Part shown: piece after piece, positions 1 to 64,000 of the stretch | Numbering within the stretch: the stretch's first letter is position 1 | Layout of the letters: the number at the start of each line of letters is the position of its first letter | NCBI GenBank assembly: GCA_903928115.1 | Contig: CAIYPP010000074.1 | Location: 1-64,000, forward strand | DNA: 64,000 bases | Direction: 5' to 3' | From: an uncultured Planctomycetota bacterium | Lineage (GTDB): Bacteria > Planctomycetota > UBA1135 > GCA-002686595 | Position numbers and translations under genes: made by a program | The notes under the pieces: model-generated | Told to the model about the DNA's origin: nothing | What the model saw: the letters and a program-made list of their open reading frames with translations, nothing else | Database searches by the model: none

Positions 1-1330
<1,330 letters not shown>

Positions 1331-1334
<4 letters not shown>

Positions 1335-2032
1335 CGTGCAAGGCTCTTCGTGGCGAGGGCGAGGACGGAGTCGAACATCCGCGGTGTCAGGCGGCCGGTC
1401 TGCGTATTGAGGCGGCTCGGGTGGAAGCTCGCGAGGACTTCGAGTTCCCCGCAGCGATAGCGCGCACCGTGGGCGAAGCGCACGAGCGGCTTGGGTACGT
1501 CGTAGCCTGCGGCTCGCAGCGCGCGCGCCACGGCTCGCCAGCTGTCGGCGCCGAGGCACAGGACCTTCGCGGGCCGCCGCAGCAGCGCGAGCTCGCGTGC
1601 GAGGAAGGGTGCGCAGCGCTCGAACTCGCGCGGGCTGGGCTTGTTGCCCGGCGGCACGCAGCGCACGGCGTTCGAGATACGGGCGCCGCGGAGCGCGAGC
1701 CCGTCGTCGACGCTGCGCGACGTCGGCTGGCTCGCGATGCCGGCGCGCTGCAGCGCGGAAAAGAGGAAATCGCCGGAGCTGTCGCCCGTGAACGGACGGC
1801 CCGTACGGTTGGCGCCGTGCGCGCCCGGCGCGAGCCCGACGATCAGGAGCTCCGCGCGCGCATCGCCGAAGCTCGCGACGCCGCGCGAGTGGTACGGAGT
1901 GCCTCGCCACGCGCGCGGACCGGACTGCGAGCACGCGGAACGCCAGCGCACGAGGCGCGGACAGCGCTCGCACGCGAGCGTGTCCTGCGCGAGTGCTTCG
2001 AGCGAGTCTGTGGCGGCTGGGCGGCGCGGCAT
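1331..2032 (-). CDS. Uracil-DNA glycosylase, family 4 (UdgA-like)
   Basis: 233 aa, starting MPRRP at 2032. Motifs: CERCPRL (4Fe-4S cysteines) and GLAPGAHGANRTGRPFTGDSSGDFL, the family-4 UDG active-site block. The 4-nt stop/start overlap with the photolyase gene suggests translational coupling. Confidence 0.85.
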
Positions 2033-2063
2033 CGGGACGCTCCAGCCTACGGCGAGCCGCGCC

Positions 2064-3521
2064 TCACGCGGCTTCGAGCGGCGTCGCGCCGAAGCGCAGC
2101 CGCATCGCCCGCGTGCGGTAGCCGAAGATCGTGGCGAGCTTCGGTGCGACGAGCAGCTTCTGCGCCAGCGCGCCGAGCGGTCCGAGCGGCGGCGAGTACC
2201 ACACGCGATCCTCCATGATCGTGTCGGCGCCGTCGCGCGCGAAGTGGTGCTCGTGCCACCAGCAGCTGTAGGGACCGACGAGCTGGCTGTCGGAGAACAC
2301 CACGCCGGGCTGCCACGTGTCGATGCGCGAGCGCCAGTCGAGCGCCACCGGACCGATCTGCACCTTGTAGTCGATCTCGCGCCCCACGTGCATGTCGATC
2401 GGCGGCCGCGACTCCAGCGAGAACGCCATCGTCGGCGGAGTGATCGCGCCGAGGTTCTCGGAGCGCGAGAAGAACGCGAACACGTCTTCGAGCGGCGCGT
2501 GGACGCGCATGCGCGAGCGCAGCATGTAGCGCGGTCGCCGCGACGCAAAGTACTCGTGCTTGGGCGGAGCCTCGCTCGCGCCGATCGTGATCCCCGCGTC
2601 GCTGTTGAGGAGATCTGCGAGCGCGCTGTCGAGGTCGGGGAAACGGAAGCGGAAGTCGAGCTCTTCGGCACGCTTCGGCAGCACGCGCGCGCCGGTGAGC
2701 AAGAGGTCCGCGACGTCGCCCAGCGCGAGCTTGAGCGCGAAGCCGGGGGCGGGGAACGGGGTCGGGCGCGACAGCGCGCGGCCGAGTGCCTTCGTGAAGT
2801 CCGCGTTCGTGACGGGCTGCGGAGCGGTCGCGTTGAAGGCGCCGGAGAACTTCGAGTCTTCGAGCGCGCGCATCACGAGCTCGATCCAGTCGTCGACGTG
2901 GATCCACGGCATCCACTGCTTGCCGCTGCCGAGCTTGCCGCCGAGGCCGAAGCGGAAGGGCGGGAGCATCTTCGCGAGCGCACCGCCCTCGGGACCGAGG
3001 ACGATGCCGGTGCGGATCCACGCGGTGCGCACACCCGCGGCGACGGCGGGCTCGGCGGCCGACTCCCAGTCGCGGCAGAGCGCCGAGAGGAAGTCCGACC
3101 CATGGGACGAGCGCTCGTCGATGGGCTCGTCAGCGCGGGGACCATAGAAGCCGACCGCGCTGCCGACGACGAAGGCCTGCGGCTTGCGGGCGGCGGACGC
3201 GATCGCGCGAGCGAGGCGGGCCGTGGTGTCGACGCGGCTCGAGCGCAGCTCCGCGCGGCGCGCGTCGGTCCAGCGGGGTCCGAAGAGAGGCTCGCCCGCG
3301 AGGTGGATCACGGCATGGACGTGGGCCAGCTCGGCGCGCAGCCCGGCGTCGGAGATGTCGGTGCGCAGGAGGCGCGGGCCGGTGCCGAGCGCGGCGCGGG
3401 CACGCTCGGGCGAACGGACCCAAGCGAGCACCTCGTAGCCCTCGCGGGCGAGGCGCAGGGCCAAAAGTCGTCCAAGGAAGCCGGTCGCTCCGGTCAACAA
3501 AACCGTCCGAGAATCGTTCAT
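2064..3521 (-). CDS. TIGR01777/YfcH-type NAD-dependent epimerase (DUF1731) fused to a C-terminal SRPBCC (polyketide cyclase/dehydrase-like) domain
   Basis: 485 aa. N-terminus LLTGATGFLGRLL is a Rossmann GxxGxxG motif, with GKQWMPWIHVDDW typical of the YfcH family. The C-terminal approx 170 aa look like a START/Bet v1 fold. This is the first gene of the minus-strand operon facing litR. Confidence 0.8.
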   Translation of the reverse strand: MNDSRTVLLTGATGFLGRLLALRLAREGYEVLAWVRSPERARAALGTGPRLLRTDISDAGLRAELAHVHAVIHLAGEPLFGPRWTDARRAELRSSRVDTTARLARAIASAARKPQAFVVGSAVGFYGPRADEPIDERSSHGSDFLSALCRDWESAAEPAVAAGVRTAWIRTGIVLGPEGGALAKMLPPFRFGLGGKLGSGKQWMPWIHVDDWIELVMRALEDSKFSGAFNATAPQPVTNADFTKALGRALSRPTPFPAPGFALKLALGDVADLLLTGARVLPKRAEELDFRFRFPDLDSALADLLNSDAGITIGASEAPPKHEYFASRRPRYMLRSRMRVHAPLEDVFAFFSRSENLGAITPPTMAFSLESRPPIDMHVGREIDYKVQIGPVALDWRSRIDTWQPGVVFSDSQLVGPYSCWWHEHHFARDGADTIMEDRVWYSPPLGPLGALAQKLLVAPKLATIFGYRTRAMRLRFGATPLEAA

Positions 3522-3527
3522 GGAGGC

Positions 3528-3580
3528 CTTTCTAGGGCCGCTCGGGACGATTTCTAGAGATTTTGGGACGATTTCCCCTT
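3528..3580. promoter_or_regulatory. Candidate operator of the LitR/CarH-like regulator, in the divergent promoter gap
   Basis: GGGACGATTTC occurs twice exactly (3544-3554 and 3565-3575), 21 bp apart. A third degenerate copy (cTTTCtaGG) sits about 3528. The 95-bp gap separates the start of the epimerase operon (3521, minus) from the litR-like start (3617, plus). Confidence 0.45.
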
Positions 3581-3616
3581 GAGGGGTGGACGGTTCAGGG
3601 CGAAGGTGGACGAACC

Positions 3617-4429
3617 ATGGACGAATTCATGACCAGTGCCGAAGTCGCCCGGCTCCTCGGAGTCGGCCCGACGAGTGTCAAGCGGTGGGCCGACTCTGGC
3701 CTGCTGCCCTGTCTGCGGACCCCCGGCCGCCACCGCCGCTTCTCGCGGCCCGAGGTCGAGAAGTTCCGTCTGAAGCAGCATGAGGTTCAGGAGCCGGATC
3801 CGGCGCAGATCGATGCGTGGATCAAGCTCATCGACTCCGAGTGCGGTCCCTACGAAGTTCACAGCGCGCTCCTCTTCGACCGCTCGCGACTCGACGCCTG
3901 GTGGCGCGTGTCCGAGCTCGTCGGGGCGGTGCTCGCCGAGATCGGTCGCCGCTGGGAAGCCGGCCAGATGGGCATCCTGCAGGAGCACTTGGCCAGCGAG
4001 CGTCTCGCCCGCGGCCTCGCGCGCTGCACCGAGTCCATCGCCGTCCCCCAAAACGGCCCGCGCGCGCTGCTCGTCGGCGCCGAGGGGGACGAGCACACGC
4101 TCGGCCTCCAGCTGGCCGAGCTCGTGTTCCGCGAGCGCGGTTGGAACGTCCTTTGGGGCGGCCGCTCGATGCCGACGACCGAGGTGGTCGGCCGCATCCA
4201 GCACGGCGACTGCGACCTCGTCGCGGTCTCCGCGGCGGCGAGCTTCAAGGACCTCTCGAAGCTGCGCGACCAAGTGCGCGCGGTCGGCTCGGCGTGCCAA
4301 GAGCACGACGTGCAGCTGATCCTCGGCGGCCGTGCCCCGTGGCCGGAGCACGCCAGCGATCTGCCCCGCTTCCACCGCGTCAACAACTTCAGGGAGCTGC
4401 ACGAACTGCTAGGCTCCCTGCATGGCTGA
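3617..4429 (+). CDS. litR: MerR-family, B12-binding light-responsive transcriptional regulator (LitR/CarH type)
   Basis: N-terminus MTSAEVARLLGVGPTSVKRWADSGLL is a MerR/excisionase-type HTH. The C-terminus carries the cobalamin-binding DxHxxG signature in LLVGAEGDEHTLGLQ, followed by a Rossmann-like GG segment. There is an SD-like GAAGGTGGA upstream of the ATG at 3617; the ORF-track start at 3563 is probably too far upstream. Confidence 0.8.
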   Translation: MDEFMTSAEVARLLGVGPTSVKRWADSGLLPCLRTPGRHRRFSRPEVEKFRLKQHEVQEPDPAQIDAWIKLIDSECGPYEVHSALLFDRSRLDAWWRVSELVGAVLAEIGRRWEAGQMGILQEHLASERLARGLARCTESIAVPQNGPRALLVGAEGDEHTLGLQLAELVFRERGWNVLWGGRSMPTTEVVGRIQHGDCDLVAVSAAASFKDLSKLRDQVRAVGSACQEHDVQLILGGRAPWPEHASDLPRFHRVNNFRELHELLGSLHG

Positions 4430-5396
4430 GAGCACCGGCGGCGCACCTGCGCGAGCGATTCGAGTCGGCACGAGCGCGTGCCTGCTCGGCTCTCAGGTGC
4501 GCTTCGACGGCGGACACAAGCGCGAGCGCTTCCTCACGGAAGGGCTCGCGCCTTTTTTTGAGTTTGTCTCCGTGTGCCCCGAGGTCGAGAGCGGGCTCTC
4601 GATTCCGCGTCCGACCCTGCGCCTCGTCGGCGCGGAGGACGATCCGCGGCTCGTGTTCGGCGAGAGCGGCGAGGAGTACACCCCGCAGCTGCGCGCCTGG
4701 GCGAAAGCGAAGCTCGACGCGCTCGCGGAGCTCGACCTGTGCGGCTTCGTCTTGAAGAGCGACAGCCCGAGCTGCGGCATGGAGCGCGTCAAGGTCTACA
4801 ACGACAAGGGCATGGCCTCGAAGAAGGGGCGCGGGATCTTCGCGGCGGCGCTGATGGCGCGCTTTCCGCTGCTGCCCGTCGAAGAAGAGGGTCGACTCAA
4901 CGACGCGAAGCTGCGCGAGACCTTCGTCGAGAGCGTGTTTGCGTACCGCCGCTGGCGCGACCTCTTGGAGGTCGGGCTCACCTTGCCGCGCATCGTCGAC
5001 TTCCACCGCGTCCACAAGTACCTGCTCTTGGCGCACAGCCCCGAGCACTACGCGTCGCTCGGGCGGCTCGTCGCAGGCGCGAAGAAGCTCTCGAAGGGCG
5101 AGCTCGCCGAGAGCTACGGTCGCGGCTTCATGGAGGCGATGGGCAAGAACGCCTCGCGCGGGCGGCACTACAACGTGCTCCAGCACATGGCGGGGTACTT
5201 CAAGGACGAACTCGACGCGCCGTCCCGCGAGGAGCTGCACCAGACCCTCGACGACTACCGGGCGGGGCTCGTGCCGCTCGTCGTTCCGATCACGCTGATC
5301 CGCCACCACGTGCGGGTGCGCGAGGTCGGATACCTGCGCGATCAGGTCTATCTCGCGCCGCATCCAAAGGAGCTGATGCTCCGAAATCACGTCTAG
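4422..5396 (+). CDS. DUF523 plus DUF1722 fusion protein (YbgA-like). In E. coli ybgA is cotranscribed with phr.
   Basis: 324 aa. VGTSACLLGSQVRFDGGHK is the DUF523 N-terminal block, and the C-terminal half is YbgA-like. The start overlaps the litR stop. Confidence 0.75.
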   Translation: MAESTGGAPARAIRVGTSACLLGSQVRFDGGHKRERFLTEGLAPFFEFVSVCPEVESGLSIPRPTLRLVGAEDDPRLVFGESGEEYTPQLRAWAKAKLDALAELDLCGFVLKSDSPSCGMERVKVYNDKGMASKKGRGIFAAALMARFPLLPVEEEGRLNDAKLRETFVESVFAYRRWRDLLEVGLTLPRIVDFHRVHKYLLLAHSPEHYASLGRLVAGAKKLSKGELAESYGRGFMEAMGKNASRGRHYNVLQHMAGYFKDELDAPSREELHQTLDDYRAGLVPLVVPITLIRHHVRVREVGYLRDQVYLAPHPKELMLRNHV

Positions 5397-5478
5397 CGGC
5401 CGTTCTGGCCGACTCGACGATGCGCACCCCCCAAATGAACTGCCGCGCGGGCGGCCGACGGGCCGACGGGGGCCTCGC

Positions 5479-6285
5479 GTGAGCTTCGCGCAGGGGTTGG
5501 AGCTCGCCCTTCTGGGCTGGGCCGTGGCGGCGGGCGTGATGCTCGTGCTGTGGATGATCCAGCTCCGCACGCGCGACGCGACCGAGGTCGACATGGCTTG
5601 GGCGGCGAATCTCGGGGTGCTCGCGGTGCTCTACGCATGGCGGGCGGACGGGCTGCCCGAGCGGCGCTGGCTGGTGGGCGGGCTCGTGGCGCTCGCCTCG
5701 TGGCGGCTCGCGCTCTACCTGTACCTCGACCGTGGACGCAAGGGCGTCGAAGATGGTCGCTACGCCACACTGCGCGCGTCGTGGGGGAGCGCGGCGAACG
5801 CGAAGTTCTTCGTGTTCTATCAGGCGCAGGCGCTGCTCGACGTTCTGCTGGCGCTGCCGTTTCTGCTCGCGTGCGGAGCGAGCGCGCCGCTCTCGTGGCT
5901 CGACGGGCTCGGCGTCGCGCTCGCGGTGGTCGCGGCGCTCGGCGAGTCGCTCGCCGATCGCCAGCTCGCGCGCTTTCGCGCCGAGCCCGCGAACCGCGGC
6001 CGCACGTGCCGCTCGGGGCTGTGGCGCTACTCGCGTCACCCCAACTACTTCTTCCAGTGGCTCCTGTGGTGCGGCTACGCGTGCTTTGCGTGGAACGCGC
6101 CTTGGGGTTGGCTCGGCGTCGTGAGTCCGCTCGCGATGCTCGGACTGATTCTGTTCGTCACGGGCATTCCGCCCACCGAGGCCCAAGCGCTGCGTTCGCG
6201 CGGCGACGACTACCGCGCGTACCAGCGCACCACGAGCTCGTTCGTCCCGTGGTTTCCCAAGGACGACGCGGCTCCCGCGAGGTGA
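5479..6285 (+). CDS. DUF1295 membrane protein (steroid 5-alpha-reductase / ICMT-like fold)
   Basis: 268 aa, hydrophobic with several TM segments. [20 protein letters not shown] is the conserved DUF1295 motif. Confidence 0.8.
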
Positions 6286-6289
6286 ACAT

Positions 6290-7321
6290 ATGGCACTGCA
6301 GACCCTGATCGAGTCGGGCAAGGTCCCGGATTTCGCGCTGCGCATGGGCATTCGGCGTCTCTTGGCGCAGCGCCTGCGCGAGGAGGAGGCGGGCGGCGAA
6401 GAGGGGCGCAGGACGCGCCGCGAGGCGCTGCTCGCGAACATGCGCTCGAGTCCGATCGCGCTGCACACGGCCGAAGCCAACGACCAGCACTACGAGGTGC
6501 CGACGCGCTTCTACGAGCTCGCGCTCGGGCCGCACCTCAAGTACTCGGGCGCGCTGTGGAACGCCGGCACGCGCACGCTCGGCGAGGCGGAAGAGGCGAT
6601 GCTCGCGCTCTATTGCGAGCGCGCGGGCCTCGTCGACGGCATGGACGTCTTGGAGCTCGGCTGCGGCTGGGGGTCGCTGAGCCTCTACATGGCCGCGCGC
6701 TTTCCGAAGAGCCGGATCCTCGGCGTGTCGAACTCGCGCACCCAGCGCGAGCACATCCTCGCCAAGGCGAAGGAGCGCGGGATCACCAACCTCGAGATCG
6801 AGACCTGCGACATCAACCGCTGGAGCACCGCGCGGCGCTTCGATCGCGTGATGTCGGTCGAGATGTTCGAGCACCTGCGCAACTGGGAGCAGCTGTTTGC
6901 GTTGATCGCGGGCGCGCTGAAGCCCGAAGGGAAGCTCTTCTTCCACATTTTTACCCACGTCCGTCACGCCTACCTGTTCCAGACCGAGGGCGATGACAAC
7001 TGGATGGGGCGCAACTTCTTTACAGGCGGCATCATGCCGTCGGACGACTTGCCGCTCGCGTTCCAGCGCGACTTGGAGTGCGTCGAGCGCTGGCAGGTCG
7101 ACGGCACGCACTACGGCAAGACGGCCGAGGCGTGGCTCGCGAACATGGATCGCAACAAGAACGAGGTGCGCGAGCTCTTCCGCGCGACCTACGGCGCGGG
7201 CCGCGAGCGCGCTTGGATCGAGAATTGGCGCGTGTTCTTCATGGCGTGCGCGGAGCTCTGGAACTACCGTAACGGCTCGGAGTGGATCGTCTCCCACTAC
7301 CTGTTCCGTCGTCGCCCTTAG
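6290..7321 (+). CDS. SAM-dependent methyltransferase of the cyclopropane-fatty-acyl-phospholipid synthase family (short paralog)
   Basis: 343 aa. [16 protein letters not shown] is SAM-binding motif I. The [24 protein letters not shown] block and the C-terminal [12 protein letters not shown] are typical of the CFA-synthase / mycolic-acid methyltransferase family. Confidence 0.8.
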
Positions 7322-7334
7322 AGGTCTTGTCCGG

Positions 7335-8297
7335 ATGGAGTCGTCGCCGCAGGCCGCCGCTGGCCCTAAGAAGACCACGTCGCTGGCCTTCCTGCGCTGG
7401 ATCGACTCGTGGGCAGGCATCGACGAGCCGGTCGCGAGCACCGAGAAGCGCGTCGACTGGCCGCGCATCCTGCCCTTCGCGCTGCTGCACGTGGCCTGCC
7501 TCGGCGTGATCTGGGTGGGCTGGAGTCCGGTGGCCGTGGGCGTCGCCGTCGCGCTCTACGTGGTCCGCATGTTTGCGATCACGGCCTTCTACCACCGCTA
7601 CTTCTCGCACCGCACGTTCAAGACCTCGCGCGCGATGCAGTTCCTGTTCGGCGTGCTCGGCAACAGCGCGGTGCAGCGCGGGCCCCTGTGGTGGGCCGCG
7701 CACCACCGCGAGCACCACCTGAACTCCGACACGGACGACGACACGCACTCGCCGGTGCGCCACGGGTTCTTTTGGAGCCACGTCGGCTGGATCACGGCCA
7801 AGCACAACTTCCCGACGCGGCGCGAGCGCGTGAAGGACCTGCTCAAGTACCCGGAGCTGTGCTTCCTCGACCGCTTCGACATCGTGGTGCCGATCGCGAT
7901 GTTCGCGGGGCTGTACGGGCTCGGCGCGTGGCTCGGGTCGGCCTACCCCGAGCTCGGCACGAGCGGCTGGCAGCTCGTCGTGTGGGGGATGATCTCGACC
8001 GTCGTGCTGTTCCACGCGACGTTCACGATCAACTCGCTCGCGCACGTGTGGGGCACGCGGCGCTTCCAGACGCGCGACGCGAGCCGCAACAACTGGTTCC
8101 TCGCGATCGTCACGCTCGGCGAGGGCTGGCACAACAACCACCACCACTATCAGGGCTCGGTGCGGCAGGGCTTCGTGTGGTGGGAGTACGACCCGAGCTA
8201 CTACGCGCTGCGCGCGATGAGCTGGCTCGGCCTCGTGTGGCAGCTGAATCCGGTGCCTGCCGTGGTGCTCGAGAAGCGGCTCGAGAAGCGCGGCTAG
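7335..8297 (+). CDS. Membrane fatty-acid desaturase (acyl-CoA / acyl-lipid Delta9-desaturase family)
   Basis: Three histidine boxes are present: HRYFSHR, HREHHLNSD and HNNHHHY. The start was moved to ATG 7335 (MESSPQ), because the ORF-track start at 6993 overlaps the upstream gene and translates to low-complexity junk. Confidence 0.8.
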   Translation: MESSPQAAAGPKKTTSLAFLRWIDSWAGIDEPVASTEKRVDWPRILPFALLHVACLGVIWVGWSPVAVGVAVALYVVRMFAITAFYHRYFSHRTFKTSRAMQFLFGVLGNSAVQRGPLWWAAHHREHHLNSDTDDDTHSPVRHGFFWSHVGWITAKHNFPTRRERVKDLLKYPELCFLDRFDIVVPIAMFAGLYGLGAWLGSAYPELGTSGWQLVVWGMISTVVLFHATFTINSLAHVWGTRRFQTRDASRNNWFLAIVTLGEGWHNNHHHYQGSVRQGFVWWEYDPSYYALRAMSWLGLVWQLNPVPAVVLEKRLEKRG

Positions 8298-8309
8298 GGA
8301 GCGAGCGGC

Positions 8310-9596
8310 TTGCGCGTCGCCATCGTCGGCAGCGGGATCTCGGGCCTCGTCGTAGCGCACCACCTCGCGCGCGAGCACCAGATCGAGCTCTACGAGGCGG
8401 GCAGCTACGTCGGCGGCCACACGCACACGCACACGCTCGAGCTCGGCGGCCGCACCCTCTCGATCGACACGGGCTTCATCGTCTTCAACCGCAAGACGTA
8501 CCCCAACTTCTGTCACCTGCTCGAAGAGCTCGGCGTCGCCTCCAAGGAGAGCGACATGAGCTTCAGCGTGCGCGAGGAGCGCACGGGCATCGAGTGGAAC
8601 GGGCGCAACCTCGACACGGTGTACGCGCAGCGCTCGAACCTCTTGAGGCCGAGCTTCCACCGCATGGTGCTTGACATCCTGCGCTTCAACCGTGAAGCGC
8701 AGGAGCTGCTCTCCGGCGACGACGAGATCCCGCTGGGCGACTACCTGCGAGAGCGGCGCTACTCCGAGAGCTTCCGCCGGCTCTACATCCTGCCGATGGG
8801 GGCCGCGATCTGGTCGGCGAGCCCCGACGAGATGCTCGCCTTCCCCGCGCGCTTCTTCGTGCGCTTCTTCCACAACCATGGGTTCCTGCAGGTCGAGGGG
8901 CGGCCGGTGTGGCGTGTGGTCGAGGGCGGGTCGGCGCGCTACGTCGAGGCCCTGATCCGGCCTTTCCGCGAGCGCGTCCACGTCTCGACGCCCGTGCGAT
9001 CGGTGCGGCGTATGGCGGACGGGGTCGAAGTCGAGCTGGCGCGCGGCGAGCGGCAGCGCTTCGACCACGTGGTGCTTGCGACCCACAGCGACACGGCGCT
9101 GGCCCTGCTCGCCGATCCGAGCCCCGTCGAGCGCTCGGTCTTGGGCGCGATCCGCTATCAGGAAAACGAGGCCGTGCTCCACACGGACGCCTCCCTGCTC
9201 CCCAAGCGGCGCAAGGTCTGGGCCAGCTGGAACTACCACCTGCTCGACCCCGGCGGGCAGGGGGCGGAAGGGGTGAATCCACACCGGGCGACGCTGACGT
9301 ACTGGATGAATAGGCTGCAGGGCCTCGACTGCCCCGAGGAGCTCTGCGTGACCCTGAACCACTCCCAGGCCGTCCAGCCCTCTCGGGTCCTGCGTCGAAT
9401 GACCTACCACCACCCGCACTTCGACCTCCCGACCGTCGCCGCCCAGCGGCGCTGGTCCGAGGTCAGCGGCGTGAACAGGACCTCCTTCGCCGGTGCGTAC
9501 TGGCGCTACGGATTCCATGAGGACGGCGTGATGAGCGGCCTGCGGGTCGTCGAGGCCCTCTCGGGCCGCCGTGTCCTCGTGGAGCCGTGGTCGTGA
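8310..9596 (+). CDS. FAD/NAD-binding amine-oxidase-like oxidoreductase (UfaD-like position)
   Basis: MRVAIVGSGISGLVVAHHL is a dinucleotide-binding GxGxxG motif. 428 aa. The architecture matches the flavin amine oxidases found next to DUF1365 and cfa genes. Confidence 0.8.
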   Translation: MRVAIVGSGISGLVVAHHLAREHQIELYEAGSYVGGHTHTHTLELGGRTLSIDTGFIVFNRKTYPNFCHLLEELGVASKESDMSFSVREERTGIEWNGRNLDTVYAQRSNLLRPSFHRMVLDILRFNREAQELLSGDDEIPLGDYLRERRYSESFRRLYILPMGAAIWSASPDEMLAFPARFFVRFFHNHGFLQVEGRPVWRVVEGGSARYVEALIRPFRERVHVSTPVRSVRRMADGVEVELARGERQRFDHVVLATHSDTALALLADPSPVERSVLGAIRYQENEAVLHTDASLLPKRRKVWASWNYHLLDPGGQGAEGVNPHRATLTYWMNRLQGLDCPEELCVTLNHSQAVQPSRVLRRMTYHHPHFDLPTVAAQRRWSEVSGVNRTSFAGAYWRYGFHEDGVMSGLRVVEALSGRRVLVEPWS

Positions 9597-10354
9597 GGAG
9601 CGCGGTCTACTTCGGGCGTGTGGGGCACCGTCGGATCGGCGGGGTCGAGCACGCGTTCGGCTACGGGCACGTCTTGCTCGCACTCGACCTCTCCGAGCTC
9701 GACCGCGCGTTCCGCGGTCGCTGGCTGTGGTCGGTCGAGCGCGCGAACCTCGTGAGCTTCCGGCGCGCGGACTACCTCGGGGCCGAAGGCGGGGCGGCGC
9801 TCGACGCGGCCGTGCGAGCGCGCGTGCAGGCGGAGCTCGGGCGCGAGCCGAAGGGGCGCGTGGTGCTGCTCACGCAGCCGCGCTTCGCGGGCTTCGTCTT
9901 CAACCCCGTCAGCTTCTACTACTGCTACGACGCGGACGAGCGCCTCGACGCAATCGTGGCCGAGATCACGAACACGCCGTGGGGCGAGCGGCACAGCTAC
10001 GTGCTCGACGCACGCGGCGGCGCCGGTGCGCGCGCGCGCTTCGCCAAGCGCTTCCACGTCTCGCCGTTCCAAGACATGGGGCAAGAGTACGAGTGGGCCT
10101 TCGGCGAGCTCGGCGAAGAGCTCGACGTGCAGATGACGAACTTCGAGCGCGGCACGCCCGTGTTCGAGGCCCGGCTTCAGATGCGGCGACGCGAGCTCGA
10201 CGGCGCGGCGCTCGCCCGCGCGCTGTGCCTCTGCCCCGGCTTCTCGCTGCGCTCGATCGCGGCGATCTACTGGCAAGCGCTGCGACTCAAGCTCAAAGGC
10301 GCGCCCTTCTTCGAACATCCCCGCACTCGCCGATCCCCCCTCGCGGAGACGTAG
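9587..10354 (+). CDS. DUF1365 family protein (UfaO-like position)
   Basis: 255 aa. Contains GHRRIGGVEHAFGYGHVLLALDLSELD and FVFNPVSFYYCYD, which are conserved DUF1365 blocks. The GTG start overlaps the upstream stop. Confidence 0.75.
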   Translation: MVVRSAVYFGRVGHRRIGGVEHAFGYGHVLLALDLSELDRAFRGRWLWSVERANLVSFRRADYLGAEGGAALDAAVRARVQAELGREPKGRVVLLTQPRFAGFVFNPVSFYYCYDADERLDAIVAEITNTPWGERHSYVLDARGGAGARARFAKRFHVSPFQDMGQEYEWAFGELGEELDVQMTNFERGTPVFEARLQMRRRELDGAALARALCLCPGFSLRSIAAIYWQALRLKLKGAPFFEHPRTRRSPLAET

Positions 10355-10360
10355 GAACCC

Positions 10361-11653
10361 ATGAGCACTCCCGCCTTCACCCAGGAAGTCCGCTACGCGC
10401 CCGAGCCGGTGCGCGTCTCGCGCTCGCGTCCCTTCAGCGCGCTCGAGCGCTTCGCGCGCACTCAGCTCTGCCAGCGTCTCGCGGGGATCCGCTGGGGGCG
10501 CCTCGTGCTGCGCGACGCCCTCGGTTCGCAGGTGTTCGGCGGCGCGGAGGGGCCGAGCGCGACCATCGAGGTGCACGACGGCGAGCTGTACCTCGACATC
10601 GCCAAGCAGGGCAGCGTCGGTGCGGGCGAGGCCTACGCGCACGGCGCGTGGTCGACCGACGACCTCACCCACGTGATCCGCATTCTCGTGCGCAATCGCG
10701 ACGTGCTGCAGGGAATGGAGAAGGGCTTCGCGCGACTCGGCAGCTCGGCGCTACGAATTTGGCACTCGCGCCGCGACAACACGCGCGCGGGATCGCGCGA
10801 GAACATCGCGGCGCACTACGACCTCGGCAACGAGTTCTACGAGCTGTGGCTCGACGAGACGATGATGTACTCGTGCGCGGCGTTCGAGCGCGCGGACATG
10901 ACGCTCCACGAAGCGCAGGTCGCGCGCTTGGACCGCATCTGCCGCAAGCTCGATCTCAAGCCGACGGACCACTTGCTCGAGATCGGCACGGGTTGGGGCG
11001 GGATGGCGCTCCATGCGGCGCGGGAGTTCGGCTGCCGCGTGACGACGACGACGATCTCGCGTCGTCAGCACGAAAAGGCGGTCGAGCGCGTGCGCGCGGC
11101 GGGGCTCGAAGACCGCGTGACGGTGCTCTTCGAGGACTACCGCGATCTCCAAGGTCGCTTCGACAAGCTCGTGTCGCTCGAGATGATCGAGGCGGTCGGC
11201 GAGCGCTGGTACGACACGTACTTCACCAAGTGCTCGGATCTGCTCGCGCCGAACGGGCTCATGCTCCTGCAGGCGATCACGATCCGTGACTCGCTCTACG
11301 AGGAGGCTCTGCGCTCGGTCGACTTCATCCAGCGCTTCATCTTCCCCGGCAGCTGCATTCCGTCGACGGCGGCGATCATGGACCGTGTGGCGCGCGTCAC
11401 CGACATGAACCTGTTCCATCTCGAAGACATCGGGCCGCACTATGCGCCGACGCTGCGGATGTGGCGCGAGAACATGGCGCGCAATGCGGAGCAGATTCGC
11501 GCGCTCGGCTACAGCGAAGAGTTCCTGCGCATGTGGGAGTTCTACCTCTGCTACTGCGAGGGCGGCTTCGAGGAGCGCTCGATCCAAGACGTGCAGATGC
11601 TGCTGGCCAAGCCGGAAAATCGGCGCAATCCTCTGCTTCCGAACCTGCGCTGA
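10361..11653 (+). CDS. cfa: Cyclopropane-fatty-acyl-phospholipid synthase family methyltransferase (full-length paralog)
   Basis: 430 aa. NIAAHYDLGNEFYELWLDETMMYSCAAF matches the canonical Cfa block, LLEIGTGWGGMALHAA is the SAM motif, and EFYLCYCEGGFEERSIQDVQMLLAKP is the C-terminal Cfa block. There is an AGGAA SD upstream. Confidence 0.85.
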   Translation: MSTPAFTQEVRYAPEPVRVSRSRPFSALERFARTQLCQRLAGIRWGRLVLRDALGSQVFGGAEGPSATIEVHDGELYLDIAKQGSVGAGEAYAHGAWSTDDLTHVIRILVRNRDVLQGMEKGFARLGSSALRIWHSRRDNTRAGSRENIAAHYDLGNEFYELWLDETMMYSCAAFERADMTLHEAQVARLDRICRKLDLKPTDHLLEIGTGWGGMALHAAREFGCRVTTTTISRRQHEKAVERVRAAGLEDRVTVLFEDYRDLQGRFDKLVSLEMIEAVGERWYDTYFTKCSDLLAPNGLMLLQAITIRDSLYEEALRSVDFIQRFIFPGSCIPSTAAIMDRVARVTDMNLFHLEDIGPHYAPTLRMWRENMARNAEQIRALGYSEEFLRMWEFYLCYCEGGFEERSIQDVQMLLAKPENRRNPLLPNLR

Positions 11654-11664
11654 GGCGAGCTCGC

Positions 11665-12207
11665 GTGAGCAAGCTCACGAACTTCATCGCATTCCAAGTC
11701 TGCTGGTTCGCGTGCGTGCTCGGCGCGGCGAAGGACATGGAGTGGATCGGGCCGCTCTCGGTGGCGCTCTTTCTCGCGTGGTCGCTGACGCTCGTCGCGA
11801 GCGCGAAGCGCGAGCTCACAGCGCTCGCGGCGGCCGCTGTGCTCGGCACGTTCGTCGACACCGTGCAGCTCCAGATGGGCTGGCTCGAGTATCAGGGCGC
11901 TCCGCTCCTCGGGGTGCTCGCGCCGAGTTGGATCGTCGCGCTGTGGGTTGTGTTTGCGATGACCTTCGACAGCTCGCTCGCCTGGCTGACACGGAGGCGC
12001 GCGTGGTTTTCGGCCTTCGGCGCGATCGGTGCGCCGTTTTCGTACTGGGGCGGTGTGAGATTGGGCGCGGTCGAGTTCGGGGACCCGCTCTGGCCCTCGA
12101 TCGCAGGCATTTCCGTGTGCTGGGGCAGCGCCCTGCCGCTCGCGGCGTGGCTGGTCGAGCGGCTTCGGAGAGCTCCGAGCGGGAAAATCGAGGCGCAGCC
12201 TCACTAG
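11665..12207 (+). CDS. DUF2878 family small membrane protein
   Basis: GTG start at 11665, 180 aa, four predicted TM helices. It is the last gene of the lipid cassette, the same position DUF2878 takes in comparable clusters. Confidence 0.6.
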   Translation: MSKLTNFIAFQVCWFACVLGAAKDMEWIGPLSVALFLAWSLTLVASAKRELTALAAAAVLGTFVDTVQLQMGWLEYQGAPLLGVLAPSWIVALWVVFAMTFDSSLAWLTRRRAWFSAFGAIGAPFSYWGGVRLGAVEFGDPLWPSIAGISVCWGSALPLAAWLVERLRRAPSGKIEAQPH

Positions 12208-12217
12208 AATCCGGCGC

Positions 12218-13291
12218 ATGCCGCGCCGACGCCGCCAGCACGGGTTGCCCACCAATCCGGGGATGAGCCCTGGATCGCTCGTGATCCCCGAGGGCGCGCC
12301 GAAGCCGCGTGTGCGCGTCATGCGCTACGACGCGGGCAACATCGAAGCGCGCGACCATGTCTCGCGCGCGGAGCTGCTGCGGCTCGCAGAGGCCCCCGAG
12401 GTGACGTGGATCGACGTCGAAGGCTACGGGGACCACGAGCTGTTCGAGTTTCTCGGACACAAGCTCGGCGTGCCCCGCCTTGCGCTCGAGGACGTGCTCG
12501 GCAACAGCTCGCGTCCCAAGGTCGAGGTCTTCGGCGATTCGCTCTTCATCGTCGCCCGTGCGATGAAGCAGGGCGAACACCCCGAGTCGGAGCAGATCTC
12601 GATCTTCGTGCGCGGAACGACCGTGATCACGTTCACGGACGAGCCGCTCGATTTGCTCGCGCCCCTGCGCACACGGTTGCACGATCCGGAGAGCGCGACG
12701 CGACGCAGCGGCGTCGACTTCTTGGCCTATCGCATCCTCGACTGCGTGGTTGATACGTATACGCCGTGCTTGGAGCACCTCGGCACGCGGCTCGATGCCG
12801 TCGAAGCCGAGGCGATCGCGAAGCCGTCGTCGAAGCCACTCACGACCCTGTACCTCTTGATGCGAGACCTGCGGCAGCTCGCGCGCATCGCGCTGCCGAT
12901 GCGCGAGCTCGCGGTCGCACTCGGGCACGAGGCGCGGGGCTTCTTCCGGGCCGAGACGCTCCCCTTCCTCGCGGATCTGCGCGAGCACACACAGTCGGTG
13001 GTGGAGCTCACGGGTCACTATCGCGATCTCGGCACCGACGTGCGCGAGCTCATCCACGGCGCGCTGAACCTGCGCATGAACCAGGTCATGCGCTTCATGA
13101 CCGCGGTGACAGCCGTGTTCATTCCGCTCTCGTTCGTGACGGGGCTCTATGGAATGAACTTCGAGAACATTCCCGAGACACGGTGGCCGTACGGGTACTT
13201 CCTCACGCTCGGGCTGCTCGCGAGCATCGCGCTGTTCACGCTGCGCTGGCTGCGCGCGCAAGGCTGGACGAGGGTCAACGAGGACGAGTAG
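12218..13291 (+). CDS. corA: Magnesium/cobalt transporter CorA
   Basis: C-terminal GLYGMNFENIPE (the GMN motif) plus two TM helices. 357 aa; an alternative start exists at 12263. Confidence 0.85.
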   Translation: MPRRRRQHGLPTNPGMSPGSLVIPEGAPKPRVRVMRYDAGNIEARDHVSRAELLRLAEAPEVTWIDVEGYGDHELFEFLGHKLGVPRLALEDVLGNSSRPKVEVFGDSLFIVARAMKQGEHPESEQISIFVRGTTVITFTDEPLDLLAPLRTRLHDPESATRRSGVDFLAYRILDCVVDTYTPCLEHLGTRLDAVEAEAIAKPSSKPLTTLYLLMRDLRQLARIALPMRELAVALGHEARGFFRAETLPFLADLREHTQSVVELTGHYRDLGTDVRELIHGALNLRMNQVMRFMTAVTAVFIPLSFVTGLYGMNFENIPETRWPYGYFLTLGLLASIALFTLRWLRAQGWTRVNEDE

Positions 13292-13324
13292 TCGCCGGTG
13301 CGGCGGACTCGGACGGGGATCAGC

Positions 13325-16300
13325 ATGAATGGCGCGAGCGAAGGGACGCCTGTGCGCGGGGCGCGGAGGCGCTGGCTGCTGCGCGTGCTCGGCGCGGGGC
13401 TCGTGCTGTTCGCCGCGCTCGTGCTCCTGCGGAATCGCGTGCTGGCTCCTTGGATCGTCGAGGAGCTCGCGCGCCGCGTCGAAGCCGAGCACGGAGTCCG
13501 GCTGAGCGTTCAGCGCGTTTCGGGGGACTGGATTTCCTCTCTCGAACTCGAGGATGTCCAGCTCGCGGGCGTCGAGGTGCCGTGGAGGATCGAGCTCGAA
13601 GATGTGCGACTCGAGTACGACCTGCGCGGCGTCTTGAGCGGCGAGCTCGAAGCGCTCGAGGAAGTTCGAGTGACGTACGCGCGAGTGGAAGCGGATCTCG
13701 GCGTGGCTGCGGCGGAAGACGGGGCCTCGGTCCGCGCGCCGCAGGCCGACTTCGAGATCGTGCGACGGTGGCCTTCGATCACGGTCGAGCGAGTTGAGAT
13801 CGAGTTGGGACTCGACGCGGAACGCCGCGTGAGCGCTCGCGGAGGAGCCGTGGAACTGCGAGACGCGAGGCTCGCTCTCACCGTTCCGAGGCTCGAGCTC
13901 GCTGGAGCTTGGCCGGAGGGGCTGCGGCAGTTCTCGCTCGACGCCGTCGTCACGGCGGAGGACTCCGGGATTCGCATCGAGAGACTCGAGCTCGGCGGCG
14001 ACCTGGCGGTGCGGACGCAGTCGGGCGTCGTTCGATGGTCCGACGCGCGCATGGAAGCGCAGTGGAGCGGCTGGGCCGCGGAGCTTCGCGCGTCCTTCTC
14101 TCTCGCCAGCGCGCGGGGCGATCACGAGCTGCGCTGGGAGGTGGCGGACGTCGATCTCGAGCGCCTTTCGCGCCAAATTCCCGCACTGCAGGAACTCGGT
14201 CTCGAAGGACGGCTCGATGCCGTTGGCCACACCGTCTTCGATCGAGAGGGCGTGTGGAGTGAGGGGGAGCTCCGCGCCGAGAGCCTGTGCGTCGGCGAGC
14301 GAATGCTCGACGGACTCGACGCGCAGCTCGTGCTCCTACCGGACAGCGTCGAGCTACCCCGGCTCAGCGCGCGACAGAACGTCAACTTCCTCTGGGCACA
14401 GGGCATCTCGGCGCCGTTGGGAGCGGATAGCCTCCTCGAGCTGGTCGCTGCGTCGCGCGGAGAGCTCGAGCTCATCGTCCATGACGTTCGCGAGCTCTGG
14501 GGAGAAGCCGATGGCGAGCTCCCTCCACACAGAGCGTCGCTGTCGGGAACGCTCAGCGAGGGCGGCCTGCGCATCGAGCGCGGGCGACTCGACACGCAGC
14601 GCGGGCGCATGGTGTTGCGCCGTGGCCGCGTCGAGTGGCGCGATCCACTCGAACAGAGCGAGCTTTCGGTCGAGGGCGACTTGAGCTTCCCGAACCTCGC
14701 CGAGCTCGGCTCCTTGATCGACACGCGCGAGTGGTCGGGCCGCATGGTCGGCACGTTGGACGTCTCTGGTGCTCTCCGTGCGCCCGAAGGGCGTTTGGAG
14801 CTCCGCGGTCAGGACGTCGTTGCCTCCGGCTTCGAGTTGGGGAGCGTCGACGTTCGCGCGCGAGTCGAAGGTACGCGGGTCGAGCTTGCCGCGCTGCGAA
14901 CGTCGGGACCTCTCGGCGCGTTGCTCGCAAACGGCGTGTTGGACTGGCGCGCCCGCGAGGTTTTGCGCAGCGAGCTGTCGCTGGAGACTCAACGCGCGGA
15001 AACTCTGTTGCCGCGATGGCTCACGCGGGGTGCCGTCGCCATCGACGCGCGCCTTTCGGGTCCTTTCGACGCACTCGCAGGACCGATCGAGCTTCGTGCT
15101 CACGACGTCGGAACGCTCGACGGAATGGAGCTCGACCGCTTGGAGCTGCGCTGCGATGCCAGCGCGGACCGGTTCCGCGTGGAGAACTTGCGGGCCGTCG
15201 CGCGGGGCGTTTCGGCGTGGGCGAGCGGGAGTGTCGTGCACGAGCGCCTCGCGGCGCCGTGGCTCGTCGAGCTCGAAACTGCGCTGCTCGAGCGCGAGGG
15301 CGTGGCGCTGGTGCTCGAGCGTCCCGCCGCTGCCGAGGTCGGTGCGGACTTCTTGAGTGCGCCCTCGCTGGTGTTCGCAGGGCTCAAGGGGGAAGTCGAG
15401 CTTGCGCTCGCGCGAGCTGCGGAGCGTCTTGAAGTGGACCTGCGCTTCGATGACGTCGAGCCCATGCCGCTCTTGGCGGCCGTGGCGCCGCGCGGCATCT
15501 CCGTGGGAGACGTCGACGGCAGACTTTCGTTGCGTCGCGGCATCGATGGCTACGAGTTCGTCGGCGATCTTCGCGCGCAGCGGCTGGAGCTTGGCCCCGG
15601 CTGGCCGGAGATGGCGCTCGAGCTCACCGCGCGCGCGTCCGGCGAGCGCGCCGTTGTCGAGCGCCTGCGACTCGAGTCCAACGACGGAATCGCGCTGAAG
15701 GCCGAGGGGGACGTGCCGTTCGACGCGCAGGAGCCGTGGCGAGCGGGCGAGGGGCCGTTGCAGCTCGCCGCGGAGCTGCGCGTCGGCGATGCGCGGGCCC
15801 TGCCCTGGGAGACGCTCGGCCTGCCCGGACCGATGGGCGGCGAGTTCGTCGCGCGCTCGCGCATCGCCGGCAAAGTGCCGGACCTGCGCGGCTTCGTGGA
15901 ATGCGAGGGACGCGGACTCTCACTCGCCCCGCTCGCGGATGGCGGAGTCGTCACCACGCTCGGCATCGGCGAGGGCGAGCTTTCGCTGCGGCTCCTCCTC
16001 GATGGCGCGATGAGCGTGGAGCGCGCCACGCTGAAGGCCAAGCCGGGCATTGCGCTCGACCTCTCGGGCCGCTTGCTCTCGCGAGAAGCGCTCGTTCAGT
16101 GGTGGGAGAGTGAGCGGGTGCCTTGGAGCCAGGCCGATGCGGATCTGCGCGCCCATTGGTCGGTGGAGGACCTCGGCGTGCTCGCGGCGCTCGCGCCGGA
16201 GCTGCGGCGCACGGGAGGCGCGACGCAAGGCTCGCTGGAGCTCCGCGGCGGACTCGATGCGCCGCGTGTGAACGGGGACGCGACGCTTTCGCGCGGCGAG

Positions 16301-17359
16301 CTGCGCTTGGAGAGCGGATTTCCGCCGCTGCAGGCCATCGAGGGCTCGTTCGTGCTGGAGGATAGTCAGCTGCGGGTCGAGCGCCTGCGGGGCGAGCTCG
16401 GCGCGGGGCCTTTCGAGATCTCGGGCCGTGTCCGTGTCGCGCGAAATCCCGTCTTTGAGCTAGAGCTCGTCGGTCGGGAATTGCTCGTCGTGCAGCAGCG
16501 CGAGCTGCGCGTTCGCGCCGATGCGGAGCTCTCGCTCACCGGGCCGCTCGACGCGCTCGTGCTGCGCGGCGAGCTAGCGCCGCGGGACAGCCGCTGGTCG
16601 CGCAACTTCGATTGGTTCCGACCGCGCTCGCGCTCCGGCCCTGGTCGGGACGCGTCGGTCCCGCTCTTCAGCGTCGCGCACGGACCACTCTCGAGCTTGC
16701 GCTTCGACCTACGCCTGCGCAACGGCGAGCCGTTCCGAGTCGACAGCAACGTTGCGCGCGGATCGCTGCGGCCCAACCTCGCGCTGACTGGCACGGGTCG
16801 CGCGCCAGTTCTCACGGGCGCGCTGTTCCTCGATCCGACCTCGATTCCGCTGCCCGCCGCGACTCTCGAACTGCGCTCGGGCACGCTCGCACTGGATCGG
16901 CGCGACCCGCTCGATCCGACACTCGACTTTTCGATGTCGACGCGTGTGCGAGGGTACGACGTGCAGGTGCGCGTGGCCGGCCGCTATTCCGAGCCGGAGC
17001 TCGAGCTCTCGTCGAGGCCGCCGCTTTCGAGCGAGGACATCCTCTTGCTGCTGCTGACCGGTCGCGCTCCGGGGGCCGCGCTCGCGGGGGATGACGCGGT
17101 CGACGCAGCGGAGACCGTGATCGTCTATCTCGGCAAGGACCTGCTCTCGCGGCTCTTCGAAGGCGAAGGCTCGATGATGGAGCGCGTCGAGGTGCAGACC
17201 GGCGCGGACGTCACACAGAACGGCGGCTCGACGGCGCAGGTGCGGATACGCGTCCACGGCAAGGCCGAGGGCGAGGGGCGCGCGATCTACCTGCGCGGCG
17301 AGCGGGACATCTACGAGCGCATCAACTTTGGCGTCCGTTTCGTGATGAGGCTGCGCTGA
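13325..17359 (+). CDS. tamB: Translocation/assembly module TamB-like protein (DUF490 C-terminus)
   Basis: About 1340 aa. It has an N-terminal signal-anchor (WLLRVLGAGLVLFAALVLL), a long beta-rich repeat body, and a C-terminus typical of DUF490. An alternative GTG start lies at 13298. Confidence 0.75.
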   Translation: MNGASEGTPVRGARRRWLLRVLGAGLVLFAALVLLRNRVLAPWIVEELARRVEAEHGVRLSVQRVSGDWISSLELEDVQLAGVEVPWRIELEDVRLEYDLRGVLSGELEALEEVRVTYARVEADLGVAAAEDGASVRAPQADFEIVRRWPSITVERVEIELGLDAERRVSARGGAVELRDARLALTVPRLELAGAWPEGLRQFSLDAVVTAEDSGIRIERLELGGDLAVRTQSGVVRWSDARMEAQWSGWAAELRASFSLASARGDHELRWEVADVDLERLSRQIPALQELGLEGRLDAVGHTVFDREGVWSEGELRAESLCVGERMLDGLDAQLVLLPDSVELPRLSARQNVNFLWAQGISAPLGADSLLELVAASRGELELIVHDVRELWGEADGELPPHRASLSGTLSEGGLRIERGRLDTQRGRMVLRRGRVEWRDPLEQSELSVEGDLSFPNLAELGSLIDTREWSGRMVGTLDVSGALRAPEGRLELRGQDVVASGFELGSVDVRARVEGTRVELAALRTSGPLGALLANGVLDWRAREVLRSELSLETQRAETLLPRWLTRGAVAIDARLSGPFDALAGPIELRAHDVGTLDGMELDRLELRCDASADRFRVENLRAVARGVSAWASGSVVHERLAAPWLVELETALLEREGVALVLERPAAAEVGADFLSAPSLVFAGLKGEVELALARAAERLEVDLRFDDVEPMPLLAAVAPRGISVGDVDGRLSLRRGIDGYEFVGDLRAQRLELGPGWPEMALELTARASGERAVVERLRLESNDGIALKAEGDVPFDAQEPWRAGEGPLQLAAELRVGDARALPWETLGLPGPMGGEFVARSRIAGKVPDLRGFVECEGRGLSLAPLADGGVVTTLGIGEGELSLRLLLDGAMSVERATLKAKPGIALDLSGRLLSREALVQWWESERVPWSQADADLRAHWSVEDLGVLAALAPELRRTGGATQGSLELRGGLDAPRVNGDATLSRGELRLESGFPPLQAIEGSFVLEDSQLRVERLRGELGAGPFEISGRVRVARNPVFELELVGRELLVVQQRELRVRADAELSLTGPLDALVLRGELAPRDSRWSRNFDWFRPRSRSGPGRDASVPLFSVAHGPLSSLRFDLRLRNGEPFRVDSNVARGSLRPNLALTGTGRAPVLTGALFLDPTSIPLPAATLELRSGTLALDRRDPLDPTLDFSMSTRVRGYDVQVRVAGRYSEPELELSSRPPLSSEDILLLLLTGRAPGAALAGDDAVDAAETVIVYLGKDLLSRLFEGEGSMMERVEVQTGADVTQNGGSTAQVRIRVHGKAEGEGRAIYLRGERDIYERINFGVRFVMRLR

Positions 17360-19398
17360 TGCAGCTCCGCCGCGTAGGTTGGACGATCGTGCTCGCGCTG
17401 TTTGCGGCGTGCGCTGCTGTCACGTCGACAGGCACGGGTACGTCCGAACTCGAGGTCCGCATGGAGGGCGCGCGCACCTTCACTCCGCGCGACTTGCGCG
17501 AGGAAATCGAGCTCGACCTCGCGGACCTTCCGACGCGCTCTCAGCCACGCTCGGCGGTCGACGATGCGGCGTACACGCTCGTCGAGCACTACCGCTCTCA
17601 AGGATTTCCTGCCTGCTCCGTTCAGTACGAGCTGCAGGAGCTCGCCGGTCCGCGAAGGATCGTCGTGTTTCGCATCACCGAGGGATCGCGCGCTCGTCTG
17701 GCGGGCGTTCGTATCGAGGGTTGCACGCGGCTGAAGGCAAGCGAGCTGCTCTCGGCAGCCGCGCTCACAGGCTTGGAGCGTGCGGGACCGCCGCGTTGGT
17801 ATGTGGAGCGCGAGCTCTCCGACGCCACACGCGCCATGGAGGGGGAAGCGGCTTCTCGCGGCTATCTCGACGCGCGCTTTACGGCCGTCGAGCTCGATTG
17901 GAACGAAGCGCGGACTGAGGTGCGTGCGCTGCTCAAGTTCGAGGAGGGACCGCGCTACACGATCGCTGCGGGACCGCGGCTCGTCGGTGGCATTCCCGAC
18001 GTCGACGCGCGGCTCGACATCGCGTCGTGGGCGGGGCGAGCGCTCACGCCGAGAGCTCCGCTCGACCTCCGCGCTCGCGTCGAGGAGCAGTACTTGCAGA
18101 ATGGCTATCCGGACGTCGAAGTCGAGCTCACGGAGTTGCCGCCGGATGCGGAGGCGCGCGTGGCGCTCGAGTTCAACATCCAGCCAGGCCCGCGGGTGAC
18201 GATCGCCTCGATCCAAGCGCGGGGCAACGAGAAGACTCGCACGCGTCACGTGCTCGAACTGCTCACGATCCGCAGGGGCGATCGCTACGACGTCCGCGAG
18301 ATCCGCGCTTCGTTCCAGCGGCTCAACCGCAGCGGGCTGTTCCGTCGTGTCGAGCTGTCGCTGGAGCCGGGAGCGGCGTCGGAGCGCGCCTTGATCGTCG
18401 AGGTCGAGGAGGTGACGAGCACCGAGGTCTTCTTCGAGCCCGGCTACGGTTCGTACGAGGGCCTGCGCGCGCTCGCGGGCGTGCGCGAGACGAACCTCCT
18501 CGGCGCCGGTCGCACGCTCAGCCTCGACGGACTCATCGCCGAGCGCGCGAGTCGCGCGGTGTTCGGCGTCTCGGAGCCCCATGTCTTTGGAACCGACTAC
18601 GAGGCGGGTCTGTCGGTCTTCCGCGAGCTACGCGACGAGCCGTCGTACGACAAGGACGAGCTTGGCGTCGCGCTCGCGCTCTCGCGCGAGCTGCGGCCGA
18701 GGCTGCGGCTCTCGACCGAGTATCGCTTCCGCGCGTCGCGCGTGAGCGAGGTCGACGTCAGCGATCCGAGCGCGATCGCGCAGACCGAGAACGTGGACAT
18801 CTCCTCGCTCGCGCTGATCGGGAGCTGGGACCAGCGCGACAGTGTGTTCGTTCCGACGGAGGGCAATCTGCTGCGCGCTTCTCTGGAGTACGGCGACGCC
18901 GCGCTCGGCTCCGAGCTCGACTTCACGCGGCTGCGCGTGACCGAGACGTGGCTGACTTCGCTGCGCGAGGGCACGGTGCTGGCGCTCTCTTGGCGCATGG
19001 GCGTGATCGCGCCGCACGGAGATACCTCCGGCATTCCGCTTCAGGAGCGGTTCTTCAATGGCGGCGAGAACACGGTGCGCTCGTTCCGCGAGGACGAGCT
19101 GGGTCCCCGTGACCCGCAAGGCGTCCCGATCGGCGGCGAGGGCTTTCAGGTGCTGTCTGCAGAGCTGCGCCAGCGCATCAAGGGCTCGCTGGAAGGCGCG
19201 GGGTTTTGGGACGGTGGCACGCTGGCGACGCAGGCGCAGGACGTGCTGGCTGTCGACGACGTTCGACAGGCGCTCGGCCTCGGAGTGCGCTACCTCCTGC
19301 CCATCGGCCCGCTGCGACTCGACTGCGGCTGGAACCCGGCTCCGCGGGCCGGCGAGGACCGCTGGCGCGCACACTTTTCCGTCGGCATGGCGTTCTGA
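17359..19398 (+). CDS. Omp85 / BamA-TamA family outer membrane protein with POTRA domains
   Basis: 679 aa. It has a signal peptide and lipobox-like LFAAC. The C-terminal beta-barrel ends in FSVGMAF, a terminal aromatic residue. The start overlaps the tamB stop (TGATG). Confidence 0.8.
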   Translation: MQLRRVGWTIVLALFAACAAVTSTGTGTSELEVRMEGARTFTPRDLREEIELDLADLPTRSQPRSAVDDAAYTLVEHYRSQGFPACSVQYELQELAGPRRIVVFRITEGSRARLAGVRIEGCTRLKASELLSAAALTGLERAGPPRWYVERELSDATRAMEGEAASRGYLDARFTAVELDWNEARTEVRALLKFEEGPRYTIAAGPRLVGGIPDVDARLDIASWAGRALTPRAPLDLRARVEEQYLQNGYPDVEVELTELPPDAEARVALEFNIQPGPRVTIASIQARGNEKTRTRHVLELLTIRRGDRYDVREIRASFQRLNRSGLFRRVELSLEPGAASERALIVEVEEVTSTEVFFEPGYGSYEGLRALAGVRETNLLGAGRTLSLDGLIAERASRAVFGVSEPHVFGTDYEAGLSVFRELRDEPSYDKDELGVALALSRELRPRLRLSTEYRFRASRVSEVDVSDPSAIAQTENVDISSLALIGSWDQRDSVFVPTEGNLLRASLEYGDAALGSELDFTRLRVTETWLTSLREGTVLALSWRMGVIAPHGDTSGIPLQERFFNGGENTVRSFREDELGPRDPQGVPIGGEGFQVLSAELRQRIKGSLEGAGFWDGGTLATQAQDVLAVDDVRQALGLGVRYLLPIGPLRLDCGWNPAPRAGEDRWRAHFSVGMAF

Positions 19399-19452
19399 GA
19401 AGGCGCGCTCAAGGTCGCGTTCCCGCGCACCCGACTCGCGGTGTGGAGTTCC

Positions 19453-20007
19453 ATGCGTTCCCACCCCGCCACCGGCTGGTTCATCGCGTTCGTGGTGTCC
19501 GTCCTCGTCGCTTGCCTGAGCTTCGGCTCCGACGACACGGTCCGCGCCACGCGGCGCGCGCGCGTGTGGCGGCCGGAAGACGCGGGCTTCAGCCTGCGCG
19601 TCCCGCCGGGTTGGAGCGATTGGAGTGAGTCGCGACGCGACGGTGCGCTCGCGCTCGTGCGCGACCCGTCCGACCCGCTGGCCGGTGCGGTGGCGTTCCG
19701 TGTCGAGCCCGACTTCCACGGCTCGGTTGGCGCGGAATCGCTCGAGGAGTACGTGCGGCGTCTACCGCTCGAGCGCGGTCGAAGCGTCGTGCGCGTCGAG
19801 GAAGGCGCGATCGAGGGCCATGCCGTAGCCCGCATCGAGTGGGCGCTCGAGGAGGGCGCGGCGGAGGGGCTGCGCGGCTATGAGCTGGTGCTCGACCGCG
19901 GCAGCGCGGTGCTCGTCGTCGATGGGCGGGCGCGGACGAGCGACTGGCCGGATGTTGTCGAGGACGTCGCCGCAATGATGGCGAGCGTGCGACTCGCCGC
20001 GCGCTAG
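19453..20007 (+). CDS. Hypothetical lipoprotein
   Basis: Signal peptide with lipobox LVAC, and high GC3. No family recognised. Confidence 0.5.
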   Translation: MRSHPATGWFIAFVVSVLVACLSFGSDDTVRATRRARVWRPEDAGFSLRVPPGWSDWSESRRDGALALVRDPSDPLAGAVAFRVEPDFHGSVGAESLEEYVRRLPLERGRSVVRVEEGAIEGHAVARIEWALEEGAAEGLRGYELVLDRGSAVLVVDGRARTSDWPDVVEDVAAMMASVRLAAR

Positions 20008-20777
20008 ACGCCCATCACGTGGTATCCGGCGTCGACGTAGACGATCGAGCCGGTGATGCCGCGCGAGTGCGGGCTGCACAGGAACAGGCAGGTGTCGCCG
20101 ACCTCCTCCGAGGTCACGTTGCGGCGCAGCGGTGCGGTCTCGGCGATGTGGTCGAGCATCGAGTTGAAGCCCGAGACGCCCGCGGCGGACAGGGTGCGGA
20201 TCGGTCCGGCGCTGATCGCGTTGACACGGATTCCGCGCGGGCCGAGGTCGGCGGCGAGGTAGCGCACGCTCGCTTCGAGCGCCGCCTTGGCGATGCCCAT
20301 GACGTTGTAGTTCTTGATCACGCGCTCACCGCCCAGGTAGGTGAGCGTCACGATCGACCCCTCGCGTCCTTCCATCAGCGGCAGCGCCTTGCGCGAGATC
20401 TCGGTGAGCGAGTACGCGCTGACCTCGTGGGCGAGCATGTAGCCCTCCTTCGAGGTGTGGAAGAAGTCGCCTTCGAGCTCCTCGCGCTTGGCGAAGGCGA
20501 CGGCGTGGATGACCGAGTCGAGGCCGCCGAGCTCGGCCTTGATCGCTTCCATCACGGCGTCGATCTGGGTCGGCTGGGTCACATCGCAGGGGAGCACGAT
20601 CGAGCCGGGGAGCTCGGCGGCGAGCTCGCGCACGCTCTTCTCGAGTCGGTCGTTGGCGTAGGTCACGACGAGGCGCATGCCCGCGTCGGCCAGCGAGCGG
20701 GCGCAGCCCCAAGCGATCGAGCGCTTGTTGGCCACCCCGAAGATCACACCGGTCTTGCCATGGAGCGTCAGGCCCAT
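20004..20777 (-). CDS. fabI: Enoyl-[acyl-carrier-protein] reductase (NADH), FabI
   Basis: 257 aa. GKTGVIFGVANKRSIAWG is the FabI glycine-rich motif, and YNVMGIAKAALEASVRYLA contains the catalytic Y-x6-K. The ATG at 20777 was located by hand; the ORF-track entry has a long spurious N-terminal extension. Confidence 0.9.
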   Translation of the reverse strand: MGLTLHGKTGVIFGVANKRSIAWGCARSLADAGMRLVVTYANDRLEKSVRELAAELPGSIVLPCDVTQPTQIDAVMEAIKAELGGLDSVIHAVAFAKREELEGDFFHTSKEGYMLAHEVSAYSLTEISRKALPLMEGREGSIVTLTYLGGERVIKNYNVMGIAKAALEASVRYLAADLGPRGIRVNAISAGPIRTLSAAGVSGFNSMLDHIAETAPLRRNVTSEEVGDTCLFLCSPHSRGITGSIVYVDAGYHVMGV

Positions 20778-20993
20778 CGTGTGCGTCCGTCTTCTTTCAG
20801 GTGCGTCGAGCGCGGCCCGAGGCGGGCGCGCGGGCGGGGATGGTAGCGCCCGGGGGCCGCTGGGCAATCGCGTTGGCGCCCGATCGGGCGGCGTCGCTAG
20901 ACTTTCGCGCGCTGCGTGGCGTTCGCTGGTGAAGATCCGCGGTGCGCGCTCGTAGCTCTTTCGTCCGCGCGGCCTGCTCCCCAGCCACCCCCA

Positions 20994-21563
20994 ATGCTCA
21001 GCCTGCACTCCATCTACGTCGCGGCCGCCCTCGGCGGCTCGCTCCTGATGATCCTCCAAGTCGTGCTGGCTCTGATCGGCGGCGGCGGCGACGCGGATGT
21101 GACGCCGGACACGCACGACTTCCACGCGGAGGCCGTCGACGCGGCCCACGACGGGGCTCACGGGGCGGGCGGGCTCTCGTTCCGCACGGTGGTCGCGTTC
21201 ATCGCGTTCTTCGGCGTCGGAGGCTGGGCCTCGTCGAACGCCGGACTGCCCGCTTGGGGCAGCGTGCTCGTCGCCCTCGGCTCGGGCAGCGTGGCGTTCT
21301 GGGTCGTCGGCTTGATCATGACCCAGCTCTCGCGCCTGCGCTCGGAGGGCAACCTCGACATCCGCAACGCGCTCGGTGTCGAGGGGCGCGTGTACCTGAC
21401 CGTGCCTGCGGAGCGCACGGGCACCGGCACGGTCACCGTGCCGATTCAGGCGCGCACCATTCAGTACAAGGCCATCACCCGCGGCCGTGAGCTGAAGACG
21501 GGTTCTTTGTGCAAAGTCGTGGCCGTGGCCTCGAGCGACACGCTCGAGGTCGAAGGCCTCTGA
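20994..21563 (+). CDS. NfeD-like (YqiJ family) membrane protein, partner of flotillin
   Basis: N-terminal TM helices and a C-terminal OB-fold-like GRVYLTVPAERTGTGTVTVPIQARTIQYKAITRGRELKTGSLCKVVAV, directly upstream of a flotillin gene. Confidence 0.7.
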   Translation: MLSLHSIYVAAALGGSLLMILQVVLALIGGGGDADVTPDTHDFHAEAVDAAHDGAHGAGGLSFRTVVAFIAFFGVGGWASSNAGLPAWGSVLVALGSGSVAFWVVGLIMTQLSRLRSEGNLDIRNALGVEGRVYLTVPAERTGTGTVTVPIQARTIQYKAITRGRELKTGSLCKVVAVASSDTLEVEGL

Positions 21564-21589
21564 GCCTCGCAAGCGGAGTTTTTCACCCC

Positions 21590-23317
21590 ATGTCCCACCT
21601 GTTCGCACTCGCAGCACTCTTCCCCCAAGGCGGCGTCGACTCGCTCCTCGGCAACCCCGTCGCGATCGTCGGCGTCCTGCTGGTCCTCCTGTTCGCCTTC
21701 AGCTTCATGCTGATGCTGGTCACGCGCTATCGGCGCTGCCCGTCGAACAAGATCCTCGTGATCTACGGCAAGGTCGCGAAGGGCGAGTCCTCGCGCTGCC
21801 TCCACGGCGGTGGCTCGTTCGTGTGGCCCCTGATTCAGGCCTACGACTACCTCGACCTCGAGCCGATCCAGATCGAAGTGCCGCTCAAGGGCGCGCTCTC
21901 GGCCGAGAACATCCGCGTCAACGTGCCGAGCTACTTCACGGTGGCGATCGGCACGCAGCCCGGCGTGATGCAGAACGCCGCGATCCGCTTGCTCGGCCTC
22001 TCGACCGAGCAGATCAAGGGGCAGGCGCTCGACATCATCTTCGGTCAGCTGCGTCAGGTGATCGCCTCGATGAAGATCGAGGAGATCAACCGCGACCGCG
22101 ACGTGTTCCTGAAGAAGGTGCAGGAAAACCTCGAGCCTGAGCTCGAGAAGATCGGACTTGTCTTGATCAACGTGAACATCACGGACATCACGGACGAGTC
22201 GGGCTACATCGAGGCGCTCGGCCGCAAGGCGGCGAGTGAGGCCATTCAGCAGGCCGAGATCGACGTCGCCGAGCAGAACAAGAAGGGTGCGATCGGTGTC
22301 GCCGCGGCGGATCGCGAGCGCGAGATCGAGGTCGCCAAGGCGACCAAGCTGCGCGAGATCGGCACCAAGGAAGCGGAGCGCGACATGGCGGTCCGCGTGG
22401 CCGAGCTCCAGAAGGAGCGCGCCATCGGCGAGCAGCGGGCGAACTTCGACAAGGACACGCAGGTCAAGGAAGCCGAGCGCGAGATGGCCGTGCGCGTCGC
22501 CGAGTTCGCCAAGGAAAAGGCGATCGGCGAGCAGAGGGCGGCCTTCGAGCGCGAGTCGCAGGTCAAGGAGTCGGAGCGCGCCATGCGCGTGCAGGTCGCC
22601 AAGGCGAACGCCGAGGCCGTCTCCGGTGAAAACCTCTCGCGCGCTTTGATCGCGCAGTCCGAAGCGGAGCTGAAGGTCAAGCAGGCCGAGAGCTTCGCAC
22701 TCGGCGAGACGCGCCGCCGTCAGGCCGAGGCCGAGGTCGCGGCCGCGCAGTACCAAGCCGAAGCCGTCGCAGCCGAGGCGAACTCGAAGAAGGTCGAAGC
22801 GGAGCAGCGCGCGCTGCTCGAAGCGCCGGCCCGCGCGCAGAAGGCGCGCATCGTGGTCGAGGCCGAAGCCGAGGCGGAGCGCGTGAAGATCGAGGCCGCG
22901 GCCCGCGCGGCGGCGCTGACGCTGCAGGCCGAGGGCGAAGCGCGCGCGACCTTCCTGCGTCTCGAGGCGCAGGCGCGCGGCGAGTTCGAGATCCTCGCGC
23001 GCAAGGCCGAGGGTCTGTCCAAGCTCGTGCAGGGCTGCGGTGGCGCGAACCACGCCTTCCAGCTGCTCATGCTCGAGCACCTCGACCACCTCGCGGAGAC
23101 GAGCGCCAAGGCGATCTCGAACATCAAGTTCGACAAGATCACCGTGTGGGACTCGGGGAACGGCGAGGGCAAAGGCGGAGCCGCGGGCTTTCTCTCCAGC
23201 CTCGGCCACGCCGTTCCGCCGCTGATGAACGTGATGAAGTCGGTCGGCGGCGTCGAGATGCCCGAGTACCTCGGCAAGCTCGCGGCCCCCGAGGCCGACG
23301 CGGGCACGAAGAAGTAG
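21590..23317 (+). CDS. Flotillin (SPFH / band-7 family, YqiK/FloA-like)
   Basis: N-terminal TM segment, an SPFH domain, then a long Ala/Glu-rich coiled coil with internal repeats. Start reassigned to MSHLFAL at 21590. Confidence 0.85.
   Translation: MSHLFALAALFPQGGVDSLLGNPVAIVGVLLVLLFAFSFMLMLVTRYRRCPSNKILVIYGKVAKGESSRCLHGGGSFVWPLIQAYDYLDLEPIQIEVPLKGALSAENIRVNVPSYFTVAIGTQPGVMQNAAIRLLGLSTEQIKGQALDIIFGQLRQVIASMKIEEINRDRDVFLKKVQENLEPELEKIGLVLINVNITDITDESGYIEALGRKAASEAIQQAEIDVAEQNKKGAIGVAAADREREIEVAKATKLREIGTKEAERDMAVRVAELQKERAIGEQRANFDKDTQVKEAEREMAVRVAEFAKEKAIGEQRAAFERESQVKESERAMRVQVAKANAEAVSGENLSRALIAQSEAELKVKQAESFALGETRRRQAEAEVAAAQYQAEAVAAEANSKKVEAEQRALLEAPARAQKARIVVEAEAEAERVKIEAAARAAALTLQAEGEARATFLRLEAQARGEFEILARKAEGLSKLVQGCGGANHAFQLLMLEHLDHLAETSAKAISNIKFDKITVWDSGNGEGKGGAAGFLSSLGHAVPPLMNVMKSVGGVEMPEYLGKLAAPEADAGTKK
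22364..22606 (+). repeat. In-frame tandem repeat (99-nt unit, about 2.4 copies) inside the flotillin coiled-coil region
   Basis: Units TKEAERDMAVRVAELQKERAIGEQRANFDKDTQ and VKEAEREMAVRVAEFAKEKAIGEQRAAFERESQ, plus a partial third (VKESERAMRVQVAKA). Confidence 0.7.
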
Positions 23318-23356
23318 CGCTCGCGCGCATCGCGGAGTCCCAGCAACTCCCATCAC

Positions 23357-23400
23357 GACGGGTCTCGCGCCACTCGCGCGGGGCCCGTCGCTCTTTCTTG
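23357..23400 (+). terminator. Candidate intrinsic terminator downstream of the flotillin gene
   Basis: Stem GACGGG ... CCCGTC enclosing a GC-rich inner palindrome, followed by GCTCTTTCTT. Confidence 0.4.
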
Positions 23401-23826
23401 CGCTTGCTCTCGTGGGGCGATTCTCTTCGCCCGGTTTCTCGATCTCTCCGCGATGCGGGACCGTAGGAGGGAACTGAGTAGGGAAGGAGACGGCATCGGA
23501 GTCGGCGAGGGGTGGAGTGGGAGTCTCCAGCGTCGTTGCGCGGTGCTGCTCTCGGGGGGGGCGTCGCTCACGCAGGAGTGACTGCGCGCGCGAAAGTGGG
23601 GGATTCTGGGCCGCTGCGGGTGCACGAGCGGGAGCCCATCGAAACTCTAGCTTTGAATATAAACGATTGTTGCTAAACGATTTATGGAGGAGATCATCGG
23701 CCCGCTGGGGGTGGATTCTTCCGCGCAGGCTCTGGCGGGGCGGGCGTGGGCTAAGGAAAACGACTCGGGTCCGGCGGGGCGGCGAGCGACCGACCTGCGG
23801 AGTCTCGACCAAGGAGGACCGAATCG

Positions 23827-24510
23827 ATGGGCTCGACATCGAAGCAGTCAGCGAAGTCCGCGGCGGAATCGGCGGCGCCCGAGGTGGCGACGCTGCGCGC
23901 CCCGCGTGGAGAGCACGCACGTCCTACGGCGTGGGTGATCGAAGATGGGCGGCGCTCGGGACGCAGCGAGCGTGCGAATTGGCGCGCGCTGCTCGCGGCG
24001 GCGAGCCCGCGCGAAGTCCTCGCGAGATTGGTCGCGGGAGATCCGCTGGAGCTGCGCACGCTCGTCGCAGCGGTTCTGTCCGAGCAGGGGTTGTTCCTCG
24101 ATCCGGATCGCGCCTTCTTGCGCTCTGCGGCGCACGTCGCGCGATTTGCGCAGCGCTATCGCGGACAGCCAGAGCTCGACCTGTGGCTGCGCTCCCGCGT
24201 GCTCGACGCACTGTTCGAGCTCGTCGAGGAAGAGCGCGAGTGCGCGACGACCGAGGAGTCGGGCAGTCCGGCGTTGACGGAGTTCGCGCAGAAGCTCGGT
24301 CTGAGACCGTCGGCGCTTTCTCGGGCCTGCGTGGCGCTCAACGCGTGCGAGCTCGCAGAGCGTCGCGCGTTTCGGGCCCTGGTGATCGAGTCGCGCGAGC
24401 TCGACGACGCGGCGCGAGCGCTCTCGATGACGCCGACGGAGCTCGGGCGCGCGGCACGTCGAGCGCTGGAGTCCGCTTTGGCGGCGCTTGCCACGGAGGC
24501 ACGGCCATGA
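23827..24510 (+). CDS. Hypothetical protein with a C-terminal sigma-70 region-4-like helix-turn-helix
   Basis: Strong SD (AAGGAGGA) 7 nt upstream, high GC3. C-terminal ELDDAARALSMTPTELGRAARRALESAL resembles a sigma region-4 HTH. The stop overlaps the next start (ATGA). Confidence 0.55.
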   Translation: MGSTSKQSAKSAAESAAPEVATLRAPRGEHARPTAWVIEDGRRSGRSERANWRALLAAASPREVLARLVAGDPLELRTLVAAVLSEQGLFLDPDRAFLRSAAHVARFAQRYRGQPELDLWLRSRVLDALFELVEEERECATTEESGSPALTEFAQKLGLRPSALSRACVALNACELAERRAFRALVIESRELDDAARALSMTPTELGRAARRALESALAALATEARP

Positions 24511-25118
24511 GCTCGCCGCAGTTGCTGGAGCAGCTCGTGTGCGAGCTGGCCCCGCACGCCCTGCGCGTGGCGTCGGTTCTTCCGCGCCGCACGGAGCTTC
24601 TGTGCGCGGACTTGCTCGACGAAGTCCGCTCGAATCCGCGCGTGCAGCGCGCCCAGTCGGAGCTGCTCGCGGTTCACGCCGCCGAGCTCGCGCACTGGCT
24701 CGCGCGCGCGTCGCAGCTCGCGCTTCGGACGCCCCATGTCGCCGCGGAAGAACTGGCGGCTCTGCGCACGGCTCTTCACGAGGAATTCGCGGCACTTCAC
24801 GCCGACGGGCTGTATGCCGCGGCCGCGCTGCGGCGTGCGCTGGAGCTCTGCACGAGCGAGCCGATCGCGCAGTGGGAGTCGCCCCTGCGTCTGGCCGAGC
24901 TCGCCTTCGCGCTGCGCGGCGGCGAGGCGGAGCGCGCGGCCTTGGTCGCGGCGCTCGTCGCCGAGCGTGACCTGCGCGCGGCTGCCGCGGTCGCGCTGCT
25001 GGCGCTGGAGCGAGCGCGCCCGGCCCACTCGCGCCGGCGCTGGATCCAGCGCGTCGCGGCGTGTCTCGCGGGCTGGGGAGACGAATCAAGGGCTCGCGCG
25101 CTGCGCGAGTGCGCCTGA
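24507..25118 (+). CDS. Hypothetical protein
   Basis: Translationally coupled to the upstream gene, high GC3, helical and Ala/Leu-rich. No family recognised. Confidence 0.5.
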   Translation: MSSPQLLEQLVCELAPHALRVASVLPRRTELLCADLLDEVRSNPRVQRAQSELLAVHAAELAHWLARASQLALRTPHVAAEELAALRTALHEEFAALHADGLYAAAALRRALELCTSEPIAQWESPLRLAELAFALRGGEAERAALVAALVAERDLRAAAAVALLALERARPAHSRRRWIQRVAACLAGWGDESRARALRECA

Positions 25119-25132
25119 GCGGAGGGACACGG

Positions 25133-27766
25133 ATGCTCGCACCGGATCCGATCTCCCTGCTGCTTCCCGAAGTCGACGAGCGCCGCCGCGCCGAGGCACG
25201 CTCGCTGGTCACGTGCCTGCGGCTCCTTGTCGACTCGGGTCGAGCCGGAACCGCGGGCGTCGTCGGACTCTCGCTCGATCGCGCTCGCTCGGAGCTCGAT
25301 GCGCAGGCGCGGCGTCGGCTGCAGCGTGCGTTGCTCGACCTCGTGCGTCACGGACTGAGGCATGCCCACTCCGCGACGAGCTTCTGCGAGTGCGGAGAGC
25401 CGGAGCTGGAGCGACAGCGCGCTTGGGGCGTGCTCGAGGAGCACCGCGATGAGCTCCCTTGGCTTCCCGAGGTGCCCGACTTCGACGAGAGCGCCGCGCA
25501 GACCCTCACCCGCCTGCTCGAGGCTGCCGAGCGGCTAGGAGTGAGCGTGTCCGAGGCGCGGGTGTGGAGGGCGAGGCTCGCGCGCTTTGTCGGCGGGCTC
25601 GACGCCTCCGAGCGTGCGTGGCGGGAACTGCTCGTCGCGCCGGCGGATCCGAGCATCGCACCGGCGCTGCTGCGCGAGGCACTCGCCGGGCTGTGCGAGA
25701 CCCTGCTCGATCGCGGTGCCGTGCGCACAGCGGTGCACGAGCTCGAGTCGCGCGCGGAACTGTGTGCGGGGGACGAGCGCCTGGCGCGATTGTCGGTCTG
25801 GGCGCGCACCTGCCTTGGGGAAGAGGTCGCGCCCGTCGCGACGCAGACCCTCGTGCGTGTTCCCACCGCGCTCGCGGAGCTGCGTTCGGCGCGGCCCGAC
25901 TGGCTGGCGCGTCTCGCCGGCCGCGTGGCGGGAGGACGCGAGACGGCGGGCGAGCTCGGCTCCGCACGAAGTGCGCGCGAGTTGCGTCGACTCTCCGGCG
26001 CCGTGCTCGTGGCGGTCTTCGACCTGCGGGAAGGTGGCGCCGCGGAGCTCGCGCAGATCGATGTCGCGCCGGCTCTGCGCGAGCGGGTGGACGACTGGCG
26101 TCGCGGTCTCGAAGGTTCCTGCGGCGAGGTCGGTTCACCGGAGAACGACTTGGTGGTGCGCGCCGAGGTGGTGGTCGTCCACCGCTCAGCCCCGGGCGCG
26201 GGCAGGGAAGCCCACGCGAGCGCACTGCGTCGTGCGATCTCGACGAACGTGCGCGCACTCGCCTTCGCGCCACTGCGCGATGCTGCGAACGAAGTGCAAG
26301 GCTGGGTGCGCTTCGAGTTCGAGCACCACCTCGTTCCGGCGCGCGTCGTGTTGGAACGCATCGGCGCTTCTCTGGTGGCCGATGCGGATCCTGGGTTGGT
26401 CGAGCCGCGCACGCACGGAAGCGAGCCGCACGATCGCGAAGGTGCGCACTTGGCCGGCGACGGGGCGTGTGCCGAGGCCTTGCGAGCGCTCGTCGGGGAA
26501 CTCGCGATGAAGACCGCCCAGCGCCGATGGTGGGCTTTCGAGCTCGATGGCGAGTCGCTGCGGGCGACCTGCGAAGGCGGCGCGGACTTGGGAGCGCAGC
26601 GCGGCGGCGCGCGAGCCCTCGTGCGCGCGCGCAAGACCGCGGCGCTCGTGCGCTGGAGCGAGCCTACGCCGGAACTCTCGCTCGCAGCCCAGTCCGCGTC
26701 GGGCGTGGTCTTGCCGATTCGCTCGGTCGGCGCGCTGTGCGGATTTCTCGTCGTCGAGTCCCTGCGCCGCAACGACTTTCCCGACGCGCTCACGGAGCGC
26801 TGGGCCGAGCGTGCGTTCAACTGGACCGCGCTGCGCATCGCGCGCTTCCGTGACTGGCACCGCGCGCAGCACGGCTTCGATGTCTACTTTGCACCGGAGA
26901 GTGGCGGTCTGGGCTGGGTCGAGTCGGTCTTTGCCGCGGCGCGCTCGCTGGCGCCCTGTGCGCTCTCGGGGGCTCCCGGCAGCGGCCGAAGCGTGGTGGC
27001 GCGCTGGCTGCAGTTCGAAGGAGCGCGCGCGCTGGCGCCGATCGTCGCGGGCTCGGCGCTGTCGTTGGGGCGCTCGCCTCGGGACGTGCAGGCCCTCGAG
27101 GCGCGTGCGCGCGGAGGCGTCGTGGTCCTCGCGGATGTCGAGGGCTGCGAGCCCGCAGCGCAGCTCGCGTTGCTCGATCTGTGGGAGACGCGCCGCGAGG
27201 CACGCTGGATCCTGACGCTCTCCGATGCGCCGAGCGCGTTGGCGGCGAGTGGGGCGCTCCGTCCCGAGCTCGCGCGACGACTGGAGCGGCTGCACCTGCG
27301 CGTTCCTCCGCTCTCGGAGCGGCGAGTCGAGCTGCCGCGGCTCGTGCACGCGATTCTGCGACGCTGCGCGACCGACGAGGGCGTGGCGATGCCCACGCTC
27401 GAAGACGAGGCGCTCGCGCTCCTGTGGCGCCAGCCTTGGTGCGGCAACGTTCGCGAGCTCGAGAACTTGCTCTTCAAGCTGGTGCTCGCGCACCCCGGGC
27501 GCAGTGTGGGGCGCGAGGAGGTCGAGCGGGTTGCGAAGCGCTCGGGCCTCGAGCTCCTGAGGCGCGCGAGCTCGCGACAGCCCGATCCCGAGCTCGTTCG
27601 CGCAGCGCTCGCCACGACGGCCAACCTGCGAGGGACCATCAACAAGACCCGCGCCTCGCTCTACCTCGGCTGGGACCCCGACACGTTGGTCAGCCGGATG
27701 GCGGAGCTGTCGTGCGGTGCGTCCGCTCAAGTCGCCGAGGCGCCCCTGCCGCCGGACGAGTCCTAA
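25133..27766 (+). CDS. Sigma-54 activator (bEBP)-like regulator with degenerate AAA+ motifs and a C-terminal Fis-type HTH
   Basis: About 877 aa. The Walker A is GAPGSGRS (K replaced by R). The sensor II / arginine-finger region WCGNVRELENLLFKL is present. No GAFTGA loop was found. The C-terminal NKTRASLYLGWDPDTLVSRMAEL is an HTH_8 (Fis) motif, and the long N-terminal region looks GAF-like. Confidence 0.65.
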   Translation: MLAPDPISLLLPEVDERRRAEARSLVTCLRLLVDSGRAGTAGVVGLSLDRARSELDAQARRRLQRALLDLVRHGLRHAHSATSFCECGEPELERQRAWGVLEEHRDELPWLPEVPDFDESAAQTLTRLLEAAERLGVSVSEARVWRARLARFVGGLDASERAWRELLVAPADPSIAPALLREALAGLCETLLDRGAVRTAVHELESRAELCAGDERLARLSVWARTCLGEEVAPVATQTLVRVPTALAELRSARPDWLARLAGRVAGGRETAGELGSARSARELRRLSGAVLVAVFDLREGGAAELAQIDVAPALRERVDDWRRGLEGSCGEVGSPENDLVVRAEVVVVHRSAPGAGREAHASALRRAISTNVRALAFAPLRDAANEVQGWVRFEFEHHLVPARVVLERIGASLVADADPGLVEPRTHGSEPHDREGAHLAGDGACAEALRALVGELAMKTAQRRWWAFELDGESLRATCEGGADLGAQRGGARALVRARKTAALVRWSEPTPELSLAAQSASGVVLPIRSVGALCGFLVVESLRRNDFPDALTERWAERAFNWTALRIARFRDWHRAQHGFDVYFAPESGGLGWVESVFAAARSLAPCALSGAPGSGRSVVARWLQFEGARALAPIVAGSALSLGRSPRDVQALEARARGGVVVLADVEGCEPAAQLALLDLWETRREARWILTLSDAPSALAASGALRPELARRLERLHLRVPPLSERRVELPRLVHAILRRCATDEGVAMPTLEDEALALLWRQPWCGNVRELENLLFKLVLAHPGRSVGREEVERVAKRSGLELLRRASSRQPDPELVRAALATTANLRGTINKTRASLYLGWDPDTLVSRMAELSCGASAQVAEAPLPPDES

Positions 27767-28006
27767 GGCTGGTCGCGCCCTCGCCCAGTGCCCCTGCGGG
27801 ACGGGCGGGCCTCGCGGCTGTGGGGGAGGTCCCCGGGAAAGAGATCGGGGAGCCCGCTCGAAAGAACGGGCTCCCCAAGTGCTTCCCAGGGGGGAAGTAC
27901 CCGCCGACCTCCATGGCCCCCCCGGGCATGGCTGTCAGTGGGCGAGGCTTTCACCTCGCTCCCTTGTATACGGCAGTTCGGGCGCCGTTCCTTAGGGAAA
28001 GTCGAA

Positions 28007-28032
28007 AAAATGTTTCAAAGCGGCAACATTTT
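28007..28032. promoter_or_regulatory. AT-rich inverted repeat (AAAATGTT-N10-AACATTTT) in the long gap upstream of queA
   Basis: Perfect 8-bp arms. It lies in a 490-bp stretch of atypically low GC for this genome. Confidence 0.3.
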
Positions 28033-28259
28033 AGAAATCGATGGTGCTCAGAAAGCGGAAAGCGGCCTTCCTGATGCCTAGGACGGTCCTTCCAAGCTCG
28101 ATCGGCATGTTTCAATCGTGCCGAAAGTGAAACGCTCTGGGCGCGAACTGGCCCTACGGGACCCGCCGCTTGCCCCAGTCCCCATGGACTGATACTCCAA
28201 CGGCCCGGCTGGGCCTCCGAGGAGGTCGGCCGTGCGAACCGCGGCCCTCGGCCCCCACC

Positions 28260-29330
28260 ATGAAGCTCTCGGACTTCGACTACGACCTGCCCGAGAGCCT
28301 GATCGCGCAGGCCCCCGTCGAGCCCCGCGACAGCGCTCGGCTCCTGCACCACGACATCGGCCGCGATGCGACGGCGCACCGCTCCGTCCGCGATCTGCCC
28401 GAGCTGCTCGCGCCCGGGGACCTCTTGGTGGTCAACGACACCAAGGTGCGCCGCGCGAGGCTCGTCGGACGCCGCGCGAGCGGGGGAGCGGTCGAGATGC
28501 TGCTCGCCGAGCTCCGTCCGGACCTGCGCTGGCGCGCGCTCGTGCGACCGGCCGCCAAGCTGCGCGAGGGCGAGCGCGTCGAGTTGGAGGACGGACGGCT
28601 CCTCGCGGTCATCGGCGAACGCGGAACCGAGGGCGGCGAGCGCGCCGTGAGCCTCTTGGACCCCGCGACCGGCGAGCGCGCGAGCGAGGAGCTCGTCGAG
28701 TCCGTTGGCCGCGCTCCGCTGCCGCCCTACATCCGTCGCCCACGCGGCGCAGACGAGGCCCTCGAGCGCGACCGGTCGTCGTACCAGACGGTGTTCGCGC
28801 GCGAGCTCGGTGCCGTCGCGGCTCCGACGGCGGGTCTTCACTTTACTCCGCAGCTCCTCGAGCGCCTTGCGCAGCGCGGCGTCGAGCGCACGTGCGTGAC
28901 GCTCCACGTGGGCGAAGGCACGTTCAAGGGCGTCTCGACCGAGGACGTTTCGCAGCACGTGATGCACTCGGAGCGCTACGAACTCTCGCAGGCGACCGTG
29001 GACGCCATCGAGCGCTGCCGCGCGCGCGGCGGGCGCGTGGTCGCGGTGGGGACCACCAGCGTGCGCGTGCTCGAGAGCTGCGCGGCTGCGACAGGGCGGC
29101 TCGTCGCGGGGCGCGGCGAGACGCGGCTGTTCCTCGTCCCCGGTGCACCCTTTCACGTCGTCGACGCGCTGATGACGAACTTCCACCTCCCGAAGAGCAC
29201 GCTGGTGATGCTCGTCAGCGCCTTCGCGGGCCGCGAGCGAACGCTGCGCCTGTACGCGGAGGCGGTGGAGCAGCGCTATCGCTTCTTCAGCTACGGCGAT
29301 GCGATGCTGCTCACGAATCGAGCGCGCTGA
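28260..29330 (+). CDS. queA: S-adenosylmethionine:tRNA ribosyltransferase-isomerase QueA
   Basis: MKLSDFDYDLPESLIAQ is the canonical QueA N-terminus. VAVGTTSVRVLE and HLPKSTLVMLVSAF are conserved blocks. Confidence 0.9.
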   Translation: MKLSDFDYDLPESLIAQAPVEPRDSARLLHHDIGRDATAHRSVRDLPELLAPGDLLVVNDTKVRRARLVGRRASGGAVEMLLAELRPDLRWRALVRPAAKLREGERVELEDGRLLAVIGERGTEGGERAVSLLDPATGERASEELVESVGRAPLPPYIRRPRGADEALERDRSSYQTVFARELGAVAAPTAGLHFTPQLLERLAQRGVERTCVTLHVGEGTFKGVSTEDVSQHVMHSERYELSQATVDAIERCRARGGRVVAVGTTSVRVLESCAAATGRLVAGRGETRLFLVPGAPFHVVDALMTNFHLPKSTLVMLVSAFAGRERTLRLYAEAVEQRYRFFSYGDAMLLTNRAR

Positions 29331-30021
29331 GCGCGGCGCGCAGCTCGCGCGCAGCGGCGGCGGGATCGGACGCGAGCAGGATCGACGACGAGACGGCGGC
29401 GCGGCCGACCTCGGCGAGCTCAGCGGCCTCCGCGAGGCCGATGCCGCCGATCGGAAAGACGGGCACGAGCGTCGCCTGCGCCGCGACCCACGCCGCCTCG
29501 AAGCCCAGACCGCGCTCGTAGCCTTTCGTCGCCGTCGCGCACACCGGGCCGAAGCCGATGTAGTCCACGGGCTCGTCGATCGAGCGCACCACCTGCGCTG
29601 CGGAGTGCGTCGAGAGGCCGATCAGCGCCGCGGAGCCGAGCACGTCGCGCGCGACCTGGGGCGGCGTGTCGTCCTGCCCGATGTGGACGCCTGCGACACC
29701 ACGCTCCAAGTAGGTGCGCGCGACATCGACCCGATCGTTGACGATCACGAGCGCCTCCGAGCGCGCGCGGGCGACGAGGTCGAGGACGCGCTCGGTCCAC
29801 TCGGCGACGAGCCGCGCGTTGCTCTCAGCGGGCCGCGCGCCCGCGCGCAGCGGGTCGAGCCCCGACTCGCGTTCCTTGGGGCGCACCTGCACGAGGTCGA
29901 CGTACGGCAGCGCGGCTTCGAGCACCGCGAGCGGGTCCTGCGAGGTCACGAGCTGCGGCGTGAAGATGAGGTAGAGCCTCGCGGCGGCGAGGCGGCGGCG
30001 CAGTTCGGCGGAGTCGAGCAC
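29311..30021 (-). CDS. thiE: Thiamine-phosphate synthase ThiE
   Basis: LYLIFTP, VDLVQVRPKE and GVHIGQDD are conserved blocks; GIGLAEAAELAEVGRAAVSSSILLASDP resembles the ThiE C-terminal sequence. The start is uncertain (GTG 30021 or TTG 30057). The 3' end overlaps the queA stop by 20 nt, convergently. Confidence 0.8.
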   Translation of the reverse strand: MLDSAELRRRLAAARLYLIFTPQLVTSQDPLAVLEAALPYVDLVQVRPKERESGLDPLRAGARPAESNARLVAEWTERVLDLVARARSEALVIVNDRVDVARTYLERGVAGVHIGQDDTPPQVARDVLGSAALIGLSTHSAAQVVRSIDEPVDYIGFGPVCATATKGYERGLGFEAAWVAAQATLVPVFPIGGIGLAEAAELAEVGRAAVSSSILLASDPAAAARELRAALSALDS

Positions 30022-30077
30022 GCGCGCAGCGTAACGGTTCGCGCAGTCGCGGCCCAAGCGGAGCGCCGGAGCGTGCG

Positions 30078-31736
30078 ATGGCCTATCCTTGGAGGACCGT
30101 GGCGCTGCTCCCGCTGTTCTCGCTCCTCGCGCAGGCCCAAGTGCCGACGCCCGCGCCGTTCGTCGAGGACGCTGCGGCGCTCGCGGGGGTCGTGACGACC
30201 TGCGGATCGCGCGAGAAGCGCTACATCGTCGAGGTGGACGGCGGCGGACTCGCGCTGGCGGACTTCGACGGCGACCTCGACCTCGACCTCGTCGTCGTCG
30301 ACGGCTCGACGTTGCAGCGCATCGAGAAGGGCGAACTCGGCTTCCCGACCCGGCTCTTCTTGAACGATGGCAAGGGGCGCTTCGCGCTCGCGGGCGAGGC
30401 GTGGACGATGGTGCCGTCGCGCTGGGGCATGGGATGCGCCGTGGGCGACGTCGACGGCGATGGCTGGCTCGACCTGTACGTGACGCACTGGGGACGCGAC
30501 CAGCTCTTCCGCAATCTCGCGGGGCGCGGGTTCGCGCTGCGCGAGGTCGAGGCGCTCGCAGGAGACGAGCAGTGGGGCACGAGCGCGGCGTTCCTCGACT
30601 ACGACCGCGACGGCGCGCTCGACCTCGCACTCGTGAACTATCTGGAGTTCGACCTCGCGCGCATCCCCCCGCCCGGCGGCAGTTGCCGCTGGAAGGGAAT
30701 GGACGTCATGTGCGGGCCGGAGGGGCTCACTCCGACGCACGACCGCCTGCTGCGCAATGTGGGTGGCGAGCTGCGCGACGTGACCGAGGCGGCGCGGCTG
30801 CGGCCTGCGAGCGCGGGCTACGGGCTTGGGCTGGTCACGCTCGACTACGACCGCGACGGCGATACGGACCTGTACGTCGCGAACGACTCGACGCCGAACT
30901 TCCTGTGGGAGAACCAAGGTGACGGCACGTTCAAGGAGGTCGGGCTCGCGCGCGGCGTGAGCCACGACATGAACGGAAAGGAGCAGGCCGGCATGGGGAT
31001 CGCGGTCGGCGACCTCGACGGAGACGGGCGCGAAGACCTGCTCGTGACGAACTTCTCGGGCGAGAACAACGCGCTGTACATGTCGCGCGGCGCACGCGGA
31101 TTCAGCGAGCGCTCCGGCCCCGTCGGCATCGGCGGGCCGAGCGTCACGCGCTTGGGCTGGGGCACGGCGCTCGCCGATTTCGACCTCGACGGTCGGCTCG
31201 ACGCGTTCGTGCTCAACGGGCACGTCTATCCGGTGGCGGATCGACCGGGCACGGACACGAGCTACGCGCAGCCCGCGGACTTCTACCGCGGCATGGCCGA
31301 CGGCCGCATGCGCGTCGAGCCGCTCGTCGACGGTCCGCCGCGGGTGATGCGCGCGTCGACCTACGGGGACATCGACGGAGATGGAGATCTCGACATCGTC
31401 GGCGTCGAGCTCGACGGTGCCGTGCGCGTGCTCCGCAACCGTGCGCGCGAGCTGCACGCGTCACGTTCGTGGCTCGCGGTCGAGCTGCGCTCTGCGTCGG
31501 GCAACCGTTTCGCGCTCGGTGCGAGCGTGCGTTTCGAGTGGGACGGCGGAGCGCGCACGTGCGAAGTGCGAACGAGCGGCGGCTATCAATCGGCGATCGC
31601 GCCGCGCGTCCATGTGGGACTCGGCGGTGCGTCGCGTGCCAAGCGCGTCATCGCTCGCTGGCCGTCGGGGCGCGAGCGTGTGCTCGAAGACGTCGAGGGC
31701 GGGAAGCTCCTCGTGCTCGAGGAGCCGACCCTGTGA
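30078..31736 (+). CDS. CRTAC1-family secreted protein (FG-GAP/VCBS repeats plus ASPIC/UnbV domain)
   Basis: Signal peptide, repeated DxDGDG motifs (DFDGDLDLD, DVDGDGWLD, DYDRDGALD, DLDGDGRED, DIDGDGDLD), and C-terminal ASPIC-like GASVRFEWDGGARTCEVRTSGGYQS. Confidence 0.85.
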   Translation: MAYPWRTVALLPLFSLLAQAQVPTPAPFVEDAAALAGVVTTCGSREKRYIVEVDGGGLALADFDGDLDLDLVVVDGSTLQRIEKGELGFPTRLFLNDGKGRFALAGEAWTMVPSRWGMGCAVGDVDGDGWLDLYVTHWGRDQLFRNLAGRGFALREVEALAGDEQWGTSAAFLDYDRDGALDLALVNYLEFDLARIPPPGGSCRWKGMDVMCGPEGLTPTHDRLLRNVGGELRDVTEAARLRPASAGYGLGLVTLDYDRDGDTDLYVANDSTPNFLWENQGDGTFKEVGLARGVSHDMNGKEQAGMGIAVGDLDGDGREDLLVTNFSGENNALYMSRGARGFSERSGPVGIGGPSVTRLGWGTALADFDLDGRLDAFVLNGHVYPVADRPGTDTSYAQPADFYRGMADGRMRVEPLVDGPPRVMRASTYGDIDGDGDLDIVGVELDGAVRVLRNRARELHASRSWLAVELRSASGNRFALGASVRFEWDGGARTCEVRTSGGYQSAIAPRVHVGLGGASRAKRVIARWPSGRERVLEDVEGGKLLVLEEPTL

Positions 31737-32854
31737 TCGCGCTCGCGTTGCAGCTCGTGCTCGCGCTGGGGCCGCTCGCGGCTCAGACGAAGGAGCTGCG
31801 CGCCGAGATCCTCGCGCGCGACTTCGGCTCGCTGCCGCGGGCCGCGGAGGGGCGTTGGAGTCAGTGGAAGCCCGCCGACGCGATTCCTGCGGAGCTCGCA
31901 GAGAACATGGGCGCCGCGCTCGCGGCCTATCGCGAGGCGGACTACGCGGAGTCGCTGCTCCGACTCGAGCGCGTGCTCGCGCGCGAGGCAGACTTTCCGC
32001 CGGGGCTGTACCAGCTCGGTGCGACGTACTTCCGGCTGCGGCGGTACGGTGACGGCGCGCAGGCGTTCGAGCGTTTTCTGAGCGCGGCCCCGCAGGAAGT
32101 GGGGGCGACGCAGGGGCTCGGGCACTGCTATTACTCGCTCGGAGACTACGCGCGGGCCCAGGCGCACTACGCGAAGGTGCTGGCGGCGGCGCCGACCAGC
32201 GTCGAGGCGTGGCGTGGGCTGGGGCTCGCGCAGCTGAGGCAGGGAGACGCCGCGGCGGCGCTCGAGAGCCTCGATCGCTCGCTCGCGCTACGGCCGGACT
32301 ACGCCGATGCGCTCGCGTGGCGTGCGCAGGCGCTGGTCGATCTCGGTCGCGCGGGCGAAGCGCTCTTGCCGTTGCAGCGTTCGCTCGAGCTCGCGCCGCA
32401 CGACGCGCGCAGCTGGTTCCTCTTTGCGCAGCTGCAGTCGGAGCTCGGTCGCGAAGAAGCCGCGGAGTCCGCGCGCGGGCGCTTCGCCGAGCTCTCGCGG
32501 ATCGAGCAGGAAGTGCGCGCGCAAGAAGGGTTGCTGCTGTACGAGCCCTGCGCGGCCGAGCCGCTCTCCAAGCTCGTGATGCTGCATGTTGCGGCGCGCA
32601 ACAAGGCGGAGCTGCGCGACGTCGGCGCGCGGTGGCTGCGCTGCGCGCCGCCAGAGCGGCTCGATGTGCGCCTGCAGGTGCTCGACGCGGCCACAAAGCT
32701 CGCGGACCTCGAGCTCGCCGCGCGGGTTGCGGCAGAGCTCGAGGCCCGCTTCTCGGGAAGCGTCGAGGCGTGGGAGGCCCTCGAACGCTACTTCCGCGCG
32801 CGCGGCGACGTGGGACGAGCCGACGCGGCGCGGGAGAAGAGCCGCAGCCGCTGA
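31733..32854 (+). CDS. Tetratricopeptide-repeat protein
   Basis: GTG start overlapping the CRTAC1 stop. Repeated W-LG-Y-A-F-A-P TPR signatures. Confidence 0.7.
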   Translation: MIALALQLVLALGPLAAQTKELRAEILARDFGSLPRAAEGRWSQWKPADAIPAELAENMGAALAAYREADYAESLLRLERVLAREADFPPGLYQLGATYFRLRRYGDGAQAFERFLSAAPQEVGATQGLGHCYYSLGDYARAQAHYAKVLAAAPTSVEAWRGLGLAQLRQGDAAAALESLDRSLALRPDYADALAWRAQALVDLGRAGEALLPLQRSLELAPHDARSWFLFAQLQSELGREEAAESARGRFAELSRIEQEVRAQEGLLLYEPCAAEPLSKLVMLHVAARNKAELRDVGARWLRCAPPERLDVRLQVLDAATKLADLELAARVAAELEARFSGSVEAWEALERYFRARGDVGRADAAREKSRSR

Positions 32855-32903
32855 GCACGCCCGATGGGACTCTGGGCGAGCGCGAGCGGCCGCGGTGTTT
32901 CGA

Positions 32904-33122
32904 TCAGGCCGTCTCCTTCTTGTCGCCCTTGCGCGGACGGCCGCTCTTGGGCTTGCGCTCCTGGATCTTCTCGTGGAACGCCTTCCAGTCACCCTCGGAG
33001 AACAGGCGCACTTCCTGGCCGCACTCGGCGCAGTAGCTGCGCTCGAGGCTCATCAGGTAGGGGACGTAGCGGTTGCAGTGGGCGCAGAACTTGCGGTCGT
33101 TGTAGTAGTCGTTGAGTTCCAT
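32904..33122 (-). CDS. Small zinc-ribbon protein (72 aa)
   Basis: CAHCNRY ... CAECGQ gives two CxxC pairs. It has a Lys-rich tail and high GC3, so it is probably genuine despite its size. Confidence 0.6.
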   Translation of the reverse strand: MELNDYYNDRKFCAHCNRYVPYLMSLERSYCAECGQEVRLFSEGDWKAFHEKIQERKPKSGRPRKGDKKETA

Positions 33123-33224
33123 CGTCGTGCCTCGTCGCTTCGGTGTTCGGGGTCGTGTGCGGTGTTCGCTGGGAGGAGGAGCAAGCGGCTGGCCAAGACC
33201 GCGGACGCGGCTCCGACTTTATGA

Positions 33225-33253
33225 CGTAAGTTGTTTTGAATCAGACACTTACG
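33225..33253. promoter_or_regulatory. AT-rich inverted repeat (CGTAAGT-N15-ACTTACG) in the promoter region of the zinc-ribbon gene
   Basis: An AT-rich island (33216-33262) in an otherwise 70% GC context, about 100 bp upstream of the minus-strand start at 33122. Confidence 0.3.
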
Positions 33254-33476
33254 AATTCGGATTTCCTTCCGCAGGCGGTGGGACGAGCCCCTTCTCGGCG
33301 TTCAGAAAACTCGACGTTGCGCGAACGCGGAGCGGCCACGGCGCGGGTATCCGGCGGGTATGGCTCGCAGGGAGTCGACGTAAGCTCTTGTCCAGAAATG
33401 GCTTACGGATCGGCGTGCAGTCGATGTCGCGCCGCGTGGACGCTCGGCGCCTCGACGTCGAGCTTTCTCGACGCGC

Positions 33477-34589
33477 CTAGGGACGCTCGGCGAGGGTGCG
33501 CAGCATGCCGCCCCGGGCGAGCGGGTCGGTCTCGGAGCGCAGCGCGCGTTCCACAGCCTCAACCTGAGCGTACCCCGTCGCGAGCGCCCAGGCAGCGGCT
33601 TCGCGGACGATTGCCGAGGGATCGAAGCTGAGCGCGTGGAGGAGCACCGACTCGCCTTCGGCAGTCGGCGCGTTGCCGAGCACGATCGCGCCATTGCGGG
33701 CGAGGCCCTCGCGGCCTGCGCGCTGCAGCGCCGAGCCGGAGAGCTCCTGCGCAACCTGCGCGTCGGAGCTGAAGCTGATCCAGCGTTCGACTCCGCGCTC
33801 GAGGCTTGGGTGCAGGCCGAAGCGCGCACCGAGGTCGGGTGCCTTCGCGCCCCACGGACAGACCTCGGAGCAGATGTCGCAGCCGAAGGCCCAGCTTCCG
33901 ACGGAGCGCCGCAGCTCGTGCGGAATTGCCGAGCGATTCTCGATCGTTTGGTAGCTGATGCACTTCCCCGCGTCGACGCGGCCCGGAGCGAGGATCGCTC
34001 CCGACGGGCAGGCGTCGAGGCAGGCCGTGCAGGTGCCGCACGAGCCCGCAGGAGCTGTCGCCGTGGGTTCGAGCTCCGTGTCGAGAACGAGCTCGCCTAG
34101 GAAGAACCACGGTCCGAACGCGGGGTGGAGGAGGTTCGCTGCCTTCGAAGCGAAGCCGATGCCGGCCTCGGCGGCGTGCGAGCGCTCGAGCAGTGGGGCC
34201 GCGTCGACGGCGGCGCGAGCCGGGTCGGCGCGCGGGATCAGGCCCTCGCCTTGCAGACGGCGCCGCAGCTTGCGCAGCCGCTTCTGGAGCACGTTGTGGT
34301 AGTCGCGTCCGAGCGCGTAGCGGGCGACGTGAGCTCCCCCAGGCAGCGACGGCGCTGGGCGTGCATGGGCGAGGCCGACCACGAGCAGCGAGCGCCCGCG
34401 CGGTGCGTCGAGGCGTGGGTCGAGGATGCGCTCGGCGTCGCGCGCGAGGTAGTCGAGCCCCGCGTGGTGGCCACGCGCGAGCCAATCGCGGAAGTGCTCC
34501 GCATCCCGCGGCGGGCGGAGCGGAGCGATCCCGGCGAGGTCGAAGCCGCTCTCGCGGGCGAGTTCCAGAGCGCGTTGGGCGGCGTTCAT
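33477..34589 (-). CDS. queG: Epoxyqueuosine reductase QueG (cobalamin-dependent, 4Fe-4S)
   Basis: 370 aa. CGTCTACLDACP and CDICSEVCPWG are ferredoxin-type Cys clusters, and the N-terminal DUF1730-like region and C-terminal HEAT-like repeats are typical of QueG. Confidence 0.85.
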   Translation of the reverse strand: MNAAQRALELARESGFDLAGIAPLRPPRDAEHFRDWLARGHHAGLDYLARDAERILDPRLDAPRGRSLLVVGLAHARPAPSLPGGAHVARYALGRDYHNVLQKRLRKLRRRLQGEGLIPRADPARAAVDAAPLLERSHAAEAGIGFASKAANLLHPAFGPWFFLGELVLDTELEPTATAPAGSCGTCTACLDACPSGAILAPGRVDAGKCISYQTIENRSAIPHELRRSVGSWAFGCDICSEVCPWGAKAPDLGARFGLHPSLERGVERWISFSSDAQVAQELSGSALQRAGREGLARNGAIVLGNAPTAEGESVLLHALSFDPSAIVREAAAWALATGYAQVEAVERALRSETDPLARGGMLRTLAERP

Positions 34590-34906
34590 GGGCGGAGACG
34601 CATTGTGCGCGGGGAATGCGGCGCGGGGCCTGGAGACTTCTCATCCGCTGCTAAGTCTTGGCCTCGCATGGGCTTGAGACGTCGCGCCCGCTCTTTTTCA
34701 CGCTTTTCGGGGCAACCGATCGGTAGGCCGCGGTAACCGGCCGTTTCGCCGGATCTAGAATCGCGTCGCGAGACAACCTCTCCGCTGCGGCCACCCTCCG
34801 CAGCCGGAAGCCGGTGGTCGCGCGGCCCGAGTTCCCTGCCCGACTCTCCACTTCTCCGACGCTCTTCACCCAAGGGCTCGGGGGCATCCCCTGTCCGCGG
34901 AGCACG

Positions 34907-35797
34907 ATGCTCGACGCAGACCGCCAGCGCCAACTCGAACACGGCGCGGTCGCCTCCCCGAAGGGGATTGCGCCCGTGTCGTTGAGGGATCGCGTCGCCG
35001 CTCTGAGCACGGAACTGCCCGGGGGTGAGCTGCAGCGGATGCTCGCCCTCCTCGATGGGCCGGAGCGCACGCCGGAGTCTCTGCGCGACGCGGTGTCGAC
35101 GCGCTTGATGGAGAGCTTCCGCTGCGCGAGCGGGCGCGCGGTCTTCGGTCTGCTCTACGAGCTCAACTCGGAGCACCTGCTCGTTCAGGTCGCGCACTGT
35201 CTGCGCCGCTACGGCAGCAAGTCGGACCCGCGCGACGTCCTGCAGGAAGTCTTCTTCAACGTCTACCGCTATCCGCACCGCTTCAACGCCGAGCGCGAGG
35301 ACGCCTTCCGCGTCTGGACGGCGATGATCGTGCGCAACACGGTGCTCAAGCACCTGCGGGCCCAAGGGCGCGCCGGTCGGCACGAGGTCGCGTTCGAAGA
35401 CCTCTCGGAGCAACCGCAGACGGGCGCGCTGCGGCCGGAGGAGGGGCTCGTCGATCAGGAGGCGACGGCGGAGTGCGGCCGCGTCTACCTGACGTACCTG
35501 CACCTCTACCTGCGCTTCTACTCGATGCTGAGCCCGCGCGAGCGCTCGGCGATCCACATGGTCGAGGTCGAAGAGCTGAGCTACCGCGCTGCGGCCGAGC
35601 GGCTCGGCATCAAGCTCGAGAACCTCAAGATGGTCATCTTCCGCGCGCGTCGGAAGATCCATCGCGCGATGCAGCGCGTGTTCGAGGGGCAGCCCGCCGA
35701 GTGCCGCCCCGCGCGCGATCCCCGCAACAACCTCGAGGCCTCCGCCGCGGATCGAGCCGCGGCCGGAGTCTCGGAGGAGGACGACGATGGCGAGTGA
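34907..35797 (+). CDS. ECF-family RNA polymerase sigma factor (sigma-70 regions 2 and 4)
   Basis: Region 2 is DVLQEVFFNVYRY and region 4 is LSPRERSAIHMVEVEELSYRAAAERLGIKLENLKMVIFRARRKI. The ORF-track start at 34814 is probably too far upstream. Confidence 0.8.
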   Translation: MLDADRQRQLEHGAVASPKGIAPVSLRDRVAALSTELPGGELQRMLALLDGPERTPESLRDAVSTRLMESFRCASGRAVFGLLYELNSEHLLVQVAHCLRRYGSKSDPRDVLQEVFFNVYRYPHRFNAEREDAFRVWTAMIVRNTVLKHLRAQGRAGRHEVAFEDLSEQPQTGALRPEEGLVDQEATAECGRVYLTYLHLYLRFYSMLSPRERSAIHMVEVEELSYRAAAERLGIKLENLKMVIFRARRKIHRAMQRVFEGQPAECRPARDPRNNLEASAADRAAAGVSEEDDDGE

Positions 35798-36845
35798 ATG
35801 GAACCAAGACGGCTTCGGCGCGGGGGCGGAGGTCTGCGAGCTGTTCCAGCTCGACCTCTCCTGCCTCGTCGACGGAGAGATCGACGAGCCCGCGTCGGCG
35901 CGGGCGCTCGTCCACCTCGAAGAGTGCGCGACCTGCCGCGCCTTCTTCGATGACACGCGACGCTGTGTGCGTCTGCACCGCGATGTCGCCGACCCCGAGC
36001 GGCTGCTCGCGCACATCACGAGCCTCACCGGCTCCGCGCTCTACGCGAAGGCCTCCTCCTTCGAGCTCGTCCACAAGCTCGCCACGATCTTCTACCAGCT
36101 CGGCAAGGCCTACGTCCTCGCCGGGACGCGCCCCGACTGGCTGCGTACGCACGTGTTCGAGCCCGCGGTCGAGGTCGACCCCATCCAGAACGAAGGCCAG
36201 CGCTTCGTCGACGGGGTGCTCGCGGACCTCGATCCCGAGGCCCCGAGCGACGTCGACTGGGGCCACGCGCGCTCGATGCTCAACGGCCGCCTGAAGGAGA
36301 TCGTGTCGCCCGTCGAGAAGGGGCGGCGCCTGCTCGAAGAGGCCGTCGCCGCGGATCCGTCGCACGAGGAAGCACGCCTGTACATCGCGTACCTGCACGC
36401 GGTCGAGGGCAAGAAGCTCCAAGCCGCGCGCGAGTTCGGCGAGGTCTTCGACAGCGCCATGGCGGAGTCGAACCGCGGACATGCTGCGGTGCAGCTCGGC
36501 CAGCTCTATGTCAGCGAAGGCGACCACCGTCGCGCGCTCTCGTACTTCCGCTGGGTCTCGATGGCCGGGCTCGAGGCCCGCGACGAGCGCTTCTACTTCG
36601 TTTTGTTCAACATCGGTGTGATGTACGCGCAAATGCGCGACCAGCGCCGGTCGGTGAACTACTTCCGCGCGCTGCTCGACCGCCACCCGGCGCGTCGAGA
36701 CGCGGTGCAACAACTGTTCGCTGCGGCCTCCGGGCTGCATCGAGCGATCGACAACCAACCCGGCTTCGGCGAGCGACTCGTCGCGGCGTGCCCCGAGCTC
36801 TTCCACTCGGGCCCCGCGAACGGGAGCGACGGACACGCCGCCTGA
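35787..36845 (+). CDS. Anti-sigma factor (zf-HC2 N-terminus) with C-terminal TPR-like region
   Basis: HLEECATCRAFF is the H-x3-C-x2-C anti-sigma zinc motif. It overlaps the sigma gene by 11 nt. Confidence 0.75.
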   Translation: MASEWNQDGFGAGAEVCELFQLDLSCLVDGEIDEPASARALVHLEECATCRAFFDDTRRCVRLHRDVADPERLLAHITSLTGSALYAKASSFELVHKLATIFYQLGKAYVLAGTRPDWLRTHVFEPAVEVDPIQNEGQRFVDGVLADLDPEAPSDVDWGHARSMLNGRLKEIVSPVEKGRRLLEEAVAADPSHEEARLYIAYLHAVEGKKLQAAREFGEVFDSAMAESNRGHAAVQLGQLYVSEGDHRRALSYFRWVSMAGLEARDERFYFVLFNIGVMYAQMRDQRRSVNYFRALLDRHPARRDAVQQLFAAASGLHRAIDNQPGFGERLVAACPELFHSGPANGSDGHAA

Positions 36846-36868
36846 CGGAGCTGAGGAGGACGGATTCC

Positions 36869-37534
36869 ATGAGACAGACTTCACTTCGAACGCGCAGCGG
36901 GCAGGGCACGCGCCGCGGACTCTTGTCCGCGCTCGGCCTCGGCGCGCTCGCGCTCGCCGCGACCCTCGGGTTCGTCGGCGCGACGGACCAACCGATGCAG
37001 CTTGGAGGCACCGGCGGAGACACCGTCGGCAGCCTGCCGATGATGGCGCCGCCGCCCCCGTCGAACTCGGGCGAGTCGGGCTCCCTCAACAACACGATCG
37101 GCCCCGATCGTCCCGCCTTCGCGCTCGTCGGCTACGAGTCGGAGATCCTCGCGGTCATCGTCGACGCGTATCCCACGGGCCCCGACGGCGCCTTCGAGCG
37201 CGTCGAGCTCCCGAATGGGCGCGTGCGCTACCAGTTCCTCGGCCGCATGAACGTGCTGCTCGATCGCACGCTGATGGCTCAGGGCCGTGTTCGCGGTCAG
37301 ATGGTGGTGGGCATGCCCTTCGTCGGCGGCGTCGCCACGCTCTCGGTGGCGAACATTCCGCGAGCGAGCGAGCCGCTCGCGCTCGGCGCCCGCGAACTGA
37401 AGGTCCAGCAGCTCGACGCGTCGGGCGCGCTCGATCAGGTCTTCCGCTGGCACGGCGTCAGCCTCGCGAACCGCCATCGCGTGACCTACATCAAGGCCGT
37501 GGGGAACATCCTGCGCGTCGAACAACGCGACTGA
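36869..37534 (+). CDS. Secreted hypothetical protein (Tat-like signal)
   Basis: GGAGGA SD, then MRQTSLRTRSGQGTRRGLLSALGLGALALAA (an RRxLL twin-arginine-like motif), and high GC3. Confidence 0.6.
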   Translation: MRQTSLRTRSGQGTRRGLLSALGLGALALAATLGFVGATDQPMQLGGTGGDTVGSLPMMAPPPPSNSGESGSLNNTIGPDRPAFALVGYESEILAVIVDAYPTGPDGAFERVELPNGRVRYQFLGRMNVLLDRTLMAQGRVRGQMVVGMPFVGGVATLSVANIPRASEPLALGARELKVQQLDASGALDQVFRWHGVSLANRHRVTYIKAVGNILRVEQRD

Positions 37535-37564
37535 CCCCCCGCCGCTCGGGGTTGCGCTCCCTTG

Positions 37565-37602
37565 CGCGCCCGGCTCACCGCGAGCCGGGCGCGTCTTTTT
37601 TT
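37565..37602 (+). terminator. Strong rho-independent terminator
   Basis: 12-bp perfect GC stem CGCGCCCGGCTC / GAGCCGGGCGCG with loop ACCGC, followed by TCTTTTTTT. It lies 30 bp after the stop at 37534. Confidence 0.8.
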
Positions 37603-37677
37603 CCGCTCTGCCGGAGTCGCGGGGCGCGAACTCGAGCGTGGGGCTCATGCTGCGGCGGGGGCCTCCGACAACCGCAG

Positions 37678-39078
37678 ATGATGGACCCTGTCTTCCTGCA
37701 GGGCAGCCGTCCCCGCGGGGCGGCGGCCAGCGATCCCGGCGCAGCGCTGCGTCAGGGGCGCGTCGTCGCCGGAGAGGTGATCGCCGTCGGAACAGGCGGC
37801 TCGGTGGTGGTCGGCGTGGGGCGCGAGCGCGTCCATGCGACGAGCGCGGCGGGCTTGGAGCCGGGACGGCGGTATCTCTTCGAGCTGCACGGACAGGGCG
37901 CGGGCGCCGAGCTGCGCGCGCTCGCGGGGCAGTCCGCGGGCGAGTCGGCGCTGCTGTCGACCTTGCGCGCAGCGCTCGGTGCGGAGGCGCCGCTGGGGCT
38001 CGTCCTCGACCAACTCGATCGCGAGCTGCGCGAGTCTGCGGAGGGTCGTCAGCGCGAAACGCACGAGCGGCTGCGCCAAGGCATCGCGCGGGCGACGTTC
38101 TCGCCCACGGATTCCGGCTCGGCGCTCGCAGCGGCACTGCGCGAGAGCGGGCAATGCTACGAGGCGCGCTGGCTCGCGCAGGGCGTTCGTGCGTTGGGAT
38201 CGCGCGCCGAGGAGCTCGCGAACGAGCTCGCGACGGCGCTGATGGCCGACTGGGTCGGCGAGGCCGACGCGGGTGCGTTCGCGGACGCGTTGCAGCGGGC
38301 CCTGCGTGACGAGCTCGCGGTGGGGGCGTCGCACGTGCAAGGGCGCGGTCCGAGCTTGGGCGCGCTCCTCGAACGAGCGTTGCTGCGCGTGCCGCCGACG
38401 CTGCAGCGAGACGATCTCTTGAGATCCCTGCGCGCGTTCGAGCTCGACACGTTGCCGCGCCCGCTCCGCGAGGAACTCGCGAGCGCCTTGTGCGGCGATT
38501 CGTCGCGTGTCGCGCGCTCCGCGATCGAGCCGGTCGTGGTGCTCGCTGGAGATCTGAAGTGCCAGCTTCTGCGGGCGCGCGAGGAGCTCGAGCCCGGCGC
38601 GACGCGCAAGGCCGTCGAGCGCGCGCTGGCCGCGATCGAGGCGGAGCAGTGGATCAACGTCGCGCGGCAGGCCGCGCACTTGCCGTCGCACTGGAGTCTG
38701 CCGATCCGCAGCGGCGAGCGCTGGGATACAGCTCACCTCTTCGTGCATCGGGCGGCGTTTCGCGCGCTCGACGCCGCGGCGGGCAGCCCAATTTCTCGGC
38801 GCTTCGCGTTGGCGAGGGAGCTGCGCGGGCTCGGAGTGGTGCAAGTCGATGCGCTGCTCGACCCGCAGCAACTTTCCCTGCGCATCGTTGCGCCGAGCGG
38901 AAGCGCGCTGGAGATCCTGCGCTGTCGTCTTTCGGAGCTTGAAGCTCTGCTCGCGCGCGGCGGTCGCAGCGTGCGTGTCTCGGTCGCGCTCGCGAGCGGC
39001 GACCCTGCGGTCGGCGTCGATCCCGTTCGTGCGCTGGCCTACCTCTCGGACCACAACGTGCTCGACATCGCCGTATGA
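37678..39078 (+). CDS. Hypothetical protein
   Basis: 467 aa from the MMDPVF start. The ORF-track start at 37552 is rejected because it would read through the terminator. High GC3 and realistic amino-acid composition. No family recognised. Confidence 0.5.
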   Translation: MMDPVFLQGSRPRGAAASDPGAALRQGRVVAGEVIAVGTGGSVVVGVGRERVHATSAAGLEPGRRYLFELHGQGAGAELRALAGQSAGESALLSTLRAALGAEAPLGLVLDQLDRELRESAEGRQRETHERLRQGIARATFSPTDSGSALAAALRESGQCYEARWLAQGVRALGSRAEELANELATALMADWVGEADAGAFADALQRALRDELAVGASHVQGRGPSLGALLERALLRVPPTLQRDDLLRSLRAFELDTLPRPLREELASALCGDSSRVARSAIEPVVVLAGDLKCQLLRAREELEPGATRKAVERALAAIEAEQWINVARQAAHLPSHWSLPIRSGERWDTAHLFVHRAAFRALDAAAGSPISRRFALARELRGLGVVQVDALLDPQQLSLRIVAPSGSALEILRCRLSELEALLARGGRSVRVSVALASGDPAVGVDPVRALAYLSDHNVLDIAV

Positions 39079-39341
39079 GCTCCGCCGCAAGAAGTGAGCG
39101 GCGCGAGCCGCACATCGACGACGCGTCGCGCGCGCCCGAAGTGGTTGCGCGGGCGGTCGACGAGGCGGCCATGGAGGCGCGGAAGCGCGCGGCGAGCGCC
39201 CAGCTTCCGCTCGAGGGCGACAGCGACACGCTCGCGCTCCTTTCGGCCTGCGACGTGGACGACGAGCTCGATGCGGAGGCGTGCGAGGTGCTCGCACGGG
39301 TGCTCCGCTGGCTCGACCAAGTCGAACAGCGCGACGCCTAG
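39075..39341 (+). CDS. Small acidic hypothetical protein (88 aa)
   Basis: ATGA overlap with the upstream gene and high GC3. It has a highly acidic C-terminus (DVDDELDAEACEVLARVLRWLDQVEQRDA). Confidence 0.4.
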   Translation: MSSAARSERREPHIDDASRAPEVVARAVDEAAMEARKRAASAQLPLEGDSDTLALLSACDVDDELDAEACEVLARVLRWLDQVEQRDA

Positions 39342-39388
39342 CCGCGGTTCTGAGCGTCGAGCGCGCGCGGGCGGTACACTCGCGCGCC

Positions 39389-40375
39389 ATGCCCGCGACG
39401 CAGCGACCGCGACTGGCTCTCACTCTCGGCGATCCGGCCGGAATCGGCCCGGAGATCGCGCTCGCGGCCTTGGCCGATGCGCGCGTACGTGCGGCGATGG
39501 AGCTCGTGGTCCTCGGGCCCGGCTCGCTGCGGCCGCCGACGATTCCGCTTGCGCAGGCCGATGGGGAGCTCGGCTCGCAGCACGGCGTCGTGTGGATCGA
39601 CACCGGCGGGCCGGAGCGTTTCGAGCTCGGGAAGGTGCAGGCGAGCTGTGGCCGCGCGGCGCTCGACGCTCTGCGCGGCGGTGTCGCGCTCGCGCGCGCG
39701 AAGCGCGTTCATGCGCTCGTGACCGGACCGGTGTCGAAGGAAGCGCTGCATGCGGCCGGCGAGAAGGTCGAAGGACAGACGGAGCTGCTCGGTCGCTGGG
39801 ACGGCGCGACGCGCTTTCAGATGATGGCCGTCGCGGGCAAGCTGCGCGTGCTGCAGCTCTCGCGGCACTTGCCGCTGCGCGCCGCGCTCGACCTCGTGAC
39901 GACGGAGCGCGTGCTCGACCACCTGCTCTTGTTCGACGAGACGCTGCGCGTGTGGGGCTTCGCGCGACCGCACCTCGCGCTCGCAGGGCTCAATCCCCAC
40001 GCCGGCGAGCGCGGCGTGCTCGGCCGCGAGGATCTCGACGTCTTGGAGCCGGCCGTCGAGGCGGCGCGTGCGCGCGGAGTCGACGTCAGCGGGCCGCTGT
40101 CGCCCGACACCGTGTTTCTGCAGGCTTCGCAGGGCCGATACGACGGCGTGCTCGCGCTCTACCACGATCAAGCCTTCATTCCCGTGAAGCTGCATCTGCC
40201 GGAGCAAGGACTGACGGTGATCGCGGGTCTGAGCTTCCTGCGCGTGAGCCCTGCGCACGGGACCGCGTTCGACATCGCGGGCAAGGGCATCGCGTCGCCG
40301 CGCAACTTGATCGTCGCCTTGCTGCAGGCCGCTGCCTGGTCGAGCGGCTCTCCGATCGCGGTCGTCGAGCCGTAG
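39389..40375 (+). CDS. pdxA: 4-hydroxythreonine-4-phosphate dehydrogenase PdxA
   Basis: RLALTLGDPAGIGPEI is the PdxA N-terminal motif. GLNPHAGE and HDQAFIP are conserved metal and substrate motifs. Confidence 0.85.
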   Translation: MPATQRPRLALTLGDPAGIGPEIALAALADARVRAAMELVVLGPGSLRPPTIPLAQADGELGSQHGVVWIDTGGPERFELGKVQASCGRAALDALRGGVALARAKRVHALVTGPVSKEALHAAGEKVEGQTELLGRWDGATRFQMMAVAGKLRVLQLSRHLPLRAALDLVTTERVLDHLLLFDETLRVWGFARPHLALAGLNPHAGERGVLGREDLDVLEPAVEAARARGVDVSGPLSPDTVFLQASQGRYDGVLALYHDQAFIPVKLHLPEQGLTVIAGLSFLRVSPAHGTAFDIAGKGIASPRNLIVALLQAAAWSSGSPIAVVEP

Positions 40376-40555
40376 TTCTCTCGTCGTCGCTGCGCACTCT
40401 CCGTCGCGCGCACTACGAACGACGTGTGGCTGAAGCGTAGGACGCGGAGGGCTAGTCGAGCGTGTTCGCTGCGCGGTCGCGCGCGACGCCGACTTCCGCC
40501 GGATGCGGCGGTGCGTCCCGTGCGCCGACAACGACATGCCACGAGGAACACTGTC

Positions 40556-40804
40556 ATGACGACGATCACCGAGAAGAACATCAATGTCCGCGGGACGGTC
40601 GAGAGCGCGACCTTGGGCGAGCGCGTCGACGAGGTCACGTCGCGCGCGAAGGGCCTCTACCAGCGCAGCAAGGAACGCGCCGTCGAGCTCGAGGGTGAGT
40701 TCGAGGGCTACGTGAAGGAGCATCCGGTGCGCTCCGTCGCGATCGCCGCGGGCGTCGGCGTCGGCGTCGGGCTCCTGATCGGTTACTTCGCGGGCCGCCG
40801 CTAG
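40556..40804 (+). CDS. DUF883 family (ElaB/YqjD-like) membrane-anchored protein
   Basis: 82 aa. Coiled-coil N-terminus and a C-terminal TM anchor (HPVRSVAIAAGVGVGVGLLIGYFAGRR). Start reassigned to ATG 40556. Confidence 0.7.
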   Translation: MTTITEKNINVRGTVESATLGERVDEVTSRAKGLYQRSKERAVELEGEFEGYVKEHPVRSVAIAAGVGVGVGLLIGYFAGRR

Positions 40805-41266
40805 GTGGTGCCCGTGATCCAGCACGAGTCACCTCGAATGGAGGGTCGAGTCGGCGGCGAGCCGGGTGTGCGTGAGGGCGTGCACTCGCAGTCTCCGCCG
40901 GCGGAGGAGCCTCTGCTCGCCGAGCTTGGAGCCCTAGGGCTCGAGCTCGCGAGGTGGCTGCGGCTGCGCGCGGAGCGTACGCGGCTGGCGCTGCGTCGGC
41001 GAATGCTGCAGGTACTGTGGGCGTTGCCCTTGGTGGCCTTCGGTCTCACCGTCGCGGTGCTCGCCGGCGTGTACTTCGCGCGCGGCGTCTTGGGCGGTGC
41101 GCGCGCGGTGTTCGAGCGTGCGCCGTGGTTGGGGGAGCTCGCTGGCGGCACGCTGCTCTTGGTCGCGCTGCTCTCCGCGCTGCATCTATGGATGCGCGCG
41201 GCAGATGCGCGGGAGCTAGCACGCCTGCGCGCGGAGCATGAGGAGGATGGGGAGGCGAAGGCATGA
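40805..41266 (+). CDS. Hypothetical membrane protein (YqjE-like position)
   Basis: Two TM helices, and a GTG start immediately after the DUF883 stop. The order matches the E. coli yqjD-yqjE-yqjK arrangement. Confidence 0.45.
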   Translation: MVPVIQHESPRMEGRVGGEPGVREGVHSQSPPAEEPLLAELGALGLELARWLRLRAERTRLALRRRMLQVLWALPLVAFGLTVAVLAGVYFARGVLGGARAVFERAPWLGELAGGTLLLVALLSALHLWMRAADARELARLRAEHEEDGEAKA

Positions 41267-41541
41267 AGCTCGCGCGACCTCAGCCGGTCGTCCGGCGTCC
41301 CGAGGACTATGTCGAGGTGCTGGAGGCACGCACCCGGCGTCGCATCGGGGGTGGACTGCTCGCGCTGCATCGGCGCGGGGAGAAAAAGCTCGGCGCGGGG
41401 CCATGGAAGCTCGTGCTCGGCGGGCTCGCGGGGCTGGCGACCTTCGGATTGCTGCGCTGGCTGAGCCGACGCAGGGGCGGAACAGACGGAGCGGCTCCGG
41501 CGGGCTTCGCGGGCCTGTTTGCGCCTTGGTTCCTGCGCTGA
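41263..41541 (+). CDS. Hypothetical small membrane protein (YqjK-like position)
   Basis: 92 aa with a single TM, and ATGA overlap with the upstream gene. Confidence 0.4.
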   Translation: MKLARPQPVVRRPEDYVEVLEARTRRRIGGGLLALHRRGEKKLGAGPWKLVLGGLAGLATFGLLRWLSRRRGGTDGAAPAGFAGLFAPWFLR

Positions 41542-41591
41542 GGCGCGATCGGGGGGACGGCGGATTCGTCCCGCGCTCGGGGCGCCCAAAT

Positions 41592-41607
41592 CTTCCGTGC
41601 ACGGAAG
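41592..41607. promoter_or_regulatory. Perfect 16-bp palindrome CTTCCGTGCACGGAAG upstream of the B12-radical SAM gene
   Basis: It lies 82 bp upstream of the ATG at 41689. Both 8-bp arms are exactly complementary with no spacer. Confidence 0.4.
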
Positions 41608-41688
41608 GCTACACTGAGTGTGCTCGTCGAGCCGAACTCGAGGACCTCGGGCGGCTCGCGCTCTGCGCCGCACGCCCTCCGCGCCCCC

Positions 41689-43320
41689 ATGAAGAAGAAG
41701 ATCGTCCTCTACCAGCCCCAGCAGGTCGACACGACCATCGGCCCGCCGGTCTCGGGCGACATGCTGCCGCTGGAGATGCTCACGATCGCGGCCTTCCCCG
41801 ACAAGGACGGCTACGAGATCGTGATCGTCGACGCGAGCCTCTACGAGCCCGAAGACGCGCATCGCCGCCTGCTCGAAGCCTGCGAAGGCGCGTTCCTGTA
41901 CGCGACCACGGGCATCCTCGGCTTCATGGTGACCGACGGGTTCCGCGCATCGACCAAGGTCAAGGCGCGCTTCCCGAAGCTGCCGTCGATCATCGGCGGT
42001 TGGTTTGCCTCGGTGAGGCCCGAGCTGCAGCTCGCGACCGGGCTCTACGATGCGGTGGTGCTCGGCCAAGGCGAGCTCACGTTCCGTGACGTCGTGCGCG
42101 CGATCGACGCCGGCGAGTCGCTCGAGAACGTGCCCGGCCTCGCGCTGTGGCGCGACGGTCAGGTGGTGAAGACCGAGAAGCGCAACGTCGTCGGCTGGGA
42201 CCATGTCGACAACTGCGCGTGGCACCTCCTCGACATCGCGCCGTACCGCGACCGCCAGCTCCAGCAGGGCAGCCACAAGCACATCCTGCGCATGCCGACG
42301 CCGCCCGCGATCGGCGCGCGCCAGCCGTACTTCGGCATCACGTACTTCTCGAGCTACGGCTGCCCCGAGCCCTGCACGTTCTGCTGCTCGCCGATCGTGA
42401 CGGATCGTCGCTGGAAGGCGATGCCCGCGGCACGCATGCTCGACGACCTCCAAGCGCTGCAGGAACGCTGGGGCTTCGATACGGTGCGCTTCCACGACGC
42501 GAACTTCGGTGTGCTGCAGAAGCGCACGAAGGAATTCGCCGAGGGACTGATCGCGCGCAACATGAAGTTGCACTGGAACGCGTTCATCGAGACGCACTCG
42601 ATTCTCACGTACAAGCCGGAAGTGCTCGACGCCATTGCGGCTTCGGGGATGTACGTCGCCGAGATCGGCGCCGAGGCCGGCACGAACGAGATGATGAAGC
42701 GCATCGGCAAGCCGATCGTCGACGACGACAACATCGCTGCCGCCGTCGAGATGGACCGTCGCGGCATCTGCGCCTCGGTGACCTACATCATCGGCTACCC
42801 GGGCGAGGGCCAGGACTCGATGCTCGCGACCATCGATCAGTGCCGCCGCCTGCACGTCGCCGCACCGCTCGCGCGTCCGACCGTGTGGCCGTACCGTCCG
42901 ATCCCCGGCACCGCGATGTGGGACGAGGCGATCTCGCTCGGCTATCAGCCGCCGCAGAAGATCGAAGAGTGGGGCTCGATCGGCGAGTACCACCTCGAAG
43001 AGACTTGGCCCGGCAAGATCCCGCCGGAAGTGGCCGAGCGCCGCAAGCTCTACCAGCACTACGTGACGCTGAGCTATGGCCTCGCGCGCGGCAAGATCGG
43101 CTTCTGGGAGAAGCGCGCGGAGTCGCGCCTGCGCGAGAACAACTGGCGCTTCGGCGTGCTCGAGGCGCGTGCCTTCGACGTGTACAACCGCATCGAACGC
43201 AAGCTCTTCCCGCGGCCTGAGCTCTCGCGCTCGTGGGTCGACCCGGGCCACAAGACCGGCACCGCCGGCAACGCCGCTTCGCGCTCCTCGGACGCGATGA
43301 CGAAGACGACCGCGGGCTAG
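41689..43320 (+). CDS. B12-binding domain-containing radical SAM protein (class B radical SAM family)
   Basis: The N-terminal region is a B12-binding Rossmann-like domain. The radical SAM motif is YGCPEPCTFCCSP (Cx3Cx2C). 543 aa from MKKKIVLYQPQQ. Confidence 0.8.
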   Translation: MKKKIVLYQPQQVDTTIGPPVSGDMLPLEMLTIAAFPDKDGYEIVIVDASLYEPEDAHRRLLEACEGAFLYATTGILGFMVTDGFRASTKVKARFPKLPSIIGGWFASVRPELQLATGLYDAVVLGQGELTFRDVVRAIDAGESLENVPGLALWRDGQVVKTEKRNVVGWDHVDNCAWHLLDIAPYRDRQLQQGSHKHILRMPTPPAIGARQPYFGITYFSSYGCPEPCTFCCSPIVTDRRWKAMPAARMLDDLQALQERWGFDTVRFHDANFGVLQKRTKEFAEGLIARNMKLHWNAFIETHSILTYKPEVLDAIAASGMYVAEIGAEAGTNEMMKRIGKPIVDDDNIAAAVEMDRRGICASVTYIIGYPGEGQDSMLATIDQCRRLHVAAPLARPTVWPYRPIPGTAMWDEAISLGYQPPQKIEEWGSIGEYHLEETWPGKIPPEVAERRKLYQHYVTLSYGLARGKIGFWEKRAESRLRENNWRFGVLEARAFDVYNRIERKLFPRPELSRSWVDPGHKTGTAGNAASRSSDAMTKTTAG

Positions 43321-43761
43321 CGCAGCGACGCGGCCGGTGATGGCGCGGAAGCACGGGGCTATCCGCGTCGCGTCTCTCGCGTGGCCCTGCGTCGAGACGA
43401 GCGCGGCCGAAGCAGCGATCCTCAGGGCGGCGCTCGCGGGCTGCTCGCGTAGCGCGGCGTCCGCTCCGTCTGCGAGTGGCAGGTGGGTCTCGTCGACTTC
43501 GTGGGAGGCGTCGATGATCGAGCACAACGGGCGAGTGCGAGCAGCGCCATCGCCCACACGGGTTTGGCATGCGCAGCATGGGCCCGACGGGCACCTCGGG
43601 GCGTTGCCGTCTCGCTCCCAACCGAGATCTCGTGCGCGATTCGGGAGTGAGGCTCCGGCATTGTCCCCCAAGTTCCCAAGCCTCGATCGGCGGTGGCGCA
43701 CCGCGGGCAGGGCTGCGCTATTCTCCGCCTCCTCGGCCTTTCCATCAGGAGATTTCGAACG

Positions 43762-45798
43762 ATGTCTTTCGCCCTCGTCGCGGCCCTGTCCGCGCTGTTC
43801 GCCGCGCAGTCGGCTACTCCGGCAGCGGATGTTCTCACGGCCCATCGCGTGGCCGAGCTGCGTTCCGTCGTGTCTGCGGAAGTCTCGCCGGACGGGACTC
43901 AGATCGCGTACGTGCTCGCGGTCCCTCGCAAGCCGCTCGTCGATGAAGACGGCGGCGCGTGGACCGAGCTCCACGTGGTCGACGTCGCGAGCGGCGCGTC
44001 GCGCGCGTTCGTCTCGGGCAAGGTCAATGTGTCGGCGCCGGCATGGACGGCGGACGGCAAGCACCTCGCGTTTCTGCAGAAGCGCGCGGACGACAAAGGC
44101 ACTGCGCTCTACATGATCGCGCTCGGCGGCGGCGAGGCGCGTCGCGCCGAGGCGGCCGAGGAGTCGATCTCCGCGTTCGACTTGCACCCCGATGGGAAGC
44201 GCGTCGTGGTCATCGCGTCGGAGCCCGAGAGCGCCGAGCGCAAGAAGCTGCGCGAGAAGGGCTTCACGCAGGAGATCTACGAGGAGGATCTGCGCTCCTC
44301 GAAGCCGTGGATCGGCGCGCTGTTCGACGAGGCCAAGCCGACGAAGCTCGCCGTCGATGGCCATGTCTCGACCGCGCAGTGGAACCCGGCGGGCGACGCG
44401 CTCGCCGTCACGGTCGCGCCTTCGCCGCTCGTCGACGACGACTACATGCGCAAGCGCATCGCCGTTGTCAGCGCTGCGGATGGCAAGGTGCTCGCGAAGG
44501 TCGAAAACCCCGGCAAGCTCGGCGAGATCGCCTGGAGCCCCGATGGCGCGCGCCTCGCGATGATCTCCGCGGGAGACATCCACGATCCCACGGACGGGCG
44601 CCTCATGGTCGTACCGTCGACCGGCGGAGCACCGGTCGAAGTGTTCCCCGGGATCGAGGGCGACACCGCGACCTTCGCTTGGCAGAGCGCGGACTCGCTG
44701 CTCTGCCTGATGCACCGCGGCGTCGAAGCGTCTTTGGAGAAGGTCACCGTCACCGACATCTCGAAGGCAGAGCCGAAGGTGCTCGTGGCGACCGGCGGAC
44801 CGATCTTGACCACGATCTCGCTCTCCGACGATGGCTTGCGCGCGGCCTTCGTGGCCAACGCGCCGACGCATCCGCCGGAGGTCTTCACGATGGCGCACGG
44901 TGAGGCCGCGCCGCGTCGGCTGACGGACTCCAACCCGATGCTCGCGAAGGTGCGGCTCGCGCCGCAGGAAGTTGTGCGCTTCAAGGCGCGCGACGGACTC
45001 GAGCTCGAGGGCGTGCTCAACCGTCCGCTCGATGAGGTCAAGGGCCAGCGCTATCCGTTGATCCTGTACGTCCACGGCGGGCCGGAGTCGCACCACAGCA
45101 ACGGCTGGCTCACGAACTACGGCGACCCCGCGCAGACGGCGGCCGCGCGCGGCTTCGCGGTGATGCACACGAACTACCGCGGCTCGACGGGACGCGGCAT
45201 GGCGTTCGCGAAGTCGAGCCAAGGCGACGCCGCGGGCAAGGAATTCGACGACCTGATCGACGCGGTCGATCACTTGATCGCCACGGGTCTTGTCGACAAG
45301 GACAAGGTCGCGGTCACGGGCGGCTCCTACGGTGGCTACGCGACGGCGTGGCTCTCTACGCGCTACTCGGATCGAGTGGCGGCGGGCGTGATGTTCGTCG
45401 GCATCTCCGACAAGATCTCGAAGGTCGGCACCACCGACATCCCCGACGAGGAGTTCTATGTCCACGCACGGCATCGGCCTTGGGAGGACTGGACCAAGAT
45501 GCTCGAGCGCAGCCCGATCTTCTACGCGGGCCAGTGCAAGACCCCGCTGCTCATCCTGCACGGCAAGGACGACCCGCGCGTGAACCCCGGTCAGTCGCGC
45601 GAGATGTACCGACACTTGAAGCTGCGCAGTGCGTCGCCGGTGCGCCTCGTCTTGTACCCGGGCGAAGGCCACGGCAACCGCAAGGCGGCCGCGCGCCTCG
45701 ACTACAACCTGCGCATGCAGCAGTGGATCGAGCACTACACGACGGGCGCCAAGGGTGCGCCGCCGGCGATGGACCTCGACTACGCCGAGTCCAAGTGA
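43762..45798 (+). CDS. S9-family serine peptidase (prolyl oligopeptidase / acylaminoacyl-peptidase type) with N-terminal beta-propeller
   Basis: AGGAGA SD and a signal peptide. GGSYGGYA is the GxSxGG nucleophile motif. The catalytic Asp/His region DDPRV ... GEGHG lies at the C-terminus. Confidence 0.85.
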   Translation: MSFALVAALSALFAAQSATPAADVLTAHRVAELRSVVSAEVSPDGTQIAYVLAVPRKPLVDEDGGAWTELHVVDVASGASRAFVSGKVNVSAPAWTADGKHLAFLQKRADDKGTALYMIALGGGEARRAEAAEESISAFDLHPDGKRVVVIASEPESAERKKLREKGFTQEIYEEDLRSSKPWIGALFDEAKPTKLAVDGHVSTAQWNPAGDALAVTVAPSPLVDDDYMRKRIAVVSAADGKVLAKVENPGKLGEIAWSPDGARLAMISAGDIHDPTDGRLMVVPSTGGAPVEVFPGIEGDTATFAWQSADSLLCLMHRGVEASLEKVTVTDISKAEPKVLVATGGPILTTISLSDDGLRAAFVANAPTHPPEVFTMAHGEAAPRRLTDSNPMLAKVRLAPQEVVRFKARDGLELEGVLNRPLDEVKGQRYPLILYVHGGPESHHSNGWLTNYGDPAQTAAARGFAVMHTNYRGSTGRGMAFAKSSQGDAAGKEFDDLIDAVDHLIATGLVDKDKVAVTGGSYGGYATAWLSTRYSDRVAAGVMFVGISDKISKVGTTDIPDEEFYVHARHRPWEDWTKMLERSPIFYAGQCKTPLLILHGKDDPRVNPGQSREMYRHLKLRSASPVRLVLYPGEGHGNRKAAARLDYNLRMQQWIEHYTTGAKGAPPAMDLDYAESK

Positions 45799-45814
45799 GC
45801 GCAGCGCCGCGCGG

Positions 45815-46729
45815 ATGAGCAGCTCCACGGGCCAATCCGCGCCGTTTCCTCCGCGAGTCGCGCTCGTCGTGGCCGTCCTCACGGTCTCGACGAGCGCGAT
45901 CTTCATTCGGCTGGCGGACGCCCCGCCGCTCGTCGTCGCGGTGTATCGCTGCGTGATCGCGACGGCAGTTCTTGGCGCGATCGGCTGGCGCGAGTGTCGC
46001 CGAGAGTTGCCGCTCTTGACGCGTCGTGAGCGCTGGATCGCCGTCGGAACAGGACTCGCACTCGCAGTTCACTTCGCCGCGTGGATCTCGTCCCTCTCCT
46101 ACACGACCGTGGCGTCGAGTCTTGTGCTCGTCAACACGACTCCCCTGTGGGTCGCGCTGATGTCACCGTTCGTCGCCGCGGAACGCGTGAGGGGCGCGAC
46201 GTGGCTCGGGATCGTCGTCAGCGTGCTCGGCTGCGTCGTGATCGGCGTGGCCGACATGCAGAGCACCGGCGAGGGATTCGTCCTCACGGGGAGCGCGCTG
46301 TGGGGCGATCTTCTCGCGCTCCTCGGTGCTTGGTTGTGCGGTATCTACATGCTCGCGGGGCGTCGACTGCGCCGTTCGCTCAGCCTCTTGCCCTATGTCA
46401 CGGTTTGTTACGGGACCGCGGCACTTTTTCTCCTGTGCTTCGCGTTGCTGAACGGCGATTTGCTGCTGGGATACTCGTGGGAGACCTGCGGCTGGCTCTT
46501 CATGGTCGCGCTCGTTCCGCAGCTGATCGGACACTCGAGCTACAACTACGCCCTCAAGTACGTGAGCGCCGCGCTCACAGCGGTGGTGTCGCTCGGCGAG
46601 AGCGTCGGCGCAACGCTGATGGCATGGCTTTTCTTGCACGAGACACCGAGCGTGCTCGCACTGATCGGCGGGGGCGTTGTGATGTGCGGAGTCTTGCTCG
46701 CGCTGCGGAGCGAGCGCGCTTCCTCGTAG
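45815..46729 (+). CDS. DMT-superfamily (EamA-like) transporter
   Basis: About 10 TM helices across two EamA-like halves. 304 aa. Confidence 0.75.
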   Translation: MSSSTGQSAPFPPRVALVVAVLTVSTSAIFIRLADAPPLVVAVYRCVIATAVLGAIGWRECRRELPLLTRRERWIAVGTGLALAVHFAAWISSLSYTTVASSLVLVNTTPLWVALMSPFVAAERVRGATWLGIVVSVLGCVVIGVADMQSTGEGFVLTGSALWGDLLALLGAWLCGIYMLAGRRLRRSLSLLPYVTVCYGTAALFLLCFALLNGDLLLGYSWETCGWLFMVALVPQLIGHSSYNYALKYVSAALTAVVSLGESVGATLMAWLFLHETPSVLALIGGGVVMCGVLLALRSERASS

Positions 46730-46794
46730 TTCCTGCGTTGCGGGATCGGTGGCTCGAACTATCCTCAGGGCCCCTACGGAAGGGTCGCACTCCC

Positions 46795-47103
46795 ATGATC
46801 ACGCACGTTGTCTTGCTGAAGATTCGCTCCGACGTTCCGCCGAAGCAGATCGACTCGATCTTTGCCGCGCTCGCGGGCCTCAAGTCGAAGATCCCAGGAC
46901 TGCTGTCGTTCTCCGGCGGCCCGTACTCGTCGCCGGAGGGGCTGCACAAGGGATTCACGCACGGTTTCGTCATGACGTTCACCGATGCGAAGGCGCGCGA
47001 CATCTACCTGCCCCATCCCGACCACGAAGTGGTGAAGGCGATGGTGCTGCCGGTGCTGCAGGGTGGGCTCGACGGCGTGGTTGCCTTCGACTATGCGTCG
47101 TAG
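46795..47103 (+). CDS. Dabb-family stress-responsive alpha/beta-barrel protein
   Basis: 102 aa. MITHVVLLKIRSDV ... HKGFTHGFVMTF is typical of the stress-responsive A/B barrel domain. Confidence 0.7.
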   Translation: MITHVVLLKIRSDVPPKQIDSIFAALAGLKSKIPGLLSFSGGPYSSPEGLHKGFTHGFVMTFTDAKARDIYLPHPDHEVVKAMVLPVLQGGLDGVVAFDYAS

Positions 47104-50100
47104 CGCCTGCGCGGCGACGCTCCTCGCGCTCGCGGCGTGTGCCGGTGCGCCCGAGGGCGTACCTGGGGGCGTGCCTGGGGGCGTACAAGCGCCCGAGTGC
47201 CCGAGTAAGCCTGAGCCTGTCCTTCGCTTTGAACGGCGACAGCTGTCGGCGGAGTTCACCTGCGAGGGAGCATCGTTCGGCGATCTCAACAGGGACGGCC
47301 ACGTCGACATCGTCGCGGGTCCGAGCTGGTACGCGGGCCCCGAGTTTCGGGCGCGCAACGTGCTGTACAAAGGCCGGGCCTTCGATCCGAAGGGCTACTC
47401 GGACAACTTCTTCTCTTGGACCGACGATCTCGACGGCGACAGTTGGCTCGACGTCGTGGTGGTCGGCTTTCCGGGCAAGGAGTCCTACTGGCTGCGCAAC
47501 CCGCTCGGCCAGCTCGTCGATTGCGAGACGCCGTGGGAGCGCTTCCCCATCGCGCCTTCCGTCGAGAACGAGTCGCCGCACTTCATCGACCTCGTCGGCG
47601 ATGCTCGGCGCGAGCTCGTCTTCATGACCGGCGGCCGCTTCGCATGGGCGGAGCGCGTGGACGACGATCCGCGAGCGGCATGGCGCGTTCACACCTTTTC
47701 TCGCGACTACAAGCTTGGTCCGTACGTGCACGGGCTTGGCGTTGGAGATCTCAACGGCGATGGGCGCAAGGATGTGCTCTGGCGCAACGGCTGGTTCGAG
47801 CAGCCGGAGTCGATCGAGGGTGACCCGCAGTGGCAGCACCACGACTTCGCGTTCTCGCAGAAGCATGGCGGCGCGCAGATGCTCGTCGAGGATGTCGACG
47901 GCGACGGCGACAACGATGTGATCACGAGCCTCGCGGCACACGAATACGGGCTCTCTTGGTTCGAGCAGGTACGCGATGGTGAGGCACTCACGTTCCGCGA
48001 GCATCGGATCATGGATGACGAGCTCGCAGACAACGCGCAGGGCGCATGCTGTTCCGAGCTTCATGCGCTCGATCTCGTCGACATCGACGGCGATGGGCTG
48101 CGCGACATCGTGACGGGCAAGCGTTGGTGGTCGCACGGACACGAAGGGGATCCGCAGCCCAACATTCGTCCGTGCACCTATTGGCTCCAGTGCGTTCGGC
48201 GGGAGGGCCGCACGGAGTTCGTGACCCACCTCGCGGACGATCAAAGCGGAGTGGGTACGCAGGTGCTCTCCGGAGACGTCACCGGCGATGGCGCGCCCGA
48301 CATCGTGGTGGGGAACAAGCGCGGCGTGTTCGTGCTAGAGCAAGTGCGGGCGACGCACGGTGAGCAGCGAGCGGCGCTTGTGCCTACGTTCGACTTCGAG
48401 GATGGGGACTTGCGCGGTTGGACCGCCGACGGCGATGCCTTTGCGCTGCAGCCCGTGCGCGGTGACACCGTCGCGGCTCGCGGACGTGAGGCGAGCTTGC
48501 ACGAAGGCGAATACTGGATCGGCGGCTATGAGCGCTTGCAGGACGACTCGACGGGGACGCTGACGTCGGAGCCCTTCGAGATCGTGGAGAGCTGGGCCAG
48601 CTTCCTCGTCGGTGGCGGTGCAAGCCCGGCGACGCGCGTGGAAGTTCTGCTCGCGGCCGAGGGGGACGTCGTGTTCAAGACCTCGGGAGCGGACTTCGAG
48701 TCCATGCAGCGCGTCGTGGTCGATCTGTCGCGCTGGCGCGGGCGAGAGCTGAGGATCCGCCTCGTCGACGAAGAGAAGGGTGGCTGGGGACACCTCAACT
48801 TCGACGACTTCCGCTTCCACGCGGAGAAGCCGAGCTTTGAGGCCCTGAAGGGCGTGCCTCCGATTCGACCTTGGGATCCGGTCCCCAACGCGGGGCTCAC
48901 CGCGCAGGAAGCGGCGGCGGCGATGACGGTGCCCGAGGGCTTTCACGTCGACGTGATCGCCGCGGAGCCGGATGTGCACCAGCCGATCGCGCTCGCGATC
49001 GACGACAACGGGCGCCTCTGGATCGCGGAGGCGCACACGTATCCGGTGCGTGCGCCGGAGGGAGAGGGCAAGGACAACATCCTCGTGTTCGAGGACGCCG
49101 ACCACGACGGTTCGTTCGAGAAGCGCACGGTGTTCGCGAGCGGGCTCAACCTCGTCAGCGGACTCGAGATCGGCTTCGGCGGTGTGTGGGTCGGTGCAGC
49201 GCCGTACCTGCTCTTCATTCCCGATGCGAACGGCGACCTCGTGCCCGATGGCGAGCCGAAGGTGCTGCTCGATGGTTGGGGCTACGAGGACACGCACGAG
49301 ACGCTCAACGCGTTCACGTGGGGGCCCGATGGTTGGCTCTACGGTTGCCACGGCGTGTTCACGAACTCGCTCGTCGGCAAGCCGGGGACGCCGAAGGCCG
49401 AGCGCACGCCGCTCAACGCGGGCGTGTGGCGTTACCACCCCGTGCGGCACGAGTTCGAGGTCTTCGCGCACGGCACGTCGAACCCGTGGGGCATCGACTT
49501 TGACGAGAACGGCGAGGCGTTTGTCACGGCCTGCGTGATCCCGCACCTGTTCCACATCGTGCAGGGCGGCCGCTATGAGCGGCAGGCGGGCTCGCACTTC
49601 GAGAAGTACACCTTCGACGACATCAAGACGATCGCCGACCACCGCCATTACGTCGGCGACACGCCACACGGTGGCAACAACCGCTCGGCCGAGGCCGGTG
49701 GCGGGCATGCGCACTGCGGGTTGCTCATCTACAAGGGTCAGCAGTTTCCGCTGGAGTACCGCGACGGGCTCTTCTTCGAGAACATTCACGGCAATCGCAT
49801 CAACCACGACGTTGTCGAGCCGAAGGGCTCCGGCTTCGTTGGCAAGCACGCGCCGGATCTTCTGCTCGCCAACGACCGCTGGTTCCGCGGCATCAGCTTC
49901 AAGGAAGGCCCCGACGGCTCGGTGTATTTCATCGACTGGTACGACAAGCAGGCCTGCCACTGGACCGATCCCGGCATCTGGGACCGCACGAATGGGCGGA
50001 TTTATCGCTTGAGATATGGCGATTGGAAGCCGCTTCGTGACGCAGACAACCTGGCGAAGTTGAATCCCGACGCTTACGTCGGCACGGGGCTAGCGTGGAA

Positions 50101-52294
50101 CGCGAGCCGACTGATTCGACAAGCTCGAGAGCACAAGTCGACACTGGGAGGCCAGGGATTCTCGTGGTTCCTCGACGTTTCGTTCGAAGGCGACCTTCAT
50201 GGAGAGCGAGAGACCGTTCGTGAGCTTTGGGCGATGGATGCCGCGTACGGCGGCACGAAGGACGAGACGTGCATTCGCCTTCTGGAATCCAAGCACGAAC
50301 GAGTCCGTGCGTGGTCCGTGCAACTCGCGCTCGAAGACAAGCAGGCGAGCGTCGAACTTCAGCGCGCGATGGAAGTCGCTGCAGAGAGAGATCCTTCGCC
50401 GATCGTGCGGCGCTATCTCGCCTCGGGCCTGCAGCGCCTGCCGCTGGAGCAACGCTGGGAAATCGCGAAGAACCTCGCGGCGCATGCGGAGGACAACGAC
50501 GATCCGAACATTCCGTTTCTCGTGTGGTACGGCGTCGAGCCGCTGGTCGCGGCGGATCCGGCGCGGGCGCTCGTGACGTTGACGCGAGCCAAGCTCGATC
50601 GCGTTCGACGCTTCACCGTCCGTCGCGCGGCCGCAGATCCCGCGCTGCACGAGGCGCTGGTGCGTCACCTGTCGGATCCTGCGATCGAAGACTCACTCGG
50701 CTGGAGGCTCGAAGAGACCGCGAAGGCGCTGGCGGACCAGCGCGACCTGCGCGCGCCGCCGGGGTGGCCCGCTCTGCGGGCGAAGCTCGAGCTCTCGCGC
50801 GACGTGCGCTATGCACAAATGGCGCGCGAGATCTCGAAGGCCTTCGGCGACATCGGGTCTTTGGCGGAGCTTCGCTCGAAGGCGGTCGACAAGAGCGCGC
50901 GTGCAACGGAGCGCAGCGAGGCGGTTCGAGTCTTGGCCGAGGCTCGAGATTCCGAGTTGCGTCCGCTCTTGCCGGCGCTGCTCGTCGACACCGCGACTCG
51001 TACGGCTGCGATCCGCGCGTTGGCGAGCTACGACGACGCTGTCGCGGCTCAGGTCGCGCTCGCGATGCATCCCGGTCTCTCCGGCGAGGATCGGCGCGAG
51101 CTCGTCGAAACGCTGACGTCACGCAAGTCGTACGCCTCGATCCTGCTCGACGCTCTCGAAGCCAAGCGCATCGAGCGAGCCGACATTTCCGCGCTTGCCG
51201 CGCGGAAGATCGAGGCGCTTGGCGACGAGTTGCTCGCAGCCCGGCTCGCAGCGCTGTGGGGTGCCGTCAAGGCGTCGTCCGAGGAGAAGCAGCAGCGAAT
51301 CGCAGAGTATCGAGCGAAGCTCGCACCTGAGCTGCTCGCCCAAGCGGACCGCGCGCGCGGGCGCGAAGTGTTCTCGCGAACGTGCCAGCAGTGCCACGTG
51401 TTGTTCGGGACCGGTGGAGACATCGGGCCAGAGCTCACCGGTGCGAATCGCGCGGATCTGGAGTACCTCCTCTCGAACGTGCTCGACCCGAGCGCGGTGG
51501 TCGGCAAGGACTACCAGAGCACCCTCGTGTGGACGCACGACGGTCGACTCGTCAGCGGCATTCTGGCGGAGGAGACGGCGACGTCGATCGTCTTGAAGAA
51601 CGAGCGCGAGCGTGTGGTGATTGCGCGCTCGGAGATCGAGTCCCAGCGGTTGAGCGAGCTCTCGACGATGCCCGAAGGACTGCTGGACCTGCTGAAGCCC
51701 GAGGAAGTCGTCGCGCTCTTTGCGTACTTGCAGGGAGCGACGCAGGCGAACCTCCTCGCGACTCCCCGCAACGTTGCGTCGCTCTTCGATGGCGAGACGC
51801 TGCGGTACTGGCGCTTTGCTGGGAACGTGTGGAGCGTCGAGAACGGAGAGCTCGTCGGGCGCGGGGCCCTCGAGCGGAACTCGTTCCTCGCGAGCGAGCT
51901 CGAGCTGCGCAACTTCCGGCTCAAGTTCGAGGTCAAGCTCGAAGGGGATGTCGGCAACTCCGGCGTGCAGTTCCGATCGAGCGCGCACGACGACGGCGAG
52001 GTTTCGGGCTATCAGGCGGACATCGGTCCGGGCTGGTGGGGCAAGCTCTACGAAGAGCATGGCCGCGGCTTGATGTGGGATCGACCCGGCGAGCAGCACG
52101 TTCGCAAGGGCGAGTGGAACACCTACCAGATCGAAGCCATCGGGTCGAAGATCGTGACGCGCATCAACGATCAGGTGTGCGTCGAGCTCGACGATCCGAT
52201 GGGCGCGCGCGCCGGCGTGATCGCGCTGCAGCTGCACTCCGGTCCGCAGACCGAGATCCGCTTCCGCAAGTTCCAGCTGACGGTCCTGCCCTAG
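47093..52294 (+). CDS. Giant multidomain lipoprotein: FG-GAP/VCBS repeats, membrane-bound-dehydrogenase-like beta-propeller, HEAT repeats, cytochrome c CxxCH, and C-terminal DUF1080 (PVC-type heme-binding protein architecture)
   Basis: Lipobox LAAC. DxDGDG repeats (DLNRDGHVD, DLDGDSWLD, DLNGDGRKD, DVDGDGDND, DIDGDGLRD, DVTGDGAPD). In the middle, IAIDDNGRLWIAE and WGIDFDENGEAF. Single heme site CQQCH. The C-terminal 200 aa have the DUF1080 / laminin-G-like signature (WSVENGELVGRG ... IRFRKFQL). Confidence 0.8.
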   Translation: MRRSACAATLLALAACAGAPEGVPGGVPGGVQAPECPSKPEPVLRFERRQLSAEFTCEGASFGDLNRDGHVDIVAGPSWYAGPEFRARNVLYKGRAFDPKGYSDNFFSWTDDLDGDSWLDVVVVGFPGKESYWLRNPLGQLVDCETPWERFPIAPSVENESPHFIDLVGDARRELVFMTGGRFAWAERVDDDPRAAWRVHTFSRDYKLGPYVHGLGVGDLNGDGRKDVLWRNGWFEQPESIEGDPQWQHHDFAFSQKHGGAQMLVEDVDGDGDNDVITSLAAHEYGLSWFEQVRDGEALTFREHRIMDDELADNAQGACCSELHALDLVDIDGDGLRDIVTGKRWWSHGHEGDPQPNIRPCTYWLQCVRREGRTEFVTHLADDQSGVGTQVLSGDVTGDGAPDIVVGNKRGVFVLEQVRATHGEQRAALVPTFDFEDGDLRGWTADGDAFALQPVRGDTVAARGREASLHEGEYWIGGYERLQDDSTGTLTSEPFEIVESWASFLVGGGASPATRVEVLLAAEGDVVFKTSGADFESMQRVVVDLSRWRGRELRIRLVDEEKGGWGHLNFDDFRFHAEKPSFEALKGVPPIRPWDPVPNAGLTAQEAAAAMTVPEGFHVDVIAAEPDVHQPIALAIDDNGRLWIAEAHTYPVRAPEGEGKDNILVFEDADHDGSFEKRTVFASGLNLVSGLEIGFGGVWVGAAPYLLFIPDANGDLVPDGEPKVLLDGWGYEDTHETLNAFTWGPDGWLYGCHGVFTNSLVGKPGTPKAERTPLNAGVWRYHPVRHEFEVFAHGTSNPWGIDFDENGEAFVTACVIPHLFHIVQGGRYERQAGSHFEKYTFDDIKTIADHRHYVGDTPHGGNNRSAEAGGGHAHCGLLIYKGQQFPLEYRDGLFFENIHGNRINHDVVEPKGSGFVGKHAPDLLLANDRWFRGISFKEGPDGSVYFIDWYDKQACHWTDPGIWDRTNGRIYRLRYGDWKPLRDADNLAKLNPDAYVGTGLAWNASRLIRQAREHKSTLGGQGFSWFLDVSFEGDLHGERETVRELWAMDAAYGGTKDETCIRLLESKHERVRAWSVQLALEDKQASVELQRAMEVAAERDPSPIVRRYLASGLQRLPLEQRWEIAKNLAAHAEDNDDPNIPFLVWYGVEPLVAADPARALVTLTRAKLDRVRRFTVRRAAADPALHEALVRHLSDPAIEDSLGWRLEETAKALADQRDLRAPPGWPALRAKLELSRDVRYAQMAREISKAFGDIGSLAELRSKAVDKSARATERSEAVRVLAEARDSELRPLLPALLVDTATRTAAIRALASYDDAVAAQVALAMHPGLSGEDRRELVETLTSRKSYASILLDALEAKRIERADISALAARKIEALGDELLAARLAALWGAVKASSEEKQQRIAEYRAKLAPELLAQADRARGREVFSRTCQQCHVLFGTGGDIGPELTGANRADLEYLLSNVLDPSAVVGKDYQSTLVWTHDGRLVSGILAEETATSIVLKNERERVVIARSEIESQRLSELSTMPEGLLDLLKPEEVVALFAYLQGATQANLLATPRNVASLFDGETLRYWRFAGNVWSVENGELVGRGALERNSFLASELELRNFRLKFEVKLEGDVGNSGVQFRSSAHDDGEVSGYQADIGPGWWGKLYEEHGRGLMWDRPGEQHVRKGEWNTYQIEAIGSKIVTRINDQVCVELDDPMGARAGVIALQLHSGPQTEIRFRKFQLTVLP

Positions 52295-52370
52295 CGAGCT
52301 CTCGCGCAGATTTGCGAGTTTTCGCGCGACCCAGACCAGCGCCGAGCGACGGGCGGTCGGAGGTCGTGAG

Positions 52371-53903
52371 ATGTGGAGCTTGTTGTGCGGTGCATGGCTC
52401 GTCGCGATGGCGAGCGAGGGTGTCGGCGTTCGTGGGGGAGATCGAGAAGCGCGAGCGGCGTACGAGGCCCTTGTCGCGCAGGTGCGAGATCGGGAGCCGG
52501 ACAAGCGGCGCACGGCGGTCCGTGCGCTGGCCGAGTGGGGCAGCGCGGAGGCGTGGCGGGAGGTCTTCTGCGCGCTCGGAGACGGTGAATCCAAGGTCGG
52601 AGACGCAGCGCAGGAGTCGCTCGGGCGCATCGTCGATCCGCGTGTGGCGGTCGAGCTCCTAGGGAACGCCGGGCTTGGTTCGAAGGACGACCGCGTCGCG
52701 AGGCGGGTCGCGGAGGGGATGGGGCGAGTTCAGGTTCCGCTCGACGCCGAGCGCATCGCGCGGGAACTCTCGTCGCGGGACGCAGAACGAACACGATTGC
52801 TTCTAGGCTCCGTAGAGCGACTCGCTCGCGCACAGCGGCTCAACGGCCGTGTGGAGCGCTTGGTGGATGCCGTTGAGCGCTTGGAGCGCTCGGGCAGCGA
52901 TCCGCTGGTGTCCGCGACCGCGCTCTGCACGCTTGCCGAGATTGCGCCAGAGCTTGCACACCGAAGAGCGAATGAGGCGCTGCGAGACTCGGCGCCTGCG
53001 CGCCGCTGCGCTGCGGGCTTCGTGCTGGCGCGTCTCAAGTCGCCGGATGCGATGTCGGGTGCCCTGTTGCTCGCGCGCGACCGTGAGCCTGGAGTTCGTC
53101 TGCGCGGTGTGGAGTGCCTCGATGCCATCGGCACGCGCGCGTCGATGCTCGCGATCGTCGCACGCTTGGCCGACGAGCCGCGCATGCGGCTGCGCTGGCG
53201 CTCGGTGGAACTCTTGCAGCGTACGTCAGGCTTGAAGCACCGACTCGATCCGCGTCCGTGGCAGCTTTGGGTCGACGGGCTTCCCGAAGGTGGCGTGGTT
53301 CGGCGGGGACTTGCGACGGACGCGTCGGGACGCGGCGCCGACGGGCAGGTGACGCGTGCGAGCGGATTCGCTGGGCTCTCACTGCAGAGCGATCGCGTGA
53401 CGTTCCTCTTCGACTTCTCTGGCTCGATGTGGATGCCGATGGAGGATGGCCGTGTTCCCAAGGACATCGTGACGGACAAGCTGCGGCTCGCCTTGGAGGC
53501 GCTGCCCGAGACGACGGCGTTCAATCTGATTCCGTACACGAACGTTCCGATTCCGTGGTCGCCCTCGCTGCGCCCCGCGCGGCGCAAGGACATCGCCGAA
53601 GCGCTCGAGTGGTTCGCGCGTTGTCGCGAGAAGGGCCGTGGCAACTTCTACGACGCCGCGCGGCTCGCGTGGATGGATCCTGACGTCGACACGCTCGTCG
53701 TGCTCACCGATGGAGTGCCCACGGGCGGCGTCCACAGCGACATGGACCTGATCGTCTCGCTGCTCGGCGATCTCGCTCGCATTCGGCCCGTCCTCGTCGA
53801 CTCGATCCTCGTGGACTCTCCGCCGGGTGCGGCGAGGCGCTGGCGCGAGCTCTCGGCGCGCACGGGCGGTCGCTCGATCGAAGTGGATCTCGCGCAGCCG
53901 TGA
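52371..53903 (+). CDS. HEAT-repeat plus von Willebrand factor type A domain protein
   Basis: GGAGG SD. N-terminal HEAT/PBS-lyase-like repeats. The C-terminal VTFLFDFSGSM is the vWA MIDAS DxSxS motif. Confidence 0.75.
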   Translation: MWSLLCGAWLVAMASEGVGVRGGDREARAAYEALVAQVRDREPDKRRTAVRALAEWGSAEAWREVFCALGDGESKVGDAAQESLGRIVDPRVAVELLGNAGLGSKDDRVARRVAEGMGRVQVPLDAERIARELSSRDAERTRLLLGSVERLARAQRLNGRVERLVDAVERLERSGSDPLVSATALCTLAEIAPELAHRRANEALRDSAPARRCAAGFVLARLKSPDAMSGALLLARDREPGVRLRGVECLDAIGTRASMLAIVARLADEPRMRLRWRSVELLQRTSGLKHRLDPRPWQLWVDGLPEGGVVRRGLATDASGRGADGQVTRASGFAGLSLQSDRVTFLFDFSGSMWMPMEDGRVPKDIVTDKLRLALEALPETTAFNLIPYTNVPIPWSPSLRPARRKDIAEALEWFARCREKGRGNFYDAARLAWMDPDVDTLVVLTDGVPTGGVHSDMDLIVSLLGDLARIRPVLVDSILVDSPPGAARRWRELSARTGGRSIEVDLAQP

Positions 53904-53921
53904 GCACGCGACATCAACAGC

Positions 53922-53958
53922 GCGGCCCGCGCTGGCCGCAGGGGCTCGCGCGGGCCGC
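53922..53958. terminator. Bidirectional hairpin between convergent genes (vWA protein and lpdA)
   Basis: 11-bp perfect arms GCGGCCCGCGC / GCGCGGGCCGC with a 15-nt loop. No U-tract follows. Confidence 0.4.
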
Positions 53959-53986
53959 GGAGAGCGCGCCTTGGTTTCACGCGCCG

Positions 53987-55384
<1,398 letters not shown>

Positions 55385-55387
55385 GGC

Positions 55388-56596
55388 TCAGACCTCGAGC
55401 AGGAGGCGCGTCGGGTTCTCGACGAGCTCCTTGATGCGCTTCAGGAACGTCACGGCCTCGCGACCGTCGACGATGCGGTGATCGTAGGAGAGCGCGACGT
55501 ACATCATCGGCCGGATCACGACCTGACCGTTGATGGCGACCGGTCGCTCTTGGATCGCGTGCAGGCCGAGGATGCCCGACTGCGGGGGATTCAAGATCGG
55601 CGTCGAGAGCAGCGAGCCGTAGATGCCGCCGTTGGAAATCGTGAAGGTGCCGCCGGTGAGCTCTTCGATCGTGAGCTTGTTCTCTTGGGCCTTCTTGCCG
55701 AGCTCGCCGATGGCGCGCTCGATGTCGGCGAAGCCCATCGTCTCGGCGTTGCGCAGGATCGGGACCACGAGGCCCTTGCCGCCGCCGACGGCGATGCCGA
55801 TGTCGTAGAAGTGGCGGTACACGATGTCCGTGCCGCGCACCTCGGCGTTGACCTGCGGGATCTCCTTCAAGGCCTCGATCGCGGCCTTCACGAAGAAGCT
55901 CATGAAGCCGAGCTTGGTCTTGTGGCGCTCGACGAAGCGCTCTTGATGGGCCTTGCGCAGCGCCATCACCTCGCTCATGTCGATCTCGTTGAACGTGGTG
56001 AGGATCGCGGCGGTGCTCTGCGCGTGCACGAGGCGCTCGGCGATGCGCTTGCGCATCGGCGTCATCGGCACGACCTCCTCTTGGCGCGAGCCCGCAGGGC
56101 GCGCGGGTACGGCCGCGGGGGCCGTAGCTGCGGGCGCCGGAGTCGGCGCCTTGGTCGTATGACGCTGGACGTCTTCCTTGAGCAGTCGGCCGCCGGGGCC
56201 GCTCGCCGCGACTTCCGTCGCCGAGAGGCCGCGCTGGGCGAGCTCGCGGGCGGCAGCCGGCATCACGACCTTCTCACCCTTCGACGGGACGGGAGCGGGG
56301 GCCGTCGCAGCGGCGGCCGGGGCCGTGCCGCCCTTCACCGGCGGCGGCGCGGGCTGCGCGCCGACCTCGAAGTAGCCGATCACCTCGCCGACCAGAGCCT
56401 TGTCGCCCTTGCGCTTGAGCGTCTTCACCACGGCGCCGGCACCGGGCGCGGGGAGCTCGACCGTGACCTTGTCGGTCTCGATGACCACGAGGCCTTCGTC
56501 GGCGCGCGCGAGCTCGCCCGGCTTCTTCAGCCAGTCGCCGAGCTGCACTTCAGTGATCGACTCGCCGACGGAGGGAACCTTGAGTTCGACGGGCAT
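55388..56596 (-). CDS. sucB: Dihydrolipoamide succinyltransferase, E2 component of 2-oxoglutarate dehydrogenase
   Basis: N-terminal lipoyl domain ([11 protein letters not shown]), Ala/Pro linker, and catalytic domain ending [14 protein letters not shown]. Confidence 0.9.
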
Positions 56597-56644
56597 GGAG
56601 GAGCGGTCCTTGCTGCGGAAGGTGGGCGTGCGAAGGTGTTGGGA

Positions 56645-59428
56645 TCAGGCTTGGGCGAAGGCGCGCTCGAGCAGCGCGGCCTGTTCGATCTTGTGGCTCG
56701 CGGGCGAGCCCGTGGCCGGGGAAGCGGCCGCGCGGCGTGCGAGGCCGCGGAAGCCGCGGCCGCAGAGGTGCTCGCCGAAGCGGCTGCGCAGGTAGCGCCA
56801 CGCACCGGCGTTCTCCGGCTCTTCCTGCGCCCAGACGACCTCGGCCGACGGGTTGTAGGGAGCGAGGGCCGCCGCGAGTTCCTCTTCCGTGAGCGGATAG
56901 AGCTGCTCGACGCGCAGGATCGCGACGTCGAGGGCGCCGCGCTTCTCGCGCTCGTCCTCGAGCTCGTAGGCGAGCTTTCCGCTGCACAGCACGATGCGCC
57001 GCACTTGCGAGGCGTCGAGCGCGCGCGCGTCGGCGAGGATCCGCTGGAAGCGACCCGTCGTGAACTGCTCGAGCGGCGAGACGCACTTGGGGTGACGCAG
57101 CAGGCTCTTCGGCGTCATCACCACGAGCGGCTTGCGCCACGGACGCACGACCTGACGGCGCAGGCAGTGGAAGAGCTGCGCGGGCGTCGTCGGGTTGACG
57201 ACCTGAATGTTGTCCTCGGCCGCGAGGTCGAGGAAGCGCTCGAGGCGCGCGCTGGAGTGCTCGGGGCCTTGACCCTCAAAGCCGTGGGGCAAGAGCATCA
57301 CGAGGCCGGACAGGCGGTTCCACTTGTCCTCGGCGCTCACGATGAACTGGTCGATGATCGGCTGGGCGACGTTGGCGAAGTCGCCGAACTGCGCCTCCCA
57401 CGCGACGAGGCCATCGGGGAAGTCGAGGCTGTACCCGTACTCGAAGCCGAGCACACCCGACTCCGAGAGCGGCGAGTTGCGGATGTACACCGGCGCCGCG
57501 CTCGCGCCGAGGCTCGCGAAGATCTCGTGCTGGCGGCCGTGGTCGTAGTCGTGCAGTACCGCGTGGCGGTGGCTGAAAGTGCCGCGCTCGGCGTCTTGGC
57601 CTGTGAGGCGCACGCGGTGACCGGCAGCGGCGAGCGAGGCGATCCCGAGCGCTTCACCCGCGGCCCAGTCGAGCGCCTTGTCGCCGCGAGCCATCTCACG
57701 CCGCGCTTCGAGCGTGCGCTCGAGCTTCGGGTGGACGCGGAAACCCTCGGGCACGGTCGCGAGCGCTTCGAGCAGCTCGGCTGCATGCGCCCGTTCGATC
57801 CCCGTGTCGATCTGCTGCACAGCGGATTCAGGTCCGCCGACGTAGTCCTTCCAACGCGAGCCTTGGCCGTCCTTGGTCGCGACGAAGCCGTCGGAGCGCG
57901 CGCGGGAGAGGTCCTCTTCGAGCTTCGCGCGCCGCTCGCGCGCGATGGCCTCGGCCTCGTCGCGCGTCACTTCGCCGAGGCGCAGCAGGTGATCGAGGTA
58001 GCCTTCGGCGACCGGCTTGCGCTGCGCGATCGCCTGATAGAGCAGCGGGTCCGTGAAGCTCGGCTCGTCGCCCTCGTTGTGGCCGCGGCGGCGGTAGCCG
58101 TACATGTCGATCACGACGTCGCGCTTGAAGCGCGCGCGGAAGTCGAGCGCGAGCTGGACGACCTGCGCCACGGCCTCGGGATCCTCCCCGTTCACGTGGA
58201 AGATCGGGATCTGCAGCATCTTCGCGACGTCGGTGCAGTAGGTCGACGAGCGCGAGTCCTGCGGGCCGGTCGTGAAGCCGATCTGGTTGTTCACGACTAC
58301 GTGGATCGTGCCGCCGGTGCGGTAGGCGCCGAGCTCGGAGAGGTTGAGCGTCTCCTGCACGATGCCCTCGCCCGCGAAGGCGGCGTCGCCGTGGATCAAG
58401 AGCGCGAGGCTGCGGTCACCGTCGCGGTCCCCGGTGCGATCCTGCTCGGCACGCACGCGGCCCATCGCGACCGGGTTCACGAACTCGAGGTGGCTCGGGT
58501 TGAAGCACAAGGAGAGCTGGATCGCGTGCCCGCTCGGCGTCGGGTAGCTCGACGTGAAGCCCTTGTGGTACTTGACGTCGCCGCGGCCCATGTAGAGCTG
58601 CGGGTCGGCGTCGGCGAACTCGCGGAAGATGTCGGCCGCGGGCTTGCCCATGATGTTGGCGAGCACGTTGAGGCGGCCGCGGTGGGCCATGCCAATCACG
58701 ACCTCGTCGATGCCCTGCGCGCCGCAGTGCTCGAGCGCGAGGTCGAGCAGCGGGATCAGGCTCTCGCAGCCTTCGAGCGAGAAGCTCTTGGCGCCGAGGA
58801 ACTTCTTCTGCACGAACTCCTCGAACAAGACCGCATCCAAGAGCTTCGCGAGGATGCGCACTTGGCGCTCGCGCGAGACCTCGAGGCGGTTCTCGCTGCC
58901 TTCCATGCGCTCCTCGAGCCAGCGCTTCACGCCGAGGTCGTCGATGTGCATGTACTGCGCGCCGATCGAGCGGCAGTACGTGTTGCGCATGCGGTCGAGC
59001 ACCGAGCGCAGGGTCTCGATGCCCTTGCCGTGGAACGTGCGCGCGCTGACCTTGCGGTCGAGGTCGTCGGGGCCGAAGCCGTAGAAGCCGGGCTCGAGCT
59101 CGGGATGCGGCGGACGCGGCAGACCGAGCGGGTCGATGTTCGCGATCAGGTGGCCGCGCACGCGGAAGCCGCGGATCAACTGGTCGGCGCGGTCTTGGAC
59201 ATCCGCGACGCTCGCTTCGGCACGTTCCTTGGGAGTCTCACCCTGCAGGTGCAGGGGCTGCGCCACGGGCGCGATCGGCGTCGCGGCGGGCTCGCTCCAG
59301 CCTGCGCCGCCCTGCGAGTCGAAGTAGGCGCGCCAGTCCGCCGAGACCCCGTTGGGATCGCGGAGGTACTCGCTGTAGAGGCCCTCCACGAAGGCCAGAT
59401 TGAGGCTGCTCTGCAGTTGGGATTCCAT
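56645..59428 (-). CDS. sucA: 2-oxoglutarate dehydrogenase E1 component
   Basis: About 927 aa. GMAHRGRLNVL and the ThDP-binding region match SucA. The start was set at MESQLQSS (59428) rather than the ORF-track 59479. Confidence 0.9.
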   Translation of the reverse strand: MESQLQSSLNLAFVEGLYSEYLRDPNGVSADWRAYFDSQGGAGWSEPAATPIAPVAQPLHLQGETPKERAEASVADVQDRADQLIRGFRVRGHLIANIDPLGLPRPPHPELEPGFYGFGPDDLDRKVSARTFHGKGIETLRSVLDRMRNTYCRSIGAQYMHIDDLGVKRWLEERMEGSENRLEVSRERQVRILAKLLDAVLFEEFVQKKFLGAKSFSLEGCESLIPLLDLALEHCGAQGIDEVVIGMAHRGRLNVLANIMGKPAADIFREFADADPQLYMGRGDVKYHKGFTSSYPTPSGHAIQLSLCFNPSHLEFVNPVAMGRVRAEQDRTGDRDGDRSLALLIHGDAAFAGEGIVQETLNLSELGAYRTGGTIHVVVNNQIGFTTGPQDSRSSTYCTDVAKMLQIPIFHVNGEDPEAVAQVVQLALDFRARFKRDVVIDMYGYRRRGHNEGDEPSFTDPLLYQAIAQRKPVAEGYLDHLLRLGEVTRDEAEAIARERRAKLEEDLSRARSDGFVATKDGQGSRWKDYVGGPESAVQQIDTGIERAHAAELLEALATVPEGFRVHPKLERTLEARREMARGDKALDWAAGEALGIASLAAAGHRVRLTGQDAERGTFSHRHAVLHDYDHGRQHEIFASLGASAAPVYIRNSPLSESGVLGFEYGYSLDFPDGLVAWEAQFGDFANVAQPIIDQFIVSAEDKWNRLSGLVMLLPHGFEGQGPEHSSARLERFLDLAAEDNIQVVNPTTPAQLFHCLRRQVVRPWRKPLVVMTPKSLLRHPKCVSPLEQFTTGRFQRILADARALDASQVRRIVLCSGKLAYELEDEREKRGALDVAILRVEQLYPLTEEELAAALAPYNPSAEVVWAQEEPENAGAWRYLRSRFGEHLCGRGFRGLARRAAASPATGSPASHKIEQAALLERAFAQA

Positions 59429-59575
59429 GGGGCGAAGCGGGGGAATGGGCGGGGGAGTTTCTAGCCCTTTCCGACCCACGTTCCGAAGGCCGAGGAGGAT
59501 ACCGGAAGCGACCCGCCGCCGTCATTCTTCGGCCCTGCCGAGCCCAGCGGAAACCGCTGCGGCGGGGGCGCGAGG

Positions 59576-60892
59576 CTAGAAATCGCCCAATTCGCCGCGG
59601 ACGCTCCACAGCGGCCGGCCGCTCGATCCCGAGAGCAGTCGCACTTCGCCGACGGTGGAGTTCGGGGCCGCTTCGCTGGCAGGAGCGAGCGGGAGCCCGA
59701 GGGCCAGCTCGTCCGTGCCGTCTCCGTCGAGGTCCGGCACCGCGCACAGGGGGATCGCGCCGCCGAGCACCGCGGTCGGAACCGGCGCAAAGAACCCTTC
59801 GCCTTCGAGGGGCTGGATCCAGAGCGAGCGAGCGGCAGTCGAGCTGTTCGCCAAGACGTAGCGGCTCGACTTCGCGTTGGCACCGCCGAGCAGCGCGACC
59901 GACGTGGTCCATTCCTGTCCGATCAGCGCTGCGGCGCGCTGATCGAACGGCAGGATCCTCGTGCCCGAGAACAGCTGCGCCCCGAAGCGGCCGGCGTGGC
60001 CTTCGGGGACCGAGCCAACGATGAAGTCTTCGCGGCCGTCGCCGTCGAGATCCGCGCCCGCGGCGACGGCGGAGCCGAACTCTCCGTGGCTCAGGGTGCC
60101 GCAGATGCGAAAGAGCACGGCACCGTTCGCGCCCGAGAGGCCGAACACGCTCCCGCCGGTACCCGCGTTCGAGCCCGAGCCCGGCGCGCCGACGAGCAGG
60201 TCGTGCAGCCCGTCGCCGTCGAAGTCTCCGCCGCGCGCGAGGCAGACTCCGAACCGATCGCGCGGATTTTCGGCCTTCGAGTGCCACAGCTGCGAGCCGT
60301 CGCGCCCCGAAAGGGCGATCACGCAGCCCAGCGCTCCCGGCGCGGGCGACTCGACCTCCGGAGCGGTGACTGCAACGTCCGCGAGCCCATCGCCGCTCAC
60401 GTCGGGGAGCAGCGCGACCGCATAGGCGAAGCGTCCGACCTCGCTCGGCGCGTCGACCTGCCACAGCAGCGAGCCGTTCCAACCCGAGTACGCGCGCAGG
60501 TAGCCGCTCGGCAGGCCCGACTCGCGCTCGCGCTCGTCGAGCGCGCCGACCACGAGGTCGGGGACCGCGTCGCCATCGAGGTCGAGACCACCCGAGAGGG
60601 AGCGACCGAAGCGATCGTCGCGCAGGAGGCCGTGCAGCGTGTAGAGCACCCGCCCGTTCGTGCCGGAGAGCACACTCACGAAGCCGGGCTGGCCCGGCCC
60701 CGAGCGCTGCGCGCCGACCGCGAGCTCGGAGCTACCGTCGCCGTCGAGGTCGCCGAGCGCGGCGAGCGTCGAGCCGAACTGCTGTCCCTCGGCCTTCGAG
60801 GCGGGGAGACGGCGCAGTCCCTGTCCGGAGGCCGCATCGACAGCGCAGAGCGCCGCGGCCGTCGCGAGCAGGACTTGGGGGAGCTTCGGCAT
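59576..60892 (-). CDS. Secreted FG-GAP repeat protein (integrin-alpha-like beta-propeller)
   Basis: Signal peptide, then repeated DLDGDG / DFDGDG motifs spaced by FG...GxxxAG. Start at MPKLPQ (60892). Confidence 0.75.
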   Translation of the reverse strand: MPKLPQVLLATAAALCAVDAASGQGLRRLPASKAEGQQFGSTLAALGDLDGDGSSELAVGAQRSGPGQPGFVSVLSGTNGRVLYTLHGLLRDDRFGRSLSGGLDLDGDAVPDLVVGALDERERESGLPSGYLRAYSGWNGSLLWQVDAPSEVGRFAYAVALLPDVSGDGLADVAVTAPEVESPAPGALGCVIALSGRDGSQLWHSKAENPRDRFGVCLARGGDFDGDGLHDLLVGAPGSGSNAGTGGSVFGLSGANGAVLFRICGTLSHGEFGSAVAAGADLDGDGREDFIVGSVPEGHAGRFGAQLFSGTRILPFDQRAAALIGQEWTTSVALLGGANAKSSRYVLANSSTAARSLWIQPLEGEGFFAPVPTAVLGGAIPLCAVPDLDGDGTDELALGLPLAPASEAAPNSTVGEVRLLSGSSGRPLWSVRGELGDF

Positions 60893-61039
60893 GGTGGGTG
60901 GTCTCCTCGGTGGCCTCTGGGACGGCGAGCCCGCGCTCCCCACTCCAGAGTCCAAAGTCTAGCCCCAAGCAATGCCAGCGGGCCGCCTGTTTTCAGCGGT
61001 TTGCAATCGGTCCGGTGGGGCAGGGCGCTCGGCGTCGGC

Positions 61040-62404
61040 TCAGCGGCCTACGAGCGGTCCGCCGTCGATGTCGAGCTCCACGACGGCCTCTCCCAGCTCG
61101 CCGAGTGCCTCCCTCGGGCCGACCGCGAGCACGCGCAGGTCGCGCGGATGCAGGTGCTCGCGCGCGAGCGCGGCCAGGTCCGTCGAGGTGAGCGTGGCGA
61201 GCCGTCGCAGGCGCTCGAGCGGGTAGTCGTCCGGCCAGCGGAATCGCTCGACGGTGTGCACGAACGAAAGGCGTGCCGCGGGTGTCTCGAACTGACGCGC
61301 GAGCGCCTGCTCGAGCGCTTCGCGCGTGAACGCGAGCTCGGCCTCCGTCGGGCCCGAGAGGTAGCCCTCGAGCTCGGCGCGCGCTTCGCGGATCGCCGCG
61401 GCCGCATGCTGCGTGTGCACCGCCGTCGAGACCGCGAAGACGGTCGGCCCCGAGCGTGGCTCGAAGCTCGAGCGCACCCCGTAGGTGAAGCCGCGGCGCT
61501 CGCGCAGGTTCAGGTTCAGGCGACTCGTGAATTGACCGCCGAGTGGGTAGTTGAGCGCTGCGAGCAGGAGCCAATCCGGATGCCCGCAGTCGACGCTCGG
61601 GTGGCCGATGCGGAGCTCGACCTGCGGAGCGCCCGGTCGGTCGACCGCATAGAGACCGCGGGGAGCGGCGCTCGGAGCTTGGTCGAGCGGCGGGTTCGTC
61701 GCGGCGATGGCCGAAGGCCAGCGGCGGACGAGCGGGCTGAGCAGCTCCGTCGCTTCGTCCGCGCTCCACTTTCCGACGAGCGCGACGCGCGTGCGCCGCG
61801 GGTCGAGCGAGCCGCGATGGAAGGCCCTTGCGTGTTCGGGGGTGCATGCACCGATCGTCAACTCGGTACCGAGCGACGAGTGCCCCGCGCACACATGCGG
61901 TCCGAACATCAGTCGGTCCCACGCGCAGTCCGCGACGCGCGCCGCGTCCTCGCCGCGCGTGCGGATCGCCGCGAGTCGCAACGCGCGCAGGCGCTCGAAG
62001 TCGCGCGGATCGAAGCGCGGTTCGAGCAGAGCCTCGCTCAGAAGCTCGAGCGCCGCGGGCAGGTGTCGGTCGAGCACGCGCAACGACACCACGAGCGAGT
62101 CTTCGTCGACTCCGGCCCGCAGCTCCGCTCCAAGAAAGTCGAGCGCATCGACGAACTCGACCGTCGTGAGGCGCTCGGTACCTTCGAGGAGCGCCTTTGC
62201 GACGAGCGACGCGACGCCGAGCTCTCTGAGCGATTCTTGCGCGCGACCGCCAGGAAGCGTGAGTTCGACCAACGTCTCCGGAGTCGAGTTCGCTCGGCTG
62301 AGCGCGAGCGCGAGTCCATTGTCGAGCCTGCGCCGCTCGATGCGCGGCAGGCGAGCCTCGAGCGGTCCAGAGCGCGGCGGGGGCGTGCTGCGGTCGAGCG
62401 TCAT
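61040..62404 (-). CDS. M16-family peptidase-like protein (non-catalytic partner subunit)
   Basis: Insulinase fold, no HxxEH motif. The start overlaps the upstream M16 stop. Confidence 0.75.
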   Translation of the reverse strand: MTLDRSTPPPRSGPLEARLPRIERRRLDNGLALALSRANSTPETLVELTLPGGRAQESLRELGVASLVAKALLEGTERLTTVEFVDALDFLGAELRAGVDEDSLVVSLRVLDRHLPAALELLSEALLEPRFDPRDFERLRALRLAAIRTRGEDAARVADCAWDRLMFGPHVCAGHSSLGTELTIGACTPEHARAFHRGSLDPRRTRVALVGKWSADEATELLSPLVRRWPSAIAATNPPLDQAPSAAPRGLYAVDRPGAPQVELRIGHPSVDCGHPDWLLLAALNYPLGGQFTSRLNLNLRERRGFTYGVRSSFEPRSGPTVFAVSTAVHTQHAAAAIREARAELEGYLSGPTEAELAFTREALEQALARQFETPAARLSFVHTVERFRWPDDYPLERLRRLATLTSTDLAALAREHLHPRDLRVLAVGPREALGELGEAVVELDIDGGPLVGR

Positions 62405-63744
62405 GCGCCCCTCGCTTGCACGGCCTCGTGCGTGCGACCTTCGGGGACGACCGAGAGCAGGACGCAGGGCGCATCGAGCAGCTGTCGCACGAGCGCGTCA
62501 CGGATTTCCTCGGCGGAAACCGCGAGAACGCGCTCGGTGTGGCGCGCGAACTCCGCGGGATCTCCGCGCAAGACGTCCGAGAGGACGAGCGCCTGCGTGC
62601 GACCCGCAACCGAGTCGAGTCCGCGCACGAAGTCGGCCTCGTGGCGATGGCGCATGCGCTGCAGGAGCGCCGGGTCGACTCCGTCGCGTCGCACCTGCTC
62701 CAAGAGCTCGAAGACGCGCGCGCACAGGCGTTGCAAGCTCACGCCCGGCGCCGCCGTCAGCGTGATCGAGAACCGCCCCGCGACATCGCCCGCCCAAGCG
62801 CCGCACGTGACGCTGCGTGCCAAGAGCTCGTCGATCATCAGCGCACGATCGAGGACCGACGCGCGGCTCGCCGAGAGCACCATCGCGAGCATCTCGAGCG
62901 CGGACTCGTCGCGCGTGCCGGATTGCGGCGTCGGCCATGCGAGCGTGAGCTGCGGCAGCGCGACCTTGTCTTCGACGACCACGATTCGATCCTGCGCGAG
63001 TCTCACCGGCTGCGCGAAGACCGGGTCGGGTTCCGGTCCGCGCGGAAGTTCGCCGAACCAGCGCTCCGCCAGCGCGAACGCACGCTCGGGCTCGACGTCG
63101 CCGCCGATGCCGAGCGTCGCGTTGTTGGGGCCGTACCAGCGGCGGAAGAACGCCGCGACGTCGTCGAGCGTCGCCGCGATCAGGTCCTCGTGCGAGCCGA
63201 TCGGAATGTGAGCGTAAGGATGGCCCGCGGGATACAGTGCGGCGGCGAGCGCCTCGTGGGCCTTCGCATAGGGTCGCTGCTCGTAGTTCTGACGCTTCTC
63301 GTTGCGCACGACGTCCCGCTGGTTGTCGAGCTTCGCCTGCGTCATCGCGTCGAGCAGGAAGCCCATGCGATCACTCTCGAGCCACAGCGCGAGCTCGAGC
63401 TGGTTGGAGGGAACGACCTCGAAGTAGAGGGTGCGATCAAAGCTCGTGTTGCCGTTGAGCATGCCGCCCGCCTGCGTGACGTGGCGGAAGTGTCCGTCGG
63501 ATGCGACATGGGCCGAGCCTTGGAACAGAAGGTGCTCGAAGAGGTGCGCGAAGCCGCTGCGACCGTGCTCCTCACGCGCGCTGCCGACGTGGTAGCCGAT
63601 GTAGACGGCGGCGACGGGCGCGGCGGAGTCGAAGTGGGAGAGTACGCGCAGGCCGTTGGCGAGCACCCGCGAGTGAAAGTCGATGCTGCTGCCCGCGGCG
63701 CGAGCCGAGCGGGGCGGAGTCTGGAGACGGGACATGGGGCGCAT
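62401..63744 (-). CDS. M16-family zinc metallopeptidase (catalytic subunit)
   Basis: HLFEHLLFQG is the inverted zincin HxxEH motif, and NGNTSFDRTLY is the downstream Glu region. Confidence 0.85.
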   Translation of the reverse strand: MRPMSRLQTPPRSARAAGSSIDFHSRVLANGLRVLSHFDSAAPVAAVYIGYHVGSAREEHGRSGFAHLFEHLLFQGSAHVASDGHFRHVTQAGGMLNGNTSFDRTLYFEVVPSNQLELALWLESDRMGFLLDAMTQAKLDNQRDVVRNEKRQNYEQRPYAKAHEALAAALYPAGHPYAHIPIGSHEDLIAATLDDVAAFFRRWYGPNNATLGIGGDVEPERAFALAERWFGELPRGPEPDPVFAQPVRLAQDRIVVVEDKVALPQLTLAWPTPQSGTRDESALEMLAMVLSASRASVLDRALMIDELLARSVTCGAWAGDVAGRFSITLTAAPGVSLQRLCARVFELLEQVRRDGVDPALLQRMRHRHEADFVRGLDSVAGRTQALVLSDVLRGDPAEFARHTERVLAVSAEEIRDALVRQLLDAPCVLLSVVPEGRTHEAVQARGA

Positions 63745-63821
63745 CTTGCCACAGCGCAGGGGCTGGGCCGTGGTTCGAAGTTGCGACGCGCGGCCGCGAA
63801 CGCGACCATCACGACGAGCTC

Positions 63822-64000
63822 ATGTCCAAGCGCACCTCGACGATCCTGTTCCTCCTCGGCCTCGCTGCGCTGGCAGCAGTTCTCTGGCGCCTGTACGCGG
63901 GCGGCGAGCCCGCGGCCACGCCGCAAGGGCGACCGCCGTTCGTGTTGCCGGTCTCGCTCGCCGAGGTTCGCCGTGGCGAGCTGCGCCCACAGGCGGAGCT
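63822..64000 (+). CDS. Efflux RND periplasmic adaptor (membrane fusion protein), N-terminal fragment running off the window
   Basis: Hand translation gives MSKRTSTILFLLGLAALAAVLWRLYAGGEPAATPQGRPPFVLPVSLAEVRRGELRPQAEL, which is the TM anchor plus the MFP N-terminal consensus (V-A-V--G-L). It is absent from the ORF track because there is no stop in the window. Confidence 0.55.
   Translation, partial: MSKRTSTILFLLGLAALAAVLWRLYAGGEPAATPQGRPPFVLPVSLAEVRRGELRPQAE

Follow-up and report, generated by a model that had tools for sequence, protein, structure and literature searches.

Two exact copies of an 11-bp word lie in the same orientation between a regulator gene and a photolyase operon of an uncultured Planctomycetota bacterium, where they had been proposed to form the operator of a photoreceptor. 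Which protein do these repeats serve? To address this question, we compared the window, as we call the whole stretch of 64,000 nucleotides that was analysed, with related loci, which are referred to by L numbers where they need to be told apart. We put at roughly 60% the probability that the repeats belong to a set of boxes that would act as the dark-state operator of the adjacent B12 regulator, repressing both operons. Comparative evidence supports the original prediction as far as direct repeats, helical spacing and the involvement of both divergent units are concerned, but not its third copy, its Myxococcus attribution or a CarH-like DNA-binding domain.

The repeats lie in the gap between two divergent operons

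Both exact copies of GGGACGATTTC (3544-3554 and 3565-3575, + strand, 21 bp apart from start to start) fall within the 95-bp gap at 3522-3616 between two divergent operons. The spacing of the copies and their location in the gap common to the regulator gene and the photolyase operon had been described earlier, and both were verified. The divergent operon on the minus strand (1..3521) is made up of an SDR/DUF1731 (TIGR01777) gene with a C-terminal extension (2064-3521), a UDG gene (about 1331-2080) and a class II CPD photolyase gene (<1-1334), which is cut by the window edge and matches PDB 2XRY with E=2e-52. On the plus strand, the other operon is opened by the regulator gene (3617-4429), which encodes a MerR-HTH/B12-binding protein of 270 aa. 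The genes 3' of it on the same strand (4422..11653) have Pfam matches to, in order, DUF523/DUF1722, DUF1295, a CMAS-type methyltransferase, a fatty-acid desaturase, a flavin amine oxidase, DUF1365 and a second CMAS. Tight or overlapping junctions suggest that the regulator is co-transcribed with these downstream genes, whose order is the same in L011-L018. In most orthologous loci, too, the SDR and regulator genes diverge, and in L019 and L020 UDG again comes after SDR. An Rfam search over positions 1-12000 returned nothing and so gave no sign of a cobalamin riboswitch or other structured RNA.

An array of boxes runs from the gap into the regulator gene

To describe the repeats and their relatives, we aligned eight orthologous gaps from uncultured Planctomycetota with 79-100% regulator identity and, with the identical L010 excluded, scored conservation over the other seven. 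Box 1, the upstream exact copy (3544..3554, +; PWM 18.8 bits), is followed by TAG, giving the extended form GACGATTTCTAG; none of the eight aligned loci departs from GACG or TT..AG, and the core at 3546-3553 has a conservation of 0.86 against a gap mean of 0.54. Box 2, the exact copy 21 bp after box 1 (3565..3575, +; PWM 15.5 bits), contains the top-conserved 8-mer of the gap (3566-3573, 0.87). The spacing between boxes 1 and 2 is 20-21 bp in L001-L005, L010 and L011.

Additional copies lie downstream of this pair. Box 3, TGGACGGTTCA (3587..3597, +), is weaker (PWM 8.8 bits) and starts 22 bp after box 2. Its positional conservation is low (0.42); GGACG is found at the matching position in L003, L004 and L010, and the counterpart in L001 and L005 lies 10 bp further on, with helical phase retained. 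Box 4, TGGACGAACCA (3607..3617, +), is weak (PWM 4.9 bits), starts 11 bp before box 5 and is lineage-specific, being found only in the window and L010; TGGACGAA occurs at both 3607 and 3618, that is, in boxes 4 and 5. Box 5, TGGACGAATTC (= ATGGACGAATTC), is a high-scoring copy (3618..3628, +; PWM 18.7 bits) that lies over the regulator ATG (3617) and codons 2-4 (M-D-E-F). We take the first ATG as the regulator start because the second is absent in L011 and L013-L015.

The nucleotides of box 5 are invariant in the alignment of orthologous loci, and constraint on the box extends to synonymous sites. Of the orthologues with Glu at codon 3, 14/14 encode it by GAA, a codon that accounts for only 21% of Glu codons elsewhere in these genes; in the remaining three orthologues codon 3 is GAT, so that GACGAT is retained. 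The upstream boxes stay in 10.5-bp phase with box 5 even where the ATG has moved by 9 nt (L016 and L017). Taken as same-orientation half-sites, the boxes have a consensus of about T-G-G-A-C-G-A-W-T-T with the core GWCGRWT, and the array spans roughly -73 to +12 relative to the regulator start codon, about 85 bp.

The degenerate third copy that had been placed one period upstream of the exact pair did not hold up. This stretch, GGAGGCCTTTCTAG at 3523-3536, is without the GACG core, and its conservation (0.47) is under the gap mean; its TTTCT may belong to the ribosome-binding region of the divergent gene on the other strand. The pseudo-repeat TAGAGATTTTG, midway between boxes 1 and 2, was likewise dropped as a site, its conservation being only 0.30. 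Two box-like 12-mers are present on the minus strand in the first codons of the SDR gene, CGGACGGTTTTG (3498-3509; PWM 13.5 bits) and TGAACGATTCTC, which abuts the SDR ATG (3509-3520; PWM 10.0 bits). The copy at 3498 is above the PWM threshold in L001, L003, L004 and L010, where it is coding (R-T-V/I-L/F). Its conservation may reflect coding constraint as well as DNA constraint, and both 12-mers may be regarded only as candidate members of the array.

The boxes are phased and accompany the regulator gene

The original prediction would have been in difficulty had the repeat been absent upstream of orthologous loci. We found that the boxes, their spacing and their orientation are conserved there. 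No 8-mers of the gap are better conserved than the two box cores, the spacer diverges to 0.30 identity, and the gap hardly varies in length among the eight aligned loci. The conserved boxes are all on the plus strand, with spacings of 21, then 22 or 32, then 21 or 31 bp. In the close clade the array positions are -71, -50, -28 or -18, and +3, with -70, -50, -18 and +3 in L005; they are -71, -40, (-8) and +12 in L016 and L017, and -80, -49 and +3 in L009. Consecutive box spacings cluster at 20-22, 31-32, 40-41 and 52-53 bp, and the mean of cos(2*pi*d/10.5) over 21 spacings from 8 lineages is 0.76, a value that 0/100,000 random sets reached (Monte Carlo p<1e-5). Spacings near multiples of 10.5 bp place the boxes on one face of the helix. 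Together, these results show that the two 11-mers are the best-conserved members of a same-orientation half-site array with members two to three helical turns apart.

The boxes accompany the regulator gene in about 17 independent loci, three of which are outside the close Planctomycetota clade (one labelled Anaeromyxobacteraceae and one Terriglobales), and do so even where the flanking genes differ (L009, L017-L023). An unbiased 6-mer count in strictly upstream sequence of 17 loci put TTCTAG, ACGATT, GGACGA and CGATTT on top. Upstream of regulator genes, PWM matches of >=8 bits reach 56-fold the density seen across the other 188 kb, a figure that is partly circular, as the PWM was built from some of the sites counted. 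Across the 64 kb of the window, the core GACGRWT has 19 copies on both strands, and 4/10 of the plus-strand copies fall within 75 bp at this locus. The 76%-identity orthologue L006 was considered as a box-less counter-example and set aside as a sequencing artefact: the 170 bp upstream of its gene, at a contig end, read as that same sequence with G in place of many bases, and CTTGAGG plus exactly 32 nt to the ATG is retained.

The same core is found upstream of distant homologues in other layouts, as in L021, which has GACGATTAAGACGGTT. Tandem copies at 9 bp occur in L021 (two) and L023 (three), a spacing not found in the window. A palindrome built from the same half-site, AACCGAC-ATA-GTCGGATT, is present in L012-L014, the left arm of which recurs in L008 and L015, and a palindromic arrangement, GTCGATTT..AAAAyCGG, in L019 and L020. 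The preference for direct repeats over LitR-type inverted repeats that had been put forward thus describes the window, where the boxes share one orientation, but not the distant orthologues, where the half-site occurs in inverted or everted pairs.

A regulon search had also been suggested, and we ran it on the window, on related flanks and on metagenome contigs; the 64-kb window and the flanks held no second regulated site. When the window and flanks of 23 related loci were searched with the PWM for another pair of boxes in phase, the only matches were coding coincidences, for example at 5611/5632 of L005, inside a DUF1722 gene. An out-of-phase AAACGATT pair is present at 23660/23674 of the window, upstream of genes without Pfam matches. 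In metagenome contigs, GGACGAWTT-N(11-13)-GGACGAWTT matched at least 120 loci. The matches listed were coincidences in coding sequence, members of an unrelated low-GC repeat family or direct repeats of no relation to the boxes (L034, L099), and none of the 120 listed had homologues of the regulator or its neighbours (tblastn, 120 family members), save for a weak fatty-acid desaturase match in L052. We give the metagenome scan no weight as negative evidence on a regulon.

The regulator has a BldC-like DNA-binding domain

The 3617-4429 product consists of a BldC/excisionase-like winged HTH, a B12-binding_2 domain and a B12-binding domain (Pfam HTH_17, MerR_1, B12-binding_2 and B12-binding). Its best PDB matches are CtMerR 8JBS (E=5e-25) and TtCarH 5C8D/3WHP (E=3e-12), and its Wx9EH motif (WEAGQMGILQEH) and the lower-ligand His of GDEHTLG align with the Thermus CarH residues. 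The DNA-binding domain alone matches 8JBS and BldC 6AMA/6AMK (E=8e-8), and TtCarH was not retrieved at E<0.01; against the BldC model NF033787 it scores E=1e-15 and 57 bits, below the cut-off of 77. Residues Arg30, Trp31, His46, Arg47 and Arg48, which read DNA in BldC (PMC5859096), are identical in the regulator alignment, and Lys26 is replaced by Thr. By sequence comparison, the DNA-binding domain of the regulator stands nearer to those of BldC and CtMerR than to that of CarH. From the window through L017, 15/15 loci share one recognition helix, GVGPTSVKRWADSG, and more distant loci depart from it at only one to three residues, leaving the helix almost invariant.

The boxes may overlap promoter elements

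A conserved hexamer, CTTGAG (3578..3583, +; conservation 0.87), lies directly after box 2, at a distance from the ATG that does not vary among the six closest loci (window, L010, L001-L004). TTGAGG is a candidate -35 element of the regulator promoter, and GAATAT is found 17 nt downstream of it in L001. A scan for sigma-70 consensus promoters and terminators returned nothing. The most enriched hexamer upstream of orthologues is TTCTAG/CTAGAA (10/17 loci), which often reads TAGAAT on one strand. Part of the conservation of box 1 (TTCTAG) could therefore reflect a -10-like TAGAAW of the divergent promoter on the other strand. Runs of T recur with a 10-11 bp phase at 3551, 3561 and 3572. Judging from these elements, the boxes may overlap promoter sequences.

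A model for dark-state repression of both operons

From the sequence and its relatives, we infer where the promoters lie, that the 3617-4429 product is the binder, that it acts as an oligomer and by repression rather than activation, and that its binding depends on light and B12. Each box would dock one BldC-type winged-helix domain of this putative photoreceptor. In the dark, the adenosylcobalamin-loaded protein would form head-to-tail dimers and then tetramers, like TtCarH and CtMerR. A head-to-tail dimer would present two DNA-binding domains in the same direction, about two turns apart, and could thereby occupy boxes 1 and 2; the remaining boxes downstream, the one at the start codon among them, would be taken by additional subunits or by a second oligomer. 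With the whole 95-bp gap covered, RNA polymerase would be kept from the promoters of both operons. Photolysis of the cofactor by UV, blue or green light would disassemble the oligomer and derepress SDR-UDG-photolyase, which would serve DNA repair, together with the operon of the regulator and lipid-modifying genes, which would serve membrane protection. The stoichiometry of the array is guesswork, because 85 bp exceeds the known coverage of one CarH tetramer, and the sign of regulation is tentative, because some LitR proteins are reported to act as positive regulators.

Alternative explanations

We weighed this model against four other accounts of the repeats. A chance duplication or recent local slippage without function is very improbable. 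Exact 11-mers repeated within 45 bp are not exceptional in the window (8 separate cases, or 11 overlapping 11-mer pairs, with about 5 such pairs and a maximum of 16 in shuffles), and because such pairs are not rare, the two exact copies are a weak argument by themselves. Nor is the word enriched, with 19 matches at up to 2 mismatches against 17.5 expected in the window, so that alone it is no regulon probe, and Tandem Repeats Finder reported no repeat. Set against this, copies, spacing and orientation are kept down to 79% regulator identity with the spacer at 0.30, and the phasing is non-random; conservation and phasing across orthologues refute a chance duplication. It is unlikely, though less so, that the conserved words are mainly promoter architecture, whether -10-like TAGAAW/TTCTAG, -35-like TTGAG, DNA-curving phased T-tracts or ECF-type sigma elements of a photo-oxidative stress regulon. 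Such a role would account for the rank of TTCTAG/CTAGAA as top hexamer, for a conservation of CTTGAG equal to that of the boxes and for the phased T-runs, and ECF sigma control is reported for related gene clusters in other systems. A promoter element would not be expected, however, to occur in three to five phased same-orientation copies over 85 bp, or to have a copy inside the first codons with synonymous-site constraint. Moreover, the GACG core is invariant and not just the AT-rich tail, box 2 is the best conserved although it is without TAG, and Pfam annotation of the window revealed no ECF sigma gene adjoining the regulator locus. Operators usually overlap promoter elements, and the two readings are therefore compatible.

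The boxes could also serve another DNA-binding protein encoded elsewhere, such as a response regulator of the OmpR/PhoB type or a small BldC-like protein that stands alone, both binders of phased direct repeats, with the B12 regulator binding elsewhere or nowhere. Response-regulator sites typically have direct repeats spaced at 10-11 or 20-22 bp, and the unrelated contig L099 has GGACGAATTC twice, 20 bp apart, directly upstream of an OmpR-type regulator/kinase pair, which indicates that similar words serve other proteins. What makes this account improbable is that the boxes accompany the regulator gene in every informative orthologous locus, distant homologues included, that one box lies within the regulator's own first codons under synonymous-site constraint, and that the box is similar to the sequence recognised by the homologous BldC domain; a response-regulator gene linked to the locus was found neither among the window genes nor in the orthologous loci. 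If the regulator does bind the boxes, it might, like MerR or BldC, activate in response to light or serve as an architectural factor that bends DNA, and not repress in the dark, a reading that we consider quite improbable. Classical MerR proteins activate transcription by distorting promoter DNA, and activators are usually needed at promoters with poor -10 regions, as those of the close clade seem to be. BldC bends DNA strongly (PMC5859096). By contrast, the characterised CarH and class II LitR proteins are repressors whose sites lie over the -35, the -10 or the transcribed leader (PMC9304148; PMC9758184), a box on the start codon, at or past the probable transcription start, is in the right place for a roadblock but not for an activator, and Wx9EH goes with the light-driven disassembly of a dark oligomer (PMC11796333).

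Comparison with known systems

CarH-type B12 photoreceptors are, to our knowledge, the only well-understood green-light transcription switches, and they are in use as optogenetic and biomaterial tools. If the dark-state operator model is true, the boxes would be an operator for the branch of B12 photoreceptors with a BldC-like domain, the plasticity of DNA recognition in the CarH family would extend to non-contiguous half-sites, and photolyase, uracil-DNA glycosylase and lipid-modification genes would be under light control in uncultured freshwater Planctomycetota. If it is false, the conserved phased array still needs a binder.

The array is unlike a classical MerR operator, a palindrome inside a 19-20 bp -35/-10 spacer, in that the window gap holds no conserved inverted repeat. 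The class II LitR proteins of Pseudomonas (PplR1, PmlR2) are repressors of light-induced genes with the motif TGTACA-N12-TGTACA; their joint footprint covers about 80 bp, from -45 or -54 to +32 or +37, and one site lies between the transcription start and the start codon (PMC9758184). Their light-induced gene set is very similar to that found here, but their sites are palindromic hexamers with an 18-bp period, TGTACA is absent from 3522-3616, and light is sensed by a partner LOV protein and not by B12.

Like CarH of Thermus thermophilus, Bacillus megaterium and myxobacteria, the regulator combines a MerR-like HTH with a B12 module that has Wx9EH and the His ligand; also shared are same-orientation repeats on one DNA face, a promoter region beside the regulator gene and photoprotection genes as predicted targets. 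The tripartite, tetramer-bound operator that the original prediction ascribed to Myxococcus CarH is that of Thermus CarH: three contiguous 11-bp repeats, nnnnTnnACAn, bound by a tetramer (PMC9304148). There, a head-to-tail dimer contacts DR1 and DR3, 22 bp apart (PMC9304148), which matches the conserved 21-22 bp spacing at this locus. CarH operator design is plastic, with strong repeats mixed with pseudo-repeats (PMC9304148), and canonical operators have three or four tandem contiguous 11-bp units, whereas the boxes here are at least 21 bp apart and extend over about 85 bp into coding sequence; an 11/9/11-bp run, at 3587-3628, is found only in the window and L010. In place of nnnnTnnACAn, the boxes read (T/G)-(G/A)-G-A-C-G, with TnnACG in some copies; ACA never occurs in the window boxes and, among the loci, only L005 has it, in one AGACA copy between boxes. 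The predicted operator is thus not a canonical CarH operator: its motif has ACG and not ACA, and its conserved spacing is 21 bp and not a tandem 11 bp. The targets differ as well, being carotenoid genes for CarH and, as predicted here, photolyase, UDG and lipid-modifying genes.

The closest solved relative of the regulator is CtMerR of Chloracidobacterium thermophilum (8JBS/8JBT), an AdoCbl-binding, green-light responsive protein that is a tetramer in the dark state (PMC11796333). Recognition helix and wing are near-identical (SVKRWSDSG...RTPGGHRRF against SVKRWADSG...RTPGRHRRF), although CtMerR has 327 aa and the regulator here 270 aa. Its authors describe its DNA site only as a probably alternative binding site (PMC11796333), and we found no published DNA target for the CtMerR-like subfamily in the literature.

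BldC of Streptomyces (6AMA/6AMK) has a homologous winged HTH and binds a variable number of head-to-tail direct repeats, each protomer at YG-N4-(A/G)ATT (PMC5859096). Its top-strand sites TG-TCCG-AATT and TG-CTCG-GATT compare with TG-GACG-AATT here: boxes 3, 4 and 5 read TG-GACG-(G/A)(T/A)(T/C)(C/T), box 5 being TG-GACG-AATT, and boxes 1 and 2 fit YG-N4-AATT only with a register shift of 1 nt, so loose a pattern making a weak test. BldC is a sensorless protein of 68 residues on contiguous 9-bp repeats with inter-domain contacts, whereas the domain here is fused to a B12 module and the spacing is 21 bp. The geometry of the array fits neither the contiguous 11-bp operators of CarH nor the 9-bp filaments of BldC. 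On a more tentative level, sequence comparison raises the possibility that CtMerR-like B12 photoreceptors with BldC-type domains bind the half-site GWCGRWTT, in this Planctomycetota lineage as an extended array of about 85 bp with half-sites two to three helical turns apart that runs into their own coding sequence; this would need two tetramers acting together or a higher-order dark-state oligomer with the DNA wrapped or looped about it, and 9-bp tandem, inverted and everted layouts would be tolerated elsewhere. The comparison yields a candidate half-site for the CtMerR branch, gathers natural operator layouts (21-bp phased, 9-bp tandem and palindromic) and defines a 130-bp probe for direct testing.

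Direct repeats lie in the gap between two divergent operons

The original prediction placed two exact copies of GGGACGATTTC, 21 bp apart, inside the only intergenic DNA common to a regulator gene and a photolyase operon, and we found them at 3544-3554 (box 1) and 3565-3575 (box 2) on the plus strand, within the 95-bp gap (3522-3616) between the two divergent units. The exact 11-mer pair, on its own, is not beyond chance: exact 11-mers are repeated within 45 bp in eight separate cases in the window, and shuffled sequences hold about five 11-mer pairs. GGGACGATTTC with up to two mismatches was not enriched in the window, and Tandem Repeats Finder reported nothing there. The core GACGRWT occurs 19 times in 64 kb (both strands), with four of its ten plus-strand copies falling within 75 bp at this site. 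GGACG starts at 3545, 3566, 3588, 3608, and 3619 (spacings of 21, 22, 20, and 11 bp), so that three copies on the plus strand had been overlooked: TGGACGGTTCA at 3587-3597 (box 3), TGGACGAACCA at 3607-3617 (box 4), and TGGACGAATTC at 3618-3628 (box 5), which overlaps the regulator ATG. Box-like words lie over the start codons of both divergent genes, ATGAACGATTCTC in the SDR gene (3509-3521, minus strand) and ATGGACGAATTC in the regulator gene (3617-3628, plus strand); outside the closest relatives (L001, L002, and L010), the SDR copy is not retained.

The photolyase operon proved real, since the minus strand carries in series an SDR/DUF1731 gene (TIGR01777; 2064-3521; 485 aa with a C-terminal extension), a uracil-DNA glycosylase (UDG) gene (about 1331-2080), and a class II CPD photolyase gene (<1-1334; E=2e-52 to PDB 2XRY of M. 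mazei) that is cut by the window edge. The UDG stop codon and the photolyase ATG overlap (ATGA, junction 1331-1334), which suggests translational coupling inside this operon. The SDR extension spans about 180 aa (residues about 305-485); in orthologues it gives faint Polyketide_cyc/SRPBCC matches, and the fusion is kept beside the regulator. A 466-aa ORF at 60-1460 (plus strand), with no Pfam match, is an opposite-strand shadow of the photolyase gene. On the plus strand, the regulator gene (3617-4429; 270 aa) is followed at 4422-11653 by genes for DUF523/DUF1722, DUF1295, a CMAS-type methyltransferase, and a fatty-acid desaturase, and then for a flavin amine oxidase, DUF1365, and a second CMAS. 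We take this set to resemble the proteobacterial lipid-modification clusters (furan or cyclopropane fatty acid) induced by light or singlet oxygen.

Box cores are conserved in orthologous gaps

Regulator orthologues are present in uncultured freshwater Planctomycetota, and more homologues were taken with their flanks from a protein search; synteny across these loci largely extends to the divergent SDR gene and the downstream DUF1722-DUF1295-CMAS genes. Eight loci with 79-100% regulator identity were aligned across the gap. Their gap length is nearly fixed, and the invariant columns are GACG..TT..AG (box 1), G.CGA.T (box 2), CT.GA, which follows box 2 directly, and, at the start codon, TGGACGAATTC. 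Rather than being absent from orthologous gaps, the box cores are conserved there, and when scored over seven of the loci (omitting L010, identical to the window) they are the best-conserved 8-mers of the gap, at 0.86 for box 1 (3546-3553) and 0.87 for box 2 (3566-3573). CTTGAG at 3578-3583 also scores 0.87, the inter-box spacer (3558-3564) 0.30, and the whole gap (3522-3616) 0.54 on average. The degenerate third copy that had been proposed upstream of box 1 (3523-3536) is unsupported, because its conservation of 0.47 lies below the gap mean.

An unbiased 6-mer count of strictly upstream sequence from 17 loci returned TTCTAG, ACGATT, GGACGA, and CGATTT at the top, and matches to a weight matrix of the boxes were enriched 56-fold upstream of regulator genes, a value that is partly circular. 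The most enriched hexamer, TTCTAG/CTAGAA, is found in 10 of the 17 loci, whereas flanking sequence predicts 0.01 occurrences. The hexamer often runs directly into a box, for example in GACGATTCTAG, and may be part of the half-site or a TAGAAT-type -10 element. One locus considered as a counter-example (L006, 76% identity) was rejected, as it lies at a contig end with bases corrupted to G. Its positions 1-172 hold window-gap sequence with many bases turned to G but CTTGAGG and exactly 32 nt to the ATG kept, in what looks like a poly-G sequencing artefact at the contig end of a public MAG.

Boxes recur in helical phase and extend into the regulator gene

Counted from the regulator ATG, boxes occupy recurrent positions across lineages. 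The close clade has boxes at -71, -50, -28 or -18, and +3; L005 at -70, -50, -18, and +3; L016 and L017 at -71, -40, (-8), and +12; L009 at -80, -49, and +3; L018 at -49 and +3; and L013 at -115, -89, -49, -17, and +3. The distances between neighbouring boxes group at 20-22, 31-32, 40-41, and 52-53 bp, each a whole number of 10.5-bp turns. A conservative set of 21 spacings, drawn from eight lineages, gave a mean cosine of 0.76 at period 10.5, a value reached by none of 100,000 random sets. In L016 and L017 the annotated ATG is displaced 9 nt upstream, and the upstream boxes are in phase with the D-E-F box and not with the ATG. Codon 3 is GAA in all 14 orthologues with Glu there, versus 21% GAA among the other Glu codons of these genes, and in the other three orthologues it is GAT, which preserves GACGAT. 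The start-codon box is therefore constrained beyond its coding role. The true regulator start is the first ATG, since several orthologues have no second one.

In other Planctomycetota lineages, the half-site is arranged in everted or inverted pairs. Three loci (L012-L014) carry a conserved block with an everted pair, AACCGAC-ATA-GTCGGATT / aaaaacAACCGAC-ATA-GTCGGATTg, between about -60 and -40 relative to the regulator ATG; L008 and L015 retain the left arm of this pair. In L019 and L020 the pair reads GTCGATTT..AAAAyCGG. The layout is plastic between lineages, but the half-site is constant. The lineages with the everted pair also have GGWCGAAT over the divergent SDR start codon and GGACGAATTY over the regulator start codon.

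The regulator is related to CtMerR and BldC

Pfam identified HTH_17/MerR, B12-binding_2, and B12-binding domains in the regulator, and in an alignment with Thermus CarH both the Wx9EH motif and the lower-ligand His are present. Its best solved relative is not CarH but CtMerR of Chloracidobacterium (8JBS, E=5e-25), a tetramer that binds AdoCbl, responds to light, and has no reported DNA site (PMC11796333). As a lone query, the DNA-binding domain matched 8JBS and Streptomyces BldC (6AMA and 6AMK, E=8e-8) and did not retrieve TtCarH; it also matched the BldC family model, with a score below the model cut-off. BldC binds direct repeats head-to-tail in variable number, and the features it reads are an AT-rich minor groove and, at a distance of four base pairs, a YpG step (PMC5859096). 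Its top-strand sites, TG-TCCG-AATT and TG-CTCG-GATT (PMC5859096), compare with TG-GACG-AATT here, and the residues aligned with its DNA contacts (Arg30, Trp31, His46, Arg47, and Arg48) are identical in the window protein. The recognition helix GVGPTSVKRWADSG is identical in 15 of 15 loci, from the window through L017, and differs by one to three residues in more distant ones. Upstream of the homologue in L021 (Anaeromyxobacteraceae) we found GACGATTAAGACGGTT, with ATGGACGTATTT at the start codon, and L023 has three 9-bp tandem copies of the core on the other strand; this recurrence upstream of distant homologues is consistent with the near-invariant helix.

No regulon could be defined: no second array was found in the window or in the flanks of related loci, and a metagenome pattern scan gave nothing relevant among the matches listed (at least 120). 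An AT-rich intergenic patch at 23640-23690 (plus strand), CTCTAGCTTTGAATA-TAAACGATTGTTGC-TAAACGATTTATGG, has two AAACGATT copies 14 bp apart, out of helical phase, and lies downstream of an SPFH/Band 7 gene and upstream of ORFs without a Pfam match. An unrelated high-GC metagenome contig (L034, 2324-2398) has four tandem units of 22 bp that start with GGACGAWTTC, three of them reading GGACGAWTTCACGG, in an apparent intergenic region beside an ORF that, from its sequence, is putatively nuclease-like; no B12 regulator is present on this 3-kb contig. Many metagenome contigs among the matches listed (L030, L046, L055, L075, L078, L101, L104, L120, L129, and others) carry members of a repeat family, GGACGAATTAnTAATCCGTCC-GGACGAWTT, which is low in GC (0.38-0.46), interspersed or tandem, often present in several copies per contig, and unrelated to the regulator boxes.

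A predicted operator for a B12 photoreceptor

We consider it probable, at roughly 60%, that this real, conserved, phased direct-repeat array serves a CtMerR-like B12 photoreceptor as the operator from which it controls two divergent photoprotection operons. The boxes would be half-sites of the adjacent photoreceptor, whose AdoCbl-loaded form would assemble in the dark into head-to-tail dimers and then further, as in TtCarH and CtMerR. When TtCarH is bound to DNA, a single head-to-tail dimer makes contact with both DR1 and DR3, 22 bp apart (PMC9304148), a spacing that matches the conserved 21-22 bp between boxes 1 and 2; we infer the binder and its stoichiometry on this model, with additional subunits or a second oligomer taking the downstream and start-codon boxes. 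The array would fill the whole gap, adjoin the conserved TTGAG (a possible -35 of the regulator), and cover the start of the regulator gene, so that both divergent promoters would be shut. A consensus promoter scan found none, and the promoter positions are putative. Light would then presumably dissolve the oligomer and induce the genes for photolyase, UDG, and the SDR protein along with the lipid-modifying genes and the regulator gene, so that repression would hold in the dark and the switch would depend on light and B12.

Pure chance is excluded by the conservation of the boxes. Another protein may bind them, as response regulators use similar phased repeats and an unrelated contig (L099) has GGACGAATTC repeats upstream of an OmpR-type gene, but the boxes are strictly linked to the B12 regulator gene, and one lies inside its own codons. 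Promoter sequence may account for some of the conservation, given that on the other strand TTCTAG becomes TAGAAW and that TTGAG, too, is conserved; it explains neither the multiple phased copies nor the synonymous-site constraint, and it is compatible with an overlapping operator. The regulator may be an activator instead of a repressor, although the start-codon box and the way characterised relatives behave (PMC9304148, PMC9758184) argue against activation.

The element is predicted to work like a CarH/LitR operator, yet two features that define the canonical CarH operator, a TnnACA motif and 11-bp repeats in contiguous order, are absent here. It is neither a classical MerR palindrome nor a site of the Pseudomonas TGTACA-N12-TGTACA type (PMC9758184), and it resembles the BldC site in sequence but differs from it in spacing.

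Follow-up and report, generated by a model that had tools for sequence, protein, structure and literature searches.

The question raised by this locus is what a compact row of lipid-modifying genes does in a planctomycete, and under which signal it is expressed. In the preliminary description the genes at 6290-11653 were read as a UfaM/UfaD/UfaO-like set, i.e., a candidate pathway for furan or methyl-branched fatty acids, and both the literature and synteny are in line with this reading. In the window (the whole 64-kb stretch analysed, 64,000 nt, with a GC content of 70%), which derives from a freshwater Planctomycetota lineage, nine genes form an operon at 3617-12207, with a CarH/LitR-type B12 photoreceptor-regulator gene first and a RudS gene second (Table 1). 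The genes of this row lie on one strand and overlap or are separated by 4-13 nt, with the single exception of an 82-nt gap (5397-5478) 5′ of the DUF1295 gene, and the third-position GC is 0.85-0.93 for each of them. As had been described, the two CMAS-family methyltransferases, the flavoprotein and the DUF1365 protein are found together within 6290-11653; with the SCD-type desaturase they make five intact genes with strong Pfam scores. The DUF1295 and DUF2878 proteins assigned to the same cassette are both real, but their genes lie just outside that interval. The regulator and RudS genes had been overlooked, and the true unit is larger than 6290-11653. The lengths given by public gene calls on identical metagenome contigs (320, 428, 253, 430 and 180 aa) agree with our ORFs, except for the DUF1365 protein. 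The divergent SDR gene probably shares its regulatory region with the operon; the C-terminal domain of its product gave only a weak Polyketide_cyc match (E 0.14). A TIGR01777 gene is also present in the Ralstonia light island and adjoins the cassette in the related loci L077 and L080, and the position of the glycosylase gene is kept in the related locus L004.

Table 1. Features of the operon and of its divergent neighbours, with coordinates in the window.
Feature	Position	Strand	Evidence or remark
UDG-superfamily DNA glycosylase	1331..2050	-	PF03167 E 5e-31; start approximate; 3′ of SDR gene
TIGR01777 (YfcH-type) SDR with extra C-terminal domain of ~180 aa	2064..3521	-	TIGR01777 337 bits; Pfam Epimerase, DUF1731
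Divergent intergenic region with tandem direct repeats, candidate operator/promoter	3522..3616	.	repeat search; function inferred
CarH/LitR-type regulator, 270 aa, BldC/MerR-like helix-turn-helix and B12-binding domain	3617..4429	+	Pfam HTH_17, MerR_1, B12-binding, B12-binding_2
RudS-type tRNA 4-thiouridine desulfidase, TudS domain fused to DUF1722	4422..5396	+	PF04463 E 5e-41; PF08349 E 2e-40
DUF1295 membrane protein, steroid-5-alpha-reductase/ICMT superfamily	5479..6285	+	PF06966 E 1e-66; Steroid_dh 30 bits, above cut-off
Short CMAS-family methyltransferase, 343 aa, candidate FufM-type furan-ring C-methylase	6290..7321	+	PF02353 E 3e-40
SCD-type (Delta9-type) di-iron membrane fatty acid desaturase, 320 aa	7335..8297	+	PF00487 FA_desaturase E 1.5e-19
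UfaD-like FAD-dependent fatty-acyl desaturase, 428 aa, amine oxidase/phytoene desaturase fold	8310..9596	+	PF01593 Amino_oxidase E 1e-29; PF13450 NAD_binding_8
UfaO-like DUF1365 protein, 255 aa (253 aa in public gene calls)	9587..10354	+	DUF1365 E 3e-78
Long CMAS-family methyltransferase, 430 aa, UfaM position after ufaD-ufaO	10361..11653	+	PF02353 E 2e-90
DUF2878 membrane protein, 180 aa, six helices, Insig-like fold	11665..12207	+	DUF2878 E 1e-40

The distribution of the gene set was analysed with the best 80 flavoprotein loci of other genomes, 72 of which had enough flank for neighbour counts; the count of all seven families covered 55. The DUF1365 and long methyltransferase genes followed the flavoprotein gene on its 3′ side in 67 of the 72 loci, the desaturase gene was directly 5′ of it in 54 of the 72, and all seven families occurred together in 32 of the 55, so that the grouping is far above chance level. 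Many Proteobacteria and Planctomycetota carry the seven-gene set, which also turns up in other phyla; cultured Acinetobacter and Ralstonia are among the carriers, and photolyases or light regulators are often its neighbours (photolyases/cryptochromes in these two genera). The Halomonadaceae locus L080 has ufaD, ufaO and ufaM arranged as in the window, and they are 55, 40 and 46% identical to their window counterparts. Light- or sigmaE-regulated clusters of this kind have been partly described before in Pseudomonas, Aeromonas and Vibrio. The operon is hence a good but fairly ordinary instance of a widespread gene set, the accessory genes of which are uncharacterised.

As judged from family, size, gene order and short primer-read termini, the flavoprotein, the DUF1365 protein and the 430-aa methyltransferase are putative counterparts of UfaD, UfaO and UfaM, respectively. 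UfaD is the FAD protein RSP1091 and UfaO the DUF1365 protein RSP1090; homologs of both from two bacteria yield the diene and the furan, and act on phospholipid acyl chains in vitro. In Rhodopseudomonas palustris, RPA2571-2570-2569 is a contiguous ufaD-ufaO-ufaM. The N-terminus of the window flavoprotein, MRVAIVG, is identical to that of R. palustris UfaD (the latter read off a cloning primer), and its gene overlaps the DUF1365 gene by 10 nt. The start of the desaturase was placed at an internal ATG of the ORF 6993-8297. Its designation as a canonical three-His-box enzyme was confirmed by alignment with mouse SCD1 (PDB 4ymk), in which HRYFSH, HREHH, NSLAH and HNNHH were all retained, and it shows 57% identity to the "acyl-CoA desaturase" of an Acinetobacter plasmid cassette. 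The preliminary description suggested that the desaturase could supply the cis-unsaturated substrate in a host with probably iso-branched lipids. Even Beta- and Gammaproteobacteria that have the cassette have the desaturase with it, so it belongs to the cassette and is not a host-specific fix. The iso-branched lipids proposed for the host, a Planctomycetota lineage, found no support.

The 430-aa methyltransferase scored under the cut-off of every NCBIfam Cfa equivalog model and is 35% identical to E. coli Cfa. A Q takes the place of H266 in 73/73 of its cassette-linked homologs, and S-for-C139 is frequent in the long methyltransferase family. The H266Q and C139S signature is also found in plant cyclopropane synthases, which are genuine cyclopropane makers, and therefore the active site does not reveal the product of the enzyme. 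UfaM is the CFA-like protein encoded at the corresponding position in R. palustris (RPA2569) and in Halomonas; in the latter, ufaD-ufaO-ufaM are consecutive and ufaM yields 11-methyl-octadec-12-enoate in E. coli. In C. sphaeroides, furan fatty acids can be made without the CFA-like gene that stands at this operon position (RSP1089), and UfaM is encoded elsewhere.

The shorter paralog, to which the preliminary description could assign no function, can be placed as coclaurine-N-methyltransferase-like: it matched PDB 6gkv end to end with 226 bits and E. coli Cfa with 94 bits, and it is not a Cfa. Its EMFEH motif was unchanged across 55 homologs, and it shares 24% identity with the 430-aa paralog. 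FufM, the enzyme that produces dimethyl furan fatty acids, shares 38% identity with Arabidopsis LIME1 and 26% with UfaM, and the branch that holds the 343-aa enzyme appears, on indirect grounds, to contain FufM/LIME1 as well. The C-terminus of FufM (RLKPA) and its ATGA-overlapped upstream neighbour resemble the Rhizobiaceae pairs of a DUF1295 gene and a gene of the 343-aa type, in which the protein ends SHYRLRPA. The DUF1295 gene is paired with the short methyltransferase gene in the window, and adjoins a gene of that type in Ralstonia, Acinetobacter and Rhizobiaceae; its product gave weak matches to SRD5A and ICMT structures. The DUF1295 (reductase/methyltransferase-like) and DUF2878 (Insig-like lipid-binding fold) proteins are conserved accessory membrane proteins.

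A CarH-like B12 photoreceptor and RudS head the operon, and hence we regard it as a light-response unit. The start codon of the regulator was set from an ortholog alignment. Its PDB matches were 8jbs, T. thermophilus CarH (5c8d) and BldC (6ama), and it fell below the cut-off of both the HTH_BldC and the CarH NCBIfam models (CarH equivalog, 56 bits with a cut-off of 400). The Wx9EH motif is present as WEAGQMGILQEH and DxHxxG as DEHTLG. In the divergent intergenic region the 11-mer GGGACGATTTC occurs twice, 21 bp apart, with no other copies in the 64-kb window, and is followed by more GGACG(R)WT copies at ~20-22 and 11 bp; GACGAWT repeats are kept in the orthologous regions of loci L004 and L005. 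A consensus promoter scan gave no match in this region. The start of the RudS gene overlaps the regulator stop codon by 8 nt, and RudS, a tRNA 4-thiouridine desulfidase, is habitually found in LitR light operons (PMC11417400). The order regulator-RudS-DUF1295-methyltransferase is conserved in loci L001, L004 and L005, and at 11 further loci, spread over several phyla, the cassette has a CarH-like neighbour whose B12 motifs are intact. In Pseudomonas, ufaM, phrB and RudS are under LitR control, and in Chlamydomonas singlet oxygen co-induces CFA1, a CNMT-like "CFA2", a DUF1365 gene and a DUF1295 gene.

With reasonable but far from full confidence, we propose that the operon is derepressed by light and turns the acyl chains of membrane phospholipids into methylated furan fatty acids, which would scavenge singlet oxygen and radicals. 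Judging from motifs and family, in the dark the adenosylcobalamin-loaded regulator would bind the tandem repeats at 3544-3628 and repress the operon, probably together with the divergent SDR-UDG pair; in the light the Co-C bond would be broken and the regulator released. RudS would then strip the near-UV chromophore 4-thiouridine from tRNA, a function known for its family. The desaturase would convert a saturated acyl chain into a cis-monoene, to which the UfaM-type enzyme would add a SAM methyl group with a shift of the double bond, so that a methyl-branched trans-olefin is formed. The UfaD-like flavoprotein, with O2, would insert the second trans double bond of a conjugated diene, and the UfaO-like beta-barrel would place one O atom of O2 across the diene and close the furan ring (net reaction, diene + O2 to furan + H2O, for which an external reductant would not be required). 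Finally, the FufM-type enzyme would methylate the ring to the dimethyl form. The four lipid steps (methylation, second desaturation, ring closure and ring methylation) are known by experiment only from the homologs of Cereibacter sphaeroides, R. palustris and Halomonas, and we infer them here from family, size and gene order.

A different product is conceivable. The set might be a split bacterial version of the plant-type cyclopropane synthase system, in which the long methyltransferase would cyclopropanate the cis-olefin of the desaturase, the flavoprotein and the DUF1365 protein would process the ring (e.g., to a cyclopropene or other oxidised product), and a furan would not be formed. The plant synthases are fusions of FAD-oxidase and CFA domains that carry the H266Q (and C139S) replacement, Arabidopsis AT3G23510 resembles UfaM and UfaD about equally, furan fatty acids form without RSP1089, and the mass spectrum of sterculate methyl ester equals that of the diene intermediate, hence the two are easily confused. 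However, the operon-linked bacterial enzymes that were tested and active (RPA2569 and Halomonas YLGW01_00254) yield a methyl-branched olefin and not a cyclopropane, the UfaD/UfaO homologs give diene and furan, and the FufM-type methyltransferase of the operon would have no obvious role on a cyclopropane, so that we consider this product unlikely. Very improbable in our judgement is a substrate other than a fatty acyl chain (an isoprenoid, quinone, carotenoid-like polyene or amine-bearing lipid), since the set has both an SCD-type acyl desaturase and a Cfa-like phospholipid methyltransferase among its conserved, integral members, the flavoprotein and DUF1365 homologs work on phospholipid acyl chains in vitro, and no isoprenoid or alkaloid biosynthesis genes were found in the window. 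Such a substrate would fit the phytoene-desaturase-like flavoprotein, with its top PDB match to the polyketide amine oxidase LkcE (155 bits) and weak NCBIfam matches to HpnE, protoporphyrinogen oxidase and carotene desaturases, as well as the alkaloid N-methyltransferases that are the nearest solved relatives of the short methyltransferase and share its E-x-x-E-H catalytic motif, the similarity of DUF1295 to steroid reductases and ICMT, and the sterol binding known for the Insig fold.

The light control of the lipid genes has also to be weighed. The CarH-like gene might govern only itself and RudS (or the SDR-UDG pair), and the genes 3′ of the 82-nt gap, the only sizeable one in the row, might have a promoter of their own that is constitutive or answers to some other stress signal, e.g., through an ECF sigma factor. 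Homologous genes are under sigmaE/ChrR and not LitR in Alphaproteobacteria and Aeromonas, and in most of the best 80 related loci a CarH-like gene next to the cassette is absent. Nevertheless, no terminator- or promoter-like sites above chance were found in or near the gap, the regulator-to-methyltransferase order is constant in the three loci named above, CarH-like genes that keep the B12 motifs stand next to the cassette at the 11 loci from other phyla, and a regulator of the LitR type is known to control ufaM clusters in Pseudomonas. Separate control is accordingly a rather doubtful reading, and light derepression of the whole operon is preferred.

The furan pathway of C. sphaeroides and R. 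palustris (Lemke et al. 2014, 2020) shares four families with the window operon, i.e., a Cfa-like SAM methylase and a further, distant methylase of the CMAS family, besides a FAD desaturase of ~430 aa and a DUF1365 protein of ~250 aa, together with the link to photo-oxidative stress. The ufaD-ufaO-ufaM order is identical to that of R. palustris, in a comparison by family, size and order. The window operon adds the SCD-type desaturase, DUF1295 and DUF2878, and carries inside the cassette the FufM-type gene that is at a separate locus there; its control would be by a B12 photoreceptor instead of sigmaE/ChrR, and its host is a non-phototrophic planctomycete. In the LitR clusters of Pseudomonas putida and P. 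mendocina (phrB, SDR, FAD oxidoreductase, ufaM and RudS), as in the window, a MerR/LitR-family regulator heads RudS and flavoprotein/ufaM genes, which are light-induced there. The class II LitR of Pseudomonas works with a LOV photoreceptor according to its authors, whereas the window regulator has the full CarH-type B12 motifs and a BldC-like DNA-binding domain; no photolyase gene lies in the 64-kb window, and the text of the P. mendocina paper mentions neither a desaturase nor a methyltransferase.

The Acinetobacter plasmid pYUSHP14-1 shares with the window the desaturase, FAD oxidoreductase, DUF1365, CFA, DUF1295 and short methyltransferase genes (32-57% protein identity), and the light island of Ralstonia wenshanensis p56D2 carries a MerR regulator, FAD oxidoreductase, DUF1365, CFA, DUF1295, short methyltransferase, DUF2878 and TIGR01777 SDR genes, and photolyases too. 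Both cassettes differ from the window in gene order, in their extra lipocalin, chalcone-isomerase-like and photolyase genes, and in the missing RudS. The plant cyclopropane synthases (Sterculia SfCPS and cotton GhCPS1-3) and Arabidopsis AT3G23510 likewise unite a flavin oxidase and a Cfa-type methyltransferase that bears the H266Q/C139S signature of the 430-aa protein's family, but in the plant enzymes both parts are fused into one polypeptide, which forms cyclopropanes on oleoyl-phosphatidylcholine, whereas in the window the genes are separate with the DUF1365 gene between them. With CarH of Thermus thermophilus and Myxococcus xanthus, an adenosylcobalamin photoreceptor-repressor, the window regulator shares the N-terminal MerR-type helix-turn-helix, the four-helix bundle with Wx9EH and the Rossmann B12 domain with [D/E]xHxxG, and its candidate operator likewise consists of tandem direct repeats; however, its DNA-binding domain is nearer BldC/excisionase, and its predicted targets are lipid-modification and tRNA genes, not carotenoid genes.

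At a GC content of about 70%, the window gave mechanically made ORF lists that were full of spurious frames, and a single clear row of plus-strand genes was picked out by third-position GC. The gene set was taken from Pfam and NCBIfam scans, and start codons were refined on orthologs and public gene calls (see the table). All the domains named in the preliminary description were found, and the lengths it gave for the two methyltransferases (343 and 430 aa) were right. The extent it gave (6290-11653) was too narrow: the DUF1295 and DUF2878 genes lie just outside it, and the unit reaches upstream to position 3617. Neighboring genes of this nine-gene operon overlap or sit 4-13 nt apart, the sole exception being an 82-nt gap before the DUF1295 gene. 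Among the mapped loci, CorA and the TamB-like gene adjoin the cassette solely in the close Planctomycetota relatives L002-L005, so that they look like neighbors rather than cassette parts. A long frame with high GC3 that runs off the window start (3-1328, minus strand) had no Pfam match. The remainder of the window is housekeeping in nature (queA, queG, an ECF sigma factor, 2-oxoglutarate dehydrogenase, peptidases and FG-GAP proteins). An Rfam scan of the whole window returned no RNA family, cobalamin riboswitch included, and scans for promoter and terminator consensus sequences gave nothing beyond chance.

Table. Genes of the operon and of its immediate surroundings
Feature	Position	Strand	Basis or remark
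UDG-superfamily glycosylase	1331-2050	-	downstream of the SDR gene
TIGR01777 (YfcH-type) SDR with an extra C-terminal domain	2064-3521	-	divergent from 3522-3616
Regulator, BldC/MerR-type helix-turn-helix and B12-binding domain	3617-4429	+	Pfam/NCBIfam
TudS domain fused to DUF1722 (RudS)	4422-5396	+	Pfam
DUF1295	5479-6285	+	Pfam
CMAS-family methyltransferase, 343 aa	6290-7321	+	Pfam
Membrane fatty acid desaturase, 320 aa	7335-8297	+	Pfam
Amine-oxidase-like flavoprotein, 428 aa	8310-9596	+	Pfam
DUF1365, 255 aa	9587-10354	+	Pfam
CMAS-family methyltransferase, 430 aa	10361-11653	+	Pfam
DUF2878, 180 aa	11665-12207	+	Pfam
CorA, 1353-aa TamB-like protein, Omp85/TamA protein	12218-19398	+	almost no spacing, downstream of DUF2878

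In Cereibacter sphaeroides, UfaM (RSP2144) converts cis-vaccenate to 11-methyl-12-trans-18:1, UfaD (RSP1091), a NAD/FAD-binding protein resembling phytoene desaturases, makes the 10t,12t diene with O2, and UfaO (RSP1090), a 250-aa DUF1365 protein, forms the monomethyl furan fatty acid by insertion of an oxygen atom derived from O2 (Lemke et al. 2020, PMC7380195). In Rhodopseudomonas palustris, FufM (RPA0924) converts the monomethyl to the dimethyl furan fatty acid, and RPA2571-2570-2569 form a contiguous ufaD-ufaO-ufaM set (PMC7380195). The three genes are also consecutive in Halomonas sp. YLGW01, whose ufaM (YLGW01_00254) has, like RSP2144 and RPA2569, proven activity and yields 11-methyl-octadec-12-enoate in E. 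coli (PMC12089945). The flavoprotein, DUF1365 and long methyltransferase genes of the window belong to the same families, follow the same order and have the same sizes as ufaD-ufaO-ufaM. The flavoprotein matches PF01593, PF13450 and DAO, carries an N-terminal GxGxxG, begins with the MRVAIV of RPA2571 (as read from a cloning primer) and is close in length to RSP1091 (433 aa, calculated from the deletion table). Its gene overlaps the DUF1365 gene by 10 nt (9587-9596), and at least 67 of the 72 related loci show this adjacency. PF07103 covers residues 7-246 of the DUF1365 protein at 263 bits. In the Halomonadaceae locus L080, the trio is 55, 40 and 46% identical to the window flavoprotein, DUF1365 protein and long methyltransferase, the last value being for the gene in the same position, and the reference UfaM proteins were compared by position only. 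The UfaM/UfaD/UfaO-like set that had been proposed from the sequence is thus borne out in family, size and gene order, as in R. palustris and Halomonas. Position alone is insufficient to assign a UfaM function, since the CFA-like RSP1089 of C. sphaeroides, in the same operon position, is dispensable for furan fatty acids (PMC7380195). By our own reasoning, the conversion of diene and O2 to furan and H2O would balance, in agreement with the published observation that the furan-forming step required no external reductant (PMC7380195).

The 430-aa methyltransferase gave 303 bits with PF02353, aligned to residues 36-373 of E. coli Cfa, was 35% identical to that protein (from MG1655) and has the characteristic N-terminal domain of Cfa-like enzymes that act on phospholipids. 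It stayed under all the NCBIfam Cfa cut-offs (287 of 400 bits for PRK11705, 287 of 600 for the Brucella type and 254 of 650 for CfaB). When aligned to E. coli Cfa, His266 was replaced by Gln and His240 by Ala in this protein and in 73 of 73 cassette-linked homologs; Cys139 was Ser or Ala in most of the cassette-linked long methyltransferases, and Glu239, Ile268 and Tyr317 were kept. Strict conservation of the bicarbonate-site residues C139, E239, H266, I268 and Y317 is described for non-plant cyclopropane synthases (PMC3132707), and since this five-residue rule is broken at position 266, the 430-aa protein is, as judged from its sequence, not an E. coli-type Cfa. We had also considered the H266Q/H240A/C139S changes as proof against cyclopropanation. 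This argument was dropped, because the cotton cyclopropane synthases, flavin oxidase-CFA fusions that make true cyclopropanes, carry H266Q and C139S (PMC3132707). The signature, being common to cyclopropane-forming plant enzymes, does not predict the product; it marks a "UfaM / plant-CPS-type" subfamily, and its sole use is in excluding an E. coli-type Cfa.

The closest solved relatives of the 343-aa methyltransferase were plant coclaurine, pavine and tetrahydroprotoberberine N-methyltransferases, which it matched end to end at 176-226 bits (the top score, 226 bits, was that of the coclaurine N-methyltransferase, CNMT, 6gkv), against 94 bits for E. coli Cfa. On the NCBIfam Cfa model it remained below the cut-off (142 bits vs 400). 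The shorter CFA paralog, which had been left without an assigned function, is thus placed in a CNMT-like branch and is not a Cfa. An E-M-F-E-H motif was invariant across the short methyltransferase family and aligned with ELFEH of the CNMT structure, the site of the CNMT catalytic residues E204, E207 and H208. Matches to this protein in the plasmid collection were bimodal, with branch members at 44% identity or more and ordinary cfa products at 33% or less, and the two methyltransferase paralogs of the window share 24% identity. Arabidopsis AT4G33110 (LIME1) is annotated as coclaurine-N-methyltransferase-like. FufM is reported to be 38% identical to LIME1 and 26% identical to UfaM, and the 343-aa protein resembles the FufM type in being a short protein (~340-370 aa) of the CNMT-like branch that is only distantly related to its long paralog. 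The supplement primers give the ends of RPA0924 as MSGLASL... and ...RLKPA*, and show that RPA0923 abuts its start with an ATGA overlap. On Rhizobiaceae plasmids the order is rpoE, chrR, DUF1295 and short methyltransferase, the methyltransferase start likewise shares an ATGA with the end of the DUF1295 gene, and the encoded methyltransferase terminates in ...SHYRLRPAG; the RPA0924 ending fits SHYRL[RK]PA. Taken together, the likeness to LIME1, the low identities between paralogs, the RLKPA end and the ATGA overlap provide good circumstantial evidence, at the sequence level, that FufM belongs to the CNMT-like branch of short methyltransferases and that DUF1295 is its regular partner. The same families are linked across kingdoms by the Chlamydomonas SAK1 singlet-oxygen regulon, in which CFA1, a DUF1295 gene, a DUF1365 gene and "CFA2", which bears coclaurine N-methyltransferase as a second annotation, are induced together (PMC4067076).

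In the desaturase, HRYFSH, HREHH, NSLAH and HNNHH align with mouse SCD1 (4ymk), and the di-iron ligands (HxxxxH, HxxHH, NxxxH, HxxHH) are complete; on the NCBIfam DesA model it reached 85 bits against a cut-off of 400. Its obvious role would be to supply the cis-olefin substrate. Its identity to the cassette-linked desaturases of other phyla is 53-62%. Such conservation, on a par with that of the core enzymes, speaks for a dedicated role, and its wide recurrence, cultured Acinetobacter included, points to a regular cassette component rather than a peculiarity of this genome. The preliminary description had suggested that this desaturase could supply the cis-unsaturated substrate in a host with probably mainly iso-branched lipids. 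We rejected the idea of a compensation for such a lipid background, as cassettes of Proteobacteria include the desaturase too; on the supposed iso-branched lipids of the host, nothing in the analysis speaks. DUF1295 falls in the steroid-reductase/ICMT superfamily (Steroid_dh 30 bits, above the Pfam cut-off). Its PDB matches were weak (E 0.05-0.17) and did not separate the reductase from the methyltransferase side, and a broad literature search on DUF1295 gave nothing useful. AlphaFold models based on alignments of database homologs were confident and, at modest scores, the folds would suit a hydrophobic-ligand barrel enzyme (DUF1365) and a membrane lipid-binding helper (DUF2878).

The distribution of the cassette was analyzed by a scan of one genome per species, which gave 332 loci encoding a flavoprotein relative, the best 80 of which were mapped. 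The five closest flavoprotein loci were from freshwater Planctomycetota MAGs (73-97% identity), from sites that include lakes Mendota, Erken and Tanganyika, and identical proteins occurred on further metagenome contigs; the matches listed from large protein databases were likewise close relatives from metagenomes. Among the best 80 of the 332 loci, the seven lipid families co-occurred in Betaproteobacteria, Gammaproteobacteria, other Planctomycetota, one Rhodothermales MAG and one Acidobacteriota MAG; Cereibacter and Rhodopseudomonas were absent from these 80, and Nitrobacteraceae had no match in the plasmid collection. The commonest order in this set, observed 31 times, was short methyltransferase, DUF2878, DUF1295, desaturase, flavoprotein, DUF1365 and long methyltransferase. 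Where the flank of the mapped loci was sufficient, the gene directly 5′ of the flavoprotein was the desaturase in 54 of 72 cases and the flavoprotein was followed by DUF1365 and the long methyltransferase in 67 of 72; the complete seven-family set was found in 32 of 55. The set is found in cultured organisms as well. An Acinetobacter plasmid carries genes for a photolyase, a lipocalin, an acyl-CoA desaturase, an FAD oxidoreductase, DUF1365, a CFA-family protein, DUF1295 and a class I methyltransferase. A Ralstonia wenshanensis megaplasmid carries MerR regulator, GTP cyclohydrolase I, FAD, DUF1365, CFA, DUF1295, short methyltransferase and DUF2878 genes and, further along, lipocalins, a TIGR01777 oxidoreductase and three photolyase/cryptochrome genes.

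The window flavoprotein reaches 61% identity with those of Beta- and Gammaproteobacteria (within L006-L080) and is no more distant from them than from those of other Planctomycetota (54-58% identity; L056, L064 and L066-L068), and the cassette is plasmid-borne in Acinetobacter, Burkholderia, Ralstonia and Rhizobiaceae. The identities that cut across phyla and the plasmid location suggest that the whole cassette has spread horizontally. About 49 of the 80 loci have lipocalin-family genes next to the cassette, and the window has none. Duplicated cassette genes were also observed, with two desaturases in one locus (L030) and two short methyltransferases in two others (L037 and L047). The plasmid loci of Rhizobium sp. 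CIAT894 (L084) and Shinella sp. H4-D48 (L085) have a different layout, in which the FAD oxidoreductase gene is divergent and is followed by rpoE, chrR, DUF1295, short methyltransferase, a hypothetical gene, DUF2177, DUF2147 and DUF1365; both are without the long Cfa-like gene, of which L084 has a 51-aa fragment only. DUF2177 is also found within the Chlamydomonas singlet-oxygen regulon (PMC4067076).

The regulator at the head of the operon combines a MerR-type helix-turn-helix with the Wx9EH motif (WEAGQMGILQEH) and the B12 Rossmann motif DEHTLG (DxHxxG); these two motifs hold adenosylcobalamin in CarH. Its PDB matches were the cobalamin-binding protein 8jbs, T. thermophilus CarH (5c8d) and BldC, and on the NCBIfam CarH equivalog model it reached 56 bits against a cut-off of 400. 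By these matches it is a member of the CarH/LitR family, not an equivalog of Myxococcus CarH. A series of direct repeats at 3544-3628, GGGACGATTTC twice and then GGACGGTTC, GGACGAACC and GGACGAATTC, with spacings of 21, 22, 20 and 11 bp, fills the 95-bp divergent promoter region (3522-3616), the sole intergenic stretch upstream, and extends into the regulator start codon; further copies are of the GGACG type. CarH and BldC bind tandem direct repeats, and hence this region is a candidate operator. The repeat core is kept in two orthologous loci (L004 and L005). The two copies of the 11-mer GGGACGATTTC are unique in the 64-kb window, a count that is not significant alone (27 of 100 shuffles reached two matches), so that what speaks for an operator is where the repeats lie, how they are spaced and that they are conserved. 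On the other side of the divergent region, the SDR has an extra C-terminal domain of ~180 aa, for which SRPBCC/polyketide cyclase was a faint match (E 0.14). Since Ralstonia, Modicisalibacter (L080) and an Acidobacteriota MAG (L077) also have TIGR01777 genes along with the cassette, the SDR may belong to the same response; the UDG DNA-repair gene, which follows it on the minus strand, may share the light-regulated promoter. In the second gene of the operon, PF04463 (residues 15-156) and PF08349 (residues 199-315) lie in one 324-aa protein, i.e., a TudS-DUF1722 fusion. RudS, a TudS desulfidase joined to DUF1722, strips 4-thiouridine from tRNA and shortens the UVA-induced growth delay, and its genes have been noted within LitR-controlled light operons (PMC11417400).

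The most likely reading of these data, which we hold to be probable, is a light-derepressed furan fatty acid operon with tRNA de-thiolation, in which acyl chains of membrane lipids would be converted to their monomethyl and dimethyl furan forms. It is unlikely that the pathway is instead of the plant type and leads to a cyclopropane or cyclopropene, a reading kept alive by the H266Q and C139S signature that the long methyltransferase family has in common with the cotton cyclopropane synthases (PMC3132707). That the cassette acts on a lipid other than a fatty acyl chain seems to us very improbable. It could also be that the lipid genes are not under the photoreceptor, which would be compatible with any chemical reading; we regard this as quite unlikely, and among the best 80 of 332 loci there are 11 others, spread over several phyla, where a CarH-like gene whose motifs are intact lies next to the cassette. 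Going beyond the furan fatty acid operon, one may tentatively, and with some doubt, see in the seven genes a self-sufficient, horizontally mobile module that takes saturated phospholipid acyl chains to dimethyl furan fatty acids, with DUF1295 and DUF2878 as components absent from the published three- or four-enzyme scheme and with the planctomycete module switched directly by a B12 photoreceptor. In such a module, DUF1295 and DUF2878 might manage the electrons or methyl groups that the ring steps need, or might instead serve to bind the modified lipid and to present it within the membrane.

Furan fatty acids are potent scavengers of singlet oxygen and radicals that animals get from microbes and plants, and the dimethyl forms accumulate up aquatic food webs. 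If the module reading were true, abundant non-phototrophic freshwater bacteria would be a light-driven source of dimethyl furan fatty acids. To our knowledge, furan fatty acid biosynthesis has been worked out in few bacteria, fully in two Alphaproteobacteria and for the first step in a Halomonas. The locus and its many relatives extend the predicted pathway to Planctomycetota and suggest a compact, transferable cassette with its own desaturase and FufM-type methylase, and they make DUF1295 and DUF2878 candidates for steps or helpers that the published scheme left open, e.g., support of the UfaO reaction. Since pathway homologs were already stated to span the bacterial phylogeny (PMC7380195), this should be no surprise to specialists, and the value of the locus lies in a well-defined test construct with conserved accessory genes rather than in a new principle.

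A light or photo-oxidative context is typical of the cassette genes. The LitR regulators of Pseudomonas have phrB, an SDR, an FAD oxidoreductase and ufaM under their control (PMC9758184). In Aeromonas, a predicted operon comprises the SDR, FAD oxidoreductase, DUF1365, cfa and DUF2878 genes, and its transcripts dropped together with that of a ChrR-family anti-sigma-E factor on riboflavin addition. Unlike the light clusters that bear photolyase genes, the 64-kb window contains no photolyase gene. In contrast to the Pseudomonas and Aeromonas clusters, the operon described here appears to be directly coupled to a B12 photoreceptor. It is also a clean case in which the apparent targets of a CarH-type photoreceptor are the chemistry of membrane lipids and the de-modification of tRNA, not the synthesis of carotenoids.
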